DNA of 55,761 nt from Candidatus Limenecus sp. (GTDB taxonomy: Bacteria; Cyanobacteriota; Vampirovibrionia; Gastranaerophilales; Gastranaerophilaceae), in NCBI GenBank assembly GCA_045531805.1, contig JAZSES010000224.1, positions 1 through 55,761 of the forward strand, given 5' to 3'. The translations under genes were made by a program, and so were the position numbers. Under the pieces are notes generated by a model that was not told where the DNA came from, did no database searches, and was given only the letters and a program-made list of their open reading frames with translations. Shown here in pieces: positions 1 through 55,761 of the stretch. Every line of letters begins with the position of its first letter. Position 1 is the first letter of the stretch.

Positions 1-58
1 ATTATATAATATATATCATTTTTAATATCCTATTTTATTATTAGTATTTATATAAAAG

Positions 59-820
59 TTAGTTATCTTTTCTAACGAATTTATCGCCTTTGGCGTCACA
101 AACCCCAAAATGTATCGCTTTGCTCTCGTCGAGCTTATAACCAGTAGTATCTAAGTACAAGTGAATATGTTTTCTAAGTTTCTTAAGCCCTTTAACCATT
201 ATTTGTCTAATGCGTTCTCTAGTTACTCCGTAAATTTCACCGATTTCTTCTAGCGTACGCTTTGGACCTCTTAAACCGAGATAATATTCAAGACATGTCT
301 GTGTTCTACCATCTAAAGTGCCTAATGCTTTATATAATTGAACATGTTCTAAGTCTTCTTCTAAATATTGGTCTCCAGTGAGAGCATTTTCGTCCGCTTG
401 CATCTCTAAAATCTCGCTTTCGTCTTGGTCGTCAAATGTTAGTTTAATATTTAACGACATACATAGATTTTTTTCTAAAGTTTCAGGGTCATTTAACTTA
501 TAAGCCGGTATACGTATCATATGAAACTTACGATAAAAGTTACATAGTGCTTTTAGCACATAGAAATGATAAAATGTACTAAATTTTGCTTCACCGTCTT
601 CTCGCCAATCTTTCATACACTCCCACATTCCTATGGTAGCTAAGCTTTCTATATCATCTTTGTAATCTGGATGCTTATTTATATACTTATGAATAAATTT
701 ATACATAAGATTTTTATTGCGGTCCAGAAAGTATTCGAACAATTCGTTGTTGTTTGTATCTTGTTGATATAATATGCATAACTCTTCGTTAGTCAACAAA
801 TCCCATTTTTCTTTATTCAT
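59..820 (-). CDS. RNA polymerase sigma factor, sigma-70 family (phage-encoded)
   Basis: 253 aa. Region-2-like block FSTFYHFYVLKALCNFYRKFHMIRIPAY and region-4 HTH LEEIGEIYGVTRERIRQIMVKGLKKLR. AAGGAG lies 7 nt upstream of the ATG at 820. Confidence 0.8.
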   Translation of the reverse strand: MNKEKWDLLTNEELCILYQQDTNNNELFEYFLDRNKNLMYKFIHKYINKHPDYKDDIESLATIGMWECMKDWREDGEAKFSTFYHFYVLKALCNFYRKFHMIRIPAYKLNDPETLEKNLCMSLNIKLTFDDQDESEILEMQADENALTGDQYLEEDLEHVQLYKALGTLDGRTQTCLEYYLGLRGPKRTLEEIGEIYGVTRERIRQIMVKGLKKLRKHIHLYLDTTGYKLDESKAIHFGVCDAKGDKFVRKDN

Positions 821-837
821 AAGTAATCTCCTTTATT

Positions 838-2049
838 TTATAGTTGTTCTACTGATTTCCACCTTAATGTAATTTTCTTAACAAGCATATCTGCTTCTAA
901 GACATTTATTTTACCAGACAATACTCTATGAATTATATCAGCAATATCTACTGCATCATTACTTGAGCATCCTCTAGTTGTAACTGCTGCAAAACCAATC
1001 CTCAATCCACTAGTTTCATTTGGTTTTAGCTTATCATTTGGTAACATATTTTTATTTGTTGTAATGCCACATTGTTCTAATAGCTTTTGAGCTTCAAGTC
1101 CATTTAAGTGATATGAGTCTAATGTGTTTAACAAGAACAAATGATTTTCTGTATAACTTACTTTAGCACCTAGTGCTTGTAGCCTGTTTCTACATTGTTT
1201 TGTATTATGTTTAACGTGGTCTATATATTCGGCAAATTCTGGTTTAAGTGCTTCTTCAAAACAAATAGCTTTAGCTGCAATAACGTGCATCAATGGACCA
1301 CCTTGACTATACGGAAATACTGCACTATTTATCTTCTTAATAAGTTCTTCACTATTTGTTAATATTAAACCACCTCTAGGTCCTCTAAGAGTTTTATGAG
1401 TTGTTGATGTAACTATGTCTGCATACTGACATGGGTTCTGATGTTTATCTGCTGCTACTAAGCCGGCAATATGCGCCATGTCTACCATGAACTTAATATT
1501 ATTCTCGTCACATATTTGTTTGATAAACTTGAAGTTAATTTCGTATGGATAAGAACTCGCGCCAGCAACAATTAAGTCTGGTTTTTCATTCTTTGCTAAT
1601 TCTTGTAATTGTAAGTAATTTATTTTACCATCTTCAGTTAGTCCATAATGTATAAACTGATAATCATGTCCACTAAAGCTAACTGGACTTCCGTGTGTTA
1701 AGTGTCCGCCATCATTTAGACTCATTGACAATATTTTACCACCATTTGGAAGTAATGCTCTATACGCTGCATAGTTCGCTTGTGAACCAGAATGTGGTTG
1801 TACGTTTGCATATTTACATTTGAATAGTCTACATGCTAAATCAATAGCATAATTCTCTATCTTGTCTACATATTCACAGCCACCATAGTATCTTTTACTC
1901 GGATAGCCTTCTGCATATTTATTAGTTAATATTGTAGACATTGCCGAACGCACTTCCCAACTTGCTACGTTCTCACTAGCAATTAATTCAATACCTTGAT
2001 TTTGTCTTAAACTTTCTTGTAACAAAATATTATCTATTATTTGACTCAT
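838..2049 (-). CDS. glyA: serine hydroxymethyltransferase
   Basis: 403 aa, full-length SHMT look. Carries GGHLTHGS and the PLP-lysine block TSTTHKTLRGPRGG. The ATG at 2049 is preceded by AAGGAG; the track start at 2055 is GTG. Confidence 0.9.
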   Translation of the reverse strand: MSQIIDNILLQESLRQNQGIELIASENVASWEVRSAMSTILTNKYAEGYPSKRYYGGCEYVDKIENYAIDLACRLFKCKYANVQPHSGSQANYAAYRALLPNGGKILSMSLNDGGHLTHGSPVSFSGHDYQFIHYGLTEDGKINYLQLQELAKNEKPDLIVAGASSYPYEINFKFIKQICDENNIKFMVDMAHIAGLVAADKHQNPCQYADIVTSTTHKTLRGPRGGLILTNSEELIKKINSAVFPYSQGGPLMHVIAAKAICFEEALKPEFAEYIDHVKHNTKQCRNRLQALGAKVSYTENHLFLLNTLDSYHLNGLEAQKLLEQCGITTNKNMLPNDKLKPNETSGLRIGFAAVTTRGCSSNDAVDIADIIHRVLSGKINVLEADMLVKKITLRWKSVEQL

Positions 2050-2212
2050 ATTCACTCCTTATATTATCACATATTTCATGTAATCGTTTATCATTACTTT
2101 GATATTTCAAGCCATCAATCATTTTAACGTATATTATACCATTACGTTCTTCGATTGATACTATAAATTTGCTATTTATAAATTTATCTTGGTCTGCTAC
2201 TTTTATCCACAT
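2030..2212 (-). CDS. hypothetical protein (60 aa)
   Basis: ORF packed between neighbours on the same strand, ATG start, weak RBS. Overlaps the glyA start by 20 nt. Confidence 0.45.
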   Translation of the reverse strand: MWIKVADQDKFINSKFIVSIEERNGIIYVKMIDGLKYQSNDKRLHEICDNIRSEYESNNR

Positions 2213-2213
2213 A

Positions 2214-2396
2214 TTATTGTCCCATTGTGTCAGAGCCTACTGCGATACCGACAAATATTGCTCCTGCTCCTAATATATAACTAACTATTGTTATTGCTGC
2301 TCTATCATAGTGAGGACTAGGAAAACCTAACCATATTGAAATTCCAATTACTATTATTAAGCCAATTAGTAAACTAAATATCGCTAATTTTTTCAT
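2214..2396 (-). CDS. small membrane protein (60 aa, two hydrophobic helices)
   Basis: LAIFSLLIGLIIVIGISIWLGF and AAITIVSYILGAGAIFVGIAVG. The ATG at 2396 sits after AGAGGTG; the track start at 2402 is GTG. Confidence 0.55.
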   Translation of the reverse strand: MKKLAIFSLLIGLIIVIGISIWLGFPSPHYDRAAITIVSYILGAGAIFVGIAVGSDTMGQ

Positions 2397-2404
2397 ATTC
2401 ACCT

Positions 2405-3697
2405 CTAATATACACTTGTTTCATTTTTATCATCTCTAAGTTTCTTCATACGTGGAAATCTTAAACTAATCTTATCGTTTGTTTTAGATACGCTATAATC
2501 GAAGTATGCAACTTCAATAATTTTGCCTATCCACCAATCTGGGTCACTCCAACGAACTGCATCACTTATACCTGCTACATTTACTTTTATTGTACCTTCG
2601 TCATTTTCACATATAAACGAACCGATAGCTCCTTCGTATTTACCTTTACCTTCATTCCATCCAGTAATTCTTAAGTCCATACTCTGTAACTTCTTATACT
2701 TAAGAAGAGCATCTGTTCTCTTATGTTGATATTTAGCATCTGGGTCACGAAGCATTATACCTTCACCACCTTTAGCAGTTATAGTATCAAGCCATTCATC
2801 TAATTTCCAATTGTAATCTGTGTTTGGATAAACCCAAACTTTATCTAATACAGGAAGAATACTACATTGTGCACCTGTACCTTGTTCAGCATAACAGTCT
2901 AATATTCCTTTACGTTCTTTATATGGTAGTTTATCTGCAACAATATCATAAATATAGTAATGTAAATCAGACTTGTTTGTATACTTACCGTTAATAGCAC
3001 CTGATGTTCTATTAAAGTCTCTAGAACCAGCATGACCTAATGTCATTATCTCACCATCAAATACTGGATATTCATTAGTCTCCCAATCTTCGTGATTATT
3101 TGTTACCCAAGACATATCAAAATCTACTTTTAACGGTTTACCAGAACGTGACTGAAATTTCCATTTGTCTTCGGTTACGTCAAAATATGCTATACATCTA
3201 TTACCATCTAATTTCTCTTGTATATAGTAATACTGTTCATGATGTGACTCAGGATATTTCTTTGCTAACATTGGTGACAAATTTGTAATCATTTCGTCTT
3301 TGTTTGAATATCCTAGTTTCCATTCTCTATTAACTAGCATTGCAATAAATACTCTACACTTTTCTGGAGTAGACAACGTTGCGGTACGTATACCTGCATC
3401 TGTTGCAGGTAGTGATTTAAGACCATTTACAAAATCTCTAATAGAATTATCTTCAAACGTATACATATGCCCAGAATGGTCTTGATAGAATTTTTCAACA
3501 TATGAATTATAAGTATATCCTAACTTATGTTTACCCGCTAATACTTCGAAACAGAAGTCTAAATCAATTTTAATATCGTCGTCAACCATACTTCTAAACG
3601 CTTCAACTAAATCTTGTTTGTCATTACGTCCAGGTGTTTGAATTAACTGTTCAAACAATATTCTAATCTTATTACAATTATTTTCTAATCTATTCAT
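2405..3697 (-). CDS. ATP-dependent DNA ligase
   Basis: 430 aa. Adenylation motif I KxDGxR is present as EKLDGNRC, with a downstream nucleotidyltransferase/OB-like C-terminus. AGAGGT RBS. Confidence 0.85.
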   Translation of the reverse strand: MNRLENNCNKIRILFEQLIQTPGRNDKQDLVEAFRSMVDDDIKIDLDFCFEVLAGKHKLGYTYNSYVEKFYQDHSGHMYTFEDNSIRDFVNGLKSLPATDAGIRTATLSTPEKCRVFIAMLVNREWKLGYSNKDEMITNLSPMLAKKYPESHHEQYYYIQEKLDGNRCIAYFDVTEDKWKFQSRSGKPLKVDFDMSWVTNNHEDWETNEYPVFDGEIMTLGHAGSRDFNRTSGAINGKYTNKSDLHYYIYDIVADKLPYKERKGILDCYAEQGTGAQCSILPVLDKVWVYPNTDYNWKLDEWLDTITAKGGEGIMLRDPDAKYQHKRTDALLKYKKLQSMDLRITGWNEGKGKYEGAIGSFICENDEGTIKVNVAGISDAVRWSDPDWWIGKIIEVAYFDYSVSKTNDKISLRFPRMKKLRDDKNETSVY

Positions 3698-3698
3698 A

Positions 3699-3818
3699 TT
3701 ACTTACCTCTTTGTGCTTTCTTGGTACGTTTTGCAGTTAGTCTTTTATTTTTCATTTTAATTTTGTGACTTAACCAATTCTTGTCACCTTCTGTAAAATT
3801 ATTACTAGTGTGCAACAT
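3699..3818 (-). CDS. small basic protein (39 aa), below the ORF-track cutoff
   Basis: Hand translation gives MLHTSNNFTEGDKNWLSHKIKMKNKRLTAKRTKKAQRGK. AGGAGG lies 8 nt upstream of the ATG at 3818. The stop at 3699-3701 abuts the ligase ATG and fills an otherwise empty 107-nt gap. Confidence 0.4.
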   Translation of the reverse strand: MLHTSNNFTEGDKNWLSHKIKMKNKRLTAKRTKKAQRGK

Positions 3819-4023
3819 TATCTTCGCCTCCTATATAGTCTTTTATTTTTCTATAACCTTTATCAGTCAAATAGTATCTGTCAAATCTTTTGTCTAATTT
3901 CACCCATTTCTCTTTCTTAGCAAATCTTAGAACAATTTCATACATTAGATCATTATCGACCGGACCTGCAGTGAACATTATTCCCATGAGTATTCTCAAC
4001 AATGTTTTATATTTACTTTTCAT
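3805..4023 (-). CDS. hypothetical protein (72 aa)
   Basis: ORF with ATG at 4023 after AGAGGTG; the track start at 4032 is GTG. No motif recognised. Confidence 0.5.
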   Translation of the reverse strand: MKSKYKTLLRILMGIMFTAGPVDNDLMYEIVLRFAKKEKWVKLDKRFDRYYLTDKGYRKIKDYIGGEDNVAH

Positions 4024-4225
4024 CGTCGTCACCTCTTACGCATGCTGCTACTATTGCAACAAATACGCATACCATTACTGCGACTACTAAGAACCCGTAA
4101 AATGCCATAAACATTTTGTCGTCGCTGTTTTTATCTTTTATACAACTCATTAGTATTAACAATACTGAGTATATACCAGTTTGTATTGCATGTATTATCC
4201 AATATTTAGTATGTTTCATAGGCAT
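4013..4225 (-). CDS. small membrane protein (70 aa, two hydrophobic helices)
   Basis: An internal ATG at 4225 follows AAGGA. Hydrophobic segments IYSVLLILMSCI and FMAFYGFLVVAVMVCVFVAIVAACV. The upstream part of the track ORF overlaps the neighbouring gene and is probably not translated. Confidence 0.45.
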   Translation of the reverse strand: MPMKHTKYWIIHAIQTGIYSVLLILMSCIKDKNSDDKMFMAFYGFLVVAVMVCVFVAIVAACVRGDDDEK

Positions 4226-4574
4226 CTTTATCCTTAAAGTATTCTTGAATATCACCAAACTCCGCATTATCTGGAAGTTGGTCTCTAAACTCATCAGGTA
4301 CTGTACCATTATGCCAGAGATTTGAAGTAAACACTTTACGTCCATCAAAGAAATGAATTACAAATTTAGCACCATCAAAACCTCTAAAGCTGCTTATGTC
4401 GTTTTCATCGCTTATTTGATACACGACCCCTTTAGCTATTACTTGTCTTTTACTATCTTTATTCTTTACTCTTTCTAACCAATAATGTTTAGTAAAGCAT
4501 TCGCTTGAACATATAACATTATCATAATAGTGGCTCTTTTCTATTTGTTTACCACAAATCTCACATTCTAGCAT
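4206..4574 (-). CDS. hypothetical protein with N-terminal CxxC...CxxxC zinc-ribbon-like motif
   Basis: 122 aa. MLECEICGKQ...VICSSECF. AGGAGG RBS. Confidence 0.6.
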   Translation of the reverse strand: MLECEICGKQIEKSHYYDNVICSSECFTKHYWLERVKNKDSKRQVIAKGVVYQISDENDISSFRGFDGAKFVIHFFDGRKVFTSNLWHNGTVPDEFRDQLPDNAEFGDIQEYFKDKDAYETY

Positions 4575-4583
4575 AACTACCTC

Positions 4584-5504
4584 CTACGCTTTTAATTTAT
4601 AATCGCTATCAATAATATCATACTTTTGAAGTACTGTCATTTTTTGTTCAAATGTTTCACAATTAACTAATATTGCTACACATTCTCTGCATTTCTCATG
4701 CAACTTTGTCATTGATATGTGATATGCAGTGTGAATTTCTTTAATTGTTGCTTTTTCAGCATCTGTTAAACAATCATCATTCCATAACATATTAAAATTA
4801 GGAAGCATCTCGTCTTTTAGACCAGCTTTCTTTAATGCTGCAATAAAGTTTGTAATCGCTTTACCAATAGGTGATGCCTCGTTTAATTTTTGTATTGCTT
4901 CTTCTCTTTCTCTTTCGTAAGTTGTACGTTTCTTGTTAATGTATTGGTCTACAATACTTGGCTCTGTACAAATTGGGTCATTATCAAATGCTGATTTTCC
5001 AAAAACTGAATTTTTCATAATTTTCCTCGCTATTTTTTCATTTATTTCTTTTATTAGTTGTTTGTAATCAATTACCTCTCGCATATATCTATCGTTATAA
5101 TTAGAGCGATAATTAACTGCTACTATTGCTGAATTTAATCTAAAACATTCAGCTCTATTTAATTCTGGATATTCTTGTCTAAAATAATTTAGACTCATAC
5201 TTGGAATTTTCTTATCGTTACATAAATTCAAATATGCAGCATATAAGTCTTCTATGAATATCTCTCTACTATCACTATTCACTTTATACCATGTGTCAGG
5301 TATAATGTGAGTAGGTTCGTATTGTGACTTTGTCATTTGTTCATAATGCTCACAATCACCGGATAGTTCACTCTTTACATAATCTGGGTCATTGCTTATT
5401 ATGCCTTCGTGATTTGGATAATGACACCAATCAACTTCGTTATCTAACTCACGTATATGTTCATAGTATTTACAATTTACGCAACATTTTAGTAATCCGC
5501 ACAT
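4584..5504 (-). CDS. hypothetical protein, Cys-rich N-terminus
   Basis: 306 aa. The N-terminal 55 aa hold 7 Cys (CGLLKCCVNC...WCH...GDCEH). AAGGAGG RBS. Confidence 0.6.
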   Translation of the reverse strand: MCGLLKCCVNCKYYEHIRELDNEVDWCHYPNHEGIISNDPDYVKSELSGDCEHYEQMTKSQYEPTHIIPDTWYKVNSDSREIFIEDLYAAYLNLCNDKKIPSMSLNYFRQEYPELNRAECFRLNSAIVAVNYRSNYNDRYMREVIDYKQLIKEINEKIARKIMKNSVFGKSAFDNDPICTEPSIVDQYINKKRTTYEREREEAIQKLNEASPIGKAITNFIAALKKAGLKDEMLPNFNMLWNDDCLTDAEKATIKEIHTAYHISMTKLHEKCRECVAILVNCETFEQKMTVLQKYDIIDSDYKLKA

Positions 5505-6034
5505 TATTCCTCCTTTAGACTATCTATTATTTTATCTGCAAAGAATGGTGCAGTTGTTCTAGTATAGTCAAACACTTCGTGCTCAATAAAATACATTATA
5601 CTTCTATAGTTATTTGTTATTTCTTTATGTTTTGCTATTGCGATTGGATTATCATCACCACGCTCTAACATTTTTTGTTCTGCAATATCATTATCACAGA
5701 ATATCACTTTTACTTTGTTTTTTAATAGTGACAATAAATTTACTACTTTATCAACACTTATTACCGGTTCATATTCATCGTAGCATCTATAGATTACGTC
5801 ACTAATAGGTCCGCGGTCTAATACATATATCATATCACTATACGCTAATTGAGCTAATGCACTTATTAACTGGTCAGGTGTATTTCTAAATGGACTTTTA
5901 GGATGTGTATCTACTCCACAGTTACCATCTTTAATTTGCGTCACTGGCATATCTCTTGTAATTAGTTCATCGGTTATTGCATCACTTAAGGTACTTTTAC
6001 CAGTACCATCTGGTCCTTCTAAATATATAATCAT
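5504..6034 (-). CDS. tmk: thymidylate / dNMP kinase
   Basis: 176 aa. P-loop at the extreme N-terminus (IIYLEGPDGTGKSTL) and the DR..S..Y-type block LDRGPISDVIY typical of TMK-like kinases. AAGGAG RBS. Confidence 0.7.
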   Translation of the reverse strand: MIIYLEGPDGTGKSTLSDAITDELITRDMPVTQIKDGNCGVDTHPKSPFRNTPDQLISALAQLAYSDMIYVLDRGPISDVIYRCYDEYEPVISVDKVVNLLSLLKNKVKVIFCDNDIAEQKMLERGDDNPIAIAKHKEITNNYRSIMYFIEHEVFDYTRTTAPFFADKIIDSLKEE

Positions 6035-6035
6035 A

Positions 6036-6800
6036 TTACTTCTCCTTATAGAATTTTTCCATTAGTTTGTCGTGTAGTTTACTATATTGTATTTTATATT
6101 GTCTACCATTAACTTCAGTTTTATATTGTCCTGCAAACAAATCATTTGACAACTGTATATAATTCCAAGTGTCCCATTTAACTTTATGATTTTGAAAGTA
6201 TATAATATATTGTGGTTTAAAGTCTACTATCTTTTGCAAACAATTGTAGCAAGGTTCTAACATAGAATAAATTGCTCTTATCTTCTGTATACCTAGCGAC
6301 TCAATATAATTCAATACAACTTCTTCAGCATGCATATATTCACCATCAATAAGTTGATTATAACTATATAGCTTACTTGGATTATCGGTGCTTAAATCAT
6401 CATAGTATAATGTTACACAACAAGCAGTTTTAATATCTTCATCTTGACTGTATTTTGCTATCTTTACTAGCTGAGCTGGTAATAAGTCTTCCGCTATATC
6501 ATACATAATACCAAAGCCCATATCTAATTGGTTAACAAATACAACAGGAAAGCCGGCCTTATTAGCAGCCATCGCTAATTGCTTTCTGTGCGTTTTCCAC
6601 GATGGTTGACGTTTAAAGTCTTGTAATGTTAATAATACAATTCTTTGAGTAAACTCGTACTCGTCTTCGTATTCGTGAATATGGCCTATTAGCGTTCCTT
6701 CGCTTAATATATCTTGTCCACGCAGTCTTATCTTGTCATTAGGTTTACCCCAGTCACCATTCATGTATTGTTCAAATATTCTCTCTGCATTACTTGACAT
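6036..6800 (-). CDS. CDA-fold zinc deaminase (dCMP-deaminase-like) with long N-terminal extension
   Basis: 254 aa. HAE...PCxxC zinc signature in the C-terminal third (YMHAEEVVLNYI ... MLEPCYNCLQKI). The ATG at 6800 follows GAGGTG. Confidence 0.6.
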   Translation of the reverse strand: MSSNAERIFEQYMNGDWGKPNDKIRLRGQDILSEGTLIGHIHEYEDEYEFTQRIVLLTLQDFKRQPSWKTHRKQLAMAANKAGFPVVFVNQLDMGFGIMYDIAEDLLPAQLVKIAKYSQDEDIKTACCVTLYYDDLSTDNPSKLYSYNQLIDGEYMHAEEVVLNYIESLGIQKIRAIYSMLEPCYNCLQKIVDFKPQYIIYFQNHKVKWDTWNYIQLSNDLFAGQYKTEVNGRQYKIQYSKLHDKLMEKFYKEK

Positions 6801-7584
6801 TAAAATCACCTCGCTTGTGTTCTTTTCTCCAATTTAATAATCGTCTATATAAGTTTAATGGTAGTTGTCCTTGTGAATTTATTATCTGGTCAATCTCTCT
6901 ATCTGAGAACGTATATGACAATACTTTTTTAATTTCTTCAGTAGTTTCATTAAAATCCATTTCAGCGATACCTTGGTCTTCTTCACCATATATTTCGTTT
7001 AGTGTATGTGTAGTACCATCAATTTCAAATTGTTCGTCAAGTGAACTAACTTTATCAGTATTATCAATTATTAGTTTATTTCTATTATTTCTAATATCCA
7101 TCAATACTTCGTTGTATGCACTTCTTTCAATATAACCTAAATTACCTACATACACTCCATCTTTTCCAAATGCTTTTACAATTGCATAATGTACATGTGA
7201 TAACATTTCATCATACGGTTTGTCGAATGTCTTACTTAACTTATGTGCTGTCTTCTTTATCCATTGTTCTTTAGTATCTAACCAGTTCTCAATTGGCGGG
7301 TTATGAAATTGTACTAATGATTTGTTTTGATTATGTTTTAGGTTTACTAACCATTGTATATACGCTAGCTTCAAGTCATTCTTAGTAACAATATAACCTT
7401 TACAATACTTTTCAGGTATCAAATAAACATTCATTTTAATTTCTGTGCCATCTAATTTCATAAAGTATCCAATTACTACTTCACCGTTAGTAATAATTTT
7501 ATACTCTTCTTCAGTCCATGTAGTTGGATTATCGTCTGTATCTATTATTAAGTTTACGATACGATATTTCTTACCATCTCTCAT
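6790..7584 (-). CDS. hypothetical protein; weak sigma-region-2-like segment
   Basis: 264 aa, AGGAG RBS. The segment DEMLSHVHYAIVKAFGKDGVYVGNLGYIERSAYNEVLMDIRNNR loosely resembles sigma region 2. Low confidence for that function. Confidence 0.6.
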   Translation of the reverse strand: MRDGKKYRIVNLIIDTDDNPTTWTEEEYKIITNGEVVIGYFMKLDGTEIKMNVYLIPEKYCKGYIVTKNDLKLAYIQWLVNLKHNQNKSLVQFHNPPIENWLDTKEQWIKKTAHKLSKTFDKPYDEMLSHVHYAIVKAFGKDGVYVGNLGYIERSAYNEVLMDIRNNRNKLIIDNTDKVSSLDEQFEIDGTTHTLNEIYGEEDQGIAEMDFNETTEEIKKVLSYTFSDREIDQIINSQGQLPLNLYRRLLNWRKEHKRGDFNVK

Positions 7585-7596
7585 AGCTATTTACTC

Positions 7597-7836
7597 CTAT
7601 AATTTAGAAACTTTATTATTTGGTGTAATGTATGTTTGTTCCTCGATATAAGGTTTTAACATATTTATATCAATCTTACCTTCAACCAAAGCAGTCATTA
7701 GTGCTCTTATTGTTGCAGATTGTTTATTAACTAATTTATTATCTAAAAGAACTTTACAGAATTTTGCTTTTAATAATCGGTCAATATAAAAGTTCCATTT
7801 GTCTTTAGTTTCTGCTTCTGTTAACTTCTTTGGCAT
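7597..7836 (-). CDS. small protein, possible ribbon-helix-helix DNA-binding fold
   Basis: 79 aa from the ATG at 7836, which follows GGAGGT. The pattern WNFYIDRLLKAKFCKVL...SATIRALMTALVEG resembles a beta-strand plus two helices as in Arc/CopG-type proteins. The function guess is weak. Confidence 0.55.
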   Translation of the reverse strand: MPKKLTEAETKDKWNFYIDRLLKAKFCKVLLDNKLVNKQSATIRALMTALVEGKIDINMLKPYIEEQTYITPNNKVSKL

Positions 7837-7882
7837 CTTTACCTCCATATAAATTTACTATATGTCATAATTTTTTAATCAT

Positions 7883-7957
7883 AAAATTAAACTAGGTACT
7901 CATATCGCTATATGAGATTTAGTCGCTCGCCCGTAGCTACCAACCTAGTTTAATTTT
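7883..7957 (-). terminator. compound stem-loop after gene 8006..8677 (terminator or small structured RNA)
   Basis: 15-nt arms AAAATTAAACTAGGT (7883-7897) and ACCTAGTTTAATTTT (7943-7957) enclose a GC-rich 45-nt core. The core contains the inner hairpin CTCATAT-CGCT-ATATGAG (7899-7916). T-runs lie on both sides. Confidence 0.5.
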
Positions 7958-8005
7958 AGTGTCCAATGTATATATTATTTTATTACTTCTAATATTTGTT
8001 ATTGA

Positions 8006-8677
8006 TTAGTTTGCACTGTTCATCAATGCAGCAAGCAATGCTTGAGCTTTGCTGATTTCTTTATCTTTTCTCTTTTCAGCTCTAACTGCTTTTTCTTCAT
8101 CAGTAAGTGGTCTTCTTTCAGCTCTTGGTCTATTTGCTTTGTTCTCAGCAGATAATGCAAGGATTTCGTTGTATCTGTTGTACTCATCTTCAGTGAACAT
8201 ATCTAAGAATGACTTAGGACCATTGCTAACTGTAATCTTCTCACCGTTTTGAAGTGCTTCAATGTATTTTTGAAGTTGTTCAATAGTCATATCTTCAGGT
8301 TTAGTTTTCTTAGTAGATGCTTTAGCTGCTTTGAACTTCTCAACTGCACCATTAACTAGTTCAGTATATTCATTAGCAGTCTCTTCGTCAAGATACTTAA
8401 TGATTTCTTGTTTAACACCTGTAGCACCAAGTACTCTTGGAGCAGATGTCTTAACTTCTACTTCAAGTTCAAAGTTCTCATGTTCTGCTAAGAACTTGTC
8501 TTCGCTGAAGTATGTTCTGTTAGTTACATTGTCTTTTGGAAGTTTAATCCATGGTTTTCCTTCTGGATGTGCTTCACTTGCTTTTGATTTTTCGTTCCAT
8601 ACTGGACATTCAACTCTTTCTGAGCCATCTTGTGCGTCAAAGTAATATTTGCCGTCTTCTAAAATAATTTTTGCCAT
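8006..8677 (-). CDS. hypothetical protein, Lys/Arg/Glu-rich C-terminus; own promoter and terminator
   Basis: 223 aa. Preceded by a roughly 130-150-nt leader and a promoter-like box, and followed by the compound stem-loop, so it appears to be an insulated single-gene unit. Confidence 0.7.
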   Translation of the reverse strand: MAKIILEDGKYYFDAQDGSERVECPVWNEKSKASEAHPEGKPWIKLPKDNVTNRTYFSEDKFLAEHENFELEVEVKTSAPRVLGATGVKQEIIKYLDEETANEYTELVNGAVEKFKAAKASTKKTKPEDMTIEQLQKYIEALQNGEKITVSNGPKSFLDMFTEDEYNRYNEILALSAENKANRPRAERRPLTDEEKAVRAEKRKDKEISKAQALLAALMNSAN

Positions 8678-8806
8678 AATTGGTATTCCTTTTCTATCGT
8701 AACGTGATAGTACGTTGTTTGCGGCTTTCAGGTGGTCACAGCCATAGTCTCACCTTTATATATCAATAAAATAACTGAATGATAGCGGACAATCAAATAT
8801 TTTATA

Positions 8807-8825
8807 TTGATATTATATTATATGA
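8807..8825 (-). promoter_or_regulatory. promoter-like box CATATAATATAATATCAAT (minus strand)
   Basis: Two overlapping TATAAT hexamers. The 14-mer CATATAATATAATA is identical to the box at 24378-24391 on the plus strand. Confidence 0.45.
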
Positions 8826-8887
8826 CTTTTTTGTTAAAATAATTCACTAATTTTAAAACTTATTTTACAAAACTTTATCTTTTTATA

Positions 8888-9196
8888 CTAAAATTCAATA
8901 TCATAGTAACTTTCTAGTAAATGTTTGGCTTGTGAGTCAATATACTCTGATATTATTATATCCATAGAATTACAATATCTAATAATTTCTAAATTAAACT
9001 CATCGCCTAAGTGATGCATTGCTATTCTTATGCAATTACGCATAACGTCTAGTTCTCTATCACCTTTATAGCATATACCATACAAGTGTAATGCTTCGTC
9101 TAACATTATTTGTTCTTTGTTTCGTGCTTTAGTTGCTTTCACTAGTTCTTTTGCTGTTGCAGATAAGTCTGAAATCTCTAGCTTCGCCATGCTCAT
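8888..9196 (-). CDS. hypothetical protein (102 aa)
   Basis: The ATG at 9196 is preceded by AAGGAGG. The upstream part of the track ORF lacks an RBS. Confidence 0.6.
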   Translation of the reverse strand: MSMAKLEISDLSATAKELVKATKARNKEQIMLDEALHLYGICYKGDRELDVMRNCIRIAMHHLGDEFNLEIIRYCNSMDIIISEYIDSQAKHLLESYYDIEF

Positions 9197-9974
9197 TACC
9201 TCCTTTGATAATATCGTACACATATTTTATATCGTCTAATGCTTTAACAACAAATCTTGTATCAAATACAAATGATGCGTTGTTTATCATATGCACTTCA
9301 TACATTATTTCATCTTCTATGCGTGCTTTCTGTGTCATAATCTTTTCAGGTCCAAATGTTAACCATTCCCAAGCTTTCTTCAACTCAAGAGATATATTCT
9401 CTTTTAATGTAGTTGCATCTAATGACATAAAGTATGCCAATAATCTCTCATCGCTGGTATTACGCATTGCGGGTCTATAATCAGCATAGGTATCTGTTGG
9501 GTCTAACATTACTATATGTCTGAATTGTCTTACTAATTCTTTCATCATAGTATATTCTGTGTTGCTAATCAATCTCTCAATCGCTTCAGTCACTAAATCA
9601 CGCAAGTCATCTTTAGTATATTCCATATCTTCAAATATACTTATGTTCACTGCCGAGCGTTGTGCACTTAAGCCACTGTCTTTTGTCTTTGTTTTGTTAA
9701 TGTTACGAAGTATATAGTTGTATTGTCCCCATCGAGCATTAAAGTCTTCAACAAATACTAACTTCAGCAAGTCTTCTGTCATTTGTTGTACATTAGATAT
9801 TGTACCAGATGTTAAGTCTTCTAATAAACTATCTGCTTTGGACTTAGAAGGTGATGACCCTCTAAAGTCCTTATCTCTACTGCTTGGTGCAGGTTTGCCA
9901 ACAGTATTAAATCTCTCATTATACTTATTCGCATCAAATATACTTATTTGTTTAACATGTTCTTTCTTTTCCAT
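9129..9974 (-). CDS. hypothetical protein (281 aa)
   Basis: Long ORF with AGGAG RBS. Its 3' end overlaps the next gene by 68 nt. Confidence 0.65.
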   Translation of the reverse strand: MEKKEHVKQISIFDANKYNERFNTVGKPAPSSRDKDFRGSSPSKSKADSLLEDLTSGTISNVQQMTEDLLKLVFVEDFNARWGQYNYILRNINKTKTKDSGLSAQRSAVNISIFEDMEYTKDDLRDLVTEAIERLISNTEYTMMKELVRQFRHIVMLDPTDTYADYRPAMRNTSDERLLAYFMSLDATTLKENISLELKKAWEWLTFGPEKIMTQKARIEDEIMYEVHMINNASFVFDTRFVVKALDDIKYVYDIIKGGNEHGEARDFRLICNSKRTSESN

Positions 9975-9982
9975 ATTTACTC

Positions 9983-10339
9983 CTATTTATAATCTTGTTG
10001 TAATTTAGTTATCAATTCGTTCATACATACTTGTTTATGCTCTGCCAACTTCTGTAGTCCTTTAACAATTAAACTTCTAGCGTCTCTTATTGCATCTAAA
10101 TCGTCAGCAAAGTCTGTAGCACCATATACATAATTGATATATTCCATCTCAAGCATACCAATATTATACTTATTTGGAAACTTCAAGAAGAACAATGCAA
10201 TATCATAAGTACTATCATCTGTTTGGTTTAAGTCTCTTAACTCACCTACTTGTATATATCCTGCATGGTACAATCTTTGTAAATCTTTTACGGTCAACTT
10301 CTCAATTGGTTTATTCATAATTAAATCTAAAATGTTCAT
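9983..10339 (-). CDS. hypothetical protein (118 aa)
   Basis: The ATG at 10339 follows AAGGAG, which avoids overlap with the upstream gene. Confidence 0.6.
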   Translation of the reverse strand: MNILDLIMNKPIEKLTVKDLQRLYHAGYIQVGELRDLNQTDDSTYDIALFFLKFPNKYNIGMLEMEYINYVYGATDFADDLDAIRDARSLIVKGLQKLAEHKQVCMNELITKLQQDYK

Positions 10340-10361
10340 ACTATATCTCCTTATTACTTTA

Positions 10362-10643
10362 TTAGAACCTATCTTCAATATACTCTATCTCTTTACCTTC
10401 TGGTTTCTCATCGAACCATGGGCTATGGTATGTTACACCATTCATTTCTAAGTCGTGTAGTGTTTCACGATAATTGCGTTCCGAGCTTTCACCTCTTATA
10501 CCCACAAACTTCTTAATGTCAGGTATACAGTTTCTCAACGTCTCTTCATCACTACAACTAAAGTAGAATGTATCATCGCTCATTGTACTATGAACAGTAA
10601 CATAATACTTTTCCTCTGTTTGTCTATCTTCGTTTATTAACAT
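10362..10643 (-). CDS. hypothetical protein (93 aa)
   Basis: The ATG at 10643 follows AAGGAGAG. The stop of the upstream gene lies at 10645. Confidence 0.6.
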   Translation of the reverse strand: MLINEDRQTEEKYYVTVHSTMSDDTFYFSCSDEETLRNCIPDIKKFVGIRGESSERNYRETLHDLEMNGVTYHSPWFDEKPEGKEIEYIEDRF

Positions 10644-10644
10644 A

Positions 10645-11394
10645 TTACTCTCCTTCAACATTTAATTTATCGTACAAGTTATTATATCGTATTGGTTGTC
10701 CATCACTATCAAAGTAAGGTATGATACTATATAGTGCATCGCCTCCTTCCGACACTTCTAAGTATGCATTCGCCCATTCACTGAATGTCCACATCTCCCA
10801 CTCATTTGGGTGTATGTGATACATAGCACACATTAGCGATGGGTCACCTTCTTTCGCTTTAGCACGCAACCACTCCCATCTATATTGTTCTAAAGGTTTG
10901 TTTATCTTAGTCTTTGACTTATATGTCGTGCCGTCCGCTTTAGTCACGGTCTTCCATTTGTGAGTTATCTTTAAGTCAAACAAATCATTTCTATCACGGG
11001 TTGCACCCTCACCCACTATCTCACCTAAATGGTTTCGTATTGCTGTTGCTTGTAATGCTTTTTGGAACTGCGAGTAGTAAAAGTCACTGCTCTTATTCTC
11101 ATAGTTATGCGTTCGATTTGCATCTGAGCGAGTGGGTTTAGTCATTACATGTGATTTACCAATATCGTCCCGAACTTTTGACATATTATGACTCTTACCC
11201 TTATCAGAACGCTCCTTACAATTTTTACTTCTAGGATTGCGGTCTGGCGGGTATTCATGTTGTTGGTTCTTATCGGTTCGTACTTTTCGTCCACTGCTAT
11301 GAAACCCTAACTCTCGTAATCTCGCGAGCAACTTCAACCTGTCGAGTTCGTCGGCGTCGTCTACTCTGTTTAGTCTGTCATCTTCACTTTCCAT
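10645..11394 (-). CDS. hypothetical protein with basic low-complexity N-terminal half
   Basis: 249 aa, GGAGG RBS. The N-terminal ~110 aa are R/K/D/S/N-rich with an internal duplication (DKGKSHNMSKVR / DIGKSHVMTKPTR). The C-terminal half looks globular and Trp-rich. Confidence 0.65.
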   Translation of the reverse strand: MESEDDRLNRVDDADELDRLKLLARLRELGFHSSGRKVRTDKNQQHEYPPDRNPRSKNCKERSDKGKSHNMSKVRDDIGKSHVMTKPTRSDANRTHNYENKSSDFYYSQFQKALQATAIRNHLGEIVGEGATRDRNDLFDLKITHKWKTVTKADGTTYKSKTKINKPLEQYRWEWLRAKAKEGDPSLMCAMYHIHPNEWEMWTFSEWANAYLEVSEGGDALYSIIPYFDSDGQPIRYNNLYDKLNVEGE

Positions 11395-11422
11395 TATTCC
11401 TCCAAATTTTAATACTATTGAT

Positions 11423-11580
11423 GAATAAATCTTAATTAAATAAATTCCATAGAATATAAGAATTTTATATATGACGTTTTATATATCGTTTATATATAGG
11501 TATATATGAATAAATTAAAAAATGATTACTTAGAATAATATTCTCATATTCCACGATATTTATTTATTTAAGATTTATTC
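11423..11580. repeat. long imperfect inverted repeat flanking tandem AT-rich iterons
   Basis: The left arm starts at 11423 (GAATAAATCTTAATTAAATAAAT...). The right arm ends at 11580 and its reverse complement is GAATAAATCTTAAATAAATAAAT.... The first 23 nt match 22/23 and the arms run about 41 nt. The centre at 11463-11510 holds TTTTATATATGACG, TTTTATATATCG, TTTATATATAGG and TATATATGAA. Confidence 0.7.
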
Positions 11581-11600
11581 CTCTTACTATATTATATTCC
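11581..11600 (-). promoter_or_regulatory. promoter-like box GGAATATAATATAGTAAGAG (minus strand)
   Basis: Near-identical to GCGAATATAATATATTAAGAG at 13647-13667 on the plus strand. Sits upstream of the 10645..11394 gene block. Confidence 0.45.
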
Positions 11601-11644
11601 CAGATTATTCTATTTTGTAACTTGTGCCGTTGGGCTCTAGTGAA

Positions 11645-11872
11645 TTAGTCATCGTAACCAAAGTCAGTATCTTTGTTTTCATGTACAAATTGTACAAGAG
11701 CCTCAGTGATACATTCTACAGTTTCAGGCATGAAAGGTAGTTCAATTGTTTGCGAACCCATAGTTATAGTAATATTTGTAGCATACAATTGGTCCATCTT
11801 CTCACTATTCTCAAATGCCTCACTTAGTTCTTTGTGAAATTCTTCTAATTGTTTCTTAATTTTGTCAATCAT
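11645..11872 (-). CDS. hypothetical protein (75 aa)
   Basis: The ATG at 11872 follows AAAGGAA. The ATG at 11896 has no RBS and lies inside GC-rich hairpins. Confidence 0.55.
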   Translation of the reverse strand: MIDKIKKQLEEFHKELSEAFENSEKMDQLYATNITITMGSQTIELPFMPETVECITEALVQFVHENKDTDFGYDD

Positions 11873-11934
11873 GTTTAATTCCTTTTGACCTGTCATCTTC
11901 AGGGGTAGTAGGTCATCTCTACCCGACGAGCATT

Positions 11935-12054
11935 TTACGCTCGTTTCGACTTATTCACTAATTCATCTAACTTCTCACACATCATTTGTGCAACTTGTGG
12001 AGTTAATACTTGTTTATATAAGTCTTTTACTTGCTTTGCGTCATCTTCACTCAT
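11935..12054 (-). CDS. small protein (39 aa), below the ORF-track cutoff
   Basis: Hand translation gives MSEDDAKQVKDLYKQVLTPQVAQMMCEKLDELVNKSKRA. AGAGGT lies 8 nt upstream, directly after the stop of gene 12056..12265. Confidence 0.4.
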   Translation of the reverse strand: MSEDDAKQVKDLYKQVLTPQVAQMMCEKLDELVNKSKRA

Positions 12055-12055
12055 A

Positions 12056-12265
12056 CTATTTTACCTCTAGCGTTAGTATTATTTCATCTTTATGTATAAC
12101 AAACACTTTATTTTGTTGAACATCAATAATTGTTTTATCACCATCATCAATAGTGATACTTGTGTCTTGTGCTTCTAACATATTGTCTACTAAGATACGC
12201 AAAGCGACAACTACATCATCATCCCAATCTTCTAATAATTTTGATACTAATTCTAATTTATTCAT
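12056..12265 (-). CDS. hypothetical protein (69 aa, acidic)
   Basis: ORF with AGAGGT RBS. Confidence 0.6.
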   Translation of the reverse strand: MNKLELVSKLLEDWDDDVVVALRILVDNMLEAQDTSITIDDGDKTIIDVQQNKVFVIHKDEIILTLEVK

Positions 12266-12341
12266 ATATACCTCTTTATTTGTTATTTTGTCAATATATT
12301 CGCGGCTAATAAGTTATTTAGTATAAAATAACCATGATAGG

Positions 12342-12602
12342 TTATTTTGTATATGACTGTTGAATAAGTCTCATATACTCATCAAAGTCATATTTGTCTA
12401 CTTCACCAAAGTGTTTTCTTTGATACTCTAATTTGTGTTTCAACTTCACTAAGTACATTCTATCTTCTTCAAGTTGTTTTTCTCTAAGATATTTCACACA
12501 GGCTCTAGTCATCTTAAAATTTGTTTTTGTTCTCTTAAAGCCTAAGTCATCATAATATTCAACTTCTTCAGCAGGAAAAAACTTTTTACCATTATAACTC
12601 AT
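12342..12602 (-). CDS. hypothetical protein (86 aa)
   Basis: ORF with AGAGG RBS. Confidence 0.6.
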   Translation of the reverse strand: MSYNGKKFFPAEEVEYYDDLGFKRTKTNFKMTRACVKYLREKQLEEDRMYLVKLKHKLEYQRKHFGEVDKYDFDEYMRLIQQSYTK

Positions 12603-12606
12603 TTAC

Positions 12607-12789
12607 TTATGCCTCTGAAACTACTTGCCAAAAGTTGATATCATTGTAAAATATAGTAGTTTCAACATTATTAATTTTTGTATATGTAATAAAGTTTTTG
12701 TCATCAATGTCATCTTCATGTACTAAATAGTCTAGGATTGGTACAATTTTCTTAATACCATTTTTTAATATAATTACTAAATATTTCAT
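12607..12789 (-). CDS. hypothetical protein (60 aa)
   Basis: ORF in the same-strand block with a weak RBS. Confidence 0.45.
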   Translation of the reverse strand: MKYLVIILKNGIKKIVPILDYLVHEDDIDDKNFITYTKINNVETTIFYNDINFWQVVSEA

Positions 12790-12854
12790 ATTAACTCACT
12801 TTTAATTTTTTTTTTTTACAAAATATCTATTTTTGTATTTATTTCAATATTCTA

Positions 12855-13259
12855 TTATTTCTTAAGAAACTCAATATATCTCTCTACACTTCTAATGTGT
12901 TCTAATTTCTCTTCTTCACTTAGTTTAGATACATCTACTTTGAAGTTAGGTTTTTCAATATATCTTTTCTTTGCATTTTCTTTTATTTCATCAATTTCTC
13001 TTTGTAGTTCTTCAATTCTTAGTTTTTCTTCATTTGTCAATTCATACTTTGTAGATGTAGTTACAACTCTACCTTTGCACTCAATTTCATTCATACCATC
13101 TTTAAGTCTATTCAAACTTATCCAAGTTTGTCCATTACTCTCTAAACAATCTTTGATATATACAACTTCATTGTTAGGACCTTTTGATGCTTGTTTGTTT
13201 ATTTTTAATTCTACTCCATTATAATATACTTTATCTTCAATTCTTTCTAATTTTAACAT
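12855..13259 (-). CDS. hypothetical protein (134 aa), first gene of the minus-strand arm
   Basis: GGAGGT RBS. The C-terminal half is a Glu/Lys-rich coiled-coil type. Confidence 0.65.
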   Translation of the reverse strand: MLKLERIEDKVYYNGVELKINKQASKGPNNEVVYIKDCLESNGQTWISLNRLKDGMNEIECKGRVVTTSTKYELTNEEKLRIEELQREIDEIKENAKKRYIEKPNFKVDVSKLSEEEKLEHIRSVERYIEFLKK

Positions 13260-13427
13260 AATTCTAATACCTCCAAAACTTTATTTTATAATTATTAAAT
13301 TTAGAATAGAAATTATGAAATAAATACAAAAATATAATATTAAATTGTTAAAGTTCAATATAATATAAATAATATTTTAATTAAAAATTTTATTTTAATT
13401 AACTTATTTATTATTACAAAACTGGTA

Positions 13428-13576
13428 GCTTGAACTATATTAAAAATTGCACACCCGGGGTCGATATCGAAATGCGGTATATTAGAAATTATGAGTCTGG
13501 GCGCTGAAATTCTACTGAAAATCTAAGACCTTGCTTGAACCATATTAAACATTATAAATATACGCGTACGCGCGCG
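13428..13576. repeat. paired direct repeats plus GC-rich islands upstream of terminase (candidate pac/cos or origin)
   Basis: GCTTGAACTATATTAAAAATT (13428-13448) and GCTTGAACCATATTAAACATT (13533-13553) are 105 bp apart. Each is followed by a GC island. The first contains CCCGGG plus the palindrome TCGATATCGA (13461-13470). The second is an 18-nt strictly alternating Py-Pu tract, TATACGCGTACGCGCGCG (13559-13576). Confidence 0.6.
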
Positions 13577-13602
13577 AGGGCTCACATATATTTTTCTAAA
13601 AT

Positions 13603-13667
13603 TTTTTGACAAAAATACTTAACTAGTATCATTATTCTCAAAGAAAGCGAATATAATATATTAAGAG
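13603..13667 (+). promoter_or_regulatory. late-arm promoter region: TTTTTGACAA box plus GAATATAATATATTAAGAG box
   Basis: TTGACA at 13606-13611 and TATAAT at 13652-13657, with a 40-nt gap. Immediately upstream of the terS RBS GAGGAGG. Confidence 0.45.
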
Positions 13668-13686
13668 TCCGAGAGGAGGTAAGGAA

Positions 13687-14139
13687 ATGACAAAAGCTGA
13701 ACGTGAATTATGCGAGTATAAAAGTACATTTACTGATAAGCGCTATGCTGAAAAAGCATTTAAAGCAATAATCAATGCTTCATTGCAGTCCGACGCAGGT
13801 CCGTTACCTACAATGTATGATAAACAAGGTAATGAACTTCCACAGAGTACTTTAGATAGACAAGCATATGAAAATGTTAAAAGAAGATTGTTAGCTCAAG
13901 GTATTGACCGTGAGCCGCAACAAGCTGAAATGATGATAGAGAATGCTATATTGCGTGCCCGTTTTGATAACTCAACGTTTAATACTATGTTAGAGAGAAC
14001 GATGGGTAAAGTTAAAGACGAATTAGTTGTGTCAGCCAATGAGTATGAGACTATGACTGATGAAGAACTTGACTTGTTAGCAGCACACCGTGAGAAACAG
14101 AAGTTACTAGCTAATAATGAGCCGAACGAAGGAGAATAA
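13687..14139 (+). CDS. terS: putative terminase small subunit
   Basis: 150 aa. Called by position directly upstream of, and adjacent to, the large terminase. First gene of the late arm. No motif recognised. Confidence 0.5.
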   Translation: MTKAERELCEYKSTFTDKRYAEKAFKAIINASLQSDAGPLPTMYDKQGNELPQSTLDRQAYENVKRRLLAQGIDREPQQAEMMIENAILRARFDNSTFNTMLERTMGKVKDELVVSANEYETMTDEELDLLAAHREKQKLLANNEPNEGE

Positions 14140-14140
14140 G

Positions 14141-15937
14141 ATGATAACATTAAAAGAATTACAAGATGAATTTGGTTATCCTATATTGTCCAGCAGCGAG
14201 GTTAATGCGATACGAAACCACACAATCAATTGGGAAGGTTTAGACGGTGAGATAGCTCGACGTAAGATACTTAAAAGTTATCCTGCTTATCTACAAGCCT
14301 CAAACTTTGGTTATCAAATGACAGCATATCATTACAGTTTAGCTGCGAATTTGCAGAGAAACTATGAGAAAGGACCAAATCCTGGAATGCCGTATGGATT
14401 GATATTGTTATCAGCGCCACCGCAAACAGGAAAATCGCACAGTGTTACTGAGAGCTTCCAAAGTTGGGTACTGGCTAAGAACCCTAGATTGAGCGTATTG
14501 ACACTAGGTTATGAGTCTACGTTTGCTAGTAGATTTGGTCGACGTAACAGAGAGAAGTTTAGTGAATGGGCACCAAGATTAAGCCATAATAAAATAAAGT
14601 TGCACGATAAGATACAGAGTACTGAGACATGGGAAACTATGACAATGGACCCTGTAAACGGTGTATGGGTTTCTGCCAATGGTGGTATGAGTACTGCCGG
14701 TATGGGTGGTCCAGTAACTGGTAAAACTGGTAACGTAATCGTTGTAGACGACCCGATTAAGAACATGCAGGACGCTGATAGTGAAACTAAAATTGTTACA
14801 AATATTGAGTATTTCCAATCTGTTATTGAAACACGTCTTTTAGGTAACCCAGGTTCTCTTTGTATTGTTATGTGTACAAGATGGGTTGTAAATGACTTAA
14901 TTGGATGGTTGCGTAGAAACAGAAAGAAATATATTGTTGGTGACTATAACTATGCGGCTAAGTGTACAGAAGCAAATAAAATGTCTGACCCACTAAAAAG
15001 AGAGGTTGGTGAAGGTATTTGTCCGGAGATGGGTAAAGACGCAAACTGGGCAAACGTTATTGAAGAGTCGTACACAGCATCACAAGGTGGTCACGTATTT
15101 AATGCATTGTTCCAAGGTAATCCAACAAATGAATTAGGAAACTTATTCAGAATGGACGACTGGCAAGAGTACGAGATTGATAAAATATGGAACCGACCTG
15201 AAGAACTTGACAGAATATATTTGTCAATTGACGCTACGTTTAAGGACAAAGATACCAGTGACTTCGTTGCTATGAAGGTTGGTGGTATAAAGCAAGGTAA
15301 TGACTACTTGCGTTATCTTGTTAGAAAACGACTGGATTTACCAGACACGTTAGACAAGATTATTAAGATATATAAAATGTTTCCAATCATAGACGTGATC
15401 TATATAGAAGATAAAGCCAATGGTCCAGGTATTGTGTCAATTATTAGAAAATGGAGACACAAACTTGGTATACCAGAAAAAGACTTTCCTTCTGTATATG
15501 CAATAGAACCAGAAGGTGGTAAGTATACCAGAGCGCAAACAGCGAGTGCTTATCAACGTAATGGTCGTTGCTATATACCGTGTGAAAAAGACGCGCATAG
15601 ATTAAGTTCACCTGATGACTTTGAGTGGGAAGAGAAAGACCTAAGCTATACACATTGCTTTAAACAAGAGTTAGGTACATTCCCATTTGCAGCAAACGAT
15701 GACTTAGTTGACGCGCACTCTCAACAGATTATAAGATGCATGAAGTTGTTGGACGGCGAAGAGAAGGCTGATAAGAGGCCACAGCGCTTCACCAGATATT
15801 CAAACTGGTGGCCAGAGATGTGGGCCGATTATAGAGCATTGAAAGACCCGAAAGACAAAGATGCTTTTGTTAGAATGCACGGAGCGCCTATTGAGTGGAA
15901 ACCTAAAGACGAGGGTGGAACTTATGGAATCGTGTAA
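14141..15937 (+). CDS. terL: terminase large subunit
   Basis: 598 aa from the ATG at 14141, which follows GAAGGAG. Walker A is SAPPQTGKSH and Walker B-like is NVIVVDDPIK. The C-terminal nuclease-type region carries acidic residues (IYIEDKANG, NDDLVDA). Confidence 0.85.
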   Translation: MITLKELQDEFGYPILSSSEVNAIRNHTINWEGLDGEIARRKILKSYPAYLQASNFGYQMTAYHYSLAANLQRNYEKGPNPGMPYGLILLSAPPQTGKSHSVTESFQSWVLAKNPRLSVLTLGYESTFASRFGRRNREKFSEWAPRLSHNKIKLHDKIQSTETWETMTMDPVNGVWVSANGGMSTAGMGGPVTGKTGNVIVVDDPIKNMQDADSETKIVTNIEYFQSVIETRLLGNPGSLCIVMCTRWVVNDLIGWLRRNRKKYIVGDYNYAAKCTEANKMSDPLKREVGEGICPEMGKDANWANVIEESYTASQGGHVFNALFQGNPTNELGNLFRMDDWQEYEIDKIWNRPEELDRIYLSIDATFKDKDTSDFVAMKVGGIKQGNDYLRYLVRKRLDLPDTLDKIIKIYKMFPIIDVIYIEDKANGPGIVSIIRKWRHKLGIPEKDFPSVYAIEPEGGKYTRAQTASAYQRNGRCYIPCEKDAHRLSSPDDFEWEEKDLSYTHCFKQELGTFPFAANDDLVDAHSQQIIRCMKLLDGEEKADKRPQRFTRYSNWWPEMWADYRALKDPKDKDAFVRMHGAPIEWKPKDEGGTYGIV

Positions 15938-16298
15938 TTGTAATAATTGTAAAAAGAAAAATAACCAGAAACATAAGAAGAGTCTTTGGCAAAAAACTAA
16001 AGATTTCTTCAAAGCTATTCTGGTGAAGCTAAATGACTGGACGAACGTAATAATCTACCTATTTGTACTAATAGTGTTCTTCCTACCGTGTATCTTGGCC
16101 TTTATATGGCCAAGTAAAACACTAGTTGCTATTGCTGTTGCGTATTTTGCATTTTGGGCTGGACCGATAACTCCCGCAATGCCAATACAATTCGCAATAA
16201 CATTTGGAATACGTGCCTTATTGAACAAGTTGTTTCCAAGATTGAAAACAAGACGACCTATATTTAAGAAAAACAAGGAGGAATTAAAGAATGAGTAA
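15924..16298 (+). CDS. small integral membrane protein between terminase and portal
   Basis: 124 aa from the ATG at 15924, which follows GAGGGTGGA. Basic Cys-rich N-terminus (MESCNCNNCKKK) followed by 2-3 hydrophobic helices (VIIYLFVLIVFFLPCILAFIW, LVAIAVAYFAFWAGPI). Confidence 0.55.
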   Translation: MESCNCNNCKKKNNQKHKKSLWQKTKDFFKAILVKLNDWTNVIIYLFVLIVFFLPCILAFIWPSKTLVAIAVAYFAFWAGPITPAMPIQFAITFGIRALLNKLFPRLKTRRPIFKKNKEELKNE

Positions 16299-18450
16299 AG
16301 CTATAAATACTCCAGAGTCTGAAGCATTACCTCGTCCAAATATAAAGGACAGTAGAGTACTTACTTATTTGAATGCCGATAAGTCAAATAATTATGTTAA
16401 TACCGAAGAAGAGAATATGCTTGTAAACTTATGGAGACAAAAATTTCTTATAGCTGTAGCAGAATACGAAAAGTCACGTAGTAACCCTCAAAAAGTAAAG
16501 TTATGGCGTGATGCGTATGAAGGTATTATTTATAAGACTGACGAAAATGGTAATACTACGTCTGAGACTGTAAAACCATTAAGAAGATTAGCATATGAAC
16601 TAATTGAAGACAAAGTCAATCCAAGAATACCTGCTCCTAAAATGAGTCCAAGATATCATGCTGATTTAGTTCCAGTAAATGCAACTGAGCATTTAATTAA
16701 GCATGAGATGGACAAGATGCTTTCTGAAGAAACTCATAATGAGTCAGAACATTCGACTTTAATCGACTCTATGAGCTGGTTTAAAGTGAGCTGGAACCCA
16801 TTTGATAATACCCACGAACGTAGTGGAATGCCGATGGTTGAAGTATGTCCGATAGATACTGTATTTCCACAACCTGGTATTTACGACTATAAACGTTTAG
16901 AGTATATATTTGAAAGAAGCACAATAACCCAAGCACAGTGTAAAGATTTGTTTGGTAGAACAGTATTATCACCCGATAACAACGACTTAGTTGAGATAAT
17001 TACTGCTTATTATTTAAACGAAGATAGACATTTAGGAAGATTTATTTGGGTTGAAGCTACTGGCCAAGTTCTAGCTAACGAGTTAGAATGGGCTATGAGA
17101 AAACGTAGAGAATGCGCAAAGTGTAATAAAGTTGTACCGATAGCAGCTGAATGTCCAGTTTGCGGTTCAAAGAAAATGCATTATGTTTCAGTTAAAGAAG
17201 AAAGACTGACTGAAGATATGGTTATGGTAACTAATCCATACAGAGCTGGCGCTACGATGGACACAAAACAAGATGTTAATCAGTTAGACGAAGCTCAAAC
17301 TATTCCAGCTGGAACAGTTATTCCACATTATTTGATTAGACAGTTACCATTTGTACCAAGACGAAATACAAAATTAGCAAGAAGTTTATACGGTATTTCA
17401 GAAGTTGAGTTGATGCTAGAAAATCAAGAAGAAACAAACAGGTTCTTGAATAAAGCTAGTAGAAAATCAGCAGCTAGTAAGACATATATTACTAAAATGA
17501 GAGATACTGCTATAACTAATGAAAACGATGAGCTAAGTTATATTGACGTAGATGACCCTAAAGAAGTTTCAGCAATTCAGCCTAAACAAGTTATGTCTGA
17601 TATTAACGAAGAAATGGCTATGGCTGCTACGCTTTATGATTATGCTAAATCAACAAGTGGTATTACAAATACTGACCAAGGTAAAGCAGATGCTACCGCT
17701 AGATCAGGTAAAGCTAAACAAATTCAGTTAGCTGCTAGTGAACAAAGAAAACAAGCGCCAAGTACTATGAGAGATGCAGCATATGCTGGACTATATGAAT
17801 TGATATTCAAGTTTATGTTAGCATTTAGTGATGAAGAACGTTCATTTGTTAATATTCTACCAGATGGAACACAGAGAGAAGAGATTTGGTCTAAGTACAT
17901 GTTCTTGAATAGAGACGAAGACGGTAATTTCTATTATAGAGATGATTTCGCGTGGTCTGTTGACACAGCTAGTGATATCACACAAGATAGAATGGCTATG
18001 TGGCAATTGATTGACCAAGACTATTTGAATGGTACTATGGGTAATGAAATAGACCCAGTAAGAGCTATGAAGATGTATTGGCAAATGAAAGACCAATTTG
18101 GTTATCCAACTGCTAAATTTGCATTAGCGTTTATCAATGATAGTGTTAAACACTTACCAACTCAAATTGAACAAGTATTGGTTAATAATCCTGAAGCATT
18201 ACAACTTGCATTGTCATTTATACAAGATACTCAGAAGGCTGCTGTGGGCGGCGGAAGCGGAACAGCAGTTCCAGGTATGAGTGCTGGAGGAGCTAGACCA
18301 AATAGTGGTCCAGAAGGTAATGGTGCTACACATGCTGCAAATGTTCAAAAAACTAATAATAAGAATAGAGCAAATGCTGGTAATGCACAAACTTCTACGG
18401 CGTCTGCTAAAACAGGACCAATACAAGGTGGTACAGGAGGTGTGGTATAA
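16291..18450 (+). CDS. portal protein (with inserted CxxC...CxxC zinc-ribbon and Gly/Ala/Asn-rich C-terminal tail)
   Basis: 719 aa. Called from size and position right after the terminase. AAGGAGG RBS. Cysteines C275/C278/C288/C291. TAATG-coupled to the next gene. Confidence 0.7.
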   Translation: MSKAINTPESEALPRPNIKDSRVLTYLNADKSNNYVNTEEENMLVNLWRQKFLIAVAEYEKSRSNPQKVKLWRDAYEGIIYKTDENGNTTSETVKPLRRLAYELIEDKVNPRIPAPKMSPRYHADLVPVNATEHLIKHEMDKMLSEETHNESEHSTLIDSMSWFKVSWNPFDNTHERSGMPMVEVCPIDTVFPQPGIYDYKRLEYIFERSTITQAQCKDLFGRTVLSPDNNDLVEIITAYYLNEDRHLGRFIWVEATGQVLANELEWAMRKRRECAKCNKVVPIAAECPVCGSKKMHYVSVKEERLTEDMVMVTNPYRAGATMDTKQDVNQLDEAQTIPAGTVIPHYLIRQLPFVPRRNTKLARSLYGISEVELMLENQEETNRFLNKASRKSAASKTYITKMRDTAITNENDELSYIDVDDPKEVSAIQPKQVMSDINEEMAMAATLYDYAKSTSGITNTDQGKADATARSGKAKQIQLAASEQRKQAPSTMRDAAYAGLYELIFKFMLAFSDEERSFVNILPDGTQREEIWSKYMFLNRDEDGNFYYRDDFAWSVDTASDITQDRMAMWQLIDQDYLNGTMGNEIDPVRAMKMYWQMKDQFGYPTAKFALAFINDSVKHLPTQIEQVLVNNPEALQLALSFIQDTQKAAVGGGSGTAVPGMSAGGARPNSGPEGNGATHAANVQKTNNKNRANAGNAQTSTASAKTGPIQGGTGGVV

Positions 18451-19310
18451 TGCAAACTTATGAAAATGAAAGAGTTATACAGCAGGGCGAAGATTGGAAC
18501 CTTGATGTTAAATTATCACAATCAATTAGCGAGTATATTCCATATATTGTTAGCAAAGAAAGAGAGCATCCACATTTTGTATTAACCGTAGCATCTACTA
18601 AATTTGAGAAAAATCATAGATACGTAGAGTCTTGGTGGCAAGAGATACCTGATAGTCAACCTAGGTTTTATGAAACCGTACCATTCTATGTTGGAGAGTT
18701 TGCGAAAAATGCTGAACCAACTAAATTTAGTGATTTAGAAGCTAAAGCCGCAGAAGATGATGTAGATATTTCAGAAGATACAGCATATTATAGATTGTAT
18801 CAATATACTGTTACTGGCGACCCAGAGTTTAAATATTGTTATTTAACTGATAAAGATAAAGGTACCATTAAATTAGGCTACGAATTATATGTACGCTTTA
18901 ACATATTGAGTTATCTACCTGGATATAAAGGTATTAAAGGCGGTACAAGTCAATGGAATGCACAAGAGTATATGTATAGTATAACTTTAGTTAGCGGACA
19001 ATTGATGAGTGATACAATAGCTGAAGCAATTGATAATTATGGTACATTAAATTGGAGACTAGATTTACCCAAACGAAAAGACTATCCTAAAGATGATGCT
19101 GGATATGAACAGTTTAGAAAGGCAGTTGCCGAGATACTTAAAAATGACAATATTAAAGAAGATGTATTTAATTTTATTAAGTTACATATACCTGACTTCT
19201 TCCAAAAAGATATTGACTGGAATAGTAACTTAGGAAGAATATGGTCACCAATTCCAATTCTAAAACCAACTAAGTTGAAGGTTGATAGTAATTTAAGAGT
19301 ATTAATATAG
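18450..19310 (+). CDS. hypothetical virion-module protein (286 aa)
   Basis: ORF coupled to the portal stop, with AGGAGGTG RBS. Confidence 0.65.
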   Translation: MQTYENERVIQQGEDWNLDVKLSQSISEYIPYIVSKEREHPHFVLTVASTKFEKNHRYVESWWQEIPDSQPRFYETVPFYVGEFAKNAEPTKFSDLEAKAAEDDVDISEDTAYYRLYQYTVTGDPEFKYCYLTDKDKGTIKLGYELYVRFNILSYLPGYKGIKGGTSQWNAQEYMYSITLVSGQLMSDTIAEAIDNYGTLNWRLDLPKRKDYPKDDAGYEQFRKAVAEILKNDNIKEDVFNFIKLHIPDFFQKDIDWNSNLGRIWSPIPILKPTKLKVDSNLRVLI

Positions 19311-19320
19311 GAGGTACAAT

Positions 19321-22300
19321 ATGAATATATTTCAAAAAGCAATTACGCCAGATATGCCTAGAGTGCTAGAAGGCGAACAAATATATGTATATGTGCCTCA
19401 AGCAACTAGTACTAATGCTGGCATAGCCAGCTATACAAATAGCGACTTTAAAGTTAACGATGGTGTGGTATCATTAAGATGGCCAGTCGAGTCATTTGCG
19501 CAAGGACCTATTGAAACTCCAAGTATTGTAAAAGTACTCGATAATGAATTCGAGTATACTGGAAATCTAGTCGAACTAGTGAGCGATAATAGTAGATTAG
19601 CTTCAAATAAACTTGAAGTGCGATTAAAACGAGATTTGCGTGATGCGTATGAACAACCTGAACTAGTGTTATTAGACCCAAATTATTTTGCTAGAACGAT
19701 TGTTGAAAAAGACGGTAAAAGATATTATAAATATAATACTACAGCAATTCATTATAATATACCACAACATTTGAATAGCGAACAACAGGCTTTGGCTAGA
19801 GAGAATATAAGCGCGAGTAGTTTATCAGACCTAGCTTTTGTAAATTCGCGAATTGATAATTTATTACAAACCGGTGTATATACTGTAAACGGTAAAAGCG
19901 GTGATGTAATATTGAAGACTAGCGACATCGAAAATGATAGTGATTATGCTAGTAAAGATTTTGTAAACAGCTCCATAGCAACAAGTACTTCTACATTTAG
20001 AGGCACCTATGATAGTTTAGAAGCCCTGTTAGCGTATGACGGTGAGAAAGACGATAATGACTATGCTTTTGTAAACGAAGTAGATGATACTGGAAATTCA
20101 AGTTATAATCGATATAAATATGATGGACAAAATTGGGTATATGAATATAAACTAAATAATTCAAGTTTCACAGATGCGCAATGGTCTTCTATAAATAGTG
20201 GAGCTACAGAAGCATTAATAGCTCAAATACTAATTAATCAAACTGAGTTCAGTAATTACTTGCCTTTAACTGCTGGCAGCAAAAAGCATTTAACTGGTAC
20301 ACTATATGCAGACGGAGGTGTCGTAATACCAAACAATGTACCTTATAAGTCTGTTACAAGTGATAATAAAGAAATAACATTATTCAGATTGGCTGCATCG
20401 AATGCAATTATGATTGGCGACAGTTCTGGTAATTACGATATGGCTACATACTCGCTATTTAGACCAGTAACTGGTGCTACGAAAGCTGCATTAGGCTCGC
20501 CACAATATAAATGGAATTCGATACACGGCATCGAAATATATCAAAACGGCGAACAAGTTGCTAATAAAAGTGATTTAGACGATTATCTACCATTGACAGC
20601 TGGTTCTGAGAAACCATTGACAGGTCCGTTGCATCTTAAATCAAGTGCAGATTCTGTATGGTCGACAGATGCTGGTATCGTGTTTGACTCCGGTGCTACA
20701 ATAGGTTCATTAGATAGTGGTACATTAGGTCTTAAAGCGAAAGGTAGTTTCTATATAAGAATAGGCGATACAACCGAAATTAACGTTGATGCTAGTTCAC
20801 TTAGACCTTCTAGTAAAGGTGGCTCGTCTTTAGGTACTTCATCATATCAATGGCTAAATCTATATGCAACTAATCTATATCAAGACGGTAAGCCAGTAGC
20901 AAATCAAGAATACGTAGATCAGAAAGTTGCTGATTTGGTCGGTTCAGCACCAGAGACGTTGAACACGTTGGTTGAAATAGCAGCTGCGCTAAAAGACAAT
21001 GCTGATATTGTTACTGTATTAGAAGAAGCAATAGCTAGTAAAGCACCTATTTCTAGTGTTCCAACTGAATATATCAAAACAGCTGCGCTATCTGCTGATT
21101 TGAAAAAGTTAATATTAACTAAAGCTGATAATAGTACTGTTGAATTTAAAGGTGGAGACGTATATAAAGGTACTTGTGAAACCGGTAGTACTAGTACTAC
21201 AAAAGTAGTAACTTGTCCAGGATTTGTACTTGAAAAAGGCGCAATTATAGATATAACGTTCAAATATAGTAATGGCGGCGTAGTATCATTAAATGTCAAT
21301 AACACTGGTGCAAAAACAGCACAATATTATGAAATAGGTCTAACTTCAGATTACAATACGATCACTAGAGCTGGTGGAGCAGACAAATCTATCCCTTATG
21401 GTGGTTGGAGCGCGGGAGATACTGTAAGATTCTTTTACGATGGATCCGATTGGATTGAAATAATGAATTTAACACAAGGTATATCATATTCGATACCTTA
21501 TCAAGCAACAAATGCTTACAAATCGAGAACACAAGCTACTACTGATAATAGCACTAATATTGCTACAACAGCTTTCGTACATACTGCAATAGAAGCAGCA
21601 TTAGAAGCTGGTGCTGGTAATGAAGGTGTATATTTACCATTATCTGGTGGACAGATGACTGGTCAGTTATTGTTAGACTCATCAGGTCTGTTATTTCCAA
21701 ACATGTATAGATTAAGTGGTAATGGTATTGACCCAGTTAGTGAAACAGGCGTTTTCAAAATATACGAAGCAGACGGTATTGGAAGTACTTTAAGTTATAA
21801 TTATGGAACAGGTATATCTGAACATACTGGTGCGATTACATTTACGAGCAATGCTACATATTCAACAACGTCTCAACCAACTGCATTATCGTACGGTAGA
21901 TTACAAGCATACGGGACGTTAAATATTAATGCTAATACAGATAATTCTGGAACCGAATATGTTAATATAACAGCAGGACATGGATGTTCGTCATCTACTG
22001 CTGATGGTTTGAGTATAGGAACAGATACACTAACGTGGAAGGACCAACCTGTTATTCATAGTGGTAATATTAATAGTTATATGTTACCGGCATATAAACA
22101 AGATAGTATGAGCGGTAAATGTCTAAGATTGTGCCAATTGACATCGTCAGTAGGAAGTGGTTTTGCATATGCGGTATTTTTAGTATCGGGTATTGGTGAT
22201 TATGGTGGTAAGTTCGCTGGCTCATATCTAGTTACAATGGGTACTAGAGGAAGTGCTGAAAATAGTATGAAAATTACAGCATTGCAGACAGGCAGTAATA

Positions 22301-22542
22301 TAAGTGATACAAAATTTGGATATGCGACTGACCCAGATAATAGTAATTTAACATCTTATTATTGGATAGGCGATGATTATAATTTTTGGCCATCGAGAGT
22401 TATTTGTTTAGCATCTGGTGGTAATACTACCGTTAACGCAACACCTACTATTGTAACAAAGCCGTCTTCGTATACTGCGGTAGGTATAAACGGAGATATG
22501 GAATGTAACAATTTAAAAATAAACGGTACACTAACAATATAA
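19321..22542 (+). CDS. tail-fibre-like protein
   Basis: 1073 aa. Three copies of the fibre-type motif: YLPLTAGSKKHLTGTLY, YLPLTAGSEKPLTGPLH and YLPLSGGQMTGQLLL. Also LVGSAPETLNTLVEIAAALKDNADIV, which is typical of phage fibre shafts. Confidence 0.7.
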   Translation: MNIFQKAITPDMPRVLEGEQIYVYVPQATSTNAGIASYTNSDFKVNDGVVSLRWPVESFAQGPIETPSIVKVLDNEFEYTGNLVELVSDNSRLASNKLEVRLKRDLRDAYEQPELVLLDPNYFARTIVEKDGKRYYKYNTTAIHYNIPQHLNSEQQALARENISASSLSDLAFVNSRIDNLLQTGVYTVNGKSGDVILKTSDIENDSDYASKDFVNSSIATSTSTFRGTYDSLEALLAYDGEKDDNDYAFVNEVDDTGNSSYNRYKYDGQNWVYEYKLNNSSFTDAQWSSINSGATEALIAQILINQTEFSNYLPLTAGSKKHLTGTLYADGGVVIPNNVPYKSVTSDNKEITLFRLAASNAIMIGDSSGNYDMATYSLFRPVTGATKAALGSPQYKWNSIHGIEIYQNGEQVANKSDLDDYLPLTAGSEKPLTGPLHLKSSADSVWSTDAGIVFDSGATIGSLDSGTLGLKAKGSFYIRIGDTTEINVDASSLRPSSKGGSSLGTSSYQWLNLYATNLYQDGKPVANQEYVDQKVADLVGSAPETLNTLVEIAAALKDNADIVTVLEEAIASKAPISSVPTEYIKTAALSADLKKLILTKADNSTVEFKGGDVYKGTCETGSTSTTKVVTCPGFVLEKGAIIDITFKYSNGGVVSLNVNNTGAKTAQYYEIGLTSDYNTITRAGGADKSIPYGGWSAGDTVRFFYDGSDWIEIMNLTQGISYSIPYQATNAYKSRTQATTDNSTNIATTAFVHTAIEAALEAGAGNEGVYLPLSGGQMTGQLLLDSSGLLFPNMYRLSGNGIDPVSETGVFKIYEADGIGSTLSYNYGTGISEHTGAITFTSNATYSTTSQPTALSYGRLQAYGTLNINANTDNSGTEYVNITAGHGCSSSTADGLSIGTDTLTWKDQPVIHSGNINSYMLPAYKQDSMSGKCLRLCQLTSSVGSGFAYAVFLVSGIGDYGGKFAGSYLVTMGTRGSAENSMKITALQTGSNISDTKFGYATDPDNSNLTSYYWIGDDYNFWPSRVICLASGGNTTVNATPTIVTKPSSYTAVGINGDMECNNLKINGTLTI

Positions 22543-22553
22543 AGGAGGTCAAA

Positions 22554-23132
22554 ATGAGAGAAAACAATGTGAACGTGCAAGTGTATTCTTCTTGCAATTG
22601 TAGTTGTAATTTTTGTAATTTTACAGATAAATGCTACAATAAAATTGATCCGGACTTTGTATTAAACTATGTAAACGAACATCCGAATATTAACTTAATA
22701 TTACTAACAGGCGGGGAGCCTACGTTCGCTATCAACGAGTATGCTAAAATTGTGCAAAGCTTAGATATTACTGAAAAGAAAGTAGTTCTTCAAACAAATG
22801 GATGGTGGGGTGAAGCTGATGATATCAAGCAAGTTATCAAAGATAATCCACCAACTTGTGTGCATTTAAGCGTAGACTCAGAAAAGCAAAAAATTGTTCC
22901 ATTAGAAACAGCTATAAAAGCATATGACTTTTTAGTCAAAAATAATATTCAGGTATTTGTAGTAAATCATCACGAAGAAACAAATGAAGCTGAATTTGAA
23001 TATTATAAGAGCTTATTTCCTAATATAAAATACGGTCGAATAGTAAAAGATGAGGGCCAAGAAACTGATTGTGGTGTTGCACTTTTAGCAACAAATACTG
23101 TTGGTAGACTAGACATAAAAGGATGGAGGTGA
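22554..23132 (+). CDS. small radical-SAM enzyme
   Basis: 192 aa. CX3CX2C at residues 14-21 (CNCSCNFC) and the SAM-binding block LLTGGEPT. AGGAGG RBS. Confidence 0.75.
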   Translation: MRENNVNVQVYSSCNCSCNFCNFTDKCYNKIDPDFVLNYVNEHPNINLILLTGGEPTFAINEYAKIVQSLDITEKKVVLQTNGWWGEADDIKQVIKDNPPTCVHLSVDSEKQKIVPLETAIKAYDFLVKNNIQVFVVNHHEETNEAEFEYYKSLFPNIKYGRIVKDEGQETDCGVALLATNTVGRLDIKGWR

Positions 23133-23136
23133 TAGT

Positions 23137-24309
23137 ATGGCAAACGCAGGAGTAAGAGGCGGTGGCGGTGCAGGTGGTGGTGAGTCATCATCCGATAGTT
23201 TCACCGGAAGTTCATCGGGCGGTGCTGGAGTAGTTTATTATTTCAGAAGTAGCGTAAAACCGATCTCATACAACAATAAAATACGAATGAATGTTAATGG
23301 TACATTGTATATTCCCTGTTTTTTCGAAGGTCCAAATTCATATGGTAACTATAGCTATTATAGCAGAATTTATCTGAGCAGACCAAATGGAATAGTCACA
23401 CCAAATCACCAAACAAATCGTACATACAATCTAGGCTCAAATGCAAAAATATATCAAGCGAATAGCGGAACGTCTGGAACGTATACAGAGATTACAGATA
23501 TGACAGGATATCAAGGAGTATTAAGTCATGCGAGCAAAATCGCTGATAAAAACGGTACTAAATTGAATTTGTTATATTTTTCAGATAATACACCTTCTAC
23601 AAAATACGTTACTTCTAGTTGGGATTACGGCGAAATAACAAGTAGCACGACTAAAAGTTTACAATATTCGTGTGGAGTAAATGGTTATAATTACTGGTAT
23701 TTTGTACTACAAGCTGGCGGAGGTGGCGGAGGAGGTGCTGATAACTCGTGGGGGTTATTTAACTATGCTGCCGGAGGCGGTGGCGGTGGTGGCGGTGGAG
23801 CCGCAGGATTTATGGTAAGAGTGCCTTCTGGTGCGAGTTGGAATGCTGTGATAACTGTCGGAGGAGGTGGCGACGGTGGTTCTAGCGGTAATGGTTCTCG
23901 TCCAGCTGGTAGTGCCGGAGGAGATACTCGCGTACAAATAAAAAATGCTAGCGGTACAGTCGTCGTAGATTTTACTGTCGGAGGAGGCAAAGGCGGTGGA
24001 GGTGCTAACGGAGACTCTGCTGGAGGCGGTGGCGCTGGAGGACAATGTACTGCTTCTAGCAGTTTAAGTGATCCCGACTATCTATTTTGTTTTATAGTAG
24101 ACGGAGGCGCTGGAGGAAGCGTTGGTCAAGGCGGCGGTGTAACACATTCATCTTTTTGGAATAGTCATACGACACCTGCCATAAATCCGCATACTTTCAA
24201 TCCTCATAAAGTTGCGCAAATAGATAACGCCGGAGGCTATACTGGGTCTCAAAACGACCGCGGCGGTGGTGGAGGTTTATCTTATATGGGCAGCGGAGGA
24301 TATTATTAA
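23137..24309 (+). CDS. glycine-rich (poly-Gly tract) putative fibre/receptor-binding protein
   Basis: 390 aa. Contains runs of 7 and 9 consecutive Gly plus several GGGG blocks separated by short beta-like segments (FMVRVPSGASWNAVITVGGGG, TVVVDFTVGGGKGGGG). Its RBS GGAGGTG lies inside the 3' end of the radical-SAM gene. Confidence 0.65.
   Translation: MANAGVRGGGGAGGGESSSDSFTGSSSGGAGVVYYFRSSVKPISYNNKIRMNVNGTLYIPCFFEGPNSYGNYSYYSRIYLSRPNGIVTPNHQTNRTYNLGSNAKIYQANSGTSGTYTEITDMTGYQGVLSHASKIADKNGTKLNLLYFSDNTPSTKYVTSSWDYGEITSSTTKSLQYSCGVNGYNYWYFVLQAGGGGGGGADNSWGLFNYAAGGGGGGGGGAAGFMVRVPSGASWNAVITVGGGGDGGSSGNGSRPAGSAGGDTRVQIKNASGTVVVDFTVGGGKGGGGANGDSAGGGGAGGQCTASSSLSDPDYLFCFIVDGGAGGSVGQGGGVTHSSFWNSHTTPAINPHTFNPHKVAQIDNAGGYTGSQNDRGGGGGLSYMGSGGYY
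24024..24024. other. placeholder removed
   Basis: No feature here. This entry has zero confidence and should be ignored. Confidence 0.
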
Positions 24310-24331
24310 GTTAGTTAAAATATTAAAAATA

Positions 24332-24411
24332 TTTTTGACAATTTTTACCAAAATGTTACGTAAAGTAAAACCAAAAACATATAATATAATAAGAGATAGT
24401 AATCTATCTCT
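24332..24411 (+). promoter_or_regulatory. internal late promoter region: TTTTTGACAA box, CATATAATATAATAAGAG box and perfect hairpin
   Basis: TTGACA at 24335-24340, TATAAT at 24380-24385 and 24385-24390, and AGAGATAG-TAAT-CTATCTCT at 24392-24411. Confidence 0.45.
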
Positions 24412-24479
24412 ATGGATAGCGAAAATTTATACCCGGGACTAAATTGGAACTATCGGTAAAATATGGAGGGAAAGCAAAT

Positions 24480-24989
24480 ATGCCTGAATTTGCAAGTAAA
24501 GGAGTCGCAGGAAGCGGCTTAGGTCTAGGTATAGCTGGCACAGCACTTGGACTATTAAATAACGGCGCCGGCGGAGTATTAGGTTTGCTAGGCAACAATT
24601 GTGGATACAACTATGGAAATAGAGCAGTATCAACTTTTGAACTAACACAAGCTGAGAAAATCTCTGCACTAGAGAGCGCGGTAGCACTTAGAGATGCTAA
24701 TGTTTACGGTGACCAAAAACTATTAGAACTTTATAGATATGTTGATGGAGAGCTAAAAGACATTAGAAGAGAAATGTGTGACAACAAATTATCACAAGCG
24801 GTAATAAACGCTAAGTTCGAAAGCGGTATCGACGTATTAGGTACCCAAATCGCGTCAATAAACAATACACTTTGTAAGTTGACAAGAGTGGTAATACCAA
24901 ATTCTAGTATATGTCCGGGATGGGGTGATGTTACTGTAACTGTTACACCAACTACCACTCCAACAACCACACCAACGACAAACGGCTAA
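24480..24989 (+). CDS. hypothetical protein: Gly-rich hydrophobic N-terminus, coiled-coil, Thr-Pro repeat tail
   Basis: 169 aa from the ATG at 24480, which follows GGAGGG. N-terminus GVAGSGLGLGIAGTALGLLNNGAGGVLGLLG. C-terminus VTPTTTPTTTPTTNG. Confidence 0.6.
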   Translation: MPEFASKGVAGSGLGLGIAGTALGLLNNGAGGVLGLLGNNCGYNYGNRAVSTFELTQAEKISALESAVALRDANVYGDQKLLELYRYVDGELKDIRREMCDNKLSQAVINAKFESGIDVLGTQIASINNTLCKLTRVVIPNSSICPGWGDVTVTVTPTTTPTTTPTTNG

Positions 24990-25023
24990 CCTATCCACTA
25001 TAAAATTTAAAAAATAATGGAAA

Positions 25024-25061
25024 GTGGCTAGGATATAATGTCCTAGCCACTTTTATCTTTT
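25024..25061 (+). terminator. rho-independent terminator
   Basis: GTGGCTAGGA-TATAATG-TCCTAGCCAC forms a 10-bp perfect stem, followed by TTTTATCTTTT. Confidence 0.8.
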
Positions 25062-25072
25062 AAGGAGCAAAT

Positions 25073-25396
25073 ATGATAGTAAGTATCGACCAAATACAAA
25101 ATGGCGTAGTACGATTTATTGAAAATGAAATTAGCGCAAAAGCGGTTGGTTTCGACAAATTTAAAGTAAATTTTGTACTTCCTAAAGTGCCAAAGATTAT
25201 ATCCGATTTAATGGTACAATATAAAGATAATATACTATTAAAAGAATACTTCGACGAAAATGGCAATGTTAAACTAAATGAACTATATAATAGTGCTAAG
25301 ACTGCTATGCAAAAGAGTGGTCAGTTTACTTTTGCGGGCTTAATATTTAAAGAAGCTGACGTCGACTTAATGTATGAATATATTAAGTCAATGTAA
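25073..25396 (+). CDS. hypothetical protein (107 aa)
   Basis: ORF with AAGGAG RBS. Confidence 0.6.
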   Translation: MIVSIDQIQNGVVRFIENEISAKAVGFDKFKVNFVLPKVPKIISDLMVQYKDNILLKEYFDENGNVKLNELYNSAKTAMQKSGQFTFAGLIFKEADVDLMYEYIKSM

Positions 25397-25407
25397 TCGG
25401 AGGTTAT

Positions 25408-25842
25408 ATGCATAGAAAAATAATTAGTCATATAATTGACCACGGTACATCTGAGCACATGCATGAATTAAAAGAAGTGTTGTGCAAAACAATTGATAAA
25501 CTAAAAATGATTGACCATGACACATACAAAGAGATAGAATATTGTTTATACAAAATAGCATACGGTGAGCATCTAAGTGAAGAGCTAGCAAAAGTGTGGG
25601 TAGCTAGTATGAAAAACAAAGATGGTACACACGGTGAACATTGGTCTATCACTCAAACTGAACAGTTTAATACCAATTGTGATAAATACGAGTGGTATGC
25701 TGTTTTAAACATGATGTACAGTGATTATTATAGTAGTAAATTTACAACTGCTGACTATGTAGAATTAGCTAGAAACTGGTTTAATGACCCAGATGCTAAT
25801 GAAGGTAAGACACTAAAATATTATATGCTCGTTGTTAGATAA
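25408..25842 (+). CDS. hypothetical protein (144 aa)
   Basis: ORF with GGAGGT RBS. His-rich N-terminus. Confidence 0.6.
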   Translation: MHRKIISHIIDHGTSEHMHELKEVLCKTIDKLKMIDHDTYKEIEYCLYKIAYGEHLSEELAKVWVASMKNKDGTHGEHWSITQTEQFNTNCDKYEWYAVLNMMYSDYYSSKFTTADYVELARNWFNDPDANEGKTLKYYMLVVR

Positions 25843-25853
25843 CGGAGGAAATA

Positions 25854-26057
25854 ATGACAAACGACGTACTTGAACATTTAAAAGCTATTAAACGTGAAAT
25901 AGCTATGGTTCGCGAAGCAGTAAACAATTGTATAAAATACTGCGATGAACAATCAAAACTAAATGAGCAATACCGAGAAGTTATAGATACTCAGGCAAAG
26001 AAAATAAAAGGTTTGGAAGTAGATATTCAAATCTTGAAAGACGGAGGTAATATATAA
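25854..26057 (+). CDS. hypothetical coiled-coil protein (67 aa)
   Basis: ORF with GGAGG RBS. TAATG-coupled to the next gene. Confidence 0.55.
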   Translation: MTNDVLEHLKAIKREIAMVREAVNNCIKYCDEQSKLNEQYREVIDTQAKKIKGLEVDIQILKDGGNI

Positions 26058-26497
26058 TGTTTTTACAATGGATAGAAGCGAATGCAGGTTCGATTGCACT
26101 AATCTGTTCAATCGTAGTAGGTGTATGTAGTGCGGTTGCAGCAGTTGCCAGTATGCTTAAAGCAATTAAAACTGGTAGAGTAACTACCGCGCAATACAAT
26201 GAGCTTCGTGATAAAATCGGTGTAACACAAGAAGGTATTGTAGAAGCTTTTAAACAAGTTAAATTTCCAACTACTTGGAAAGTAGACTTAAGTAAAAAGT
26301 TTGACGCTAAATTCGACGAATTAAGCAATAGGCTATATAACAAACTTGTTAATCAAGATGAAGCAAAAACAAGGTTAATAATTTATATGGCGAAAATTAT
26401 GTCAAACACTGCAGCTTATCATAAGCTAACTGCCGACGAGAAAGCTGAGTTGACATCACTATTAACAATTGTTAATGAACTAGAACTAGATAAATAG
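26057..26497 (+). CDS. membrane-anchored protein (one N-terminal TM), holin-like candidate
   Basis: 146 aa. Hydrophobic segment AGSIALICSIVVGVCSAVAAVASML, then a hydrophilic helical remainder. GGAGGT RBS. Confidence 0.55.
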   Translation: MFLQWIEANAGSIALICSIVVGVCSAVAAVASMLKAIKTGRVTTAQYNELRDKIGVTQEGIVEAFKQVKFPTTWKVDLSKKFDAKFDELSNRLYNKLVNQDEAKTRLIIYMAKIMSNTAAYHKLTADEKAELTSLLTIVNELELDK

Positions 26498-26505
26498 GAG
26501 ATATT

Positions 26506-27078
26506 ATGAGCAAACCAACTATTAAAAAATTAAAGTATCCACTTTGGTATAATATTGTGTTTGCGGTTCTAACTATTGGAATACCACTAGGCTTATTTGT
26601 GTTTGAGTGTCTAACTGCTGCTCAAACACAAGCAGGTGTAGTGTTTAAGGTATCATTTGTAGCAATAACCCTATTGATAATAGCTTGGTTGTTTTTGAAC
26701 CATTTTGTTATTAAGAAATTCAAAGAAAAAATTGCAGCAAAGCAAGTGTTACTCGAGCATGATTATTCAGCTCAAGTTGGAAACCCAGACGCATTGAAAG
26801 CTTTGTGGTATGCTAATGAAAAATGGTTGACTCTATTTGAGTTAGTCGGAGTATTATTATACGGAGGACTTGGAGCTTTAATACTTATTGCTGTACAAGG
26901 TGCAGTGATTAAAGTTAAAGGCATACTAATCATAACAGCAATGTGTTATGCAATAGCATATACTATGAAATACTTATTGTTGATTATGAGAAAGGAGGCT
27001 GATGATGAAACAGACATTAGAGCAGAAAAGTCAAAAGCTAATAAAGTCAACGATACAAAAGCTAATAGCAAAGATTAG
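26506..27078 (+). CDS. polytopic membrane protein (about 4 TM)
   Basis: 190 aa. Four long hydrophobic segments and a charged C-terminal tail. AGGAG RBS. Confidence 0.6.
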   Translation: MSKPTIKKLKYPLWYNIVFAVLTIGIPLGLFVFECLTAAQTQAGVVFKVSFVAITLLIIAWLFLNHFVIKKFKEKIAAKQVLLEHDYSAQVGNPDALKALWYANEKWLTLFELVGVLLYGGLGALILIAVQGAVIKVKGILIITAMCYAIAYTMKYLLLIMRKEADDETDIRAEKSKANKVNDTKANSKD

Positions 27079-28030
27079 TGTATTTGCAGTATTTGCTGCA
27101 TTGATAATTGTCGGCATATCTTATGCCGGTTTAACGTTCAGTATAAGCTTAAAAGTAATTGTAAGTGTAGCAATACCTTCTATAATTTTAGCATTGTCTT
27201 GTATTATCCTTTACGAATTATGGATAAAGACCGGGCGAGATGATGCTAAAAGCGAGAAAGAATATATTGAATTGTTGAAAGAATACCAAAAGCAATCTAG
27301 TCATCTAAATGAAGACGTGATGCAAGAATTTATTGAAGCTGAAAAACAAAGACGTTATAATGTTGAATACAATAGACTTACACATGAAATAGACAGGATA
27401 ACAAAAATTGTAAATATGCTTAGTGAACTTAAAAAACCAAGTAAATTAGAAGCAATTAGATTATCCATAAATAAGCATAGATTAGTTAAACTAACTAAAG
27501 CTAGAGAGTGTATAATTATCGATATGCCATATACATATAGCGAACAATTTGACCAGCTTCGATATGCAGCTGACGAAGGTAAATTAAAAGAGTATAAACC
27601 AAATGATACCGCGATATACGTTAGCGGTAGAAGAGCTAGAAAATATACTACGATTATAACGACAACCTTAGTAGGTCTTAATATAGTATCACCAAGTATT
27701 GGTGGACAAAATTGGTTTATAGCATTGTTTATGACTTTATTGTCAGCAATTGCTTTAATATCGTCACTTATATCAGGTTTTAGTACTGGATATAATGCCA
27801 TAGCCGTGTCTAGTACTGGTGTATATAAGACAGCTTTAAATTTTATTGATAAAGCAGAAGCATATTGTGCTAAATATAAAAAGCAACTTAGATATGTACA
27901 AATCGAAGAAATATCTGAAATACCTGATGATATTAATAAAGTTGAAGAGACCGAGCAACCTCAAGTAGAAGAAGTCAAAGCTGAAGAAAGTCAAATATCT
28001 ATGGAAATTTTTGACAATTTATTAAAATAA
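27002..28030 (+). CDS. membrane protein (2+2 TM with central coiled-coil)
   Basis: 342 aa. The ATG at 27002 follows AGGAGG. Overlaps the previous gene by 77 nt in another frame. Confidence 0.6.
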   Translation: MMKQTLEQKSQKLIKSTIQKLIAKISVFAVFAALIIVGISYAGLTFSISLKVIVSVAIPSIILALSCIILYELWIKTGRDDAKSEKEYIELLKEYQKQSSHLNEDVMQEFIEAEKQRRYNVEYNRLTHEIDRITKIVNMLSELKKPSKLEAIRLSINKHRLVKLTKARECIIIDMPYTYSEQFDQLRYAADEGKLKEYKPNDTAIYVSGRRARKYTTIITTTLVGLNIVSPSIGGQNWFIALFMTLLSAIALISSLISGFSTGYNAIAVSSTGVYKTALNFIDKAEAYCAKYKKQLRYVQIEEISEIPDDINKVEETEQPQVEEVKAEESQISMEIFDNLLK

Positions 28031-28094
28031 GTGAATTTATTCTTAATAAACTGAATAAAATATAATATAGACAATTGATTATCGGCAATCGTCT
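28008..28094 (+). promoter_or_regulatory. head-operon promoter region: TTTTTGACAA box, AAATATAATATAGAC box and hairpin
   Basis: TTGACA at 28011-28016 and TATAAT at 28061-28066. AGACAATTG (28069-28077) pairs with CAATCGTCT (28086-28094) with one mismatch. Confidence 0.45.
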
Positions 28095-28143
28095 TTGAGC
28101 GAACGAGGTTGTGACGCTCGCAACCAAAAAGGAACATAGTAAT

Positions 28144-28872
28144 ATGGAAAAAGAAATTGCAGGTCAAGAAATTGACGAGGACATTGAATTAAGCGTTGAC
28201 GACTTGTTCAAAGATCCAGAGGATTCGCAAACTCAAGATAACAGTCAAGGCCAAAGTTCTGATGATAGTAAGAATGATGGTAACGAAAATCTAACTAAGA
28301 ATATGACTAAACGAATTAACGAAGTTAGACGTAAGACAGAGTTAGAAGTTCAAGATAGAGTAGCTAAACAAGCCGGCTATGCGTCATATGAAGATATGAT
28401 GAAAGCTACTGAAAGAAAAATAGTTGAAGACCAAGGATATGACCCAGACGAAATAAACAAATTATTGGAACCACTAATCGAGAAAAGATTGAGTAACGAC
28501 CCAAGATTTAAGAAGTTAGAAGAAATCGAAAGTCGTGAAAAAGATGCATATTTATCTCAACAACTTGCTGCTATAAATAAGATTTCAGATGTTAAGTATA
28601 AATCAGTTAATGACTTACCAGATGAAACATTAAATTTGTTTGCAAAGGGTGTGGACTTAAAACAAGCATTCTACGCAACCCAAGGCGAAGGTCTATTAAG
28701 TAAAGCAGCAAATAAGGCGAACAACGGTTCACTTAATCATTTAGCACCATTACCAAATGGAAATGGAGTCAAAACACGTGGTTTAAACGCTGATGAAAAA
28801 GCAATGTATCGTATGATTATTCCAGGTATAACTGAAGAAGAACTATCAAAGAAAACAATTGAAATAGACTAA
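28144..28872 (+). CDS. putative scaffolding protein
   Basis: 242 aa from the ATG at 28144; the track start at 28111 is GTG. Acidic, Ser/Asp/Gln-rich N-terminus and helical Lys/Glu-rich body. Lies two genes upstream of the capsid-like gene. Confidence 0.5.
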   Translation: MEKEIAGQEIDEDIELSVDDLFKDPEDSQTQDNSQGQSSDDSKNDGNENLTKNMTKRINEVRRKTELEVQDRVAKQAGYASYEDMMKATERKIVEDQGYDPDEINKLLEPLIEKRLSNDPRFKKLEEIESREKDAYLSQQLAAINKISDVKYKSVNDLPDETLNLFAKGVDLKQAFYATQGEGLLSKAANKANNGSLNHLAPLPNGNGVKTRGLNADEKAMYRMIIPGITEEELSKKTIEID

Positions 28873-28883
28873 GGAGATAATGT

Positions 28884-29327
28884 ATGAATATCAAAGAAGG
28901 TTTTAGAGCAGAATTCAATACAGGTTATCTACAAATCGAAACTGTTTTGCACCAAGCATTGGTAAAAAATGGAATTGATAAATCTGTACATGATGCTACA
29001 AAAACAGGCTATGGTGTTGGTAGACTTGTAAAAGTAACTAAGAACACTGACGGCACTTACACTATTGACAAGCCTAGTACAGGTGTTGGTAGTTTAGCAG
29101 CAGGAGCTAACGAAAGTGCAATTACAACAGCATTGGCTGCTGGTATTGGTGATGCAACTCACATCATCGCACAATCTGATAACACAATCAGAGATACTAT
29201 TGACGATTACGTTAAAGACGAAAAGTATGACGGAATTGTTAAAAATTCACCAACTGAATATAAGACAGTTGCTGTGTACAAAATCGTTAACGCTGACGAT
29301 ATAAAATTAGTAAGAGTTTATGCATAA
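28884..29327 (+). CDS. hypothetical head-module protein (147 aa; decoration or minor capsid candidate)
   Basis: ORF with AAGGAG RBS between the scaffold-like and capsid-like genes. Confidence 0.6.
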   Translation: MNIKEGFRAEFNTGYLQIETVLHQALVKNGIDKSVHDATKTGYGVGRLVKVTKNTDGTYTIDKPSTGVGSLAAGANESAITTALAAGIGDATHIIAQSDNTIRDTIDDYVKDEKYDGIVKNSPTEYKTVAVYKIVNADDIKLVRVYA

Positions 29328-29341
29328 GGAGGAAGTGAATA

Positions 29342-30610
29342 ATGCAGTTTTTTAATATTGACAAGGCATTAAGCCTACCGCAAATATTTAATGTAATGCA
29401 TAACGCACTAGATGAGCTTTATGCAAAACGTAACGAGGAATTCCAAAAAGATAACCCTCTAAAGAAAATCTATAAGATGGTACCACTTAACCAGTTCCAA
29501 AAAACTTTCGGTTCTAGTATCGGTTTCAAACAAGCTTTCGAGCAAACAGTTGACTATGCTAGCTATCCAGGTTTCACAAACGGTAATGGTTTTAAAGCTA
29601 CTATCGGCTACAAACCATTCAATGGTAAAGTAGTATTTACTTGGCAAACAATTCTAGAAGGTGATACTGCTGGAATGAGCGAAACACTTTCTGAGTACCA
29701 AATTGCTTGGCAAAGACAGCTAGTTGAATATGGTATGTTCGCACTAACTGGTTTCTTCGGTGGTAAGATTTATGACAAAGTATCTAAAACTCACATGAAG
29801 ATACAATCAGCTGATACTGAAGATGGTGACCCAATGGGTGATGTACACAATCCAGTATTCTGTAACGCACATACAATTGTTAGAACAGATGACATGACTG
29901 ACGAAGTATTTAACAAAGCTAAACAATCTAACAAGTACTATATCAATGTAAAGCTTGATGGTACAGACCCTCTAGCATACGCTAAGATTGCTGATGGTTT
30001 AAATCAAATTAAAGTTAGAATGAACAAGTTAAAAGACGATAACAACCAATATGCGGGTCTAAGAGGACGTAAGTTGTTAGTTGCTACTGAAGACGCTAGA
30101 TTAAACGGTGTTCTAGACAGTGTATTAGCAGCAGATGACTTCTCAGCAACTGTTGGTGAACCAACTCTTAACTTGGCAAAAGGTAAGTTTGATACTTACT
30201 ACACACCATACCTTGAAGGTAATCCAGACCAAGAAATTCCTATGTTTGCTACAAATGAAGCAGATGGTTATGCTCATGGTATCTTGATGCTTGACCCTGA
30301 ATACAACAATGCTAACAAAGGACCTATGATGGTTGAACGTCTTGGCTTCAGCATGAAAGCTGTTAAGACTGACGAACCAGAAGGTATCAAATATCTTGGT
30401 AAACAAGCATTTGACTTCTTCTGTCCAACATGGAGAGGTGTTGCTTATATTCATATTGGAGTACCAACAGGTACTAAAGGTTCTAAGAAATGGAATGACC
30501 CTGAGACATTTACTCCAATTGAACCAATGGCATTTGGTAAAGCAGTTACAATTGTTGACGAAAAAACAAATGAAGCTGCTACTCAAACTACAAATACTCA
30601 AGGAGAGTAA
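29342..30610 (+). CDS. putative major capsid protein
   Basis: 422 aa with AAGGAGG RBS. Called from its position after the scaffold-like gene and the strong terminator right after it. No motif verified. Confidence 0.6.
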   Translation: MQFFNIDKALSLPQIFNVMHNALDELYAKRNEEFQKDNPLKKIYKMVPLNQFQKTFGSSIGFKQAFEQTVDYASYPGFTNGNGFKATIGYKPFNGKVVFTWQTILEGDTAGMSETLSEYQIAWQRQLVEYGMFALTGFFGGKIYDKVSKTHMKIQSADTEDGDPMGDVHNPVFCNAHTIVRTDDMTDEVFNKAKQSNKYYINVKLDGTDPLAYAKIADGLNQIKVRMNKLKDDNNQYAGLRGRKLLVATEDARLNGVLDSVLAADDFSATVGEPTLNLAKGKFDTYYTPYLEGNPDQEIPMFATNEADGYAHGILMLDPEYNNANKGPMMVERLGFSMKAVKTDEPEGIKYLGKQAFDFFCPTWRGVAYIHIGVPTGTKGSKKWNDPETFTPIEPMAFGKAVTIVDEKTNEAATQTTNTQGE

Positions 30611-30622
30611 TCGATAATCAAA

Positions 30623-30658
30623 AGTAGACCTGAGATTACTTAGGTCTACTTTATTTTT
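30623..30658 (+). terminator. rho-independent terminator after capsid gene
   Basis: AGTAGACCT (30623-30631) pairs with AGGTCTACT (30642-30650), followed by TTATTTTT. Confidence 0.8.
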
Positions 30659-30661
30659 AAT

Positions 30662-30703
30662 TAGAGCGCTGCCATAAAACTCCTGTCTGGCAAGCTTGCT
30701 CTA
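30662..30703 (+). other. second GC-rich stem-loop between capsid and downstream virion genes
   Basis: TAGAGCGCTGCCA ... TGGCAAGCTTGCTCTA. The outer pair is TAGAGC/GCTCTA and the inner pair is GCCA/TGGC. No T-run follows. Confidence 0.4.
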
Positions 30704-30730
30704 TAACCCTACGGGGGAGGAGGATATAAT

Positions 30731-31549
30731 ATGTATACATACGGTTATTTAAGAGAAGCGACAATGGCGCACATTGATTTAGAAGAACAAGAAGCTCAAG
30801 ATATGAACTTACTTAAAAAGTTTCCAATCTGGGCAAATGAAGCAATGCAAGCTATTTGTGGCACAAAACCGAAACATAAGTACTTTGAGCCAAAGATAGT
30901 AAAGGAGTATAAACCTGTTGTAGAAGTATACTACAATGACGGTTCTATAGAACATAGATTTGCTACCGATGACGAGAAGTACTTTTTTAATAGCGAAAAT
31001 AACACAGATATTAAACTACCGGAAGGAGCGGTAGATATTAAATTATGTGTTGACGAAATTGAAATAGAAAAATATAATAACGAACAAAACGTTTATCTAA
31101 TCAATAAAGGTATATTATTACCAGAGGACTATATTGCTTTTGCTAATAAGCAAGCTTTTAGAAAAGAAACTAGATACAATAATCTTGAAGATTATATTAC
31201 CAGTATTTACGATTGGCAAGACAATATGTGTAATGACTATTGGGGTCCAGTTGGTAAAAATGATTATATGATTGTTGGAGCTAGAACTATAATATTCAAT
31301 AAAATAGGTGAGTATAAGATACCATATAAAGCTGTTTGGTATAGGTTCACATCAGCTATGAGTGACCACGACGAAATAGATATGCCGGTAGATATATTTA
31401 ATTGTATACCGTTATATATTGCAAGCGAAGCATTACAAATAGACTATGCTCAAAAAGCACAAATTAAAAGGTCTGAATTTGAAATGGCATTAGCGCGTGT
31501 TACAATAGATAATCAATTACCAACAAAACAAATTAGGCCAATATTTTAG
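30731..31549 (+). CDS. hypothetical virion protein (272 aa; head-tail adaptor candidate by position)
   Basis: ORF with GGAGGAGG RBS, first after the capsid terminator. Confidence 0.6.
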   Translation: MYTYGYLREATMAHIDLEEQEAQDMNLLKKFPIWANEAMQAICGTKPKHKYFEPKIVKEYKPVVEVYYNDGSIEHRFATDDEKYFFNSENNTDIKLPEGAVDIKLCVDEIEIEKYNNEQNVYLINKGILLPEDYIAFANKQAFRKETRYNNLEDYITSIYDWQDNMCNDYWGPVGKNDYMIVGARTIIFNKIGEYKIPYKAVWYRFTSAMSDHDEIDMPVDIFNCIPLYIASEALQIDYAQKAQIKRSEFEMALARVTIDNQLPTKQIRPIF

Positions 31550-31559
31550 GAGGTGCTAA

Positions 31560-34451
31560 ATGGGAACATTTAAGAGAACACCTTTTGAAATAGATACTAC
31601 TGTTAGAAACGGCAGCAAGTACTTAAATCAAATGCAGTTTAATGGTATTATTCAAAATAACAATACATTTGACGTAGACCAAAATTCGCTAACAGATGCA
31701 TTAAATGTATATGTTAACGAACAAAACACTTTGGTTAGTAGAGAACCTTTGATAAAAGATAACATCGAAATTGATTATCCGACTAAAACAGCTCAGCTTA
31801 TTGACATTAAAGAGACTAATAATGTTAAAGTGTTCGTTTTTAAAGATAGCGAAAAATATACAATAATTGCTTATAAAAACGGAGCATCCGATAATATTAC
31901 TGATATTACACAATATTATATAACTATCTTTAATCAATATATTATCTGCTGGAATAACTCAGGAGCGAAAGTAATAGATACTAACGCGGATTTAAAGTGG
32001 AAATCAATGAATGATTTTGCCGAAATTCCAGTTACAAAAATTACAGCAGGTAGTAGTGTAACTACTTATGAACGAAATAATCTAATTCCAAATGACTACA
32101 AAGAACAATATATTTATAAAAACGGTATTGAAAGTATGCTGCCAGAACCAACGGATAATGCTACTATTACTGGAGAAATAAGCACAAATGCAGGTGTGCT
32201 TGAGATTACTAATCTACAATTAGAACAATCATATCTTAAGTATCAATTGATTAAACCGTTGAATATTGTTGTAGACAAAAATTCTCAAGTGTCTTTTAGT
32301 ACTAATAGCTCGGGTATAACTATTATAGCGGTAGCATCGCAGGAGTTTGTATATTTATCATATGATGCTGGTCAAACATTTATTGCAGTTAAATTGCCGG
32401 GCAGAAGTGTATCAAACGAATTTACAATACGTTCATTAAGTGATGATGGTGCGACATTCTTTTATTTGCATCCACGAGAAGGTGTTTATTGTTTAAGTAC
32501 TGACGAGTTAAATTGGGAATTGATTAAAGTAAGTGATGCAGACGATGGCTTTGACGGAACGGTTATTGGTTATCACCTACTAAATAAAGAAAATTTTTGT
32601 TTTTTAACAAATTATAGCGGCGCTGTATATTTTTATTTCAAAGGTGTAAATATGAATTATGCTAGTGGAATAACACGCGTAACTAATCTTAGTAGTCCTT
32701 TGTCTATAGAATACAGTGATGGATTTAACTATTTGACTAGAATGTGTAAGATATTCTATGACAGTGTAAATAAACGATCTATCGCGCTATATTGGTCAAC
32801 TACTAACTACTTAGTAGCTATGGTTGGTAGACCAAGCACTCAAAGCGCGGATAGCGCTCTTACTAGTATTAAAAATTCTTATACGGACTCAAGAACAATT
32901 GAAGACGTAGACTTTAATTCAGATACTCGTATTTTGACTATAAGTGGTATAAAATATGACGCAGATTTAGCGTGGTATTCAAAATATACTACAACAGTGA
33001 ATTTTACAGATATGAGCGGCACTATAGTTAGCGATGATTATAGTCAAGATTTAACAAATAATCCAGCATATCAGCCTAAAGAAAACGACGTATATTATCA
33101 TTTTCCGTTCAAACTAGATACAAATATGTATATTGATGCAGGTGGTAGAAGCTTAATTGATTATTCTACTGATACTCAAATATATTTTCCAACAGTTGAT
33201 GGTAAATTAGGCCTCGGTACATATAGATATCCTAAAATATCAACGGACGGTAATGGGAAGTTTATATTATATTCAGTATCAAATGGTCAATCCGACTTTT
33301 GGGATTTTGAAGCTAGTTGGATATTCACAAATATTTTAACCGATAATGATGAAGTCACTATAAGTTACACGTATAAGTCAAACGATAGTATTAAGTCGGT
33401 TCCAACACTATCATATAGTGGTTCTGAATTATTTTTAGCGTTTGACAATACTTTAATGATTACTAAAAACACAAAAGACGGCGAAAACACGCTCTTCAAC
33501 TTGCCAAAAGTATACACACAATCTTTTGCGAATAATATCGAAGCCATTATAAATATATCAACTACTGAGTTAGCAATATTCTTTGAAAACGGAATAACAA
33601 TTTGTTCAAAGGTTACTGACGATCTTTTAGGGTATAATTATAATTTAGCTAAAACTAGATTAACGTTAGGTACTAAATTCGGTGATAGTGTTATAAATAC
33701 TGCAGACGGCGCAAGTACTTTATACGCAACGCCTCGAGGTTTAGCAATCATGAACTATCAAGCGTATATGGCAACTACAGACCAGACGTTACAATTTGTT
33801 AGTGACAAAATATATGCTATATGGAATAAATTCTATTTATCGAGCGAAAACATAACTTTAGTACAACATGGAGATTATATATTTGTTTACAACACAAGTA
33901 ATCAATACTTAATGTTAGACTTACGTAATTATAGTTGGTGGAAATTTGAAATACCATTTAATATTAAAAAAATAATAACAGACCAAATCGACTTACGCGT
34001 TATAAGTGATAAATTATACAAATTTAAACATATAAATAACAATACTGACAAAATAGAAGATGATTATGTAGATAATCAATACTATGATGTTGACAATGAG
34101 CCAATACGATGGATGTTTATGTCGCAAAGATTACATTTCAATTTACCTAATCATTACAAAAATATGAAACAATTAGTATTTCATATGATACAATCAACCG
34201 GACATATTTCTACTTTTAACGCACAAGTTAAATTGTATCGAAACAGTGTAAACTATAAAGACATGGAAGTTATACCGTTTGACTTCAATTTTGCAGTAGA
34301 CGAGTTTAGAACATTTGTTAAACGCTTCAATTATTGGAAAATAAACTTGTTGCAATATGGTGTTGCGAACGACGATAAAGCAGCGGTTCCAGCGAGACTA
34401 GTGTGTAACGGAATAGATATAAAATACGAAATAGGAGATGAAGTGCGTTAG
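31560..34451 (+). CDS. large virion protein with Asp-box (BNR-like) motifs
   Basis: 963 aa with AGGAGGTG RBS. One canonical Asp-box, SYDAGQTF, at aa 267-274 and a near-match, SDDGATF, at aa 294-300. These suggest a beta-propeller-type domain. Confidence 0.65.
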   Translation: MGTFKRTPFEIDTTVRNGSKYLNQMQFNGIIQNNNTFDVDQNSLTDALNVYVNEQNTLVSREPLIKDNIEIDYPTKTAQLIDIKETNNVKVFVFKDSEKYTIIAYKNGASDNITDITQYYITIFNQYIICWNNSGAKVIDTNADLKWKSMNDFAEIPVTKITAGSSVTTYERNNLIPNDYKEQYIYKNGIESMLPEPTDNATITGEISTNAGVLEITNLQLEQSYLKYQLIKPLNIVVDKNSQVSFSTNSSGITIIAVASQEFVYLSYDAGQTFIAVKLPGRSVSNEFTIRSLSDDGATFFYLHPREGVYCLSTDELNWELIKVSDADDGFDGTVIGYHLLNKENFCFLTNYSGAVYFYFKGVNMNYASGITRVTNLSSPLSIEYSDGFNYLTRMCKIFYDSVNKRSIALYWSTTNYLVAMVGRPSTQSADSALTSIKNSYTDSRTIEDVDFNSDTRILTISGIKYDADLAWYSKYTTTVNFTDMSGTIVSDDYSQDLTNNPAYQPKENDVYYHFPFKLDTNMYIDAGGRSLIDYSTDTQIYFPTVDGKLGLGTYRYPKISTDGNGKFILYSVSNGQSDFWDFEASWIFTNILTDNDEVTISYTYKSNDSIKSVPTLSYSGSELFLAFDNTLMITKNTKDGENTLFNLPKVYTQSFANNIEAIINISTTELAIFFENGITICSKVTDDLLGYNYNLAKTRLTLGTKFGDSVINTADGASTLYATPRGLAIMNYQAYMATTDQTLQFVSDKIYAIWNKFYLSSENITLVQHGDYIFVYNTSNQYLMLDLRNYSWWKFEIPFNIKKIITDQIDLRVISDKLYKFKHINNNTDKIEDDYVDNQYYDVDNEPIRWMFMSQRLHFNLPNHYKNMKQLVFHMIQSTGHISTFNAQVKLYRNSVNYKDMEVIPFDFNFAVDEFRTFVKRFNYWKINLLQYGVANDDKAAVPARLVCNGIDIKYEIGDEVR

Positions 34452-34468
34452 CACAAGGAGGTGATAAA

Positions 34469-35824
34469 ATGAGTATGAAAGGATACTATGTACCAAATCG
34501 AGTATCAAATGAATATGTTGATAGTAAACGAAATGAACAAGGCGCGTATGAGTATGATACATATTTGCAAGATGTTGGTATGAACACGCAAGCTGCTATT
34601 CAATCATTAAATAAAGATTATTCTTCGGCTATAAATAACGCATATTCGCAATACTTAAATTCCAAATACACTATTGCAAATAGTGATATGATACAAGGCG
34701 CTAAAGAAGCATATTTACAAAAACAACAGGAAGCTCTTCAAGCTAACGTAGCTCAAGCAAGTTTAACAGCGGCTGAGACTAAACAACAAATATTACAACA
34801 AGCATATGAACAGCAAAATGCTATTGGTTCAGCTTTCCAAACTGAAGTAAATAATATGGAACAAGTTGGTACAATGTTAAGTGGATATATGGAATACCTG
34901 AAAGGTGTTACGGGTGATAATGGTTCATATTATGATGCAATATTAAGTGGTAAAGGCTTAACTGAATACGCTAAAGATAATGATATTTATGCAGAAGATA
35001 TTTATGATGAGTTGTATAATGCTCAACTTAAAGGATATACCGATGAAGACGGCAAACAAGCATTAGGCTGGACAGATTGGTTGAACACACAAATCAAGAC
35101 AGATAAACAACAACAATGGTATGATTGGTATATGGGCCAAGGTGGTTACGAGCAATTCCGAGACGCATATAGTAAAGGTATATATACTAAAGAAGAAAGT
35201 GGAGCTGGTGCGTATTTAGCCGAACAAAAACGTAAACAAGATTATGAAGCCGCGAGAGCTAAAGCTGAAGAAGAGTATAACGTTGAGAAGTATAAAGCTG
35301 AGCAAGATTATAACGCTAAGCGTTCAGAGATAGATGAGCAAATGAGTAACATAAATTTACAGCACCCTAGAGTGTTCTTAGGAAGCGGAGACTATGGACA
35401 TTTTGATTTTGGTAAAACAGCAGACACAAAAATACGAGATACAAAAAGTCAAGTAGAAAGCTATGTAAAAAGTTTAGGACTAACTGATGACGACTTAAAA
35501 CAATTGGGTTATGGCAGTGTAAATGAAATAATTGAAAGTGTCGTTAAAGCCGGTAGACTGTTAAACGATGGATATACTTTTGAAGAAGTATTTGCATCAG
35601 GCCAAGGGTTCAACGAAGGTTTTAAACGCTTTATGTATAGTTTTGATAAGACAATGTGGAAAGGCTTCCAGCAAGGAAATACACAACGCAAAGTTGAAGC
35701 GATTTATAATGAAATTATGTTGGATTTGTATAAACAAGCTCGGTATAAAAAAGCAGGTGTAATGAGCGACTTCAAATACGACAAAGAATTTGAATTTGCA
35801 ACGTACGAAGACTATTATAAATAA
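34469..35824 (+). CDS. hypothetical virion protein, Gln/Ala/Glu-rich coiled-coil (451 aa)
   Basis: ORF with AAGGAGGTG RBS. Long heptad-like Q/A/E/K stretches. Confidence 0.65.
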   Translation: MSMKGYYVPNRVSNEYVDSKRNEQGAYEYDTYLQDVGMNTQAAIQSLNKDYSSAINNAYSQYLNSKYTIANSDMIQGAKEAYLQKQQEALQANVAQASLTAAETKQQILQQAYEQQNAIGSAFQTEVNNMEQVGTMLSGYMEYLKGVTGDNGSYYDAILSGKGLTEYAKDNDIYAEDIYDELYNAQLKGYTDEDGKQALGWTDWLNTQIKTDKQQQWYDWYMGQGGYEQFRDAYSKGIYTKEESGAGAYLAEQKRKQDYEAARAKAEEEYNVEKYKAEQDYNAKRSEIDEQMSNINLQHPRVFLGSGDYGHFDFGKTADTKIRDTKSQVESYVKSLGLTDDDLKQLGYGSVNEIIESVVKAGRLLNDGYTFEEVFASGQGFNEGFKRFMYSFDKTMWKGFQQGNTQRKVEAIYNEIMLDLYKQARYKKAGVMSDFKYDKEFEFATYEDYYK

Positions 35825-35855
35825 AATCGAGGTGTAGAACCCGAAGGAGATTATA

Positions 35856-38800
35856 ATGTTAGAAATTAAAAACACAAAAATTACTAACTACGAAGATGAG
35901 CAAAAGGCCAGAGGTACTGGCCAGCTCAAATCTCGTAGAGAATTGAATACAAAGAACTTTTATGACAAAATGTACAATAATTTTAAAACAAATAATCAAT
36001 TGTACTTAGACGACGATATGTGGGTAACCGCAGCTACTCGTGGTGAATTAGATAACTTAATATATTTGTTAAATGAGAACAAAGTTGAAAATGAAGGTTT
36101 AGAAGCATTAAAGAGTTGGGGTATGGGAGTTGATTATGACACATACATGTTAGCGCTAAGTATTCCAACGCTTAATAATGAAGAAAAGAAAACTAGATTA
36201 AATGAAGCAGGCGATTATAGTTTTGGCGACTTAACAGACCAAGAATGGGCTAAGATGGTGCTTGACGCTACGAATAATAAATATCAAGCTGAATATATCG
36301 AAGCCAATAAAGAGAACTTAAAATGGTGGCAGACTGCTGGTGCAGGGATTGTTTCATTTGTTGGACACATTGCGACTGGTATTGTTGGAGCAGCTCAGAA
36401 TGCATACAATCTTGGCGAAGGAATTTATAATGCTGTAACAGGCGGTGAATTCTTAAAAGCTTGGGCTGACGATGACGACGAGTATCTAGCAAATGTATAT
36501 GAACAAATGAAATATGCAATGTGGGAACTTGACAGAGTTACAATGCCTTGGGTAGATGCAGTTGAAGCATATGAACAAGGTTATACCACGATGGCTACCG
36601 ATATAGACTTAGGCTCTAAAGCATTTACAGAAAGTATAAGACAAACTGGATATGGTGGTGGTTTAAATACTTGGGGTCGTTGGTGGCAAAGTGGTTTACA
36701 ATCATTTGGTGAAATGCTACCATTTATGATTATGCCAAATATTAAGATTGTTGGGCATTCGAAAGCAAGCTCAGTTTTAACTAAAATTACAAAAACCGGT
36801 GGCTTTTATACAACTAACGTGTTTTCAGCAAATATTGGTGATACAGTAAAAACCGCTCAATTAAACGGTATATCTTATAAAGACTTAAATGCTGGCGAAG
36901 TAATAGGAAATGCTGCATTAAAAACAGTTGGTCAATATATTGTTGAAGTGCTTTTAGGTAAAGTATTAGGTTTCACTGGACTTGATGCAATGATGGGCGT
37001 AGGCGATGATGTTGTGGGTGTAGCTAAGTGGTTTACTAAAGCAGCGGGTGCTACAGGTGGTAAAGCCGCAGGCGTAGCATTAGGTCGAGGCGCATTATCA
37101 ATGGTCAAGGAAGGTCTTGAAGAAGTATTACAAGACATGTCAGACAATATGATCGATATGTTCTTTGGTGGTGATTATGCTGAAAGAGCTAGAGAGAATT
37201 TGACTTGGCAAAATATCGGAGATGCATTTGTTGTCGGTGCATTAACTTCTGGTGTTATTGGAACTTTAAGTTCTGCATCGGTTGTTATAAATAGAAACGC
37301 ACGCGGAATTGCTGTTGACGAAAAAACTGGAAAAGCGTATAGGATGGGCTTATTCCAACAGTTGAATTATAATCAAGCTATGCAAGCTATGGCAAGTTGG
37401 CAAGAAACTCTTAATGATAAAAACGCTTCTGCACAAGATAAAGCTGACGCAGCATTTAGACTAAACGGGGTAGTATCTACACTTGGTAATGTGCTTAAAA
37501 CATTCGGTACAGAACGTTCACAAAAAGCATTAGAGCTGTTGACTATTTATCAAAATAAAATGTCAACCAAAGAAGAGAAAGCAACTGCTAAAGCACAATT
37601 AAGTGATACTGAATTTGCTAAATCATTATTTACTGATTATGTTGAAGCAAACAAACGCAGTATTGAAAAATTTGTTACTCAAAAAGCTCAAGACAAACTA
37701 AAGAAAGCTTTAGAAAAAGAAGCTAAACTTCTTAAGAAGAATGGTGTAACTAAGATTACAGATATTGTTACTCAAGAGTTAAGTACAGACGACCCAGAAG
37801 TAGATATTCCAGAACAATCAGCTAAAGCAGTTAAGCAATTACTAAAACAGACTAAGAGTGATATGGTTGTAGCTACAGATGGTAAAATGGTTGTTAAGTC
37901 AGATGATGTAATATTTGCACCAGAGTCTTTGGTTAAAGAAGGAAAAATAAGTGAGATACTTGAAGGTATTGCATACGATAAAGCTATTAAAGCGATTGCT
38001 CCAGAATTAAGTAAAAAGCAAAACGACCTTATTTTAGAAGAGTTTAAGAAACTATCAGGTAGACAAGATGCTACAATCGAAGATGCTTTAGTTGCTTTAT
38101 TATTTGACAAATCATTCTATACTTATATATTGTTAAAAACAAATGAGACTCAATCTATAAACGATGCTAATGACGCAATTAAGATACTAGCTATTATGGA
38201 CAATATCGTTAAAGGTAAAATCGCAGGCGATGTCGATAAAGGAACATTAACTCAGGCGGCTTATCAAAAGCTCGTAGAGCGAATTCAAGAGAATATGCGA
38301 GCTGGTTTAGTAGTATACGCAATCAATTATACTAACATTGACTTAGATGCGGTTAGTGGTGAAATACTTCCAGCAAGTTATAAAGAACTAATTCGTACTA
38401 ATAAAAATGTTATATTTACTAAAGCTGTTAACGACTGTATGGAAAGTAAACAACGTGGCGTTATAACACAAAATCGTATAGCTGAATTTGATAGACAGAT
38501 TGATAAGTTTATTGGACTAAATGCAGCCTTCGACGAAATGATAGCTGAAGCAAAACAAAAGATTAGAAGTACTGAATATAACGATAGATTTGATGCAGTT
38601 GGACTATTACGTTATTTAGCAAATATTGACGAGCAAACTCAACTAATATTCTTAAAACCAGATAAAGCAAATAGCACCACTGATAATACTGAAAAGAATA
38701 TTGTATTAGTTACAGAATTCTTTGACGTTGAATGGAACAAATTACTAAACGGTGAATTTGAATTTATAGATTTATCACAAGACGCTCAAACTTATGTTAA

Positions 38801-41800
38801 AGATGCCGGATATGATATTACAAACTATAATGATAGAATAGCTATGCTTAGAGAACGTTTATATCATTATTCTAATAATACTTTGACAATTGCAAATAAC
38901 GGAGAAGTATTACAGATACTTGATAAAAACAAATTAGTTAAAAAAGAATATTTAGGTAAAGACGGAGAAGCTAAATTATTAGCCGATATAAAATCTGGCA
39001 AAGTTAAGAAAGTAAAAGACGTTTGTAAAATAACTATAAATAAAACTATAGGCAACTTGAATATAATTCTAGATGAGACACTTGATTTTAACGGTTACTT
39101 TGACGATAATAGTCCTAAACAGATAACTATTAGTAAAAATAATATTGTTAATACAATTATGCACGAGTCTACTCACGCCACTCAGTTCTATACTCGCTCT
39201 ACACAATCAGCAACATTTACTTCTGGTGGTAGTGTTACTGTATTAGAAAAGATACCTGGTTCTATTTTAGACGAACTCGATGAGTATCTTGCTGATAATT
39301 TTCCGTTAATGTATAAAGCAATGTTGATGGATACCAAAAACGATATTCCTGAGATAATCTATTTTAGCATTGAAGGTGAAATGCAAGCAATGTGTAAGTT
39401 AACTTCACTGTTGTTTGAGACTGGTTTTACTTGGAGCAATAATAGACAAACCCTTCATAGTCCAGACGGTAAGAAGTCTTGGAACTTAAAAATTAAAACC
39501 GATAAAATTACTATCTCTACTGAAAGTGAAGTTGACACAACTGTTGACGAGCAAAAATCAGAAGATAGACCATTAAAACGAGCTGAAGTTGCAAATCTCA
39601 AAAACGATGAACAAATACAAGCGTTTATGAAAGATGGCTATCTTAAGAACGAAGACGGAAGTCCTAAAGTGTTTTATAGGTTTAGTGTTGGCGACAAGGG
39701 ACAATTATATGGTAATATCGGAGCTTTACAAGATAGATATGGTGGTACTAGTCGTAAAAGTGATGCTGTTTATTTAGCTGGCGACCCTTTGATGGAATTT
39801 AGTGAAATACCTGGGATAGATACTTTGCGTGGATATGTCAGCAACCTTAAACAGGATGATTTGTTAATAATTGATAATAAAAGCAGGCCTTGGAATAAAA
39901 TTATTTTAAACAAATATAATGTTAAAAATCATACTGAAATACTTAACGTTTTTATAAACAATAGAGCTATTGATACTATCGCATTGACAGATAATATTAG
40001 TGCATATCAAAAAGACTCTAAATTATCAGAAGCATTATCGAAACTAAAAGACATCAAAGGTATTTACATTACAAATATAAAAGAAGGCGGGTCAGGCGAA
40101 CAATTAACCGATAATTTAATTATCTTCGATAGGTCATCTTTAAAAAGAATAACTACAGAAGATAACTATAAATTTGTAAAAGATTATACGCAAGATACAA
40201 TAATGTCTGATAGATATGAAGACCGTCATGATGCTGAATATATTAAAGAGTATATTGAGAATTATGAGCAAGACGTCGATCAAGTCTCTGAGTCTAGAAA
40301 AGTAAGTAATAAGATAGCGGAACAATCAAACTTAAAATACTTTATCAAGAAAGGTCAACAAATACAACTAGATGAACGTGTTCAAGAATTCATAAAAGAC
40401 ACAACGGCTAACTTTGATAAATTGGAACCGGTTATTCAAAAAGCAATTAAGAATGGTTCATTGACTTTGCTAGATATACAAAATTATGTGGAGACTGCAA
40501 ACTCAATGAACGATTATACTTTCCAGATGATTGCAAAGTATATTTACGAGAATGACGAAGTTGCTAAATTAACTTATAAAGAAATGATTGAAATATTAGA
40601 ACACTTAGAAGAAATAGATACGCTTAAGCTATATTTAAGTGTTTGGAACGAAGACCTGCAAAGATATGAGTCAGAACAAATTGACAAAAAAATGTCGTAT
40701 ACTGAAATGATTAAAGACTATAATGAATTACAAGAACTAGCTAAAACAGATAAAAAAGTTGCCGATGCTTTAGTAGGCTATACTAAATTAGCCAGTACGA
40801 TTAAACCAGATGGTAGTAGACAATTTATACCATACAACGTCGACATAGACCAAATGCATGGCGCATTCTTTAGACATTATAATGGTACGATTAGATCGTT
40901 GTCAAACTTAAATAGATATGGTAAAAATATTGCTCATAATCAAGAAGTATTGTCATTAAGTAGTAACGAAGGTGAAGGCGCTAATTTAAAATCTAGAAAA
41001 AGCAGTGCTTGGAACTGGATAGACAGAATGCGTAAAGCAGATATCAATTATAGTAATCCGGAACAATTAAATGAGATACTAAGTGACTTAGACCGACAAG
41101 ATAAAATCAATATTATACAAGAACATATTATTCAGTCTATTATTGAACAAAGTAAAGCCAATAATTGGTCACAAGAAGAAGTACTTGAGCAATTCAACAA
41201 TCAACGAGACAGATTAGATACACTAACCGATGATGAGATTAACAAGTTATATATGGCTGCTACTTCAGAAGGTGTTGTAGAAACTAATCTTGATTACATG
41301 AATATTAGAAACGAATTAGAAAAGCGTTATATTCGTAAAAATCAAAACAAATATAAAGGTAGGTATGCGTCTAGAATTACTGCTAGAGCGACTGCTAAAC
41401 AAGCAGGACGTAAGATTGCTACAAGATTAGCCGGTTTGAAAACTAGGTTTAATAAATTGTCGCCGGAAGTTCAAGCATTATTTGATAGAAAAGCTGACGG
41501 ACATTATGAACTTAATGATAAGTATCAAAAAATGTCTGACGCTGAGCTTGAAGCAATTATTCCAGAAATGCAAGAAGCTAGTAAGATGTTAGCTGATAGA
41601 ATTAGAATTGTTGAAGCTGCTAAAAAGTCTAAATTAAATGCTATCAAACGTGCTAATCGCCAAGCTGAAAAAATGCTTGATAGACCGGCAGGTGAAGGCA
41701 AAAAGACTATGCGTGAAAAAGTTGATGTTGTACATAAAGTAGTAATGAAACAAGAAACTTTTAATGTTGTAAGTAGAGAACAAGCACCGTCTATTGTAGA

Positions 41801-44213
41801 AAGTGTATTAGCTACAAGTTGGGATAAAACAAGAAAAACAACAGTTCAAGGACTAGATAATAACATTGACCAAAATATCGCAAACGCTGAAATATTCTTT
41901 GCAAATAATCCTGGCTTATTAAATATGTCAACAGCTGAAGCTGAACAAGCAGCTAGATGGTTTATGGACGCTAAGCTAACAGGTACTATGACTTCACAAG
42001 ATATGAAGAAATTCGGTTCTGTACAGACATTATTCTTAGGCTACGTATTAGAGCAATCTCACGATGGCGGACAATTTGCAGATTTAAGCTCAAACCTTAA
42101 ACGAGATATTGAAGCTTTTATGCGTGATGACATTAGTTTAGGTGCAACAAAATTGTCATTGTGGAAAGGTATACTTAAACGCTTAAACCCGATAGAAGTA
42201 ATGATGTCTCAAAGCGTAGTCATTGGTGGTGTAGAACTTAGTGAAGATGAACAAAGAGATTTATTAACTGCTGCTACGAGTGGTGATATGGAAACAGTTG
42301 CTAAGTTACAAGAAAAAATTCTTGAACGTATTAAAAAAGAGTCGACGAACAAAAAAGGTTTCTTAAGAAAAGTTACAGCAGTTAGAAGTATGTCAATGTT
42401 AAGTAGTCCTTTAACTTGGATAAGAAATATCGTATCTAACTTTATGCTAAAACGATTAAACAAATGGTCTGCTAGAATTGGTCAAGGAATATTTACCTCC
42501 AAGACAAAAGAAGGACAATTAAAACTTACTGGCAATATCACAACTGAAATACAGCAATTTATAAATAAAAACTTTTTAGATAACAAATTGTTTGATGTGT
42601 TAGTATCAAACATATCTAAATACAATCCTAGTGAAGTTAGTAAGAAGTTTAAGAACAAAGACGGTTCTATTGACAAAAATGCTATTCTAGCTCAAATGGT
42701 TATTAAATCTATGTATGGTAAGTACTATAGCGAGAATATGTTTAAAAATGGCTTTATGAATAAAATGTATCAGTTCTTAATGAAAGCTATGTCAGATAAC
42801 AATTATGTTCGTGAAGCTGCAATAAGATACTTTGGTAAAATACTTGCTGAGAGAAAAACCGATTTGTCTAAAGGTGTAACAGACCAAATTATGACTGACT
42901 TTGCTAATGCAGTTGGTATAGCAATGGCTGATTATATGCACAGCGATAACTTCTTTAATACGTTGGAACAAATAGCAGCAGAGCATGGTGAAACTACGTT
43001 ATTTGTTTACAAAAATTTAATGCCATTTATGGCTACTTCTTGGAACTGGTTTAAAGCCGCAATTCGATATAGTCCAATTGGTTTAGTTAATTCAATTATT
43101 AAATTAAGTAGACTTGATCATCATATTAGAAAACAAGAAGGCAAGTGGGCTAAAAAGATTTGGGACAAAGATTTAACCAGCACACAAGTTGCTCCAGAAT
43201 TTACAGAGTATATGATAAGACGAGATTTAGGCTCAGGTGTTATAGGTACTATGGCCTTTGGACTTGGAATATTATTAGCAGCTTTAGGCTTTATTGATTT
43301 AGACGATGATGACTATGGAGTACCTAAATTAGTAATACCTGGAACTGGTTTAGAAGTAGACATATCTAGTATATTTGGTACATCATCAGTATTAGCAGGC
43401 GCAGCGTTAATTGTCGATATACGTGATCAAGGTTTAAGTTGGGACACAGTACTTAGTGGACTAGATAATGCACTAGACGTATATGCCGATGGCTTCTTCT
43501 TAACAGAACTTATGTCTTTAGATATGTATGCTGGTGGTGGTTCGTTCGCTACAGCATTAGATTGGGCTGAGTCGTTTGGATTATCATTTATACCAAATGG
43601 ATTAGCTTGGATAGCAGGTGCGACTTATACTGGAACTTTACGTAAGAAAGGTTTCTTCGGCAAAGCAGCTGCTAAAGTACCTTTCTTAGCGAGCATAGTT
43701 AACGAAAAGAAAGTAGATCCATATACTGGTGAAACAAATAACGTTTGGGACTTATTTAATAGAGTATTCCCATACTTTGATATTAAAATGAGGAGTCGAG
43801 CTAGAGAGACGGCGGAGTCTTTAGGCTTGAGTAAATCAGAGCTTCGTGGTCAATACACAATTAACAATGAAGAGTTTAATTTGTCAGATAAAGAAGTTAG
43901 TGAAATAAACAAGCAATATGGTGAATGGAACGCTAAAGACTTAACTGCTTTCTTAGACGATAAAGAAAGATACAAAGTTAAAGATGATGCAACTGGAAAT
44001 TATAAAATGTTAACTTATTCACAAATGACTGATAAACAAAGAAAAAATACTATTAGTACTATAATGGAAAATAATGCTGAGAATGTTAAAATTCTAGCTT
44101 GGTTAAACGCTGGTTATAAATACTATGCGTCTGAGAACAAGTATGCAGAACTTAGAGGACTTGGTGTTAAAGGAAAATTATATAAAGGCTCAAAAGGCTT
44201 CGTTAAAGAATAG
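35856..44213 (+). CDS. giant virion-module protein (2785 aa) with HExxH zincin motif, ART-like module and hydrophobic C-terminal cluster
   Basis: Uninterrupted 8.4-kb ORF with GAAGGAG RBS. HESTH at aa 1103-1107 (nt 39162-39176). The segment DGSPKVFYRFS...AVYLAGD...NLIIFDRSSLKRI spans nt ~39570-40150. Hydrophobic segments lie at nt ~43230-43630. A strong terminator follows. Confidence 0.8.
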   Translation: MLEIKNTKITNYEDEQKARGTGQLKSRRELNTKNFYDKMYNNFKTNNQLYLDDDMWVTAATRGELDNLIYLLNENKVENEGLEALKSWGMGVDYDTYMLALSIPTLNNEEKKTRLNEAGDYSFGDLTDQEWAKMVLDATNNKYQAEYIEANKENLKWWQTAGAGIVSFVGHIATGIVGAAQNAYNLGEGIYNAVTGGEFLKAWADDDDEYLANVYEQMKYAMWELDRVTMPWVDAVEAYEQGYTTMATDIDLGSKAFTESIRQTGYGGGLNTWGRWWQSGLQSFGEMLPFMIMPNIKIVGHSKASSVLTKITKTGGFYTTNVFSANIGDTVKTAQLNGISYKDLNAGEVIGNAALKTVGQYIVEVLLGKVLGFTGLDAMMGVGDDVVGVAKWFTKAAGATGGKAAGVALGRGALSMVKEGLEEVLQDMSDNMIDMFFGGDYAERARENLTWQNIGDAFVVGALTSGVIGTLSSASVVINRNARGIAVDEKTGKAYRMGLFQQLNYNQAMQAMASWQETLNDKNASAQDKADAAFRLNGVVSTLGNVLKTFGTERSQKALELLTIYQNKMSTKEEKATAKAQLSDTEFAKSLFTDYVEANKRSIEKFVTQKAQDKLKKALEKEAKLLKKNGVTKITDIVTQELSTDDPEVDIPEQSAKAVKQLLKQTKSDMVVATDGKMVVKSDDVIFAPESLVKEGKISEILEGIAYDKAIKAIAPELSKKQNDLILEEFKKLSGRQDATIEDALVALLFDKSFYTYILLKTNETQSINDANDAIKILAIMDNIVKGKIAGDVDKGTLTQAAYQKLVERIQENMRAGLVVYAINYTNIDLDAVSGEILPASYKELIRTNKNVIFTKAVNDCMESKQRGVITQNRIAEFDRQIDKFIGLNAAFDEMIAEAKQKIRSTEYNDRFDAVGLLRYLANIDEQTQLIFLKPDKANSTTDNTEKNIVLVTEFFDVEWNKLLNGEFEFIDLSQDAQTYVKDAGYDITNYNDRIAMLRERLYHYSNNTLTIANNGEVLQILDKNKLVKKEYLGKDGEAKLLADIKSGKVKKVKDVCKITINKTIGNLNIILDETLDFNGYFDDNSPKQITISKNNIVNTIMHESTHATQFYTRSTQSATFTSGGSVTVLEKIPGSILDELDEYLADNFPLMYKAMLMDTKNDIPEIIYFSIEGEMQAMCKLTSLLFETGFTWSNNRQTLHSPDGKKSWNLKIKTDKITISTESEVDTTVDEQKSEDRPLKRAEVANLKNDEQIQAFMKDGYLKNEDGSPKVFYRFSVGDKGQLYGNIGALQDRYGGTSRKSDAVYLAGDPLMEFSEIPGIDTLRGYVSNLKQDDLLIIDNKSRPWNKIILNKYNVKNHTEILNVFINNRAIDTIALTDNISAYQKDSKLSEALSKLKDIKGIYITNIKEGGSGEQLTDNLIIFDRSSLKRITTEDNYKFVKDYTQDTIMSDRYEDRHDAEYIKEYIENYEQDVDQVSESRKVSNKIAEQSNLKYFIKKGQQIQLDERVQEFIKDTTANFDKLEPVIQKAIKNGSLTLLDIQNYVETANSMNDYTFQMIAKYIYENDEVAKLTYKEMIEILEHLEEIDTLKLYLSVWNEDLQRYESEQIDKKMSYTEMIKDYNELQELAKTDKKVADALVGYTKLASTIKPDGSRQFIPYNVDIDQMHGAFFRHYNGTIRSLSNLNRYGKNIAHNQEVLSLSSNEGEGANLKSRKSSAWNWIDRMRKADINYSNPEQLNEILSDLDRQDKINIIQEHIIQSIIEQSKANNWSQEEVLEQFNNQRDRLDTLTDDEINKLYMAATSEGVVETNLDYMNIRNELEKRYIRKNQNKYKGRYASRITARATAKQAGRKIATRLAGLKTRFNKLSPEVQALFDRKADGHYELNDKYQKMSDAELEAIIPEMQEASKMLADRIRIVEAAKKSKLNAIKRANRQAEKMLDRPAGEGKKTMREKVDVVHKVVMKQETFNVVSREQAPSIVESVLATSWDKTRKTTVQGLDNNIDQNIANAEIFFANNPGLLNMSTAEAEQAARWFMDAKLTGTMTSQDMKKFGSVQTLFLGYVLEQSHDGGQFADLSSNLKRDIEAFMRDDISLGATKLSLWKGILKRLNPIEVMMSQSVVIGGVELSEDEQRDLLTAATSGDMETVAKLQEKILERIKKESTNKKGFLRKVTAVRSMSMLSSPLTWIRNIVSNFMLKRLNKWSARIGQGIFTSKTKEGQLKLTGNITTEIQQFINKNFLDNKLFDVLVSNISKYNPSEVSKKFKNKDGSIDKNAILAQMVIKSMYGKYYSENMFKNGFMNKMYQFLMKAMSDNNYVREAAIRYFGKILAERKTDLSKGVTDQIMTDFANAVGIAMADYMHSDNFFNTLEQIAAEHGETTLFVYKNLMPFMATSWNWFKAAIRYSPIGLVNSIIKLSRLDHHIRKQEGKWAKKIWDKDLTSTQVAPEFTEYMIRRDLGSGVIGTMAFGLGILLAALGFIDLDDDDYGVPKLVIPGTGLEVDISSIFGTSSVLAGAALIVDIRDQGLSWDTVLSGLDNALDVYADGFFLTELMSLDMYAGGGSFATALDWAESFGLSFIPNGLAWIAGATYTGTLRKKGFFGKAAAKVPFLASIVNEKKVDPYTGETNNVWDLFNRVFPYFDIKMRSRARETAESLGLSKSELRGQYTINNEEFNLSDKEVSEINKQYGEWNAKDLTAFLDDKERYKVKDDATGNYKMLTYSQMTDKQRKNTISTIMENNAENVKILAWLNAGYKYYASENKYAELRGLGVKGKLYKGSKGFVKE

Positions 44214-44217
44214 TAGA

Positions 44218-44245
44218 TAGGACACTTACATAGTGTCCTATTTTT
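44218..44245 (+). terminator. rho-independent terminator ending the late arm
   Basis: TAGGACAC-TTACATA-GTGTCCTA followed by TTTTTATTTT. Confidence 0.8.
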
Positions 44246-44286
44246 ATTTTAATTATTCAAATCTAAATTGATTGAAATCTAATCAC

Positions 44287-44352
44287 TATAATCAAAATAG
44301 GATATTATATAATCAAATTTTATAGAGTCTCTTTTAATTATCTTTGATTATA
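44287..44352. repeat. three exact copies of TATAATCAAA (two direct, one inverted) in the convergent intergenic zone
   Basis: Direct copies at 44287-44296 and 44308-44317, 21 bp apart. Inverted copy at 44343-44352. Confidence 0.6.
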
Positions 44353-44395
44353 AATTAAGTCTTTAATATATCCTAAAATCAATATTAGTTGAGAT

Positions 44396-44418
44396 AAAAA
44401 AAGACCGATTGCTCGGTC
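44396..44418 (-). terminator. rho-independent terminator ending the minus-strand replication block
   Basis: On the minus strand, GACCGA-GCAA-TCGGTC is followed by TTTTTTT. Confidence 0.75.
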
Positions 44419-44423
44419 CTTAA

Positions 44424-44666
44424 TTATCTTGTAGTATACATTCGTTCTCGTACCATTTGTAAATGTAGCCATGCTATTTCATTAGGTTCACCTACAATAC
44501 GTACGTTCTCATTAGTTATCGGTGTTCTTACAGTCAACTGGTCTGGTTCTTTTCCTAATAATGTAATAGAACGATTTATACCTAATTGTTTATCTTTTAA
44601 CCACTTCAAACATTGTTCTTTATTATCAAACTCTTGTGGCATAAACCTTCCGAGGTCCGCAAACAT
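44424..44666 (-). CDS. hypothetical protein (80 aa)
   Basis: AGGAGGTG RBS. Its ATG overlaps the polymerase stop (TAATG). Confidence 0.6.
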   Translation of the reverse strand: MFADLGRFMPQEFDNKEQCLKWLKDKQLGINRSITLLGKEPDQLTVRTPITNENVRIVGEPNEIAWLHLQMVRERMYTTR

Positions 44667-46675
44667 TACACACCTCCTAGGTTAAATTTATTTGTCAATT
44701 TTAGTTCATTGTGATGCAATTCAAACCAATGAATATTTAATACTTTTTCTAGTTCTTCAACATAGAAAGTATAGTCAATATTCCACCATTCATTTGTTAC
44801 TACATTTGTTATTGTTCTATTATTACGTGGTCCTTCAATAACATAGTTAGCTAAGTCGTCATTCATTATTAAAGCATGAGGAGGACATTGTGCGCAAGTG
44901 TCTTCTCTTAATTGTCCGTTAACAGTTTTCTGTTTCTTAACAACACCTAAGTTCTCATCTGTTACAGCAAGTACTCTAGATACTTTACCAAGTTCTTCAT
45001 CACCATCAACATTCTTTTGTACCATTGATTTATATGTACCGCCTTTAGTACATACTAAACACATATCATTAACATTTGCATTATCAAGTAAATATGCGAT
45101 AGGATTAGTACCGTTAACATAATACTCAATTTGAGCTTTAGCAATAACATGTAGTCCAAGAGGTCTTAATCTATTAGTACCTTTTTGCCATATTTCTGTA
45201 ACAAATGAACCACCTTTTAATTTCAAACTACCATCTGTAGATTGTGCAATATAGTTGTTAACATTTAATTGCCATAACTTTTGGTCTTCTTCAATATCAA
45301 ATATAAAGCCACTTAATCTTTCAAATTCGTGAACTCTTTCTTCAATAAGCGGAAGTGAACTTCTTTTACAATATACAAGAATACCATCTGTGTTAGTTTG
45401 TATAACTTTTAATTCAGGCGCTGCATCACACATTGAATGTGCAACTGCTAATAATATAAGTTGTCCAATACGACAAGTTTTAGAACGCATATAATCGTCA
45501 TACAATGGTAAGTATTCATTACCCATAGCACCGTATGTAGTATTCAATACTAGTTTAGCGGCTGGTACGAATAATTTATCTTCAGGTGTCCAATCTTTCT
45601 TTGGAATTTGCTTAAGTGCTAATCTACGTTTAAATAATGCTTCAAATCTTTGAGGTTCTTTAATTGCTCTAGACATTGCACCACAGAATATCATACAAGA
45701 AGGATAACAGGAACTGGCGTCAACGTTGAACAAGCCCCATTCATCATCAGCTTCAATATATAGATTGCCTGACTCCTTGCCGACCTTAGGAACTTTAAAG
45801 GTACTATGCAAACCACCATCTGCCATAACTACGTCATTGTCAAACATAACTTTCTTTAATTGTTCTTGTTTTGTTAACAAATGTTGTACGACGTCTGCCG
45901 GAACCCATTTATCAATATATGCTTTTAATGCTGGTTGATAAATAATGATTGTTGGGTCTACTATTGTTGTACCGTGTACTCTTTCAGCACCTAGAACTTT
46001 ACCACTTAATACAGCGTTAGTTGATTGATAACCGTAACTTTCGCTAATATTATATGTTTTACAAAGTGCTAGTTTTGTATCAATATATGGTTTGCTCATA
46101 CAAATATAATTTACATGTAATGCATATACGTCGTGTTTACAATAAAATATAATTTGTGCTTTATCATTTTCTGTTAAATTTTCTTTATCGAACGGAACTG
46201 TAGTTTCTCTAATGTCCATACCTAATGCAGCTTCTTTGTCTTTCAAACCTTTAACAGAGTCGTCCATTAAATCTTGTATTGCTTCACAACCTTGGAACTT
46301 ACGTCTAGCATATGTTGCTATACGCATATGTTCAATATCTTTATTTGCTGTAGCACCTTTACTAATTATGAGTTCTGACAATACATATAATTGGTGAGGA
46401 GTAAAGTTCATCATTACTCCATTTAATATTATTAAGTCATAACCTTTAATATTATAACCGCAAGCTACACCTTTTACAATATCTTGCTTAAACTCATTTA
46501 TTTTCTCTTGAGGCATATTGCTTGTATATACTCTCATCTTATCTTTGATTTTGTACTCTTCTTCTTTTGTGAATTTATAGTTGTAAGGACTGGATAGATA
46601 TTTATCTTCCTCGTCACTTACTACTACACACCACCAATTCTTGAATACCTCAAAGTCAAAAAATTTCATTTTCAT
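44666..46675 (-). CDS. family-B DNA polymerase with 3'-5' exonuclease domain
   Basis: 669 aa from the ATG at 46675. ExoI is FDFEV, ExoII-like is YNIKGYDLIIL and ExoIII is YCKHDVYAL. Pol motif A is VDASSCYPS (DxxSLYPS type), motif B is KLVLNTTYGAMG and motif C-like is QTNTDGILV. Confidence 0.8.
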   Translation of the reverse strand: MKMKFFDFEVFKNWWCVVVSDEEDKYLSSPYNYKFTKEEEYKIKDKMRVYTSNMPQEKINEFKQDIVKGVACGYNIKGYDLIILNGVMMNFTPHQLYVLSELIISKGATANKDIEHMRIATYARRKFQGCEAIQDLMDDSVKGLKDKEAALGMDIRETTVPFDKENLTENDKAQIIFYCKHDVYALHVNYICMSKPYIDTKLALCKTYNISESYGYQSTNAVLSGKVLGAERVHGTTIVDPTIIIYQPALKAYIDKWVPADVVQHLLTKQEQLKKVMFDNDVVMADGGLHSTFKVPKVGKESGNLYIEADDEWGLFNVDASSCYPSCMIFCGAMSRAIKEPQRFEALFKRRLALKQIPKKDWTPEDKLFVPAAKLVLNTTYGAMGNEYLPLYDDYMRSKTCRIGQLILLAVAHSMCDAAPELKVIQTNTDGILVYCKRSSLPLIEERVHEFERLSGFIFDIEEDQKLWQLNVNNYIAQSTDGSLKLKGGSFVTEIWQKGTNRLRPLGLHVIAKAQIEYYVNGTNPIAYLLDNANVNDMCLVCTKGGTYKSMVQKNVDGDEELGKVSRVLAVTDENLGVVKKQKTVNGQLREDTCAQCPPHALIMNDDLANYVIEGPRNNRTITNVVTNEWWNIDYTFYVEELEKVLNIHWFELHHNELKLTNKFNLGGV

Positions 46676-48738
46676 TACGCTAAATAGCCTCCTTTCATAT
46701 TTAAGTCGAATGGACACCAATCATGTTCTTTACTAGATGATACTACTACTTGGTCACCCATACCTCTGTCATATTGTACTTCTAGTTGATATAAACTAAT
46801 TATTACTTCTGTGAAATTACCGTAGTTAAATGTATTGTATCCACATAGTCCACACCATAACTTATAGTCTTGATATATTGTTTTGAGTCCTCTTTGTAAT
46901 AATGTATCTGGAGTAACAAACTCTAATTGACACCATCTGTGTATAGAACTTTGTTGTACTTTAAATCGTTGTTTTAACATTGCATCACTTTCTTCTTTTA
47001 TAAAGTGACCACGTTGTAATACATTATGAATACCCTCGCATGCTTTGTAGAAGAAATACTCCATATCTAATTCAGTAATCTTATCTTCAAAGTCTCTATC
47101 TGGGTTCTTAATTTTATTATTTAACTCTATTAACATTAGTCTTCTGTAAAGACCTTCAGAACTATCCATAATCTTTGGCATTTCATTTGCACAAATAATT
47201 ATCGTAGATGTACTATATAATTTTATAGGTTCACTATAAATAGGTCTTACTAATACTGGGTTGCCGACCGTAATAGATTTGAAACGACCAGCATCTTTAA
47301 GAACTTTATCTGATGATGCGTCATCATCTATATTTACCATTGAGCCAATCAATGTTGACAAATGATAGTCTTGGTCAAATTGACTTAATGCTACGTTAGA
47401 AACATATTCGTCTCTAAACATTCTTTTTATTATGTTAACAAATGTACTTTTACCAGTACCACCATTACCACATAATATAAAGAACTTTTGAAATTTATTA
47501 CGTCTTAACAAACAATATCCAGCTAACTCATATAATAGTTGCATTTTAATTGGGTCACCATTTGCAACAAATTTCATAAAGTCGTCTATACGCTCTGAGA
47601 ACTGACAATTTTCATTAAAGTTTATGTCAATCTTAACAGTATTATATAAGTCTGGCGAAGCCTCAATAAGTTTCAAATTCATTAAATCAAGATAGCCATT
47701 ATTAACAGGTATACAACCATAATCTTTATCTAACAAGTTTGAATTAACTTGTTTAGCAACACATATAAAGTTAATTATTTCATCACGGTTAGATTTTGTC
47801 GCTTCTAAAAAACCTTCTTTATGTATCAAGGTTTGTAGTTCGTGATAACTTAATTTGAAGTATACACCGTTATCATATTTGTATACATAATCACCAACAG
47901 CAATTAAATTGAATTTTTCAATAAGTGATTGTGCTACTGGAAGCCACGATTTTGGTTTGTCATTTTTAGAACCAGTGCCATCTTGTTGTTGCATATTGCC
48001 ATATGTCTTTTCAGCAGGTCTAGCGATAGATGCTTCGAAAGCGGCTTCATTCATTGGAGTGTCCCAAATCTCTAAGTTAATTATACGTAGACATTCAATC
48101 GACTCTTCTTCAGTAACAAGATTAGGACCTGTCATTGCACCACGCAATTTAAACATAGCGTCATTACCTACACCGTCCGGCATATCAATGAAACTTACGT
48201 CTGTATCTTTACGCGGTCTTAAAGGTCTTAACCAAAATGGTAAGTCATCAAGTGCTTCGCTATAATTACCCCAACTTCTAGAATGTTCATCATTAACTGG
48301 AAGTATGATATAACCTTTACCATCAGCTCTACCATCTGTTTGTATACCAATGTGATTTATATAGCCTTGAAACTGACCTTTGCCAGCCATTATGTCTGAT
48401 GTGTTCTTAAATATAAAATGTGTACCTTGTTTACTATTATTATACCAATATTGTACAGAGTGGTTATCTAACAATTGTTTGACTACTTCAGAAGACCTCG
48501 GATGGTCTTTGTTATCAACGTCAATTACAATCATTCCTTTAGGAACTATCCAGCCTAATCTACCGCCACGACTTACCCAGTTTTTAGCTTGAGCAATATC
48601 GAGTGGGTCTTTTAATGAGTTAAGCGGGGCTTTATTCCTTTTTCTTGTATTCTCATCGTGTAACTCTTCTTCATTAAAGTTTATAATCTTTACAAACTTT
48701 GCTTTCGGATTAAGTTCACAAAATAACTCAAAGTCCAT
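46675..48738 (-). CDS. primase-helicase (AEP prim-pol domain plus SF3/D5-type P-loop helicase)
   Basis: 687 aa. The N-terminal DxD (MIVIDVDNKD) and GTHFIF are typical of bifunctional prim-pol. The central P-loop is LCGNGGTGKSTF, with a Walker B-like VNIDDD. Confidence 0.8.
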   Translation of the reverse strand: MDFELFCELNPKAKFVKIINFNEEELHDENTRKRNKAPLNSLKDPLDIAQAKNWVSRGGRLGWIVPKGMIVIDVDNKDHPRSSEVVKQLLDNHSVQYWYNNSKQGTHFIFKNTSDIMAGKGQFQGYINHIGIQTDGRADGKGYIILPVNDEHSRSWGNYSEALDDLPFWLRPLRPRKDTDVSFIDMPDGVGNDAMFKLRGAMTGPNLVTEEESIECLRIINLEIWDTPMNEAAFEASIARPAEKTYGNMQQQDGTGSKNDKPKSWLPVAQSLIEKFNLIAVGDYVYKYDNGVYFKLSYHELQTLIHKEGFLEATKSNRDEIINFICVAKQVNSNLLDKDYGCIPVNNGYLDLMNLKLIEASPDLYNTVKIDINFNENCQFSERIDDFMKFVANGDPIKMQLLYELAGYCLLRRNKFQKFFILCGNGGTGKSTFVNIIKRMFRDEYVSNVALSQFDQDYHLSTLIGSMVNIDDDASSDKVLKDAGRFKSITVGNPVLVRPIYSEPIKLYSTSTIIICANEMPKIMDSSEGLYRRLMLIELNNKIKNPDRDFEDKITELDMEYFFYKACEGIHNVLQRGHFIKEESDAMLKQRFKVQQSSIHRWCQLEFVTPDTLLQRGLKTIYQDYKLWCGLCGYNTFNYGNFTEVIISLYQLEVQYDRGMGDQVVVSSSKEHDWCPFDLNMKGGYLA

Positions 48739-48739
48739 T

Positions 48740-48946
48740 CTAATCTCCTTTATTTATGAATTTTGCTTGTGTCTTATATAATAAGTCATCTAGTTTTTGA
48801 TTACAGTTTAAACACAAGTCATAGTCTCTACACCAGTTTGCAGGAATAGCAACATCCCAATGATAGCATAAACTTCTTATAAAGACTGGTTCTTTTTCTT
48901 TAATAAGTTTTCCACACTTATCACATATTAATTTTCTCATAAGCAC
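48740..48946 (-). CDS. small zinc-ribbon protein (68 aa)
   Basis: CDKCGK ... CLNC. AAGGAG RBS. Confidence 0.6.
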   Translation of the reverse strand: MLMRKLICDKCGKLIKEKEPVFIRSLCYHWDVAIPANWCRDYDLCLNCNQKLDDLLYKTQAKFINKGD

Positions 48947-48949
48947 TCC

Positions 48950-49198
48950 TTAATCAAATTCACTACCATCTAGATTACTAGTATTAAATTCAATAGTTTT
49001 ATCTAAACCGTCTTCATTATAATAATTGACTTTACTTAACTTTCCAAAACGTATTTCAGCTAATGCACCTGTATGACATTTTTCACAAGTTAAATATATA
49101 TCACTTTTACCTTTAAAATAATAGTCTTCGTCATCTTCAATCATTTCATTATTACATTGAATACATTTTAGATTACCAATTACTTTGTATTTACCCAT
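48950..49198 (-). CDS. small zinc-ribbon protein (82 aa)
   Basis: CIQCNN ... CEKCH. AGGAGAG RBS. Confidence 0.6.
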   Translation of the reverse strand: MGKYKVIGNLKCIQCNNEMIEDDEDYYFKGKSDIYLTCEKCHTGALAEIRFGKLSKVNYYNEDGLDKTIEFNTSNLDGSEFD

Positions 49199-49199
49199 T

Positions 49200-49355
49200 C
49201 TACTCTCCTATGTTTCTATTGTTAATATAATCATATCTTTTAGTAAACTCTTCCCAAGCCATTTGTCTACTATATTTTGCTAAGAAGATTAAACCGATTA
49301 TAACACCTAATATTAACGCGATTATTCCTATAGTTATAAAACATTTCTTTTTCAT
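49200..49355 (-). CDS. small single-TM membrane protein (51 aa), below the ORF-track cutoff
   Basis: Hand translation gives MKKKCFITIGIIALILGVIIGLIFLAKYSRQMAWEEFTKRYDYINNRNIGE. It exactly fills the gap between the two flanking genes. Confidence 0.45.
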   Translation of the reverse strand: MKKKCFITIGIIALILGVIIGLIFLAKYSRQMAWEEFTKRYDYINNRNIGE

Positions 49356-49364
49356 ACTACACTC

Positions 49365-50699
49365 CTAATCAGTTCTACGAATTGCCATTAGCGTATCGTG
49401 TATACTTTGCTTAGTTCTAAGTGACTTCCATATCTTTTCTTCTACTTTATGCTTATCACCCGGGTCGTTAATTAAGAATGTTACGTTGCAAGGATTAGTT
49501 TGTCCACGACGCCAACATCTATGTATTAATTGTTTGTAACTTATAAATGAAAAATCTGAACTATAATATATTATATCTTGACACTCTTGTAAGTTAACCG
49601 CTTTACCTCTAGAACATTGTAAAACTAAAATATAATGCTCATTGTTTTGTAAATGCTTTTTGAATTCAGTAATGTCAGAACAATGTTTTATATTTCGCTT
49701 ATCTAATTCATATTTAATAGACTCACCATCTTCTTGAAATCTATATGCTATTATTATAGGTTTCTTTTCGCTTTCATCACCTATATATTTTAACTTTGGA
49801 TTTACATAATCACCAACATTGTAGATATGTCTTACGCCTTCAACGTCATAATATATAAAACCATTTAATGCTTGTTGTGCTTTTTGAATTGCTAATGCCT
49901 TTTGCATTGTAGACTCATATTCGCCACATTTTAATATACCATCTAACGCATCTTTATATGTTTCAGTTGCTTCAACAGTAAATGTTTTCATTTCAACATT
50001 CATAGGTGGCATATCGTCATTGTCGTCATATCCCCAGAACATTACACCACTTTCATATGCTTTATTCATTAAAGCTTCACCACTTTCATTTAACTTAGTT
50101 GGTCTCATAAAATTACCAAAAGGACCATAACCAAGTTCTTGTACACAATATCTATCTTTGAACAAATGACAATTTATTTCACCCATACCTGCAACATTCA
50201 AATTATGTAATATACACCAAGGCTCTATATTATTGTTACCAGATATAGTACCAGTCATACCAAAAACATATTCTGTTCGTTTTGTTAGCGCATATACTAA
50301 TTTAGCAAATTTACTTTTTGCTCTAGTAATTCCAGACCTTAATGATTGACACTCATCAACAACAATAACGTCCCAATCTGTAGCGACTAATGCTGGTTTA
50401 ACATTTCCAATTGCTGTTCTATCTGTAACAAAATAAGTCTCACGAGGTAATATACCTTGTGGACCAATCTCAGCTTTCCACATATCTTTAATACATGTGG
50501 CATCAGACATAATTAAAACTTTTATAGGACGTTGTTTTAATTTTTGTACTTCTATTATACAATGTATTACTGGATAAGACTTACTTTTTCCAGGTTCCCA
50601 TCCTAAAACAAAATGTTTATGTTTCATTAAAAGCTTTTCAGCTTGTTCTTGTTCTGGCAATCTATATTGCTCATTGTATTCTTTATAACTTATACTCAT
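49365..50699 (-). CDS. SNF2/DEAD-like superfamily-2 helicase
   Basis: 444 aa. Motif I-like is EPGKSKS, motif II is VVDECQSL and motif VI-like is HRCWRRGQTNP. Confidence 0.75.
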   Translation of the reverse strand: MSISYKEYNEQYRLPEQEQAEKLLMKHKHFVLGWEPGKSKSYPVIHCIIEVQKLKQRPIKVLIMSDATCIKDMWKAEIGPQGILPRETYFVTDRTAIGNVKPALVATDWDVIVVDECQSLRSGITRAKSKFAKLVYALTKRTEYVFGMTGTISGNNNIEPWCILHNLNVAGMGEINCHLFKDRYCVQELGYGPFGNFMRPTKLNESGEALMNKAYESGVMFWGYDDNDDMPPMNVEMKTFTVEATETYKDALDGILKCGEYESTMQKALAIQKAQQALNGFIYYDVEGVRHIYNVGDYVNPKLKYIGDESEKKPIIIAYRFQEDGESIKYELDKRNIKHCSDITEFKKHLQNNEHYILVLQCSRGKAVNLQECQDIIYYSSDFSFISYKQLIHRCWRRGQTNPCNVTFLINDPGDKHKVEEKIWKSLRTKQSIHDTLMAIRRTD

Positions 50700-50982
50700 A
50701 TAAACACCTCTCAGACCTAATTGCTACTTTATTTTGTTTATAAAAATCGCCTATCGCTTCTGGTGATAAATGCGAAAATACATCATACATAAAGTCACTA
50801 AAAATAATAACCTTATCAAATTGGCAGCCACAAACGTTGTGATATGCTGACAATAAGATATATCTATTATCAGCTTCATCTTTTGCCATCGAAGGCCTCC
50901 AATAATCAAAATTATGTTTCTTACAAAACGTTTCAAAAGTACGTTGAGGATGTGAATTCATTATTACTATTCCAGTTATCAT
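50683..50982 (-). CDS. hypothetical protein (99 aa)
   Basis: ORF between the VRR-NUC and helicase genes with AGGAGA upstream. The overlapping track ORF 50751..50936 is judged spurious. Confidence 0.55.
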   Translation of the reverse strand: MITGIVIMNSHPQRTFETFCKKHNFDYWRPSMAKDEADNRYILLSAYHNVCGCQFDKVIIFSDFMYDVFSHLSPEAIGDFYKQNKVAIRSERCLYEYKL

Positions 50983-51354
50983 TTACCATTTTTCTCCTGT
51001 ATCTATATTTTCTTCTTTAAGTATTTTCATTATAGTTGTTGTATACGGTTCATTGTATGTTTCATAATTGTCTATAATATCTAATACTATTTTAAGTTTA
51101 TCAATATCCCATATAACACAAGTTATACCGCACGATTTTTGTATATTACGTATGTGTATTCCTTGTTGTTTAGATGGAGTATTGCCGACCTCTTTAGCTT
51201 CAATCGCTAAGAAAAAACCTTTATAGCAGGCTAATATATCCGGTATACCTGGTTCGCTTATCATTGAACCATGTTGCTTGATGGCATAACCGCCTCGCTT
51301 TTGTATTAGTGTTCTAATACTTCGTTGTAGATAGGTTTCTGGCTGTACACCCAT
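50983..51354 (-). CDS. VRR-NUC domain nuclease (PD-(D/E)xK fold)
   Basis: 123 aa. GIPDILACYKGFFLAIEAKE matches the VRR-NUC pattern D...ExK. AAGGAGG RBS. Confidence 0.7.
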   Translation of the reverse strand: MGVQPETYLQRSIRTLIQKRGGYAIKQHGSMISEPGIPDILACYKGFFLAIEAKEVGNTPSKQQGIHIRNIQKSCGITCVIWDIDKLKIVLDIIDNYETYNEPYTTTIMKILKEENIDTGEKW

Positions 51355-51377
51355 AATACCTCCTTATTAAAATAATA

Positions 51378-51468
51378 GTGAGTTGGGTAGGACTCGAACC
51401 TACGACGCATCAGTCACCGTGTTACAACTATATCAATAAGATTTTTTGACAATTTGATGCAGCCAACT
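51378..51468 (-). tRNA. tRNA-like gene (91 nt) with canonical acceptor and T arm but non-canonical core
   Basis: On the minus strand, the acceptor is GAGTTGG/CCAACTC (7 bp) with discriminator A, and the T arm is GTAGG-TTCGAGT-CCTAC. The remaining 55 nt form a GCATC...GATGC-closed irregular hairpin. I could not place a D arm or a 7-nt anticodon loop by eye. Confidence 0.45.
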
Positions 51469-51475
51469 CATGTAA

Positions 51476-51549
51476 GTGGAGCTATCAGGAATCGAACCTG
51501 ATTATCGTCTGAAAGGCAAGTGAGAACGATAAGTTCCAATGCTTAGCTC
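51476..51549 (-). tRNA. tRNA-like gene (74 nt) with canonical acceptor and T arm but non-canonical core
   Basis: On the minus strand, the acceptor is GGAGCTA/TAGCTCC (7 bp) with discriminator A, and the T arm is TCAGG-TTCGATT-CCTGA. A GG-containing D-loop-like stretch CATTGGAA is present. The anticodon position is occupied by a 9-bp bulged stem (TTATCGT(T)CT/AGACGATAA) with a 12-nt loop, CACTTGCCTTTC. Confidence 0.5.
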
Positions 51550-51592
51550 CATAAAGGGTGTTTTGTAAGGTACACCCAAAACCTATAGTATA

Positions 51593-52141
51593 CTATTCGC
51601 CGAACTCGTCGCCAGTTAATCTATTAACTAGAGGTTCGCCGTCTCTGGTTTTCATAACGTTATTTAGAACTGCACTAACACCACGTTTACCTTCACCAGA
51701 ATATGCAAAACATGTTAATGAAACTCTACCATAACAACCTGAATAAACATCAAGTGGGTTTAGAATTTCTTGTCTATTACTATCAAGAACTGCTGGTTTG
51801 AATTTTGTTGCTAAACGCATATAATAATGTCCCTTAAGTTCTGGATTAGCTTCGCACTTTAATTCACCAAGGTCATTAACCTCTGTGTCTCCATCTTTGA
51901 AAGTATTTGCAACGTTTGTTGGTACTCTTCCACCAAAGTGTTTTTGTGCACCTTTTTCAGCTGCTTTTTGAATAGCTGCTTTAATTGCTTCAACAGTTCT
52001 TGTATCTGTTTTTGGTACTAAAATTGTAAGTGAATATTTTCCTTCAGCATCAGTCTCTCTGAACTTTTTAGCCTCGAATAAATTTACGTAAGAAAATCTT
52101 ACTTCTCCTGTAACTACTTGTGTATCTCCTAAATTTGACAT
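51593..52141 (-). CDS. ssDNA-binding protein-like (DUF2815-type)
   Basis: 182 aa. The N-terminal pattern VVTGEVRFSYVNLFEAK is characteristic of the DUF2815 phage SSB-like family. It is paired with the DUF2800-type nuclease next to it. AAGGAGA RBS. Confidence 0.6.
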   Translation of the reverse strand: MSNLGDTQVVTGEVRFSYVNLFEAKKFRETDAEGKYSLTILVPKTDTRTVEAIKAAIQKAAEKGAQKHFGGRVPTNVANTFKDGDTEVNDLGELKCEANPELKGHYYMRLATKFKPAVLDSNRQEILNPLDVYSGCYGRVSLTCFAYSGEGKRGVSAVLNNVMKTRDGEPLVNRLTGDEFGE

Positions 52142-52162
52142 AATAATGTTCTCCTTTTACTT

Positions 52163-53383
52163 TTAATCTATATAGTCTATTTCTGCGAATTCGTCGCCAT
52201 TAAGTTTTAATCTATTAGGGTCTATAGCTTCTCTACCGTCAGACTCTGGAACAACTGTAGGTGCTCCACTTGGTTTAATTATGTAATCAGCACAAAGCGT
52301 ATTAAATAACTTTTTACCAACATTCTTTTCAAGAGCTGTTATACCTAATATTTTTGGTCTCTCTAAGTATTCTTCCTCAGTGAAACCAGCTTCATGCAAT
52401 TTTGTTACTATTGCATCTGGGTCGGTCATTATTCTTGTTGAACGACCTTCAACAACTTTGAAACCGGGTATTTTCAAATTGTTGTGTATCATTTGTGATT
52501 TAACGTATGCCTGTACGTCATTAAACCACGCGATGAATTTTGGTGCTATTGTCATTATTCTTGATAATGCTTCTGGTGTCATATTCTTAGGTTCTAGAAT
52601 TCTATCTTCTACAACTACCGCATCAAACTCAGCTCTAGCTACTTCTAGTTGCTTTTCACTTCTTGCTTGACATTTGCCTTTTAATTTGCAAAATTTACAA
52701 TGGTCACCTGCTACGAACTCACCTTGACCCGCTATTGCCATTGCTGCTCGTGGCTTAACATAATTTTGTGCCCAGTCGTTTAGCGTTTGAACCGCAACAT
52801 AATCAGTACTACAGTCGTCTAATCGTGGTTGTATAATAGTCATTCTAGCTTCTGTGAATATACCATCTCTCATATGCTTTCTAATTGCACCTAAAGCATA
52901 TAAACGTAATTGAGTGTTTCCAATAGCACTTACTGGAACACCTTTGCCATACTTCAAGTCAACAACATGTACAAAGTTTCTACCAATAATCAGGACGTCA
53001 CTAGTACCACTACCGCCTTCAACAATATCTGAGAACTCGACCTTAGACTCAAGCTCTACTGTAACTTGCTCATTCTTGTAATCTTCTTTAATTATTGTCA
53101 TAACTTCAGTACAATACTTATTAACAAACTCATTAAATTCAGCATTGTAATATTTACTCGTTAACTTAAAGTTTTCAAATTCTGTTTCGTATCTTTCTAC
53201 ACTTATTTTACCAAGCATATATGACAATTTTAATTCAGCTAAAGCATGTGCTTCTGTACCTTCTTCAGCATAAGGTGAATAAGTACTTGGTTCATATTGT
53301 TCTAATACAGCGGATGGTGTACATTTTAACCATCTATCTGAACTACTTGGTGACAATAGTGCATGTTGTGTTGGTGATGACAT
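52163..53383 (-). CDS. PD-(D/E)xK nuclease, Cas4-like with Fe-S cysteines (DUF2800-type)
   Basis: 406 aa. HALLSPSSSDRWLKCTPS at the N-terminus, core VVDLKYGKG, and CKFCKLKGKC. Together with the N-terminal Cys this gives the C...CxxCxxxxxC pattern. Confidence 0.7.
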   Translation of the reverse strand: MSSPTQHALLSPSSSDRWLKCTPSAVLEQYEPSTYSPYAEEGTEAHALAELKLSYMLGKISVERYETEFENFKLTSKYYNAEFNEFVNKYCTEVMTIIKEDYKNEQVTVELESKVEFSDIVEGGSGTSDVLIIGRNFVHVVDLKYGKGVPVSAIGNTQLRLYALGAIRKHMRDGIFTEARMTIIQPRLDDCSTDYVAVQTLNDWAQNYVKPRAAMAIAGQGEFVAGDHCKFCKLKGKCQARSEKQLEVARAEFDAVVVEDRILEPKNMTPEALSRIMTIAPKFIAWFNDVQAYVKSQMIHNNLKIPGFKVVEGRSTRIMTDPDAIVTKLHEAGFTEEEYLERPKILGITALEKNVGKKLFNTLCADYIIKPSGAPTVVPESDGREAIDPNRLKLNGDEFAEIDYID

Positions 53384-53384
53384 A

Positions 53385-53612
53385 TTACTCTCCTACATTT
53401 TCTTTTTCTGTTATGGTTGAATCTTCTGTATTATCTTCAACCGCTTCTTTTTGTTGTAGTTCTTGAGCTCTTTCAGCAGCTTGTTGAGCTAACGTTCTAA
53501 GCTGGTTGGAGTCATTAACTACACCATTCAACTCTTCAATAAGTTGATTTGCAGTAGCAGCGGCACCGTGTTGAATGCACGCTACAATTGTGTCATATGA
53601 ACTTTGTTTCAT
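53385..53612 (-). CDS. hypothetical protein (75 aa, helical, acidic tail)
   Basis: ORF with AAGGAG RBS. Confidence 0.55.
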   Translation of the reverse strand: MKQSSYDTIVACIQHGAAATANQLIEELNGVVNDSNQLRTLAQQAAERAQELQQKEAVEDNTEDSTITEKENVGE

Positions 53613-53622
53613 ATCGTACTCC

Positions 53623-53919
53623 TTAGCAAACAGTATCTAATGTTTTCTTTTTATTTGTTTTTGTAGCTTTTACTGGTTCGTCGTCTATTACTTCAAGTTT
53701 AGTAATATTATTGTCTTCAACAACTACTTCTTTGATTTCATCACAACCTGGACAACAATCGCAATAATCACTACATTCGTCAGTTACAACTGGTTCTGCT
53801 TCAACATTAAATGTTGCTTTACCGTTTTTAACTGTTACAGTAAATTCAGTTTTATCAGTATCGATTTTAACTTTCTTACCGTTCATTCTAACATTAAAAT
53901 AATTATGTCCGAATAGCAT
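53623..53919 (-). CDS. hypothetical protein (98 aa) with Cys cluster CSDYCDCCPGC
   Basis: ORF with AGGAGGT RBS. Confidence 0.55.
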   Translation of the reverse strand: MLFGHNYFNVRMNGKKVKIDTDKTEFTVTVKNGKATFNVEAEPVVTDECSDYCDCCPGCDEIKEVVVEDNNITKLEVIDDEPVKATKTNKKKTLDTVC

Positions 53920-53968
53920 ATTTGGTACCTCCTATTTTGTTTAATGTCACGCTGGACCAGTTAAGGAA

Positions 53969-54286
53969 TTATTCTTGCGAATTTAATTTCATATAATATT
54001 GTTGAATAAGTGCTAAGAACGCACCGCCTGCTTTATCGCCAAGATCTGGTTGTTTATCCATCTCAATAGCCATTTTAGCAAGACCATCTGCAAGTTGTGG
54101 TATAGAACCATTAACGTCATACATATAACCTTCGTTTAAATCAATACCTTCTTCTTCAGCTTTAAGTGTTTCTAGCACACTAATCTTAAGAATTTCGCTA
54201 GTTCTATTAACTGGCTCCATATTCTTAAGTTCTTCAATCGTTGTCTCATTTGACATATTTAATTGTGCATCTACATTATTTTCCAT
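53969..54286 (-). CDS. hypothetical acidic protein (105 aa)
   Basis: The ATG at 54286 follows AGGAGC. The longer track start would overlap dut by 50 nt. Confidence 0.55.
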   Translation of the reverse strand: MENNVDAQLNMSNETTIEELKNMEPVNRTSEILKISVLETLKAEEEGIDLNEGYMYDVNGSIPQLADGLAKMAIEMDKQPDLGDKAGGAFLALIQQYYMKLNSQE

Positions 54287-54671
54287 TATTTGTTGCTCCT
54301 GAACTATTATTCCAATTTGTACCACGTTTACCTGGCTTAGCTACTTCGTATTTAACTCTATCTTTGCCTAAAGTTAAATTAACAATACTAAATGCCCTTT
54401 CACCTGGCATGAATACTTGTTTTCTATCTGTTGTATTAACAACAAATGCATGTATAATACCTTCATATCCAGTATCAATTGCTACAGGAATAGGGAATAT
54501 ACCTTTCTTTGCAGTAGAACTTCTAGCTAATAAGAATGCTACTTCATTAGGACCTGGCGTATATTTACATGGTAATACAACGGTTTGATAGCCAGGGTTA
54601 ATTTCAAGTATATCATCTAATACAATATCTACTGCTGCATCGTCTGCATAACCTTTTATGAACTTATCCAT
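54276..54671 (-). CDS. dut: dUTP diphosphatase (trimeric dUTPase family)
   Basis: 131 aa. Motifs in order: DDAAVDI, LLARSSTAKKG, VAIDTGYEGII and a C-terminal KRGTNWNNSSG. Confidence 0.8.
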   Translation of the reverse strand: MDKFIKGYADDAAVDIVLDDILEINPGYQTVVLPCKYTPGPNEVAFLLARSSTAKKGIFPIPVAIDTGYEGIIHAFVVNTTDRKQVFMPGERAFSIVNLTLGKDRVKYEVAKPGKRGTNWNNSSGATNNGK

Positions 54672-55362
54672 CTACTTCTCCTTTATCAAATTTTACTCCG
54701 CAACAGAAACTACCTTCTGGACATACACCATTAGCACATTTTGGTAATGCTTTAGATACCCAAACAGGATTTATGTCTCTAATCGCTTTATATATTAACT
54801 TACAAATGTGTTGTACTTCTTTTGTGTTTCTATGACACAATCTTGTTGACAATATATAATTCCAATCGTCAATATTAGCGTGCATTATAAAGGCTTTTCT
54901 TAAACCTTGTGGCAGTAAGTAACCAACTAAATCTTTATCCGCTTTTTCAACTTCAATAAGATTTGTGTACCAACCTTGAACGGCATTATATGCTGCTCTC
55001 ATTTTATTTTGTTGCATCTCAGTTAAATCTGGTGGCATAACAAAATTATCTTCTCGACCTTCATACGAGCTGTACTGTGTCGAAGTACTTATACATGTGG
55101 CTCGTTTTGCATGAGTTCTTAATTGTGTTAAAGCTTTAGTACTCAATCCAGTAATCGCAATTGTTATTGTACACATTCGTTGTATTGTTGTATGTGGCAA
55201 TTTTATTAAACGTTCACTAGGTACTTTGTTAATAGAGCTTTCATACAAATCTTCTAAATCTTTCATAGAACTTATTTGATGTCCTCGCTGTGTTAACTTA
55301 GCCAAGAATAATGGCATACCATTGAGATTGTGACCTAAAATCTTTACTTCAATTTTATCCAT
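54664..55362 (-). CDS. thyX: ThyX-fold (flavin-dependent thymidylate synthase family) protein with atypical signature
   Basis: 232 aa. Overall ThyX-like order: N-terminal IEVKILGH, then ITIAITGLS, then the C-terminal block NIDDWNYILSTRLCHRNTKEVQ. Where RHRxxSxxxxSxRY is expected, the sequence reads RTHAKRATCISTSTQY. AAGGAGG RBS. Confidence 0.65.
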   Translation of the reverse strand: MDKIEVKILGHNLNGMPLFLAKLTQRGHQISSMKDLEDLYESSINKVPSERLIKLPHTTIQRMCTITIAITGLSTKALTQLRTHAKRATCISTSTQYSSYEGREDNFVMPPDLTEMQQNKMRAAYNAVQGWYTNLIEVEKADKDLVGYLLPQGLRKAFIMHANIDDWNYILSTRLCHRNTKEVQHICKLIYKAIRDINPVWVSKALPKCANGVCPEGSFCCGVKFDKGEVDG

Positions 55363-55418
55363 ACTTCCTCCTTTTAAGTTAATATAGTTTATAATAGACG
55401 TAAGTAAATATTTATTTC

Positions 55419-55445
55419 GTCTATATTATATTATATTCCTAAAAG
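55419..55445 (-). promoter_or_regulatory. promoter-like box GGAATATAATATAATATAGACG (minus strand) upstream of thyX-dut block
   Basis: Two overlapping TATAAT hexamers. The inverted repeat ATAGACG (55394-55400) / CGTCTAT (55418-55424) lies immediately downstream. A second TGATATAAT extended -10-like element lies about 60 nt further upstream on the minus strand. Confidence 0.45.
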
Positions 55446-55761
55446 TTTAATTTATTTCACTATTTTTTAATTTATTTTTTCTAATTTGACTATTATATCA
55501 TTTTGAATATCGCCTGTCAAGGCTTTTTTAACTTTTGAGAAACATTTGGTTCATTTATTGTCCATTTATGCTCCTTTGTGTGTCATACTTTGTACACATT
55601 TCAATTACTTTTCTTTAACACGCTTCGCTATTCCGCCTTTTTTTGCCGTTTTTCCTTGTCACGAAAAACAAAAAATATTGTACACCTTTTTTTGAGTTAT
55701 TTTGTAAACCTGAGTTGATTGAAGAAGCTTGGTACGCATGGTATGATAAATATGAAAAATA

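Follow-up and report, generated by a model that had tools for sequence, protein, structure and literature searches.

What does a radical SAM enzyme of 192 amino acids do between a tail-fibre-like gene and a gene for a glycine-rich protein? Peptide maturases of the radical SAM type have been described in natural-product (RiPP) pathways, and to our knowledge those phage radical SAM genes that have been characterised are tied to nucleotide metabolism (QueE, NrdG). We addressed the question in a stretch of 55,761 nucleotides (the window, contig JAZSES010000224.1 of Candidatus Limenecus sp.), in which the terminase, portal, fibre, radical SAM, and glycine-rich genes all lie on the same strand. The first terminator-like hairpin 3' of the last three genes, with a 16-bp stem, is located at 25020..25054 (+ strand), and no terminator-like site was found upstream of 25020 in this operon, in agreement with the first-pass annotation, which had assigned the enzyme gene to a late, morphogenesis operon. 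Its description of an apparently complete genome was not confirmed, with no terminal repeat found.

A minimal radical SAM enzyme and its relatives

The radical SAM open reading frame (22554..23132, + strand) is preceded by AGGAGG and encodes a minimal protein that matches Pfam Radical_SAM PF04055 above the cutoff (E=4.4e-10, 40.4 bits against 29.5), so that its CX3CX2C is not a chance cysteine motif. The cluster-binding loop CNCSCNFC (aa 14-21, 22593..22616, + strand) contains C14, C16, C18, and C21, with C14, C18, and C21 forming the CX3CX2C and C16 as an additional cysteine. All four cysteines are unchanged in the 30 homologues compared, and the TGGEPT segment around the GGEP SAM-binding motif (aa 53-56, 22710..22721, + strand) and the QTNGWW motif are likewise invariant, which bears out the cysteine triad and GGEP block described in the first-pass annotation. 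The AF2 model of the protein (pLDDT 90.8) consists of six beta/alpha units, forming a partial (beta/alpha)6 TIM barrel. Foldseek comparison of this model with the PDB returned 62 matches at E <= 0.001, the best 50 of which (E up to ~5e-5) are all radical SAM enzymes. From its intact motifs, the protein is best explained as an active single-cluster radical SAM enzyme, its activity being predicted.

The C-terminus of the enzyme forms a beta-hairpin, DCGVALLATNTVGRLDIKGWR (23067..23132, + strand), with strands predicted at aa 172-177 and aa 183-187 in the AF2 model. This hairpin contains C173, the sole conserved cysteine outside the cluster loop, which is present in 28 of the 30 homologues and absent in two. 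The SPASM/twitch cysteine motif (Cx9-15Gx4C ... CxxCx5Cx3C) is absent from the protein, as the first-pass annotation had stated for SPASM-like auxiliary cysteines. Comparison with the EpeE sequence suggests that the arrangement C173-x10-G184-x4-K189, beyond which no further cysteine follows, resembles the first half of the twitch/SPASM signature with lysine replacing the last cysteine. In a MAFFT alignment with longer YydG-like proteins, G174 falls under their 'GRG/GAA' motif; the spacing instead suggests a remnant of the twitch hairpin.

The top NCBIfam model for the enzyme is the YydG epimerase TIGR04078, which it matches with 41 bits (cutoff 300) and over aa 6-97 only. EpeE is both the best PDB profile match (8ai1-6, E=9e-11) and the best Foldseek match of the model (E=3e-9, TM 0.71 on the query), followed in the Foldseek list by BlsE, the RiPP maturase SkfB, viperin-like enzymes, and anSME. 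An hhalign comparison with 15 YydG-like radical SAM enzymes gave E=6e-31 and a probability of 99.9% over aa 2-137 only, leaving the last 55 aa unaligned. The enzyme is most closely related to radical SAM enzymes that modify peptides, as would suit radical chemistry acting on a protein. Comparison with EpeE/YydG of Bacillus subtilis (PDB 8AI1-8AI6; TIGR04078) revealed that the cluster cysteines, starting from the very N-terminus, occupy the same positions C14/C18/C21, and that both enzymes carry the TNG[FW]WG and S[VY]D motifs. However, the phage-type enzyme has 192 aa as against 319 aa in EpeE, and the T-SPASM auxiliary-cluster domain of EpeE (C206, D210, C222, and C223) has no counterpart in it; the hydrogen-donor Cys223 likewise lacks a positional equivalent. 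The enzyme is best explained as a truncated YydG/EpeE-like core, derived from this peptide-modifying clade with loss of the auxiliary-cluster domain, and the near-invariant C173 could stand in for Cys223.

The first-pass annotation had named a confident match to QueE or NrdG beforehand as refuting its proposal. Neither identity held, with 27.2 bits for TIGR03963 (QueE_Clost) against a cutoff of 260 and 23.6 bits for TIGR02495 (NrdG2) against 131. Domains of QueC, QueD, FolE, DpdA, and NrdD were not found in the window ORFs of at least 100 aa, nor was another GRE partner found in the window, as had been read from the sequence at first pass.

The three-gene cassette and its distribution

The tail-fibre-like gene (19321..22542, + strand) opens the cassette and encodes a protein of 1073 aa, of which aa 523-614 match PHROG tail-fibre families. 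The fibre protein ends in ...NNLKINGTLTI-COOH, and the extreme C-terminal tail NLKINGTLTI-COOH (22510..22539, + strand) is conserved. Analysis of 12 distinct loci indicated that all 12 fibres end in the consensus [IV][NT]G[TSK]L[TVI][IV]-stop, with unrelated fibre bodies of 272-1287 aa. At locus L170 the tail is encoded by a separate ORF of 39 aa, which matched only generic fibre repeats in isolate phages, at E ~0.1. The fibre tail, a third conserved partner beside the enzyme and the glycine-rich protein, had been overlooked in the first-pass annotation.

The third cassette gene (23137..24309, + strand) encodes the glycine-rich protein of 390 aa, a presumed fibre-tip or adhesin component with 89 glycines (22.8%), including runs of seven (aa 194-200) and nine (aa 213-221) at 23716..23799. 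The enzyme gene is thus flanked as first described, by a tail-fibre-like gene and a protein with 7- and 9-glycine runs. In the family of 16 homologues, invariant glycine blocks occur together with hypervariable segments. Two terminal motifs are conserved. The N-terminal motif MANxGxGYGGGGAGGGExSSDxFTGSSAGxxG (23137..23229, + strand) contains the invariant residues G8, G10, G11, G14, G15, E16, F22, G28, and G31. The C-terminal motif NDRGGGGGLSYMGSGGYY-COOH (24253..24306, + strand), with the family consensus DDRGGGGGxSWLGNGGYY, contains the invariant residues D374, G376, G377, G379, G380, S382, G385, G388, and Y390, and the candidate substrate end of the protein reads ...GGGGGLSYMGSGGYY-COOH. 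Four aromatic residues, W205, F208, Y210, and Y390, are invariant in the family, and no cysteine is conserved among the 16 homologues. On reading, no N-terminal signal peptide is evident in the sequences, and no glycyl-radical motif of the RVxG[FWY] type was seen by eye.

A Gly_rich_2 (PF21722)-like domain spans aa 174-382 (23656..24282, + strand). PF21722 scores below threshold against the window protein (E=0.08, 13.4 bits against a cutoff of 24.3) and matches 10 of the 16 family members at E <= 1 (best E 7e-8). The AF2 model of the glycine-rich protein (pLDDT 75.9) gave nothing significant against the PDB in Foldseek (E >= 0.25), with ALK GRD entries recurring at E 0.5-4, and BFVD gave weak matches to viral 'glycine-rich domain' proteins and a tail fibre. 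The likeness to Gly_rich_2 viral proteins and to the ALK/LTK glycine-rich domain is thus repeated but weak. We know of no radical SAM partner for the wider Gly_rich_2 family.

The order of fibre with conserved tail, radical SAM gene, and glycine-rich gene is kept in 12 of 12 distinct loci and in further near-duplicates. The pair of radical SAM and glycine-rich genes, whose conservation the first-pass annotation had proposed as a check, was present in every locus examined, whichever of the two genes seeded the search. Across the 12 loci, the gap from fibre to radical SAM gene is 8-13 nt, and that from radical SAM to glycine-rich gene ranges from -11 to +4 nt. In the window the latter junction consists of the 4 nt TAGT, and the ribosome-binding site GGAGG of the glycine-rich gene (23125..23129, + strand) lies in the last radical SAM codons, 7 nt before the ATG, in line with the coupling described at first pass.

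Comparison of the loci revealed at least four backbones carrying the cassette: portal-adjacent, tape-measure siphovirus-like, T4-baseplate-like, and small integrative islands. In the window and in loci L005, L006, and L167, the cassette is surrounded by terminase, portal, baseplate, and tape-measure genes. On bacterial contigs it is found in short islands without head genes, next to RHS/YD-shell proteins, YobI ATPase, and Shedu-like defence genes. Prophage-like islands of this kind are present in MAG GCA_964320195.1, which hints at where a host could be sought. Neither the upstream fibre bodies nor the downstream genes are conserved among the cassette loci, and a fourth conserved gene downstream was checked and rejected. 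No conserved glycosyltransferase or nucleotide-sugar gene was found near the cassette in the loci examined. The cassette is best explained as a portable host-recognition module composed of a fibre with conserved tail, a radical SAM enzyme, and a Gly_rich_2 protein.

The radical SAM family is small and isolated, and has so far been seen almost exclusively in metagenomes. In an exhaustive profile search it formed one 50%-identity cluster, after which the next match falls from 321 to 82 bits, and this search found no intermediate relatives linking it to a characterised family. No matches were obtained by tblastn of the radical SAM, glycine-rich, and fibre proteins against the INPHARED isolate phages, and scans of IMG/VR yielded one true member, with both genes leading to the same contig. 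The GTDB species-representative genomes yielded no true member, all 80 loci being generic N-terminal radical SAM matches, and the scan of metagenome contigs showed generic patterns and no true member among the matches listed. The generic loci (L010-L161 and L174-L253) were left out of the analysis. One homologue is labelled 'organic radical activating enzyme' in one source.

Candidate substrates, chemistry, and rival readings

From these results, we propose that the enzyme is a cassette maturase that epimerises a terminal motif of one of its flanking proteins; as the best explanation of the whole, this comes close to an even chance. The enzyme would be made together with both neighbours in the reducing host cytoplasm, before virion assembly. 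Its 5'-deoxyadenosyl radical would take the Cα hydrogen from a residue in a conserved terminal motif, the candidates being the fibre tail [IV][NT]G[TS]L[VTI][IV]-COOH and the glycine-rich C-terminus S[WY][LM]G[NSD]GG[YS]Y. The likeliest outcome would be L-to-D epimerisation, in which C173 would give the hydrogen back, as in the single-cluster proteusin epimerases, and the resulting fibre tip may be protease-resistant or conformationally locked. Against this reading count the missing hallmarks of EpeE (auxiliary cluster, Cys223, and Asp210) and the two homologues that lack C173. The earlier proposal of radical chemistry on a virion component thus finds partial support in the EpeE-like kinship and the synteny, while the chemistry itself, the choice of a flanking protein as substrate, the modified residue, the D-residue product, and the location in the virion are predicted. 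By position in the cassette, we infer that the glycine-rich protein is a virion tip protein or adhesin. Two outcomes named at first pass fared worse. Methylation is unlikely because B12, HemN-like, and RlmN-like modules are absent from the enzyme, and glycyl-radical formation is unlikely in view of an enzyme that is not activase-like and of the motif reading above.

The fibre tail and the glycine-rich protein are equally good substrate candidates. Their candidate motifs, among which Ile, Val, or Leu occur, both stand at a C-terminus and follow the pattern aliphatic-x-G-[ST] or aromatic-aliphatic-G-[SN]-G. In EpeX, the residue that EpeE epimerises is an Ile of the C-terminal W-I-L-G-S-G-H-COOH (PMC13012085); the likeness of the candidate motifs to this sequence is short and may have arisen by chance, above all in a glycine-rich context. 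Mirror-tree (Mantel-type) comparison of enzyme and partner distances gave r <= 0.23 and no co-variation with either partner, so this test cannot pick the substrate. A wider formulation, in which a stripped-down radical SAM enzyme in a swappable cassette of some phages and phage-derived elements modifies the fibre tail or the polyglycine adhesin before assembly and leaves a D-amino acid or some other product of Cα-radical chemistry, is given somewhat less than an even chance.

The same synteny would be expected if the enzyme acted on a flanking protein by cross-linking or backbone cleavage, not epimerisation, for example by locking the glycine-rich protein onto the fibre tail, stapling glycine strands, or trimming a terminus. 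The top fold matches also include SkfB and other cross-linking maturases, the four invariant aromatic residues of the glycine-rich protein are possible cross-link partners, and EpeE lacking its hydrogen-donor cysteine causes peptide breakage (PMC8326336). However, the cross-linking radical SAM maturases known bear SPASM/twitch auxiliary clusters, of which this enzyme has none, and a thioether link is excluded by the absence of a conserved cysteine in the glycine-rich protein. We consider this reading unlikely, with some weight nonetheless.

A small-molecule substrate, as for viperin or BlsE, is improbable. The enzyme would then make a cofactor or glycan precursor for the fibre, or be a moron. 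Foldseek matches to BlsE and viperin-like enzymes (E ~1e-8 to 1e-6) and a score of 22.7 bits with the prokaryotic viperin model point in this direction, but the BlsE- and viperin-type scores are well under the family cutoffs, the neighbourhood has no conserved glycosyltransferase or nucleotide-sugar gene, and identical placement with start/stop overlap across unrelated backbones is not expected of a moron.

The short bacterial islands described above, which lack head genes, would suit a toxin-like, bacteriocin-like, or surface-protein module in which the glycine-rich protein is the modified effector. The position of the cassette amid phage structural genes in the window and three further loci argues against this, as do its place always right after a fibre-type gene, the lack of an evident signal peptide on reading, and the tail-fibre proteins among the BFVD matches; we rate this reading as slightly more improbable still.

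Genes directly 3' of fibre genes are commonly assembly chaperones. The enzyme lies in just this Tfa/gp38-chaperone position, and its Fe-S fold might serve as a scaffold with no radical chemistry. Its catalytic and SAM-binding motifs, however, are strictly kept in the 30 homologues down to 51% identity, which is unexpected for a non-catalytic scaffold and makes a chaperone role very improbable.

It is hardly credible that the enzyme is a glycyl-radical activase for the poly-glycine protein, or QueE or NrdG with host-encoded partners: the similar small size, the activating-enzyme label on one homologue, and the weak NrdG2 and QueE_Clost scores speak for it, but these scores are far below the cutoffs and much poorer than those of the YydG-like relatives, the partner genes and the glycyl-radical motif were not found in the searches and the reading given above, and a glycyl radical would not survive oxygen on a virion protein outside the cell.

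Comparison with known systems

No description of the cassette was found in the published literature, in full-text searches for radical SAM with phage fibre or glycine-rich proteins and for Gly_rich_2. The constant place of the enzyme gene between its two partners suggests chemical modification, by some phages, of the apparatus with which they recognise the host, a previously undescribed phenomenon. If the wider formulation given above is correct, no virion structural protein was known until now to be modified by a radical SAM enzyme, and an enzyme of the radical SAM epimerase type would for the first time have a large folded protein as its substrate in place of a RiPP peptide; the receptor-binding machinery of phages would be chemically editable after translation. 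This could affect the stability of fibres against gut proteases, host range, and the prediction and engineering of receptor-binding proteins, and recombinant fibres produced without the enzyme might be non-functional. With 192 aa and a single cluster, the enzyme would rank among the smallest radical SAM enzymes that modify proteins and would offer a minimal scaffold of natural origin. The strict synteny provides a directly testable three-gene system for anaerobic co-expression in E. coli.

The nearest relative, EpeE, whose family epimerises Val or Ile from L to D in an adjacent precursor, shares with the proposed maturase an aliphatic residue in a C-terminal motif as target and a substrate encoded next to the enzyme gene; the neighbours differ, being structural proteins of 270-1290 aa here and a 49-aa RiPP precursor beside EpeE. 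The functional logic proposed for C173 is that of the proteusin epimerases of the PoyD/OspD type, which use the radical SAM cluster alone with one strictly conserved cysteine as hydrogen donor and act independently of a leader (PMC8326336). In contrast, those enzymes possess an RRE domain and have nitrile-hydratase-like precursor peptides as substrates; according to the same review, their sequences show no significant homology to EpeE (PMC8326336).

The tip adhesin gp38 of S16 and T2 is also glycine-rich and encoded downstream of the distal fibre gene, and in gp38 as in the glycine-rich protein, conserved glycine motifs alternate with hypervariable segments. S16 gp38 is described as a polyglycine-II sandwich (Dunne et al. 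2018, as cited in PMC12801897); this fold belongs to gp38 and is, for the glycine-rich protein, a candidate at most. No homology to gp38 was detected, with an hhalign probability of 0.7% against S16 gp38, and the gp38 gene directly follows gp37 with no enzyme gene between them, unlike in the cassette.

The closest parallel in concept is found in the 2OG-Fe dioxygenase operons, which are predicted to modify, after translation, proteins of the T4 tail-collar family and secreted glycine-rich collagen-like proteins (Iyer et al. 2010, PMC2938197). In both systems a redox enzyme is genetically tied to fibre-like and glycine-rich proteins, whereas the dioxygenases perform oxygen-dependent hydroxylation with an unrelated fold and belong to operons of bacteria, not to a fibre cassette of phages.

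A conserved fibre, radical SAM, and glycine-rich cassette

The 192-aa radical SAM ORF (22554..23132, + strand) is preceded by AGGAGG and followed, 4 nt 3' of its end, by an ORF encoding a 390-aa protein with 22.8% Gly (23137..24309, + strand), whose GGAGG ribosome-binding site lies inside the final radical SAM codons. Seven consecutive Gly occur at aa 194-200 of the Gly-rich protein and nine at aa 213-221. All the features that the first-pass annotation had read from the sequence, among them the Cys and GGEP motifs of the enzyme, are present. The genomic context was examined starting from the radical SAM gene and, separately, from the Gly-rich gene, yielding 12 distinct loci plus near-duplicates. 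The Gly-rich gene is directly 3' of the radical SAM gene in 12/12 distinct loci and in the near-duplicates (spacing of -11 to +4 nt), so the pairing on which the earlier proposal depended is conserved, and a fibre-type gene is directly 5' in all 12 (spacing of 8-13 nt). No conserved gene was found 3' of the Gly-rich gene across the cassette loci; since this position varies, the unit is a three-gene cassette.

The fibre gene in the window, a 1073-aa ORF (19321..22542, + strand), matches PHROG tail-fibre families. The fibre bodies are unrelated between loci (272-1287 aa), with Pfam content varying among Phage_fiber_rpt, BppU_N, PTR, and a Laminin_G neighbour; despite this, all cassette fibre genes share the extreme C-terminus [IV][NT]G[TSK]L[TVI][IV]-COOH (window 22510-22539, + strand; equivalent ends in L001, L005, L007, L162, L163, L165, L167, L169, L171, and L172). 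This tail is a third conserved element, which the first-pass annotation did not contain. In locus L170 (4871-4990), the tail is on a separate 39-aa ORF (MAELKDTNVQGDLNVSGDTQITGDVQLAGTVVITGTLII) directly 5' of the radical SAM gene and reminiscent of a RiPP precursor. Translation of the locus DNA does not exactly equal the indexed proteins, so the separate ORF may come from an assembly frameshift.

Sixteen homologues of the Gly-rich protein are detectable; their Gly blocks are invariant, and hypervariable stretches separate an N-terminal (GYGGGGAGGGExSSDxFTGSSAG), a central (LQAGGGGGGGADNSWGLFNYAAGGGGGGGGGA), and a C-terminal (DDRGGGGGxSWLGNGGYY) conserved motif. For the radical SAM homologue P0001, the enzyme is 90% identical to that of the window, with only ~43% identity for the Gly-rich partner on the same contig. 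Pfam Gly_rich_2 is matched by 10 of the 16 family members (best E, 7e-8), with the window's own protein below threshold; a literature search on PF21722/Gly_rich_2 returned no papers. A PDB structure search with the AF2 model (pLDDT 75.9) gave no significant match, with ALK/LTK glycine-rich-domain entries recurring among the insignificant ones, and BFVD gave weak matches to viral "glycine-rich domain" proteins and to one tail fibre. Homology to the phage S16 gp38 adhesin was rejected; gp38-type adhesins are analogous by position, not homologous.

Genomic settings of the cassette

The window is a phage genome, with the large terminase (14117-15937) and portal (16291-18450) just 5' of the cassette on the same (+) strand, and the replication and nucleotide genes on the opposite strand. 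It had been described as apparently complete, but a terminal repeat was sought in the window and none was found. The ORF following the Gly-rich gene (181 aa, 24444-24989, + strand) precedes the first terminator-like hairpin 3' of the cassette (25020-25054, + strand, 16-bp stem). Its true start is probably the ATG at 24480 (MPEFASKG...), as in the 79%-identical L171 homologue; it has a hydrophobic Gly/Ala/Leu-rich N-terminus and a C-terminal PTTTPTTTPTT, and among the cassette loci is conserved only in the window and L171. A 2785-aa late-region ORF (35856-44213, + strand), unmatched in both Pfam and PHROG, may encode a giant protein that is part of the virion or is ejected. On the (-) strand, the phage encodes a sigma-70-family protein containing regions 2 and 4 (59-820), along with serine hydroxymethyltransferase (838-2055), a dCMP-deaminase-like protein (6036-6809), dUTPase (54276-54671), and ThyX (54664-55362). 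The latter four make up a self-contained module for thymidylate or one-carbon metabolism, which may point to modified pyrimidines.

The cassette adjoins the portal in the window and L167, follows the tape-measure and distal tail region in L005, lies among T4-like baseplate genes in L006-8, and occurs in short integrated islands of bacterial contigs beside RHS, YobI-ATPase, or Shedu genes in L001-4 and L255-257. Islands of ~7-13 kb (L255:4662-15581, L256:338-14731, and L001:1116-13797) carry only tail-like genes (RHS/YD-shell protein, 439-aa and 221-aa proteins, and fibre) and neighbour YobI-ATPase or Shedu-like defence genes and recombinases; that of L255 is flanked by housekeeping genes within a 343-kb bacterial MAG contig. 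These islands may be satellite-like or remnant elements.

Placement of the radical SAM enzyme

The enzyme carries a CNCSCNFC cluster loop at aa 14-21 (C14, C16, C18, and C21) and GGEP at aa 53-56, and matches Pfam Radical_SAM (E=4.4e-10, 40.4 bits; gathering score, 29.5). A collection of 5.8 billion proteins contained 30 homologues (51-90% identity), from metagenomes with few exceptions and 188-197 aa long except for one 127-aa fragment. SSCNCxCxFC, TGGEPT, QTNGWW, D108, K111, Q112, H139, and E147 are invariant among them, and C173 is kept in 28. No Cys beyond the cluster loop and C173 is conserved across the 30, so the enzyme has no auxiliary cluster; judged by its sequence, it is a single-cluster enzyme with intact catalytic motifs. 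C16 (22599-22601) is a fourth invariant Cys within the loop (C-x-C-x-C-x2-C), outside the canonical CX3CX2C triad, and the corresponding position of the peptide epimerase EpeE has no Cys.

No curated NCBIfam equivalog cutoff was attained. The best match, a partial one, was the YydG peptide epimerase model (41 bits; cutoff, 300). QueE or NrdG, the identities that the first-pass annotation had set against its own proposal, scored far below their cutoffs (QueE_Clost, 27 versus 260 bits; NrdG2, 24 versus 131 bits), and no QueC, QueD, FolE, DpdA, or NrdD turned up in Pfam scans of every window ORF of 100 aa or longer; QueE, NrdG, and GRE activase were therefore rejected. A SPASM/twitch maturase was rejected as the auxiliary-cluster Cys are absent.

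When 1.84 billion representatives were searched exhaustively by HMM, the family formed a single, isolated 50%-identity cluster, with scores dropping from 321 to 82 bits at the next match. The nearest outside proteins are radical SAM enzymes of 270-350 aa, whose own best model is mostly YydG, below cutoff, and profile-profile alignment with 15 of these YydG-like relatives gave a probability of 99.9% (E=6e-31), covering only aa 2-137. The top PDB match of the AlphaFold model (pLDDT 90.8) was EpeE/YydG (8AI1-6; E=3e-9, TM 0.71), followed by BlsE, SkfB, viperin-like enzymes, and anSME, and EpeE also ranked first in a PDB sequence-profile search (E=9e-11). These comparisons indicate that the enzyme derives from the YydG-like clade in truncated form, with a single cluster; under the family's own definition, membership of YydG was rejected on its score and the end of the alignment at aa 137. 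The EpeE twitch signature C206-x10-G217-x4-C222-C223 and D210 (the EpeE chain numbering being native + 25) lie beyond the end of the phage enzyme, whose C-terminus (D-C173-G-x9-G184-RLDI-K189-GW) resembles a twitch domain's first hairpin in which Lys would have taken the place of the closing Cys.

Proposed modification and known systems

The closest relatives of the enzyme abstract Cα hydrogens from peptides, and its gene is fixed between two structural genes that both keep short conserved terminal motifs. We consider it fairly probable that the enzyme uses Cα-radical chemistry to alter one of its flanking proteins, whether by epimerisation or by cross-linking/cleavage; it would modify a conserved terminal motif of the fibre or Gly-rich protein in the cytoplasm, ahead of virion assembly. 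Epimerisation would be the most economical chemistry, since EpeE is the nearest characterised relative, since C173 could take the role of the single conserved hydrogen-donor Cys of single-cluster PoyD-type epimerases (PMC8326336), and since the EpeX site resembles both candidate C-terminal motifs. EpeE prefers the Ile in the EpeX C-terminus W-I-L-G-S-G-H-COOH (PMC13012085), which is similar to the fibre tail I-N/T-G-T/S-L-x-I-COOH and the Gly-rich C-terminus S-W/Y-L/M-G-N/S-G-G-Y-Y, a short resemblance and only a lead. A D-residue is tentatively proposed as the product. Cross-linking or cleavage instead is less likely, as enzymes of these types usually require the auxiliary cluster that the phage enzyme lacks. 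A mirror-tree analysis of the enzyme and its cassette partners detected no co-variation, so the substrate, fibre tail or Gly-rich protein, cannot be picked computationally. If epimerisation occurs, an exposed tip carrying a D-residue could resist proteases or be locked in one conformation.

No homologue was found in isolate-phage databases, and full-text literature searches turned up no account of a radical SAM gene linked to a fibre or Gly-rich protein. If the enzyme modifies a protein or peptide, as proposed here, it would do so in a new structural and genetic context. Functionally, it would resemble the radical SAM maturases of RiPPs, and the epimerases among them in particular. A precedent for the concept comes from bacterial operons whose 2OG dioxygenases were predicted by Iyer et al. 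2010 (PMC2938197) to act on proteins of the tail-collar family and on Gly-rich, collagen-like ones; the cassette would be an oxygen-independent counterpart to these predicted systems.
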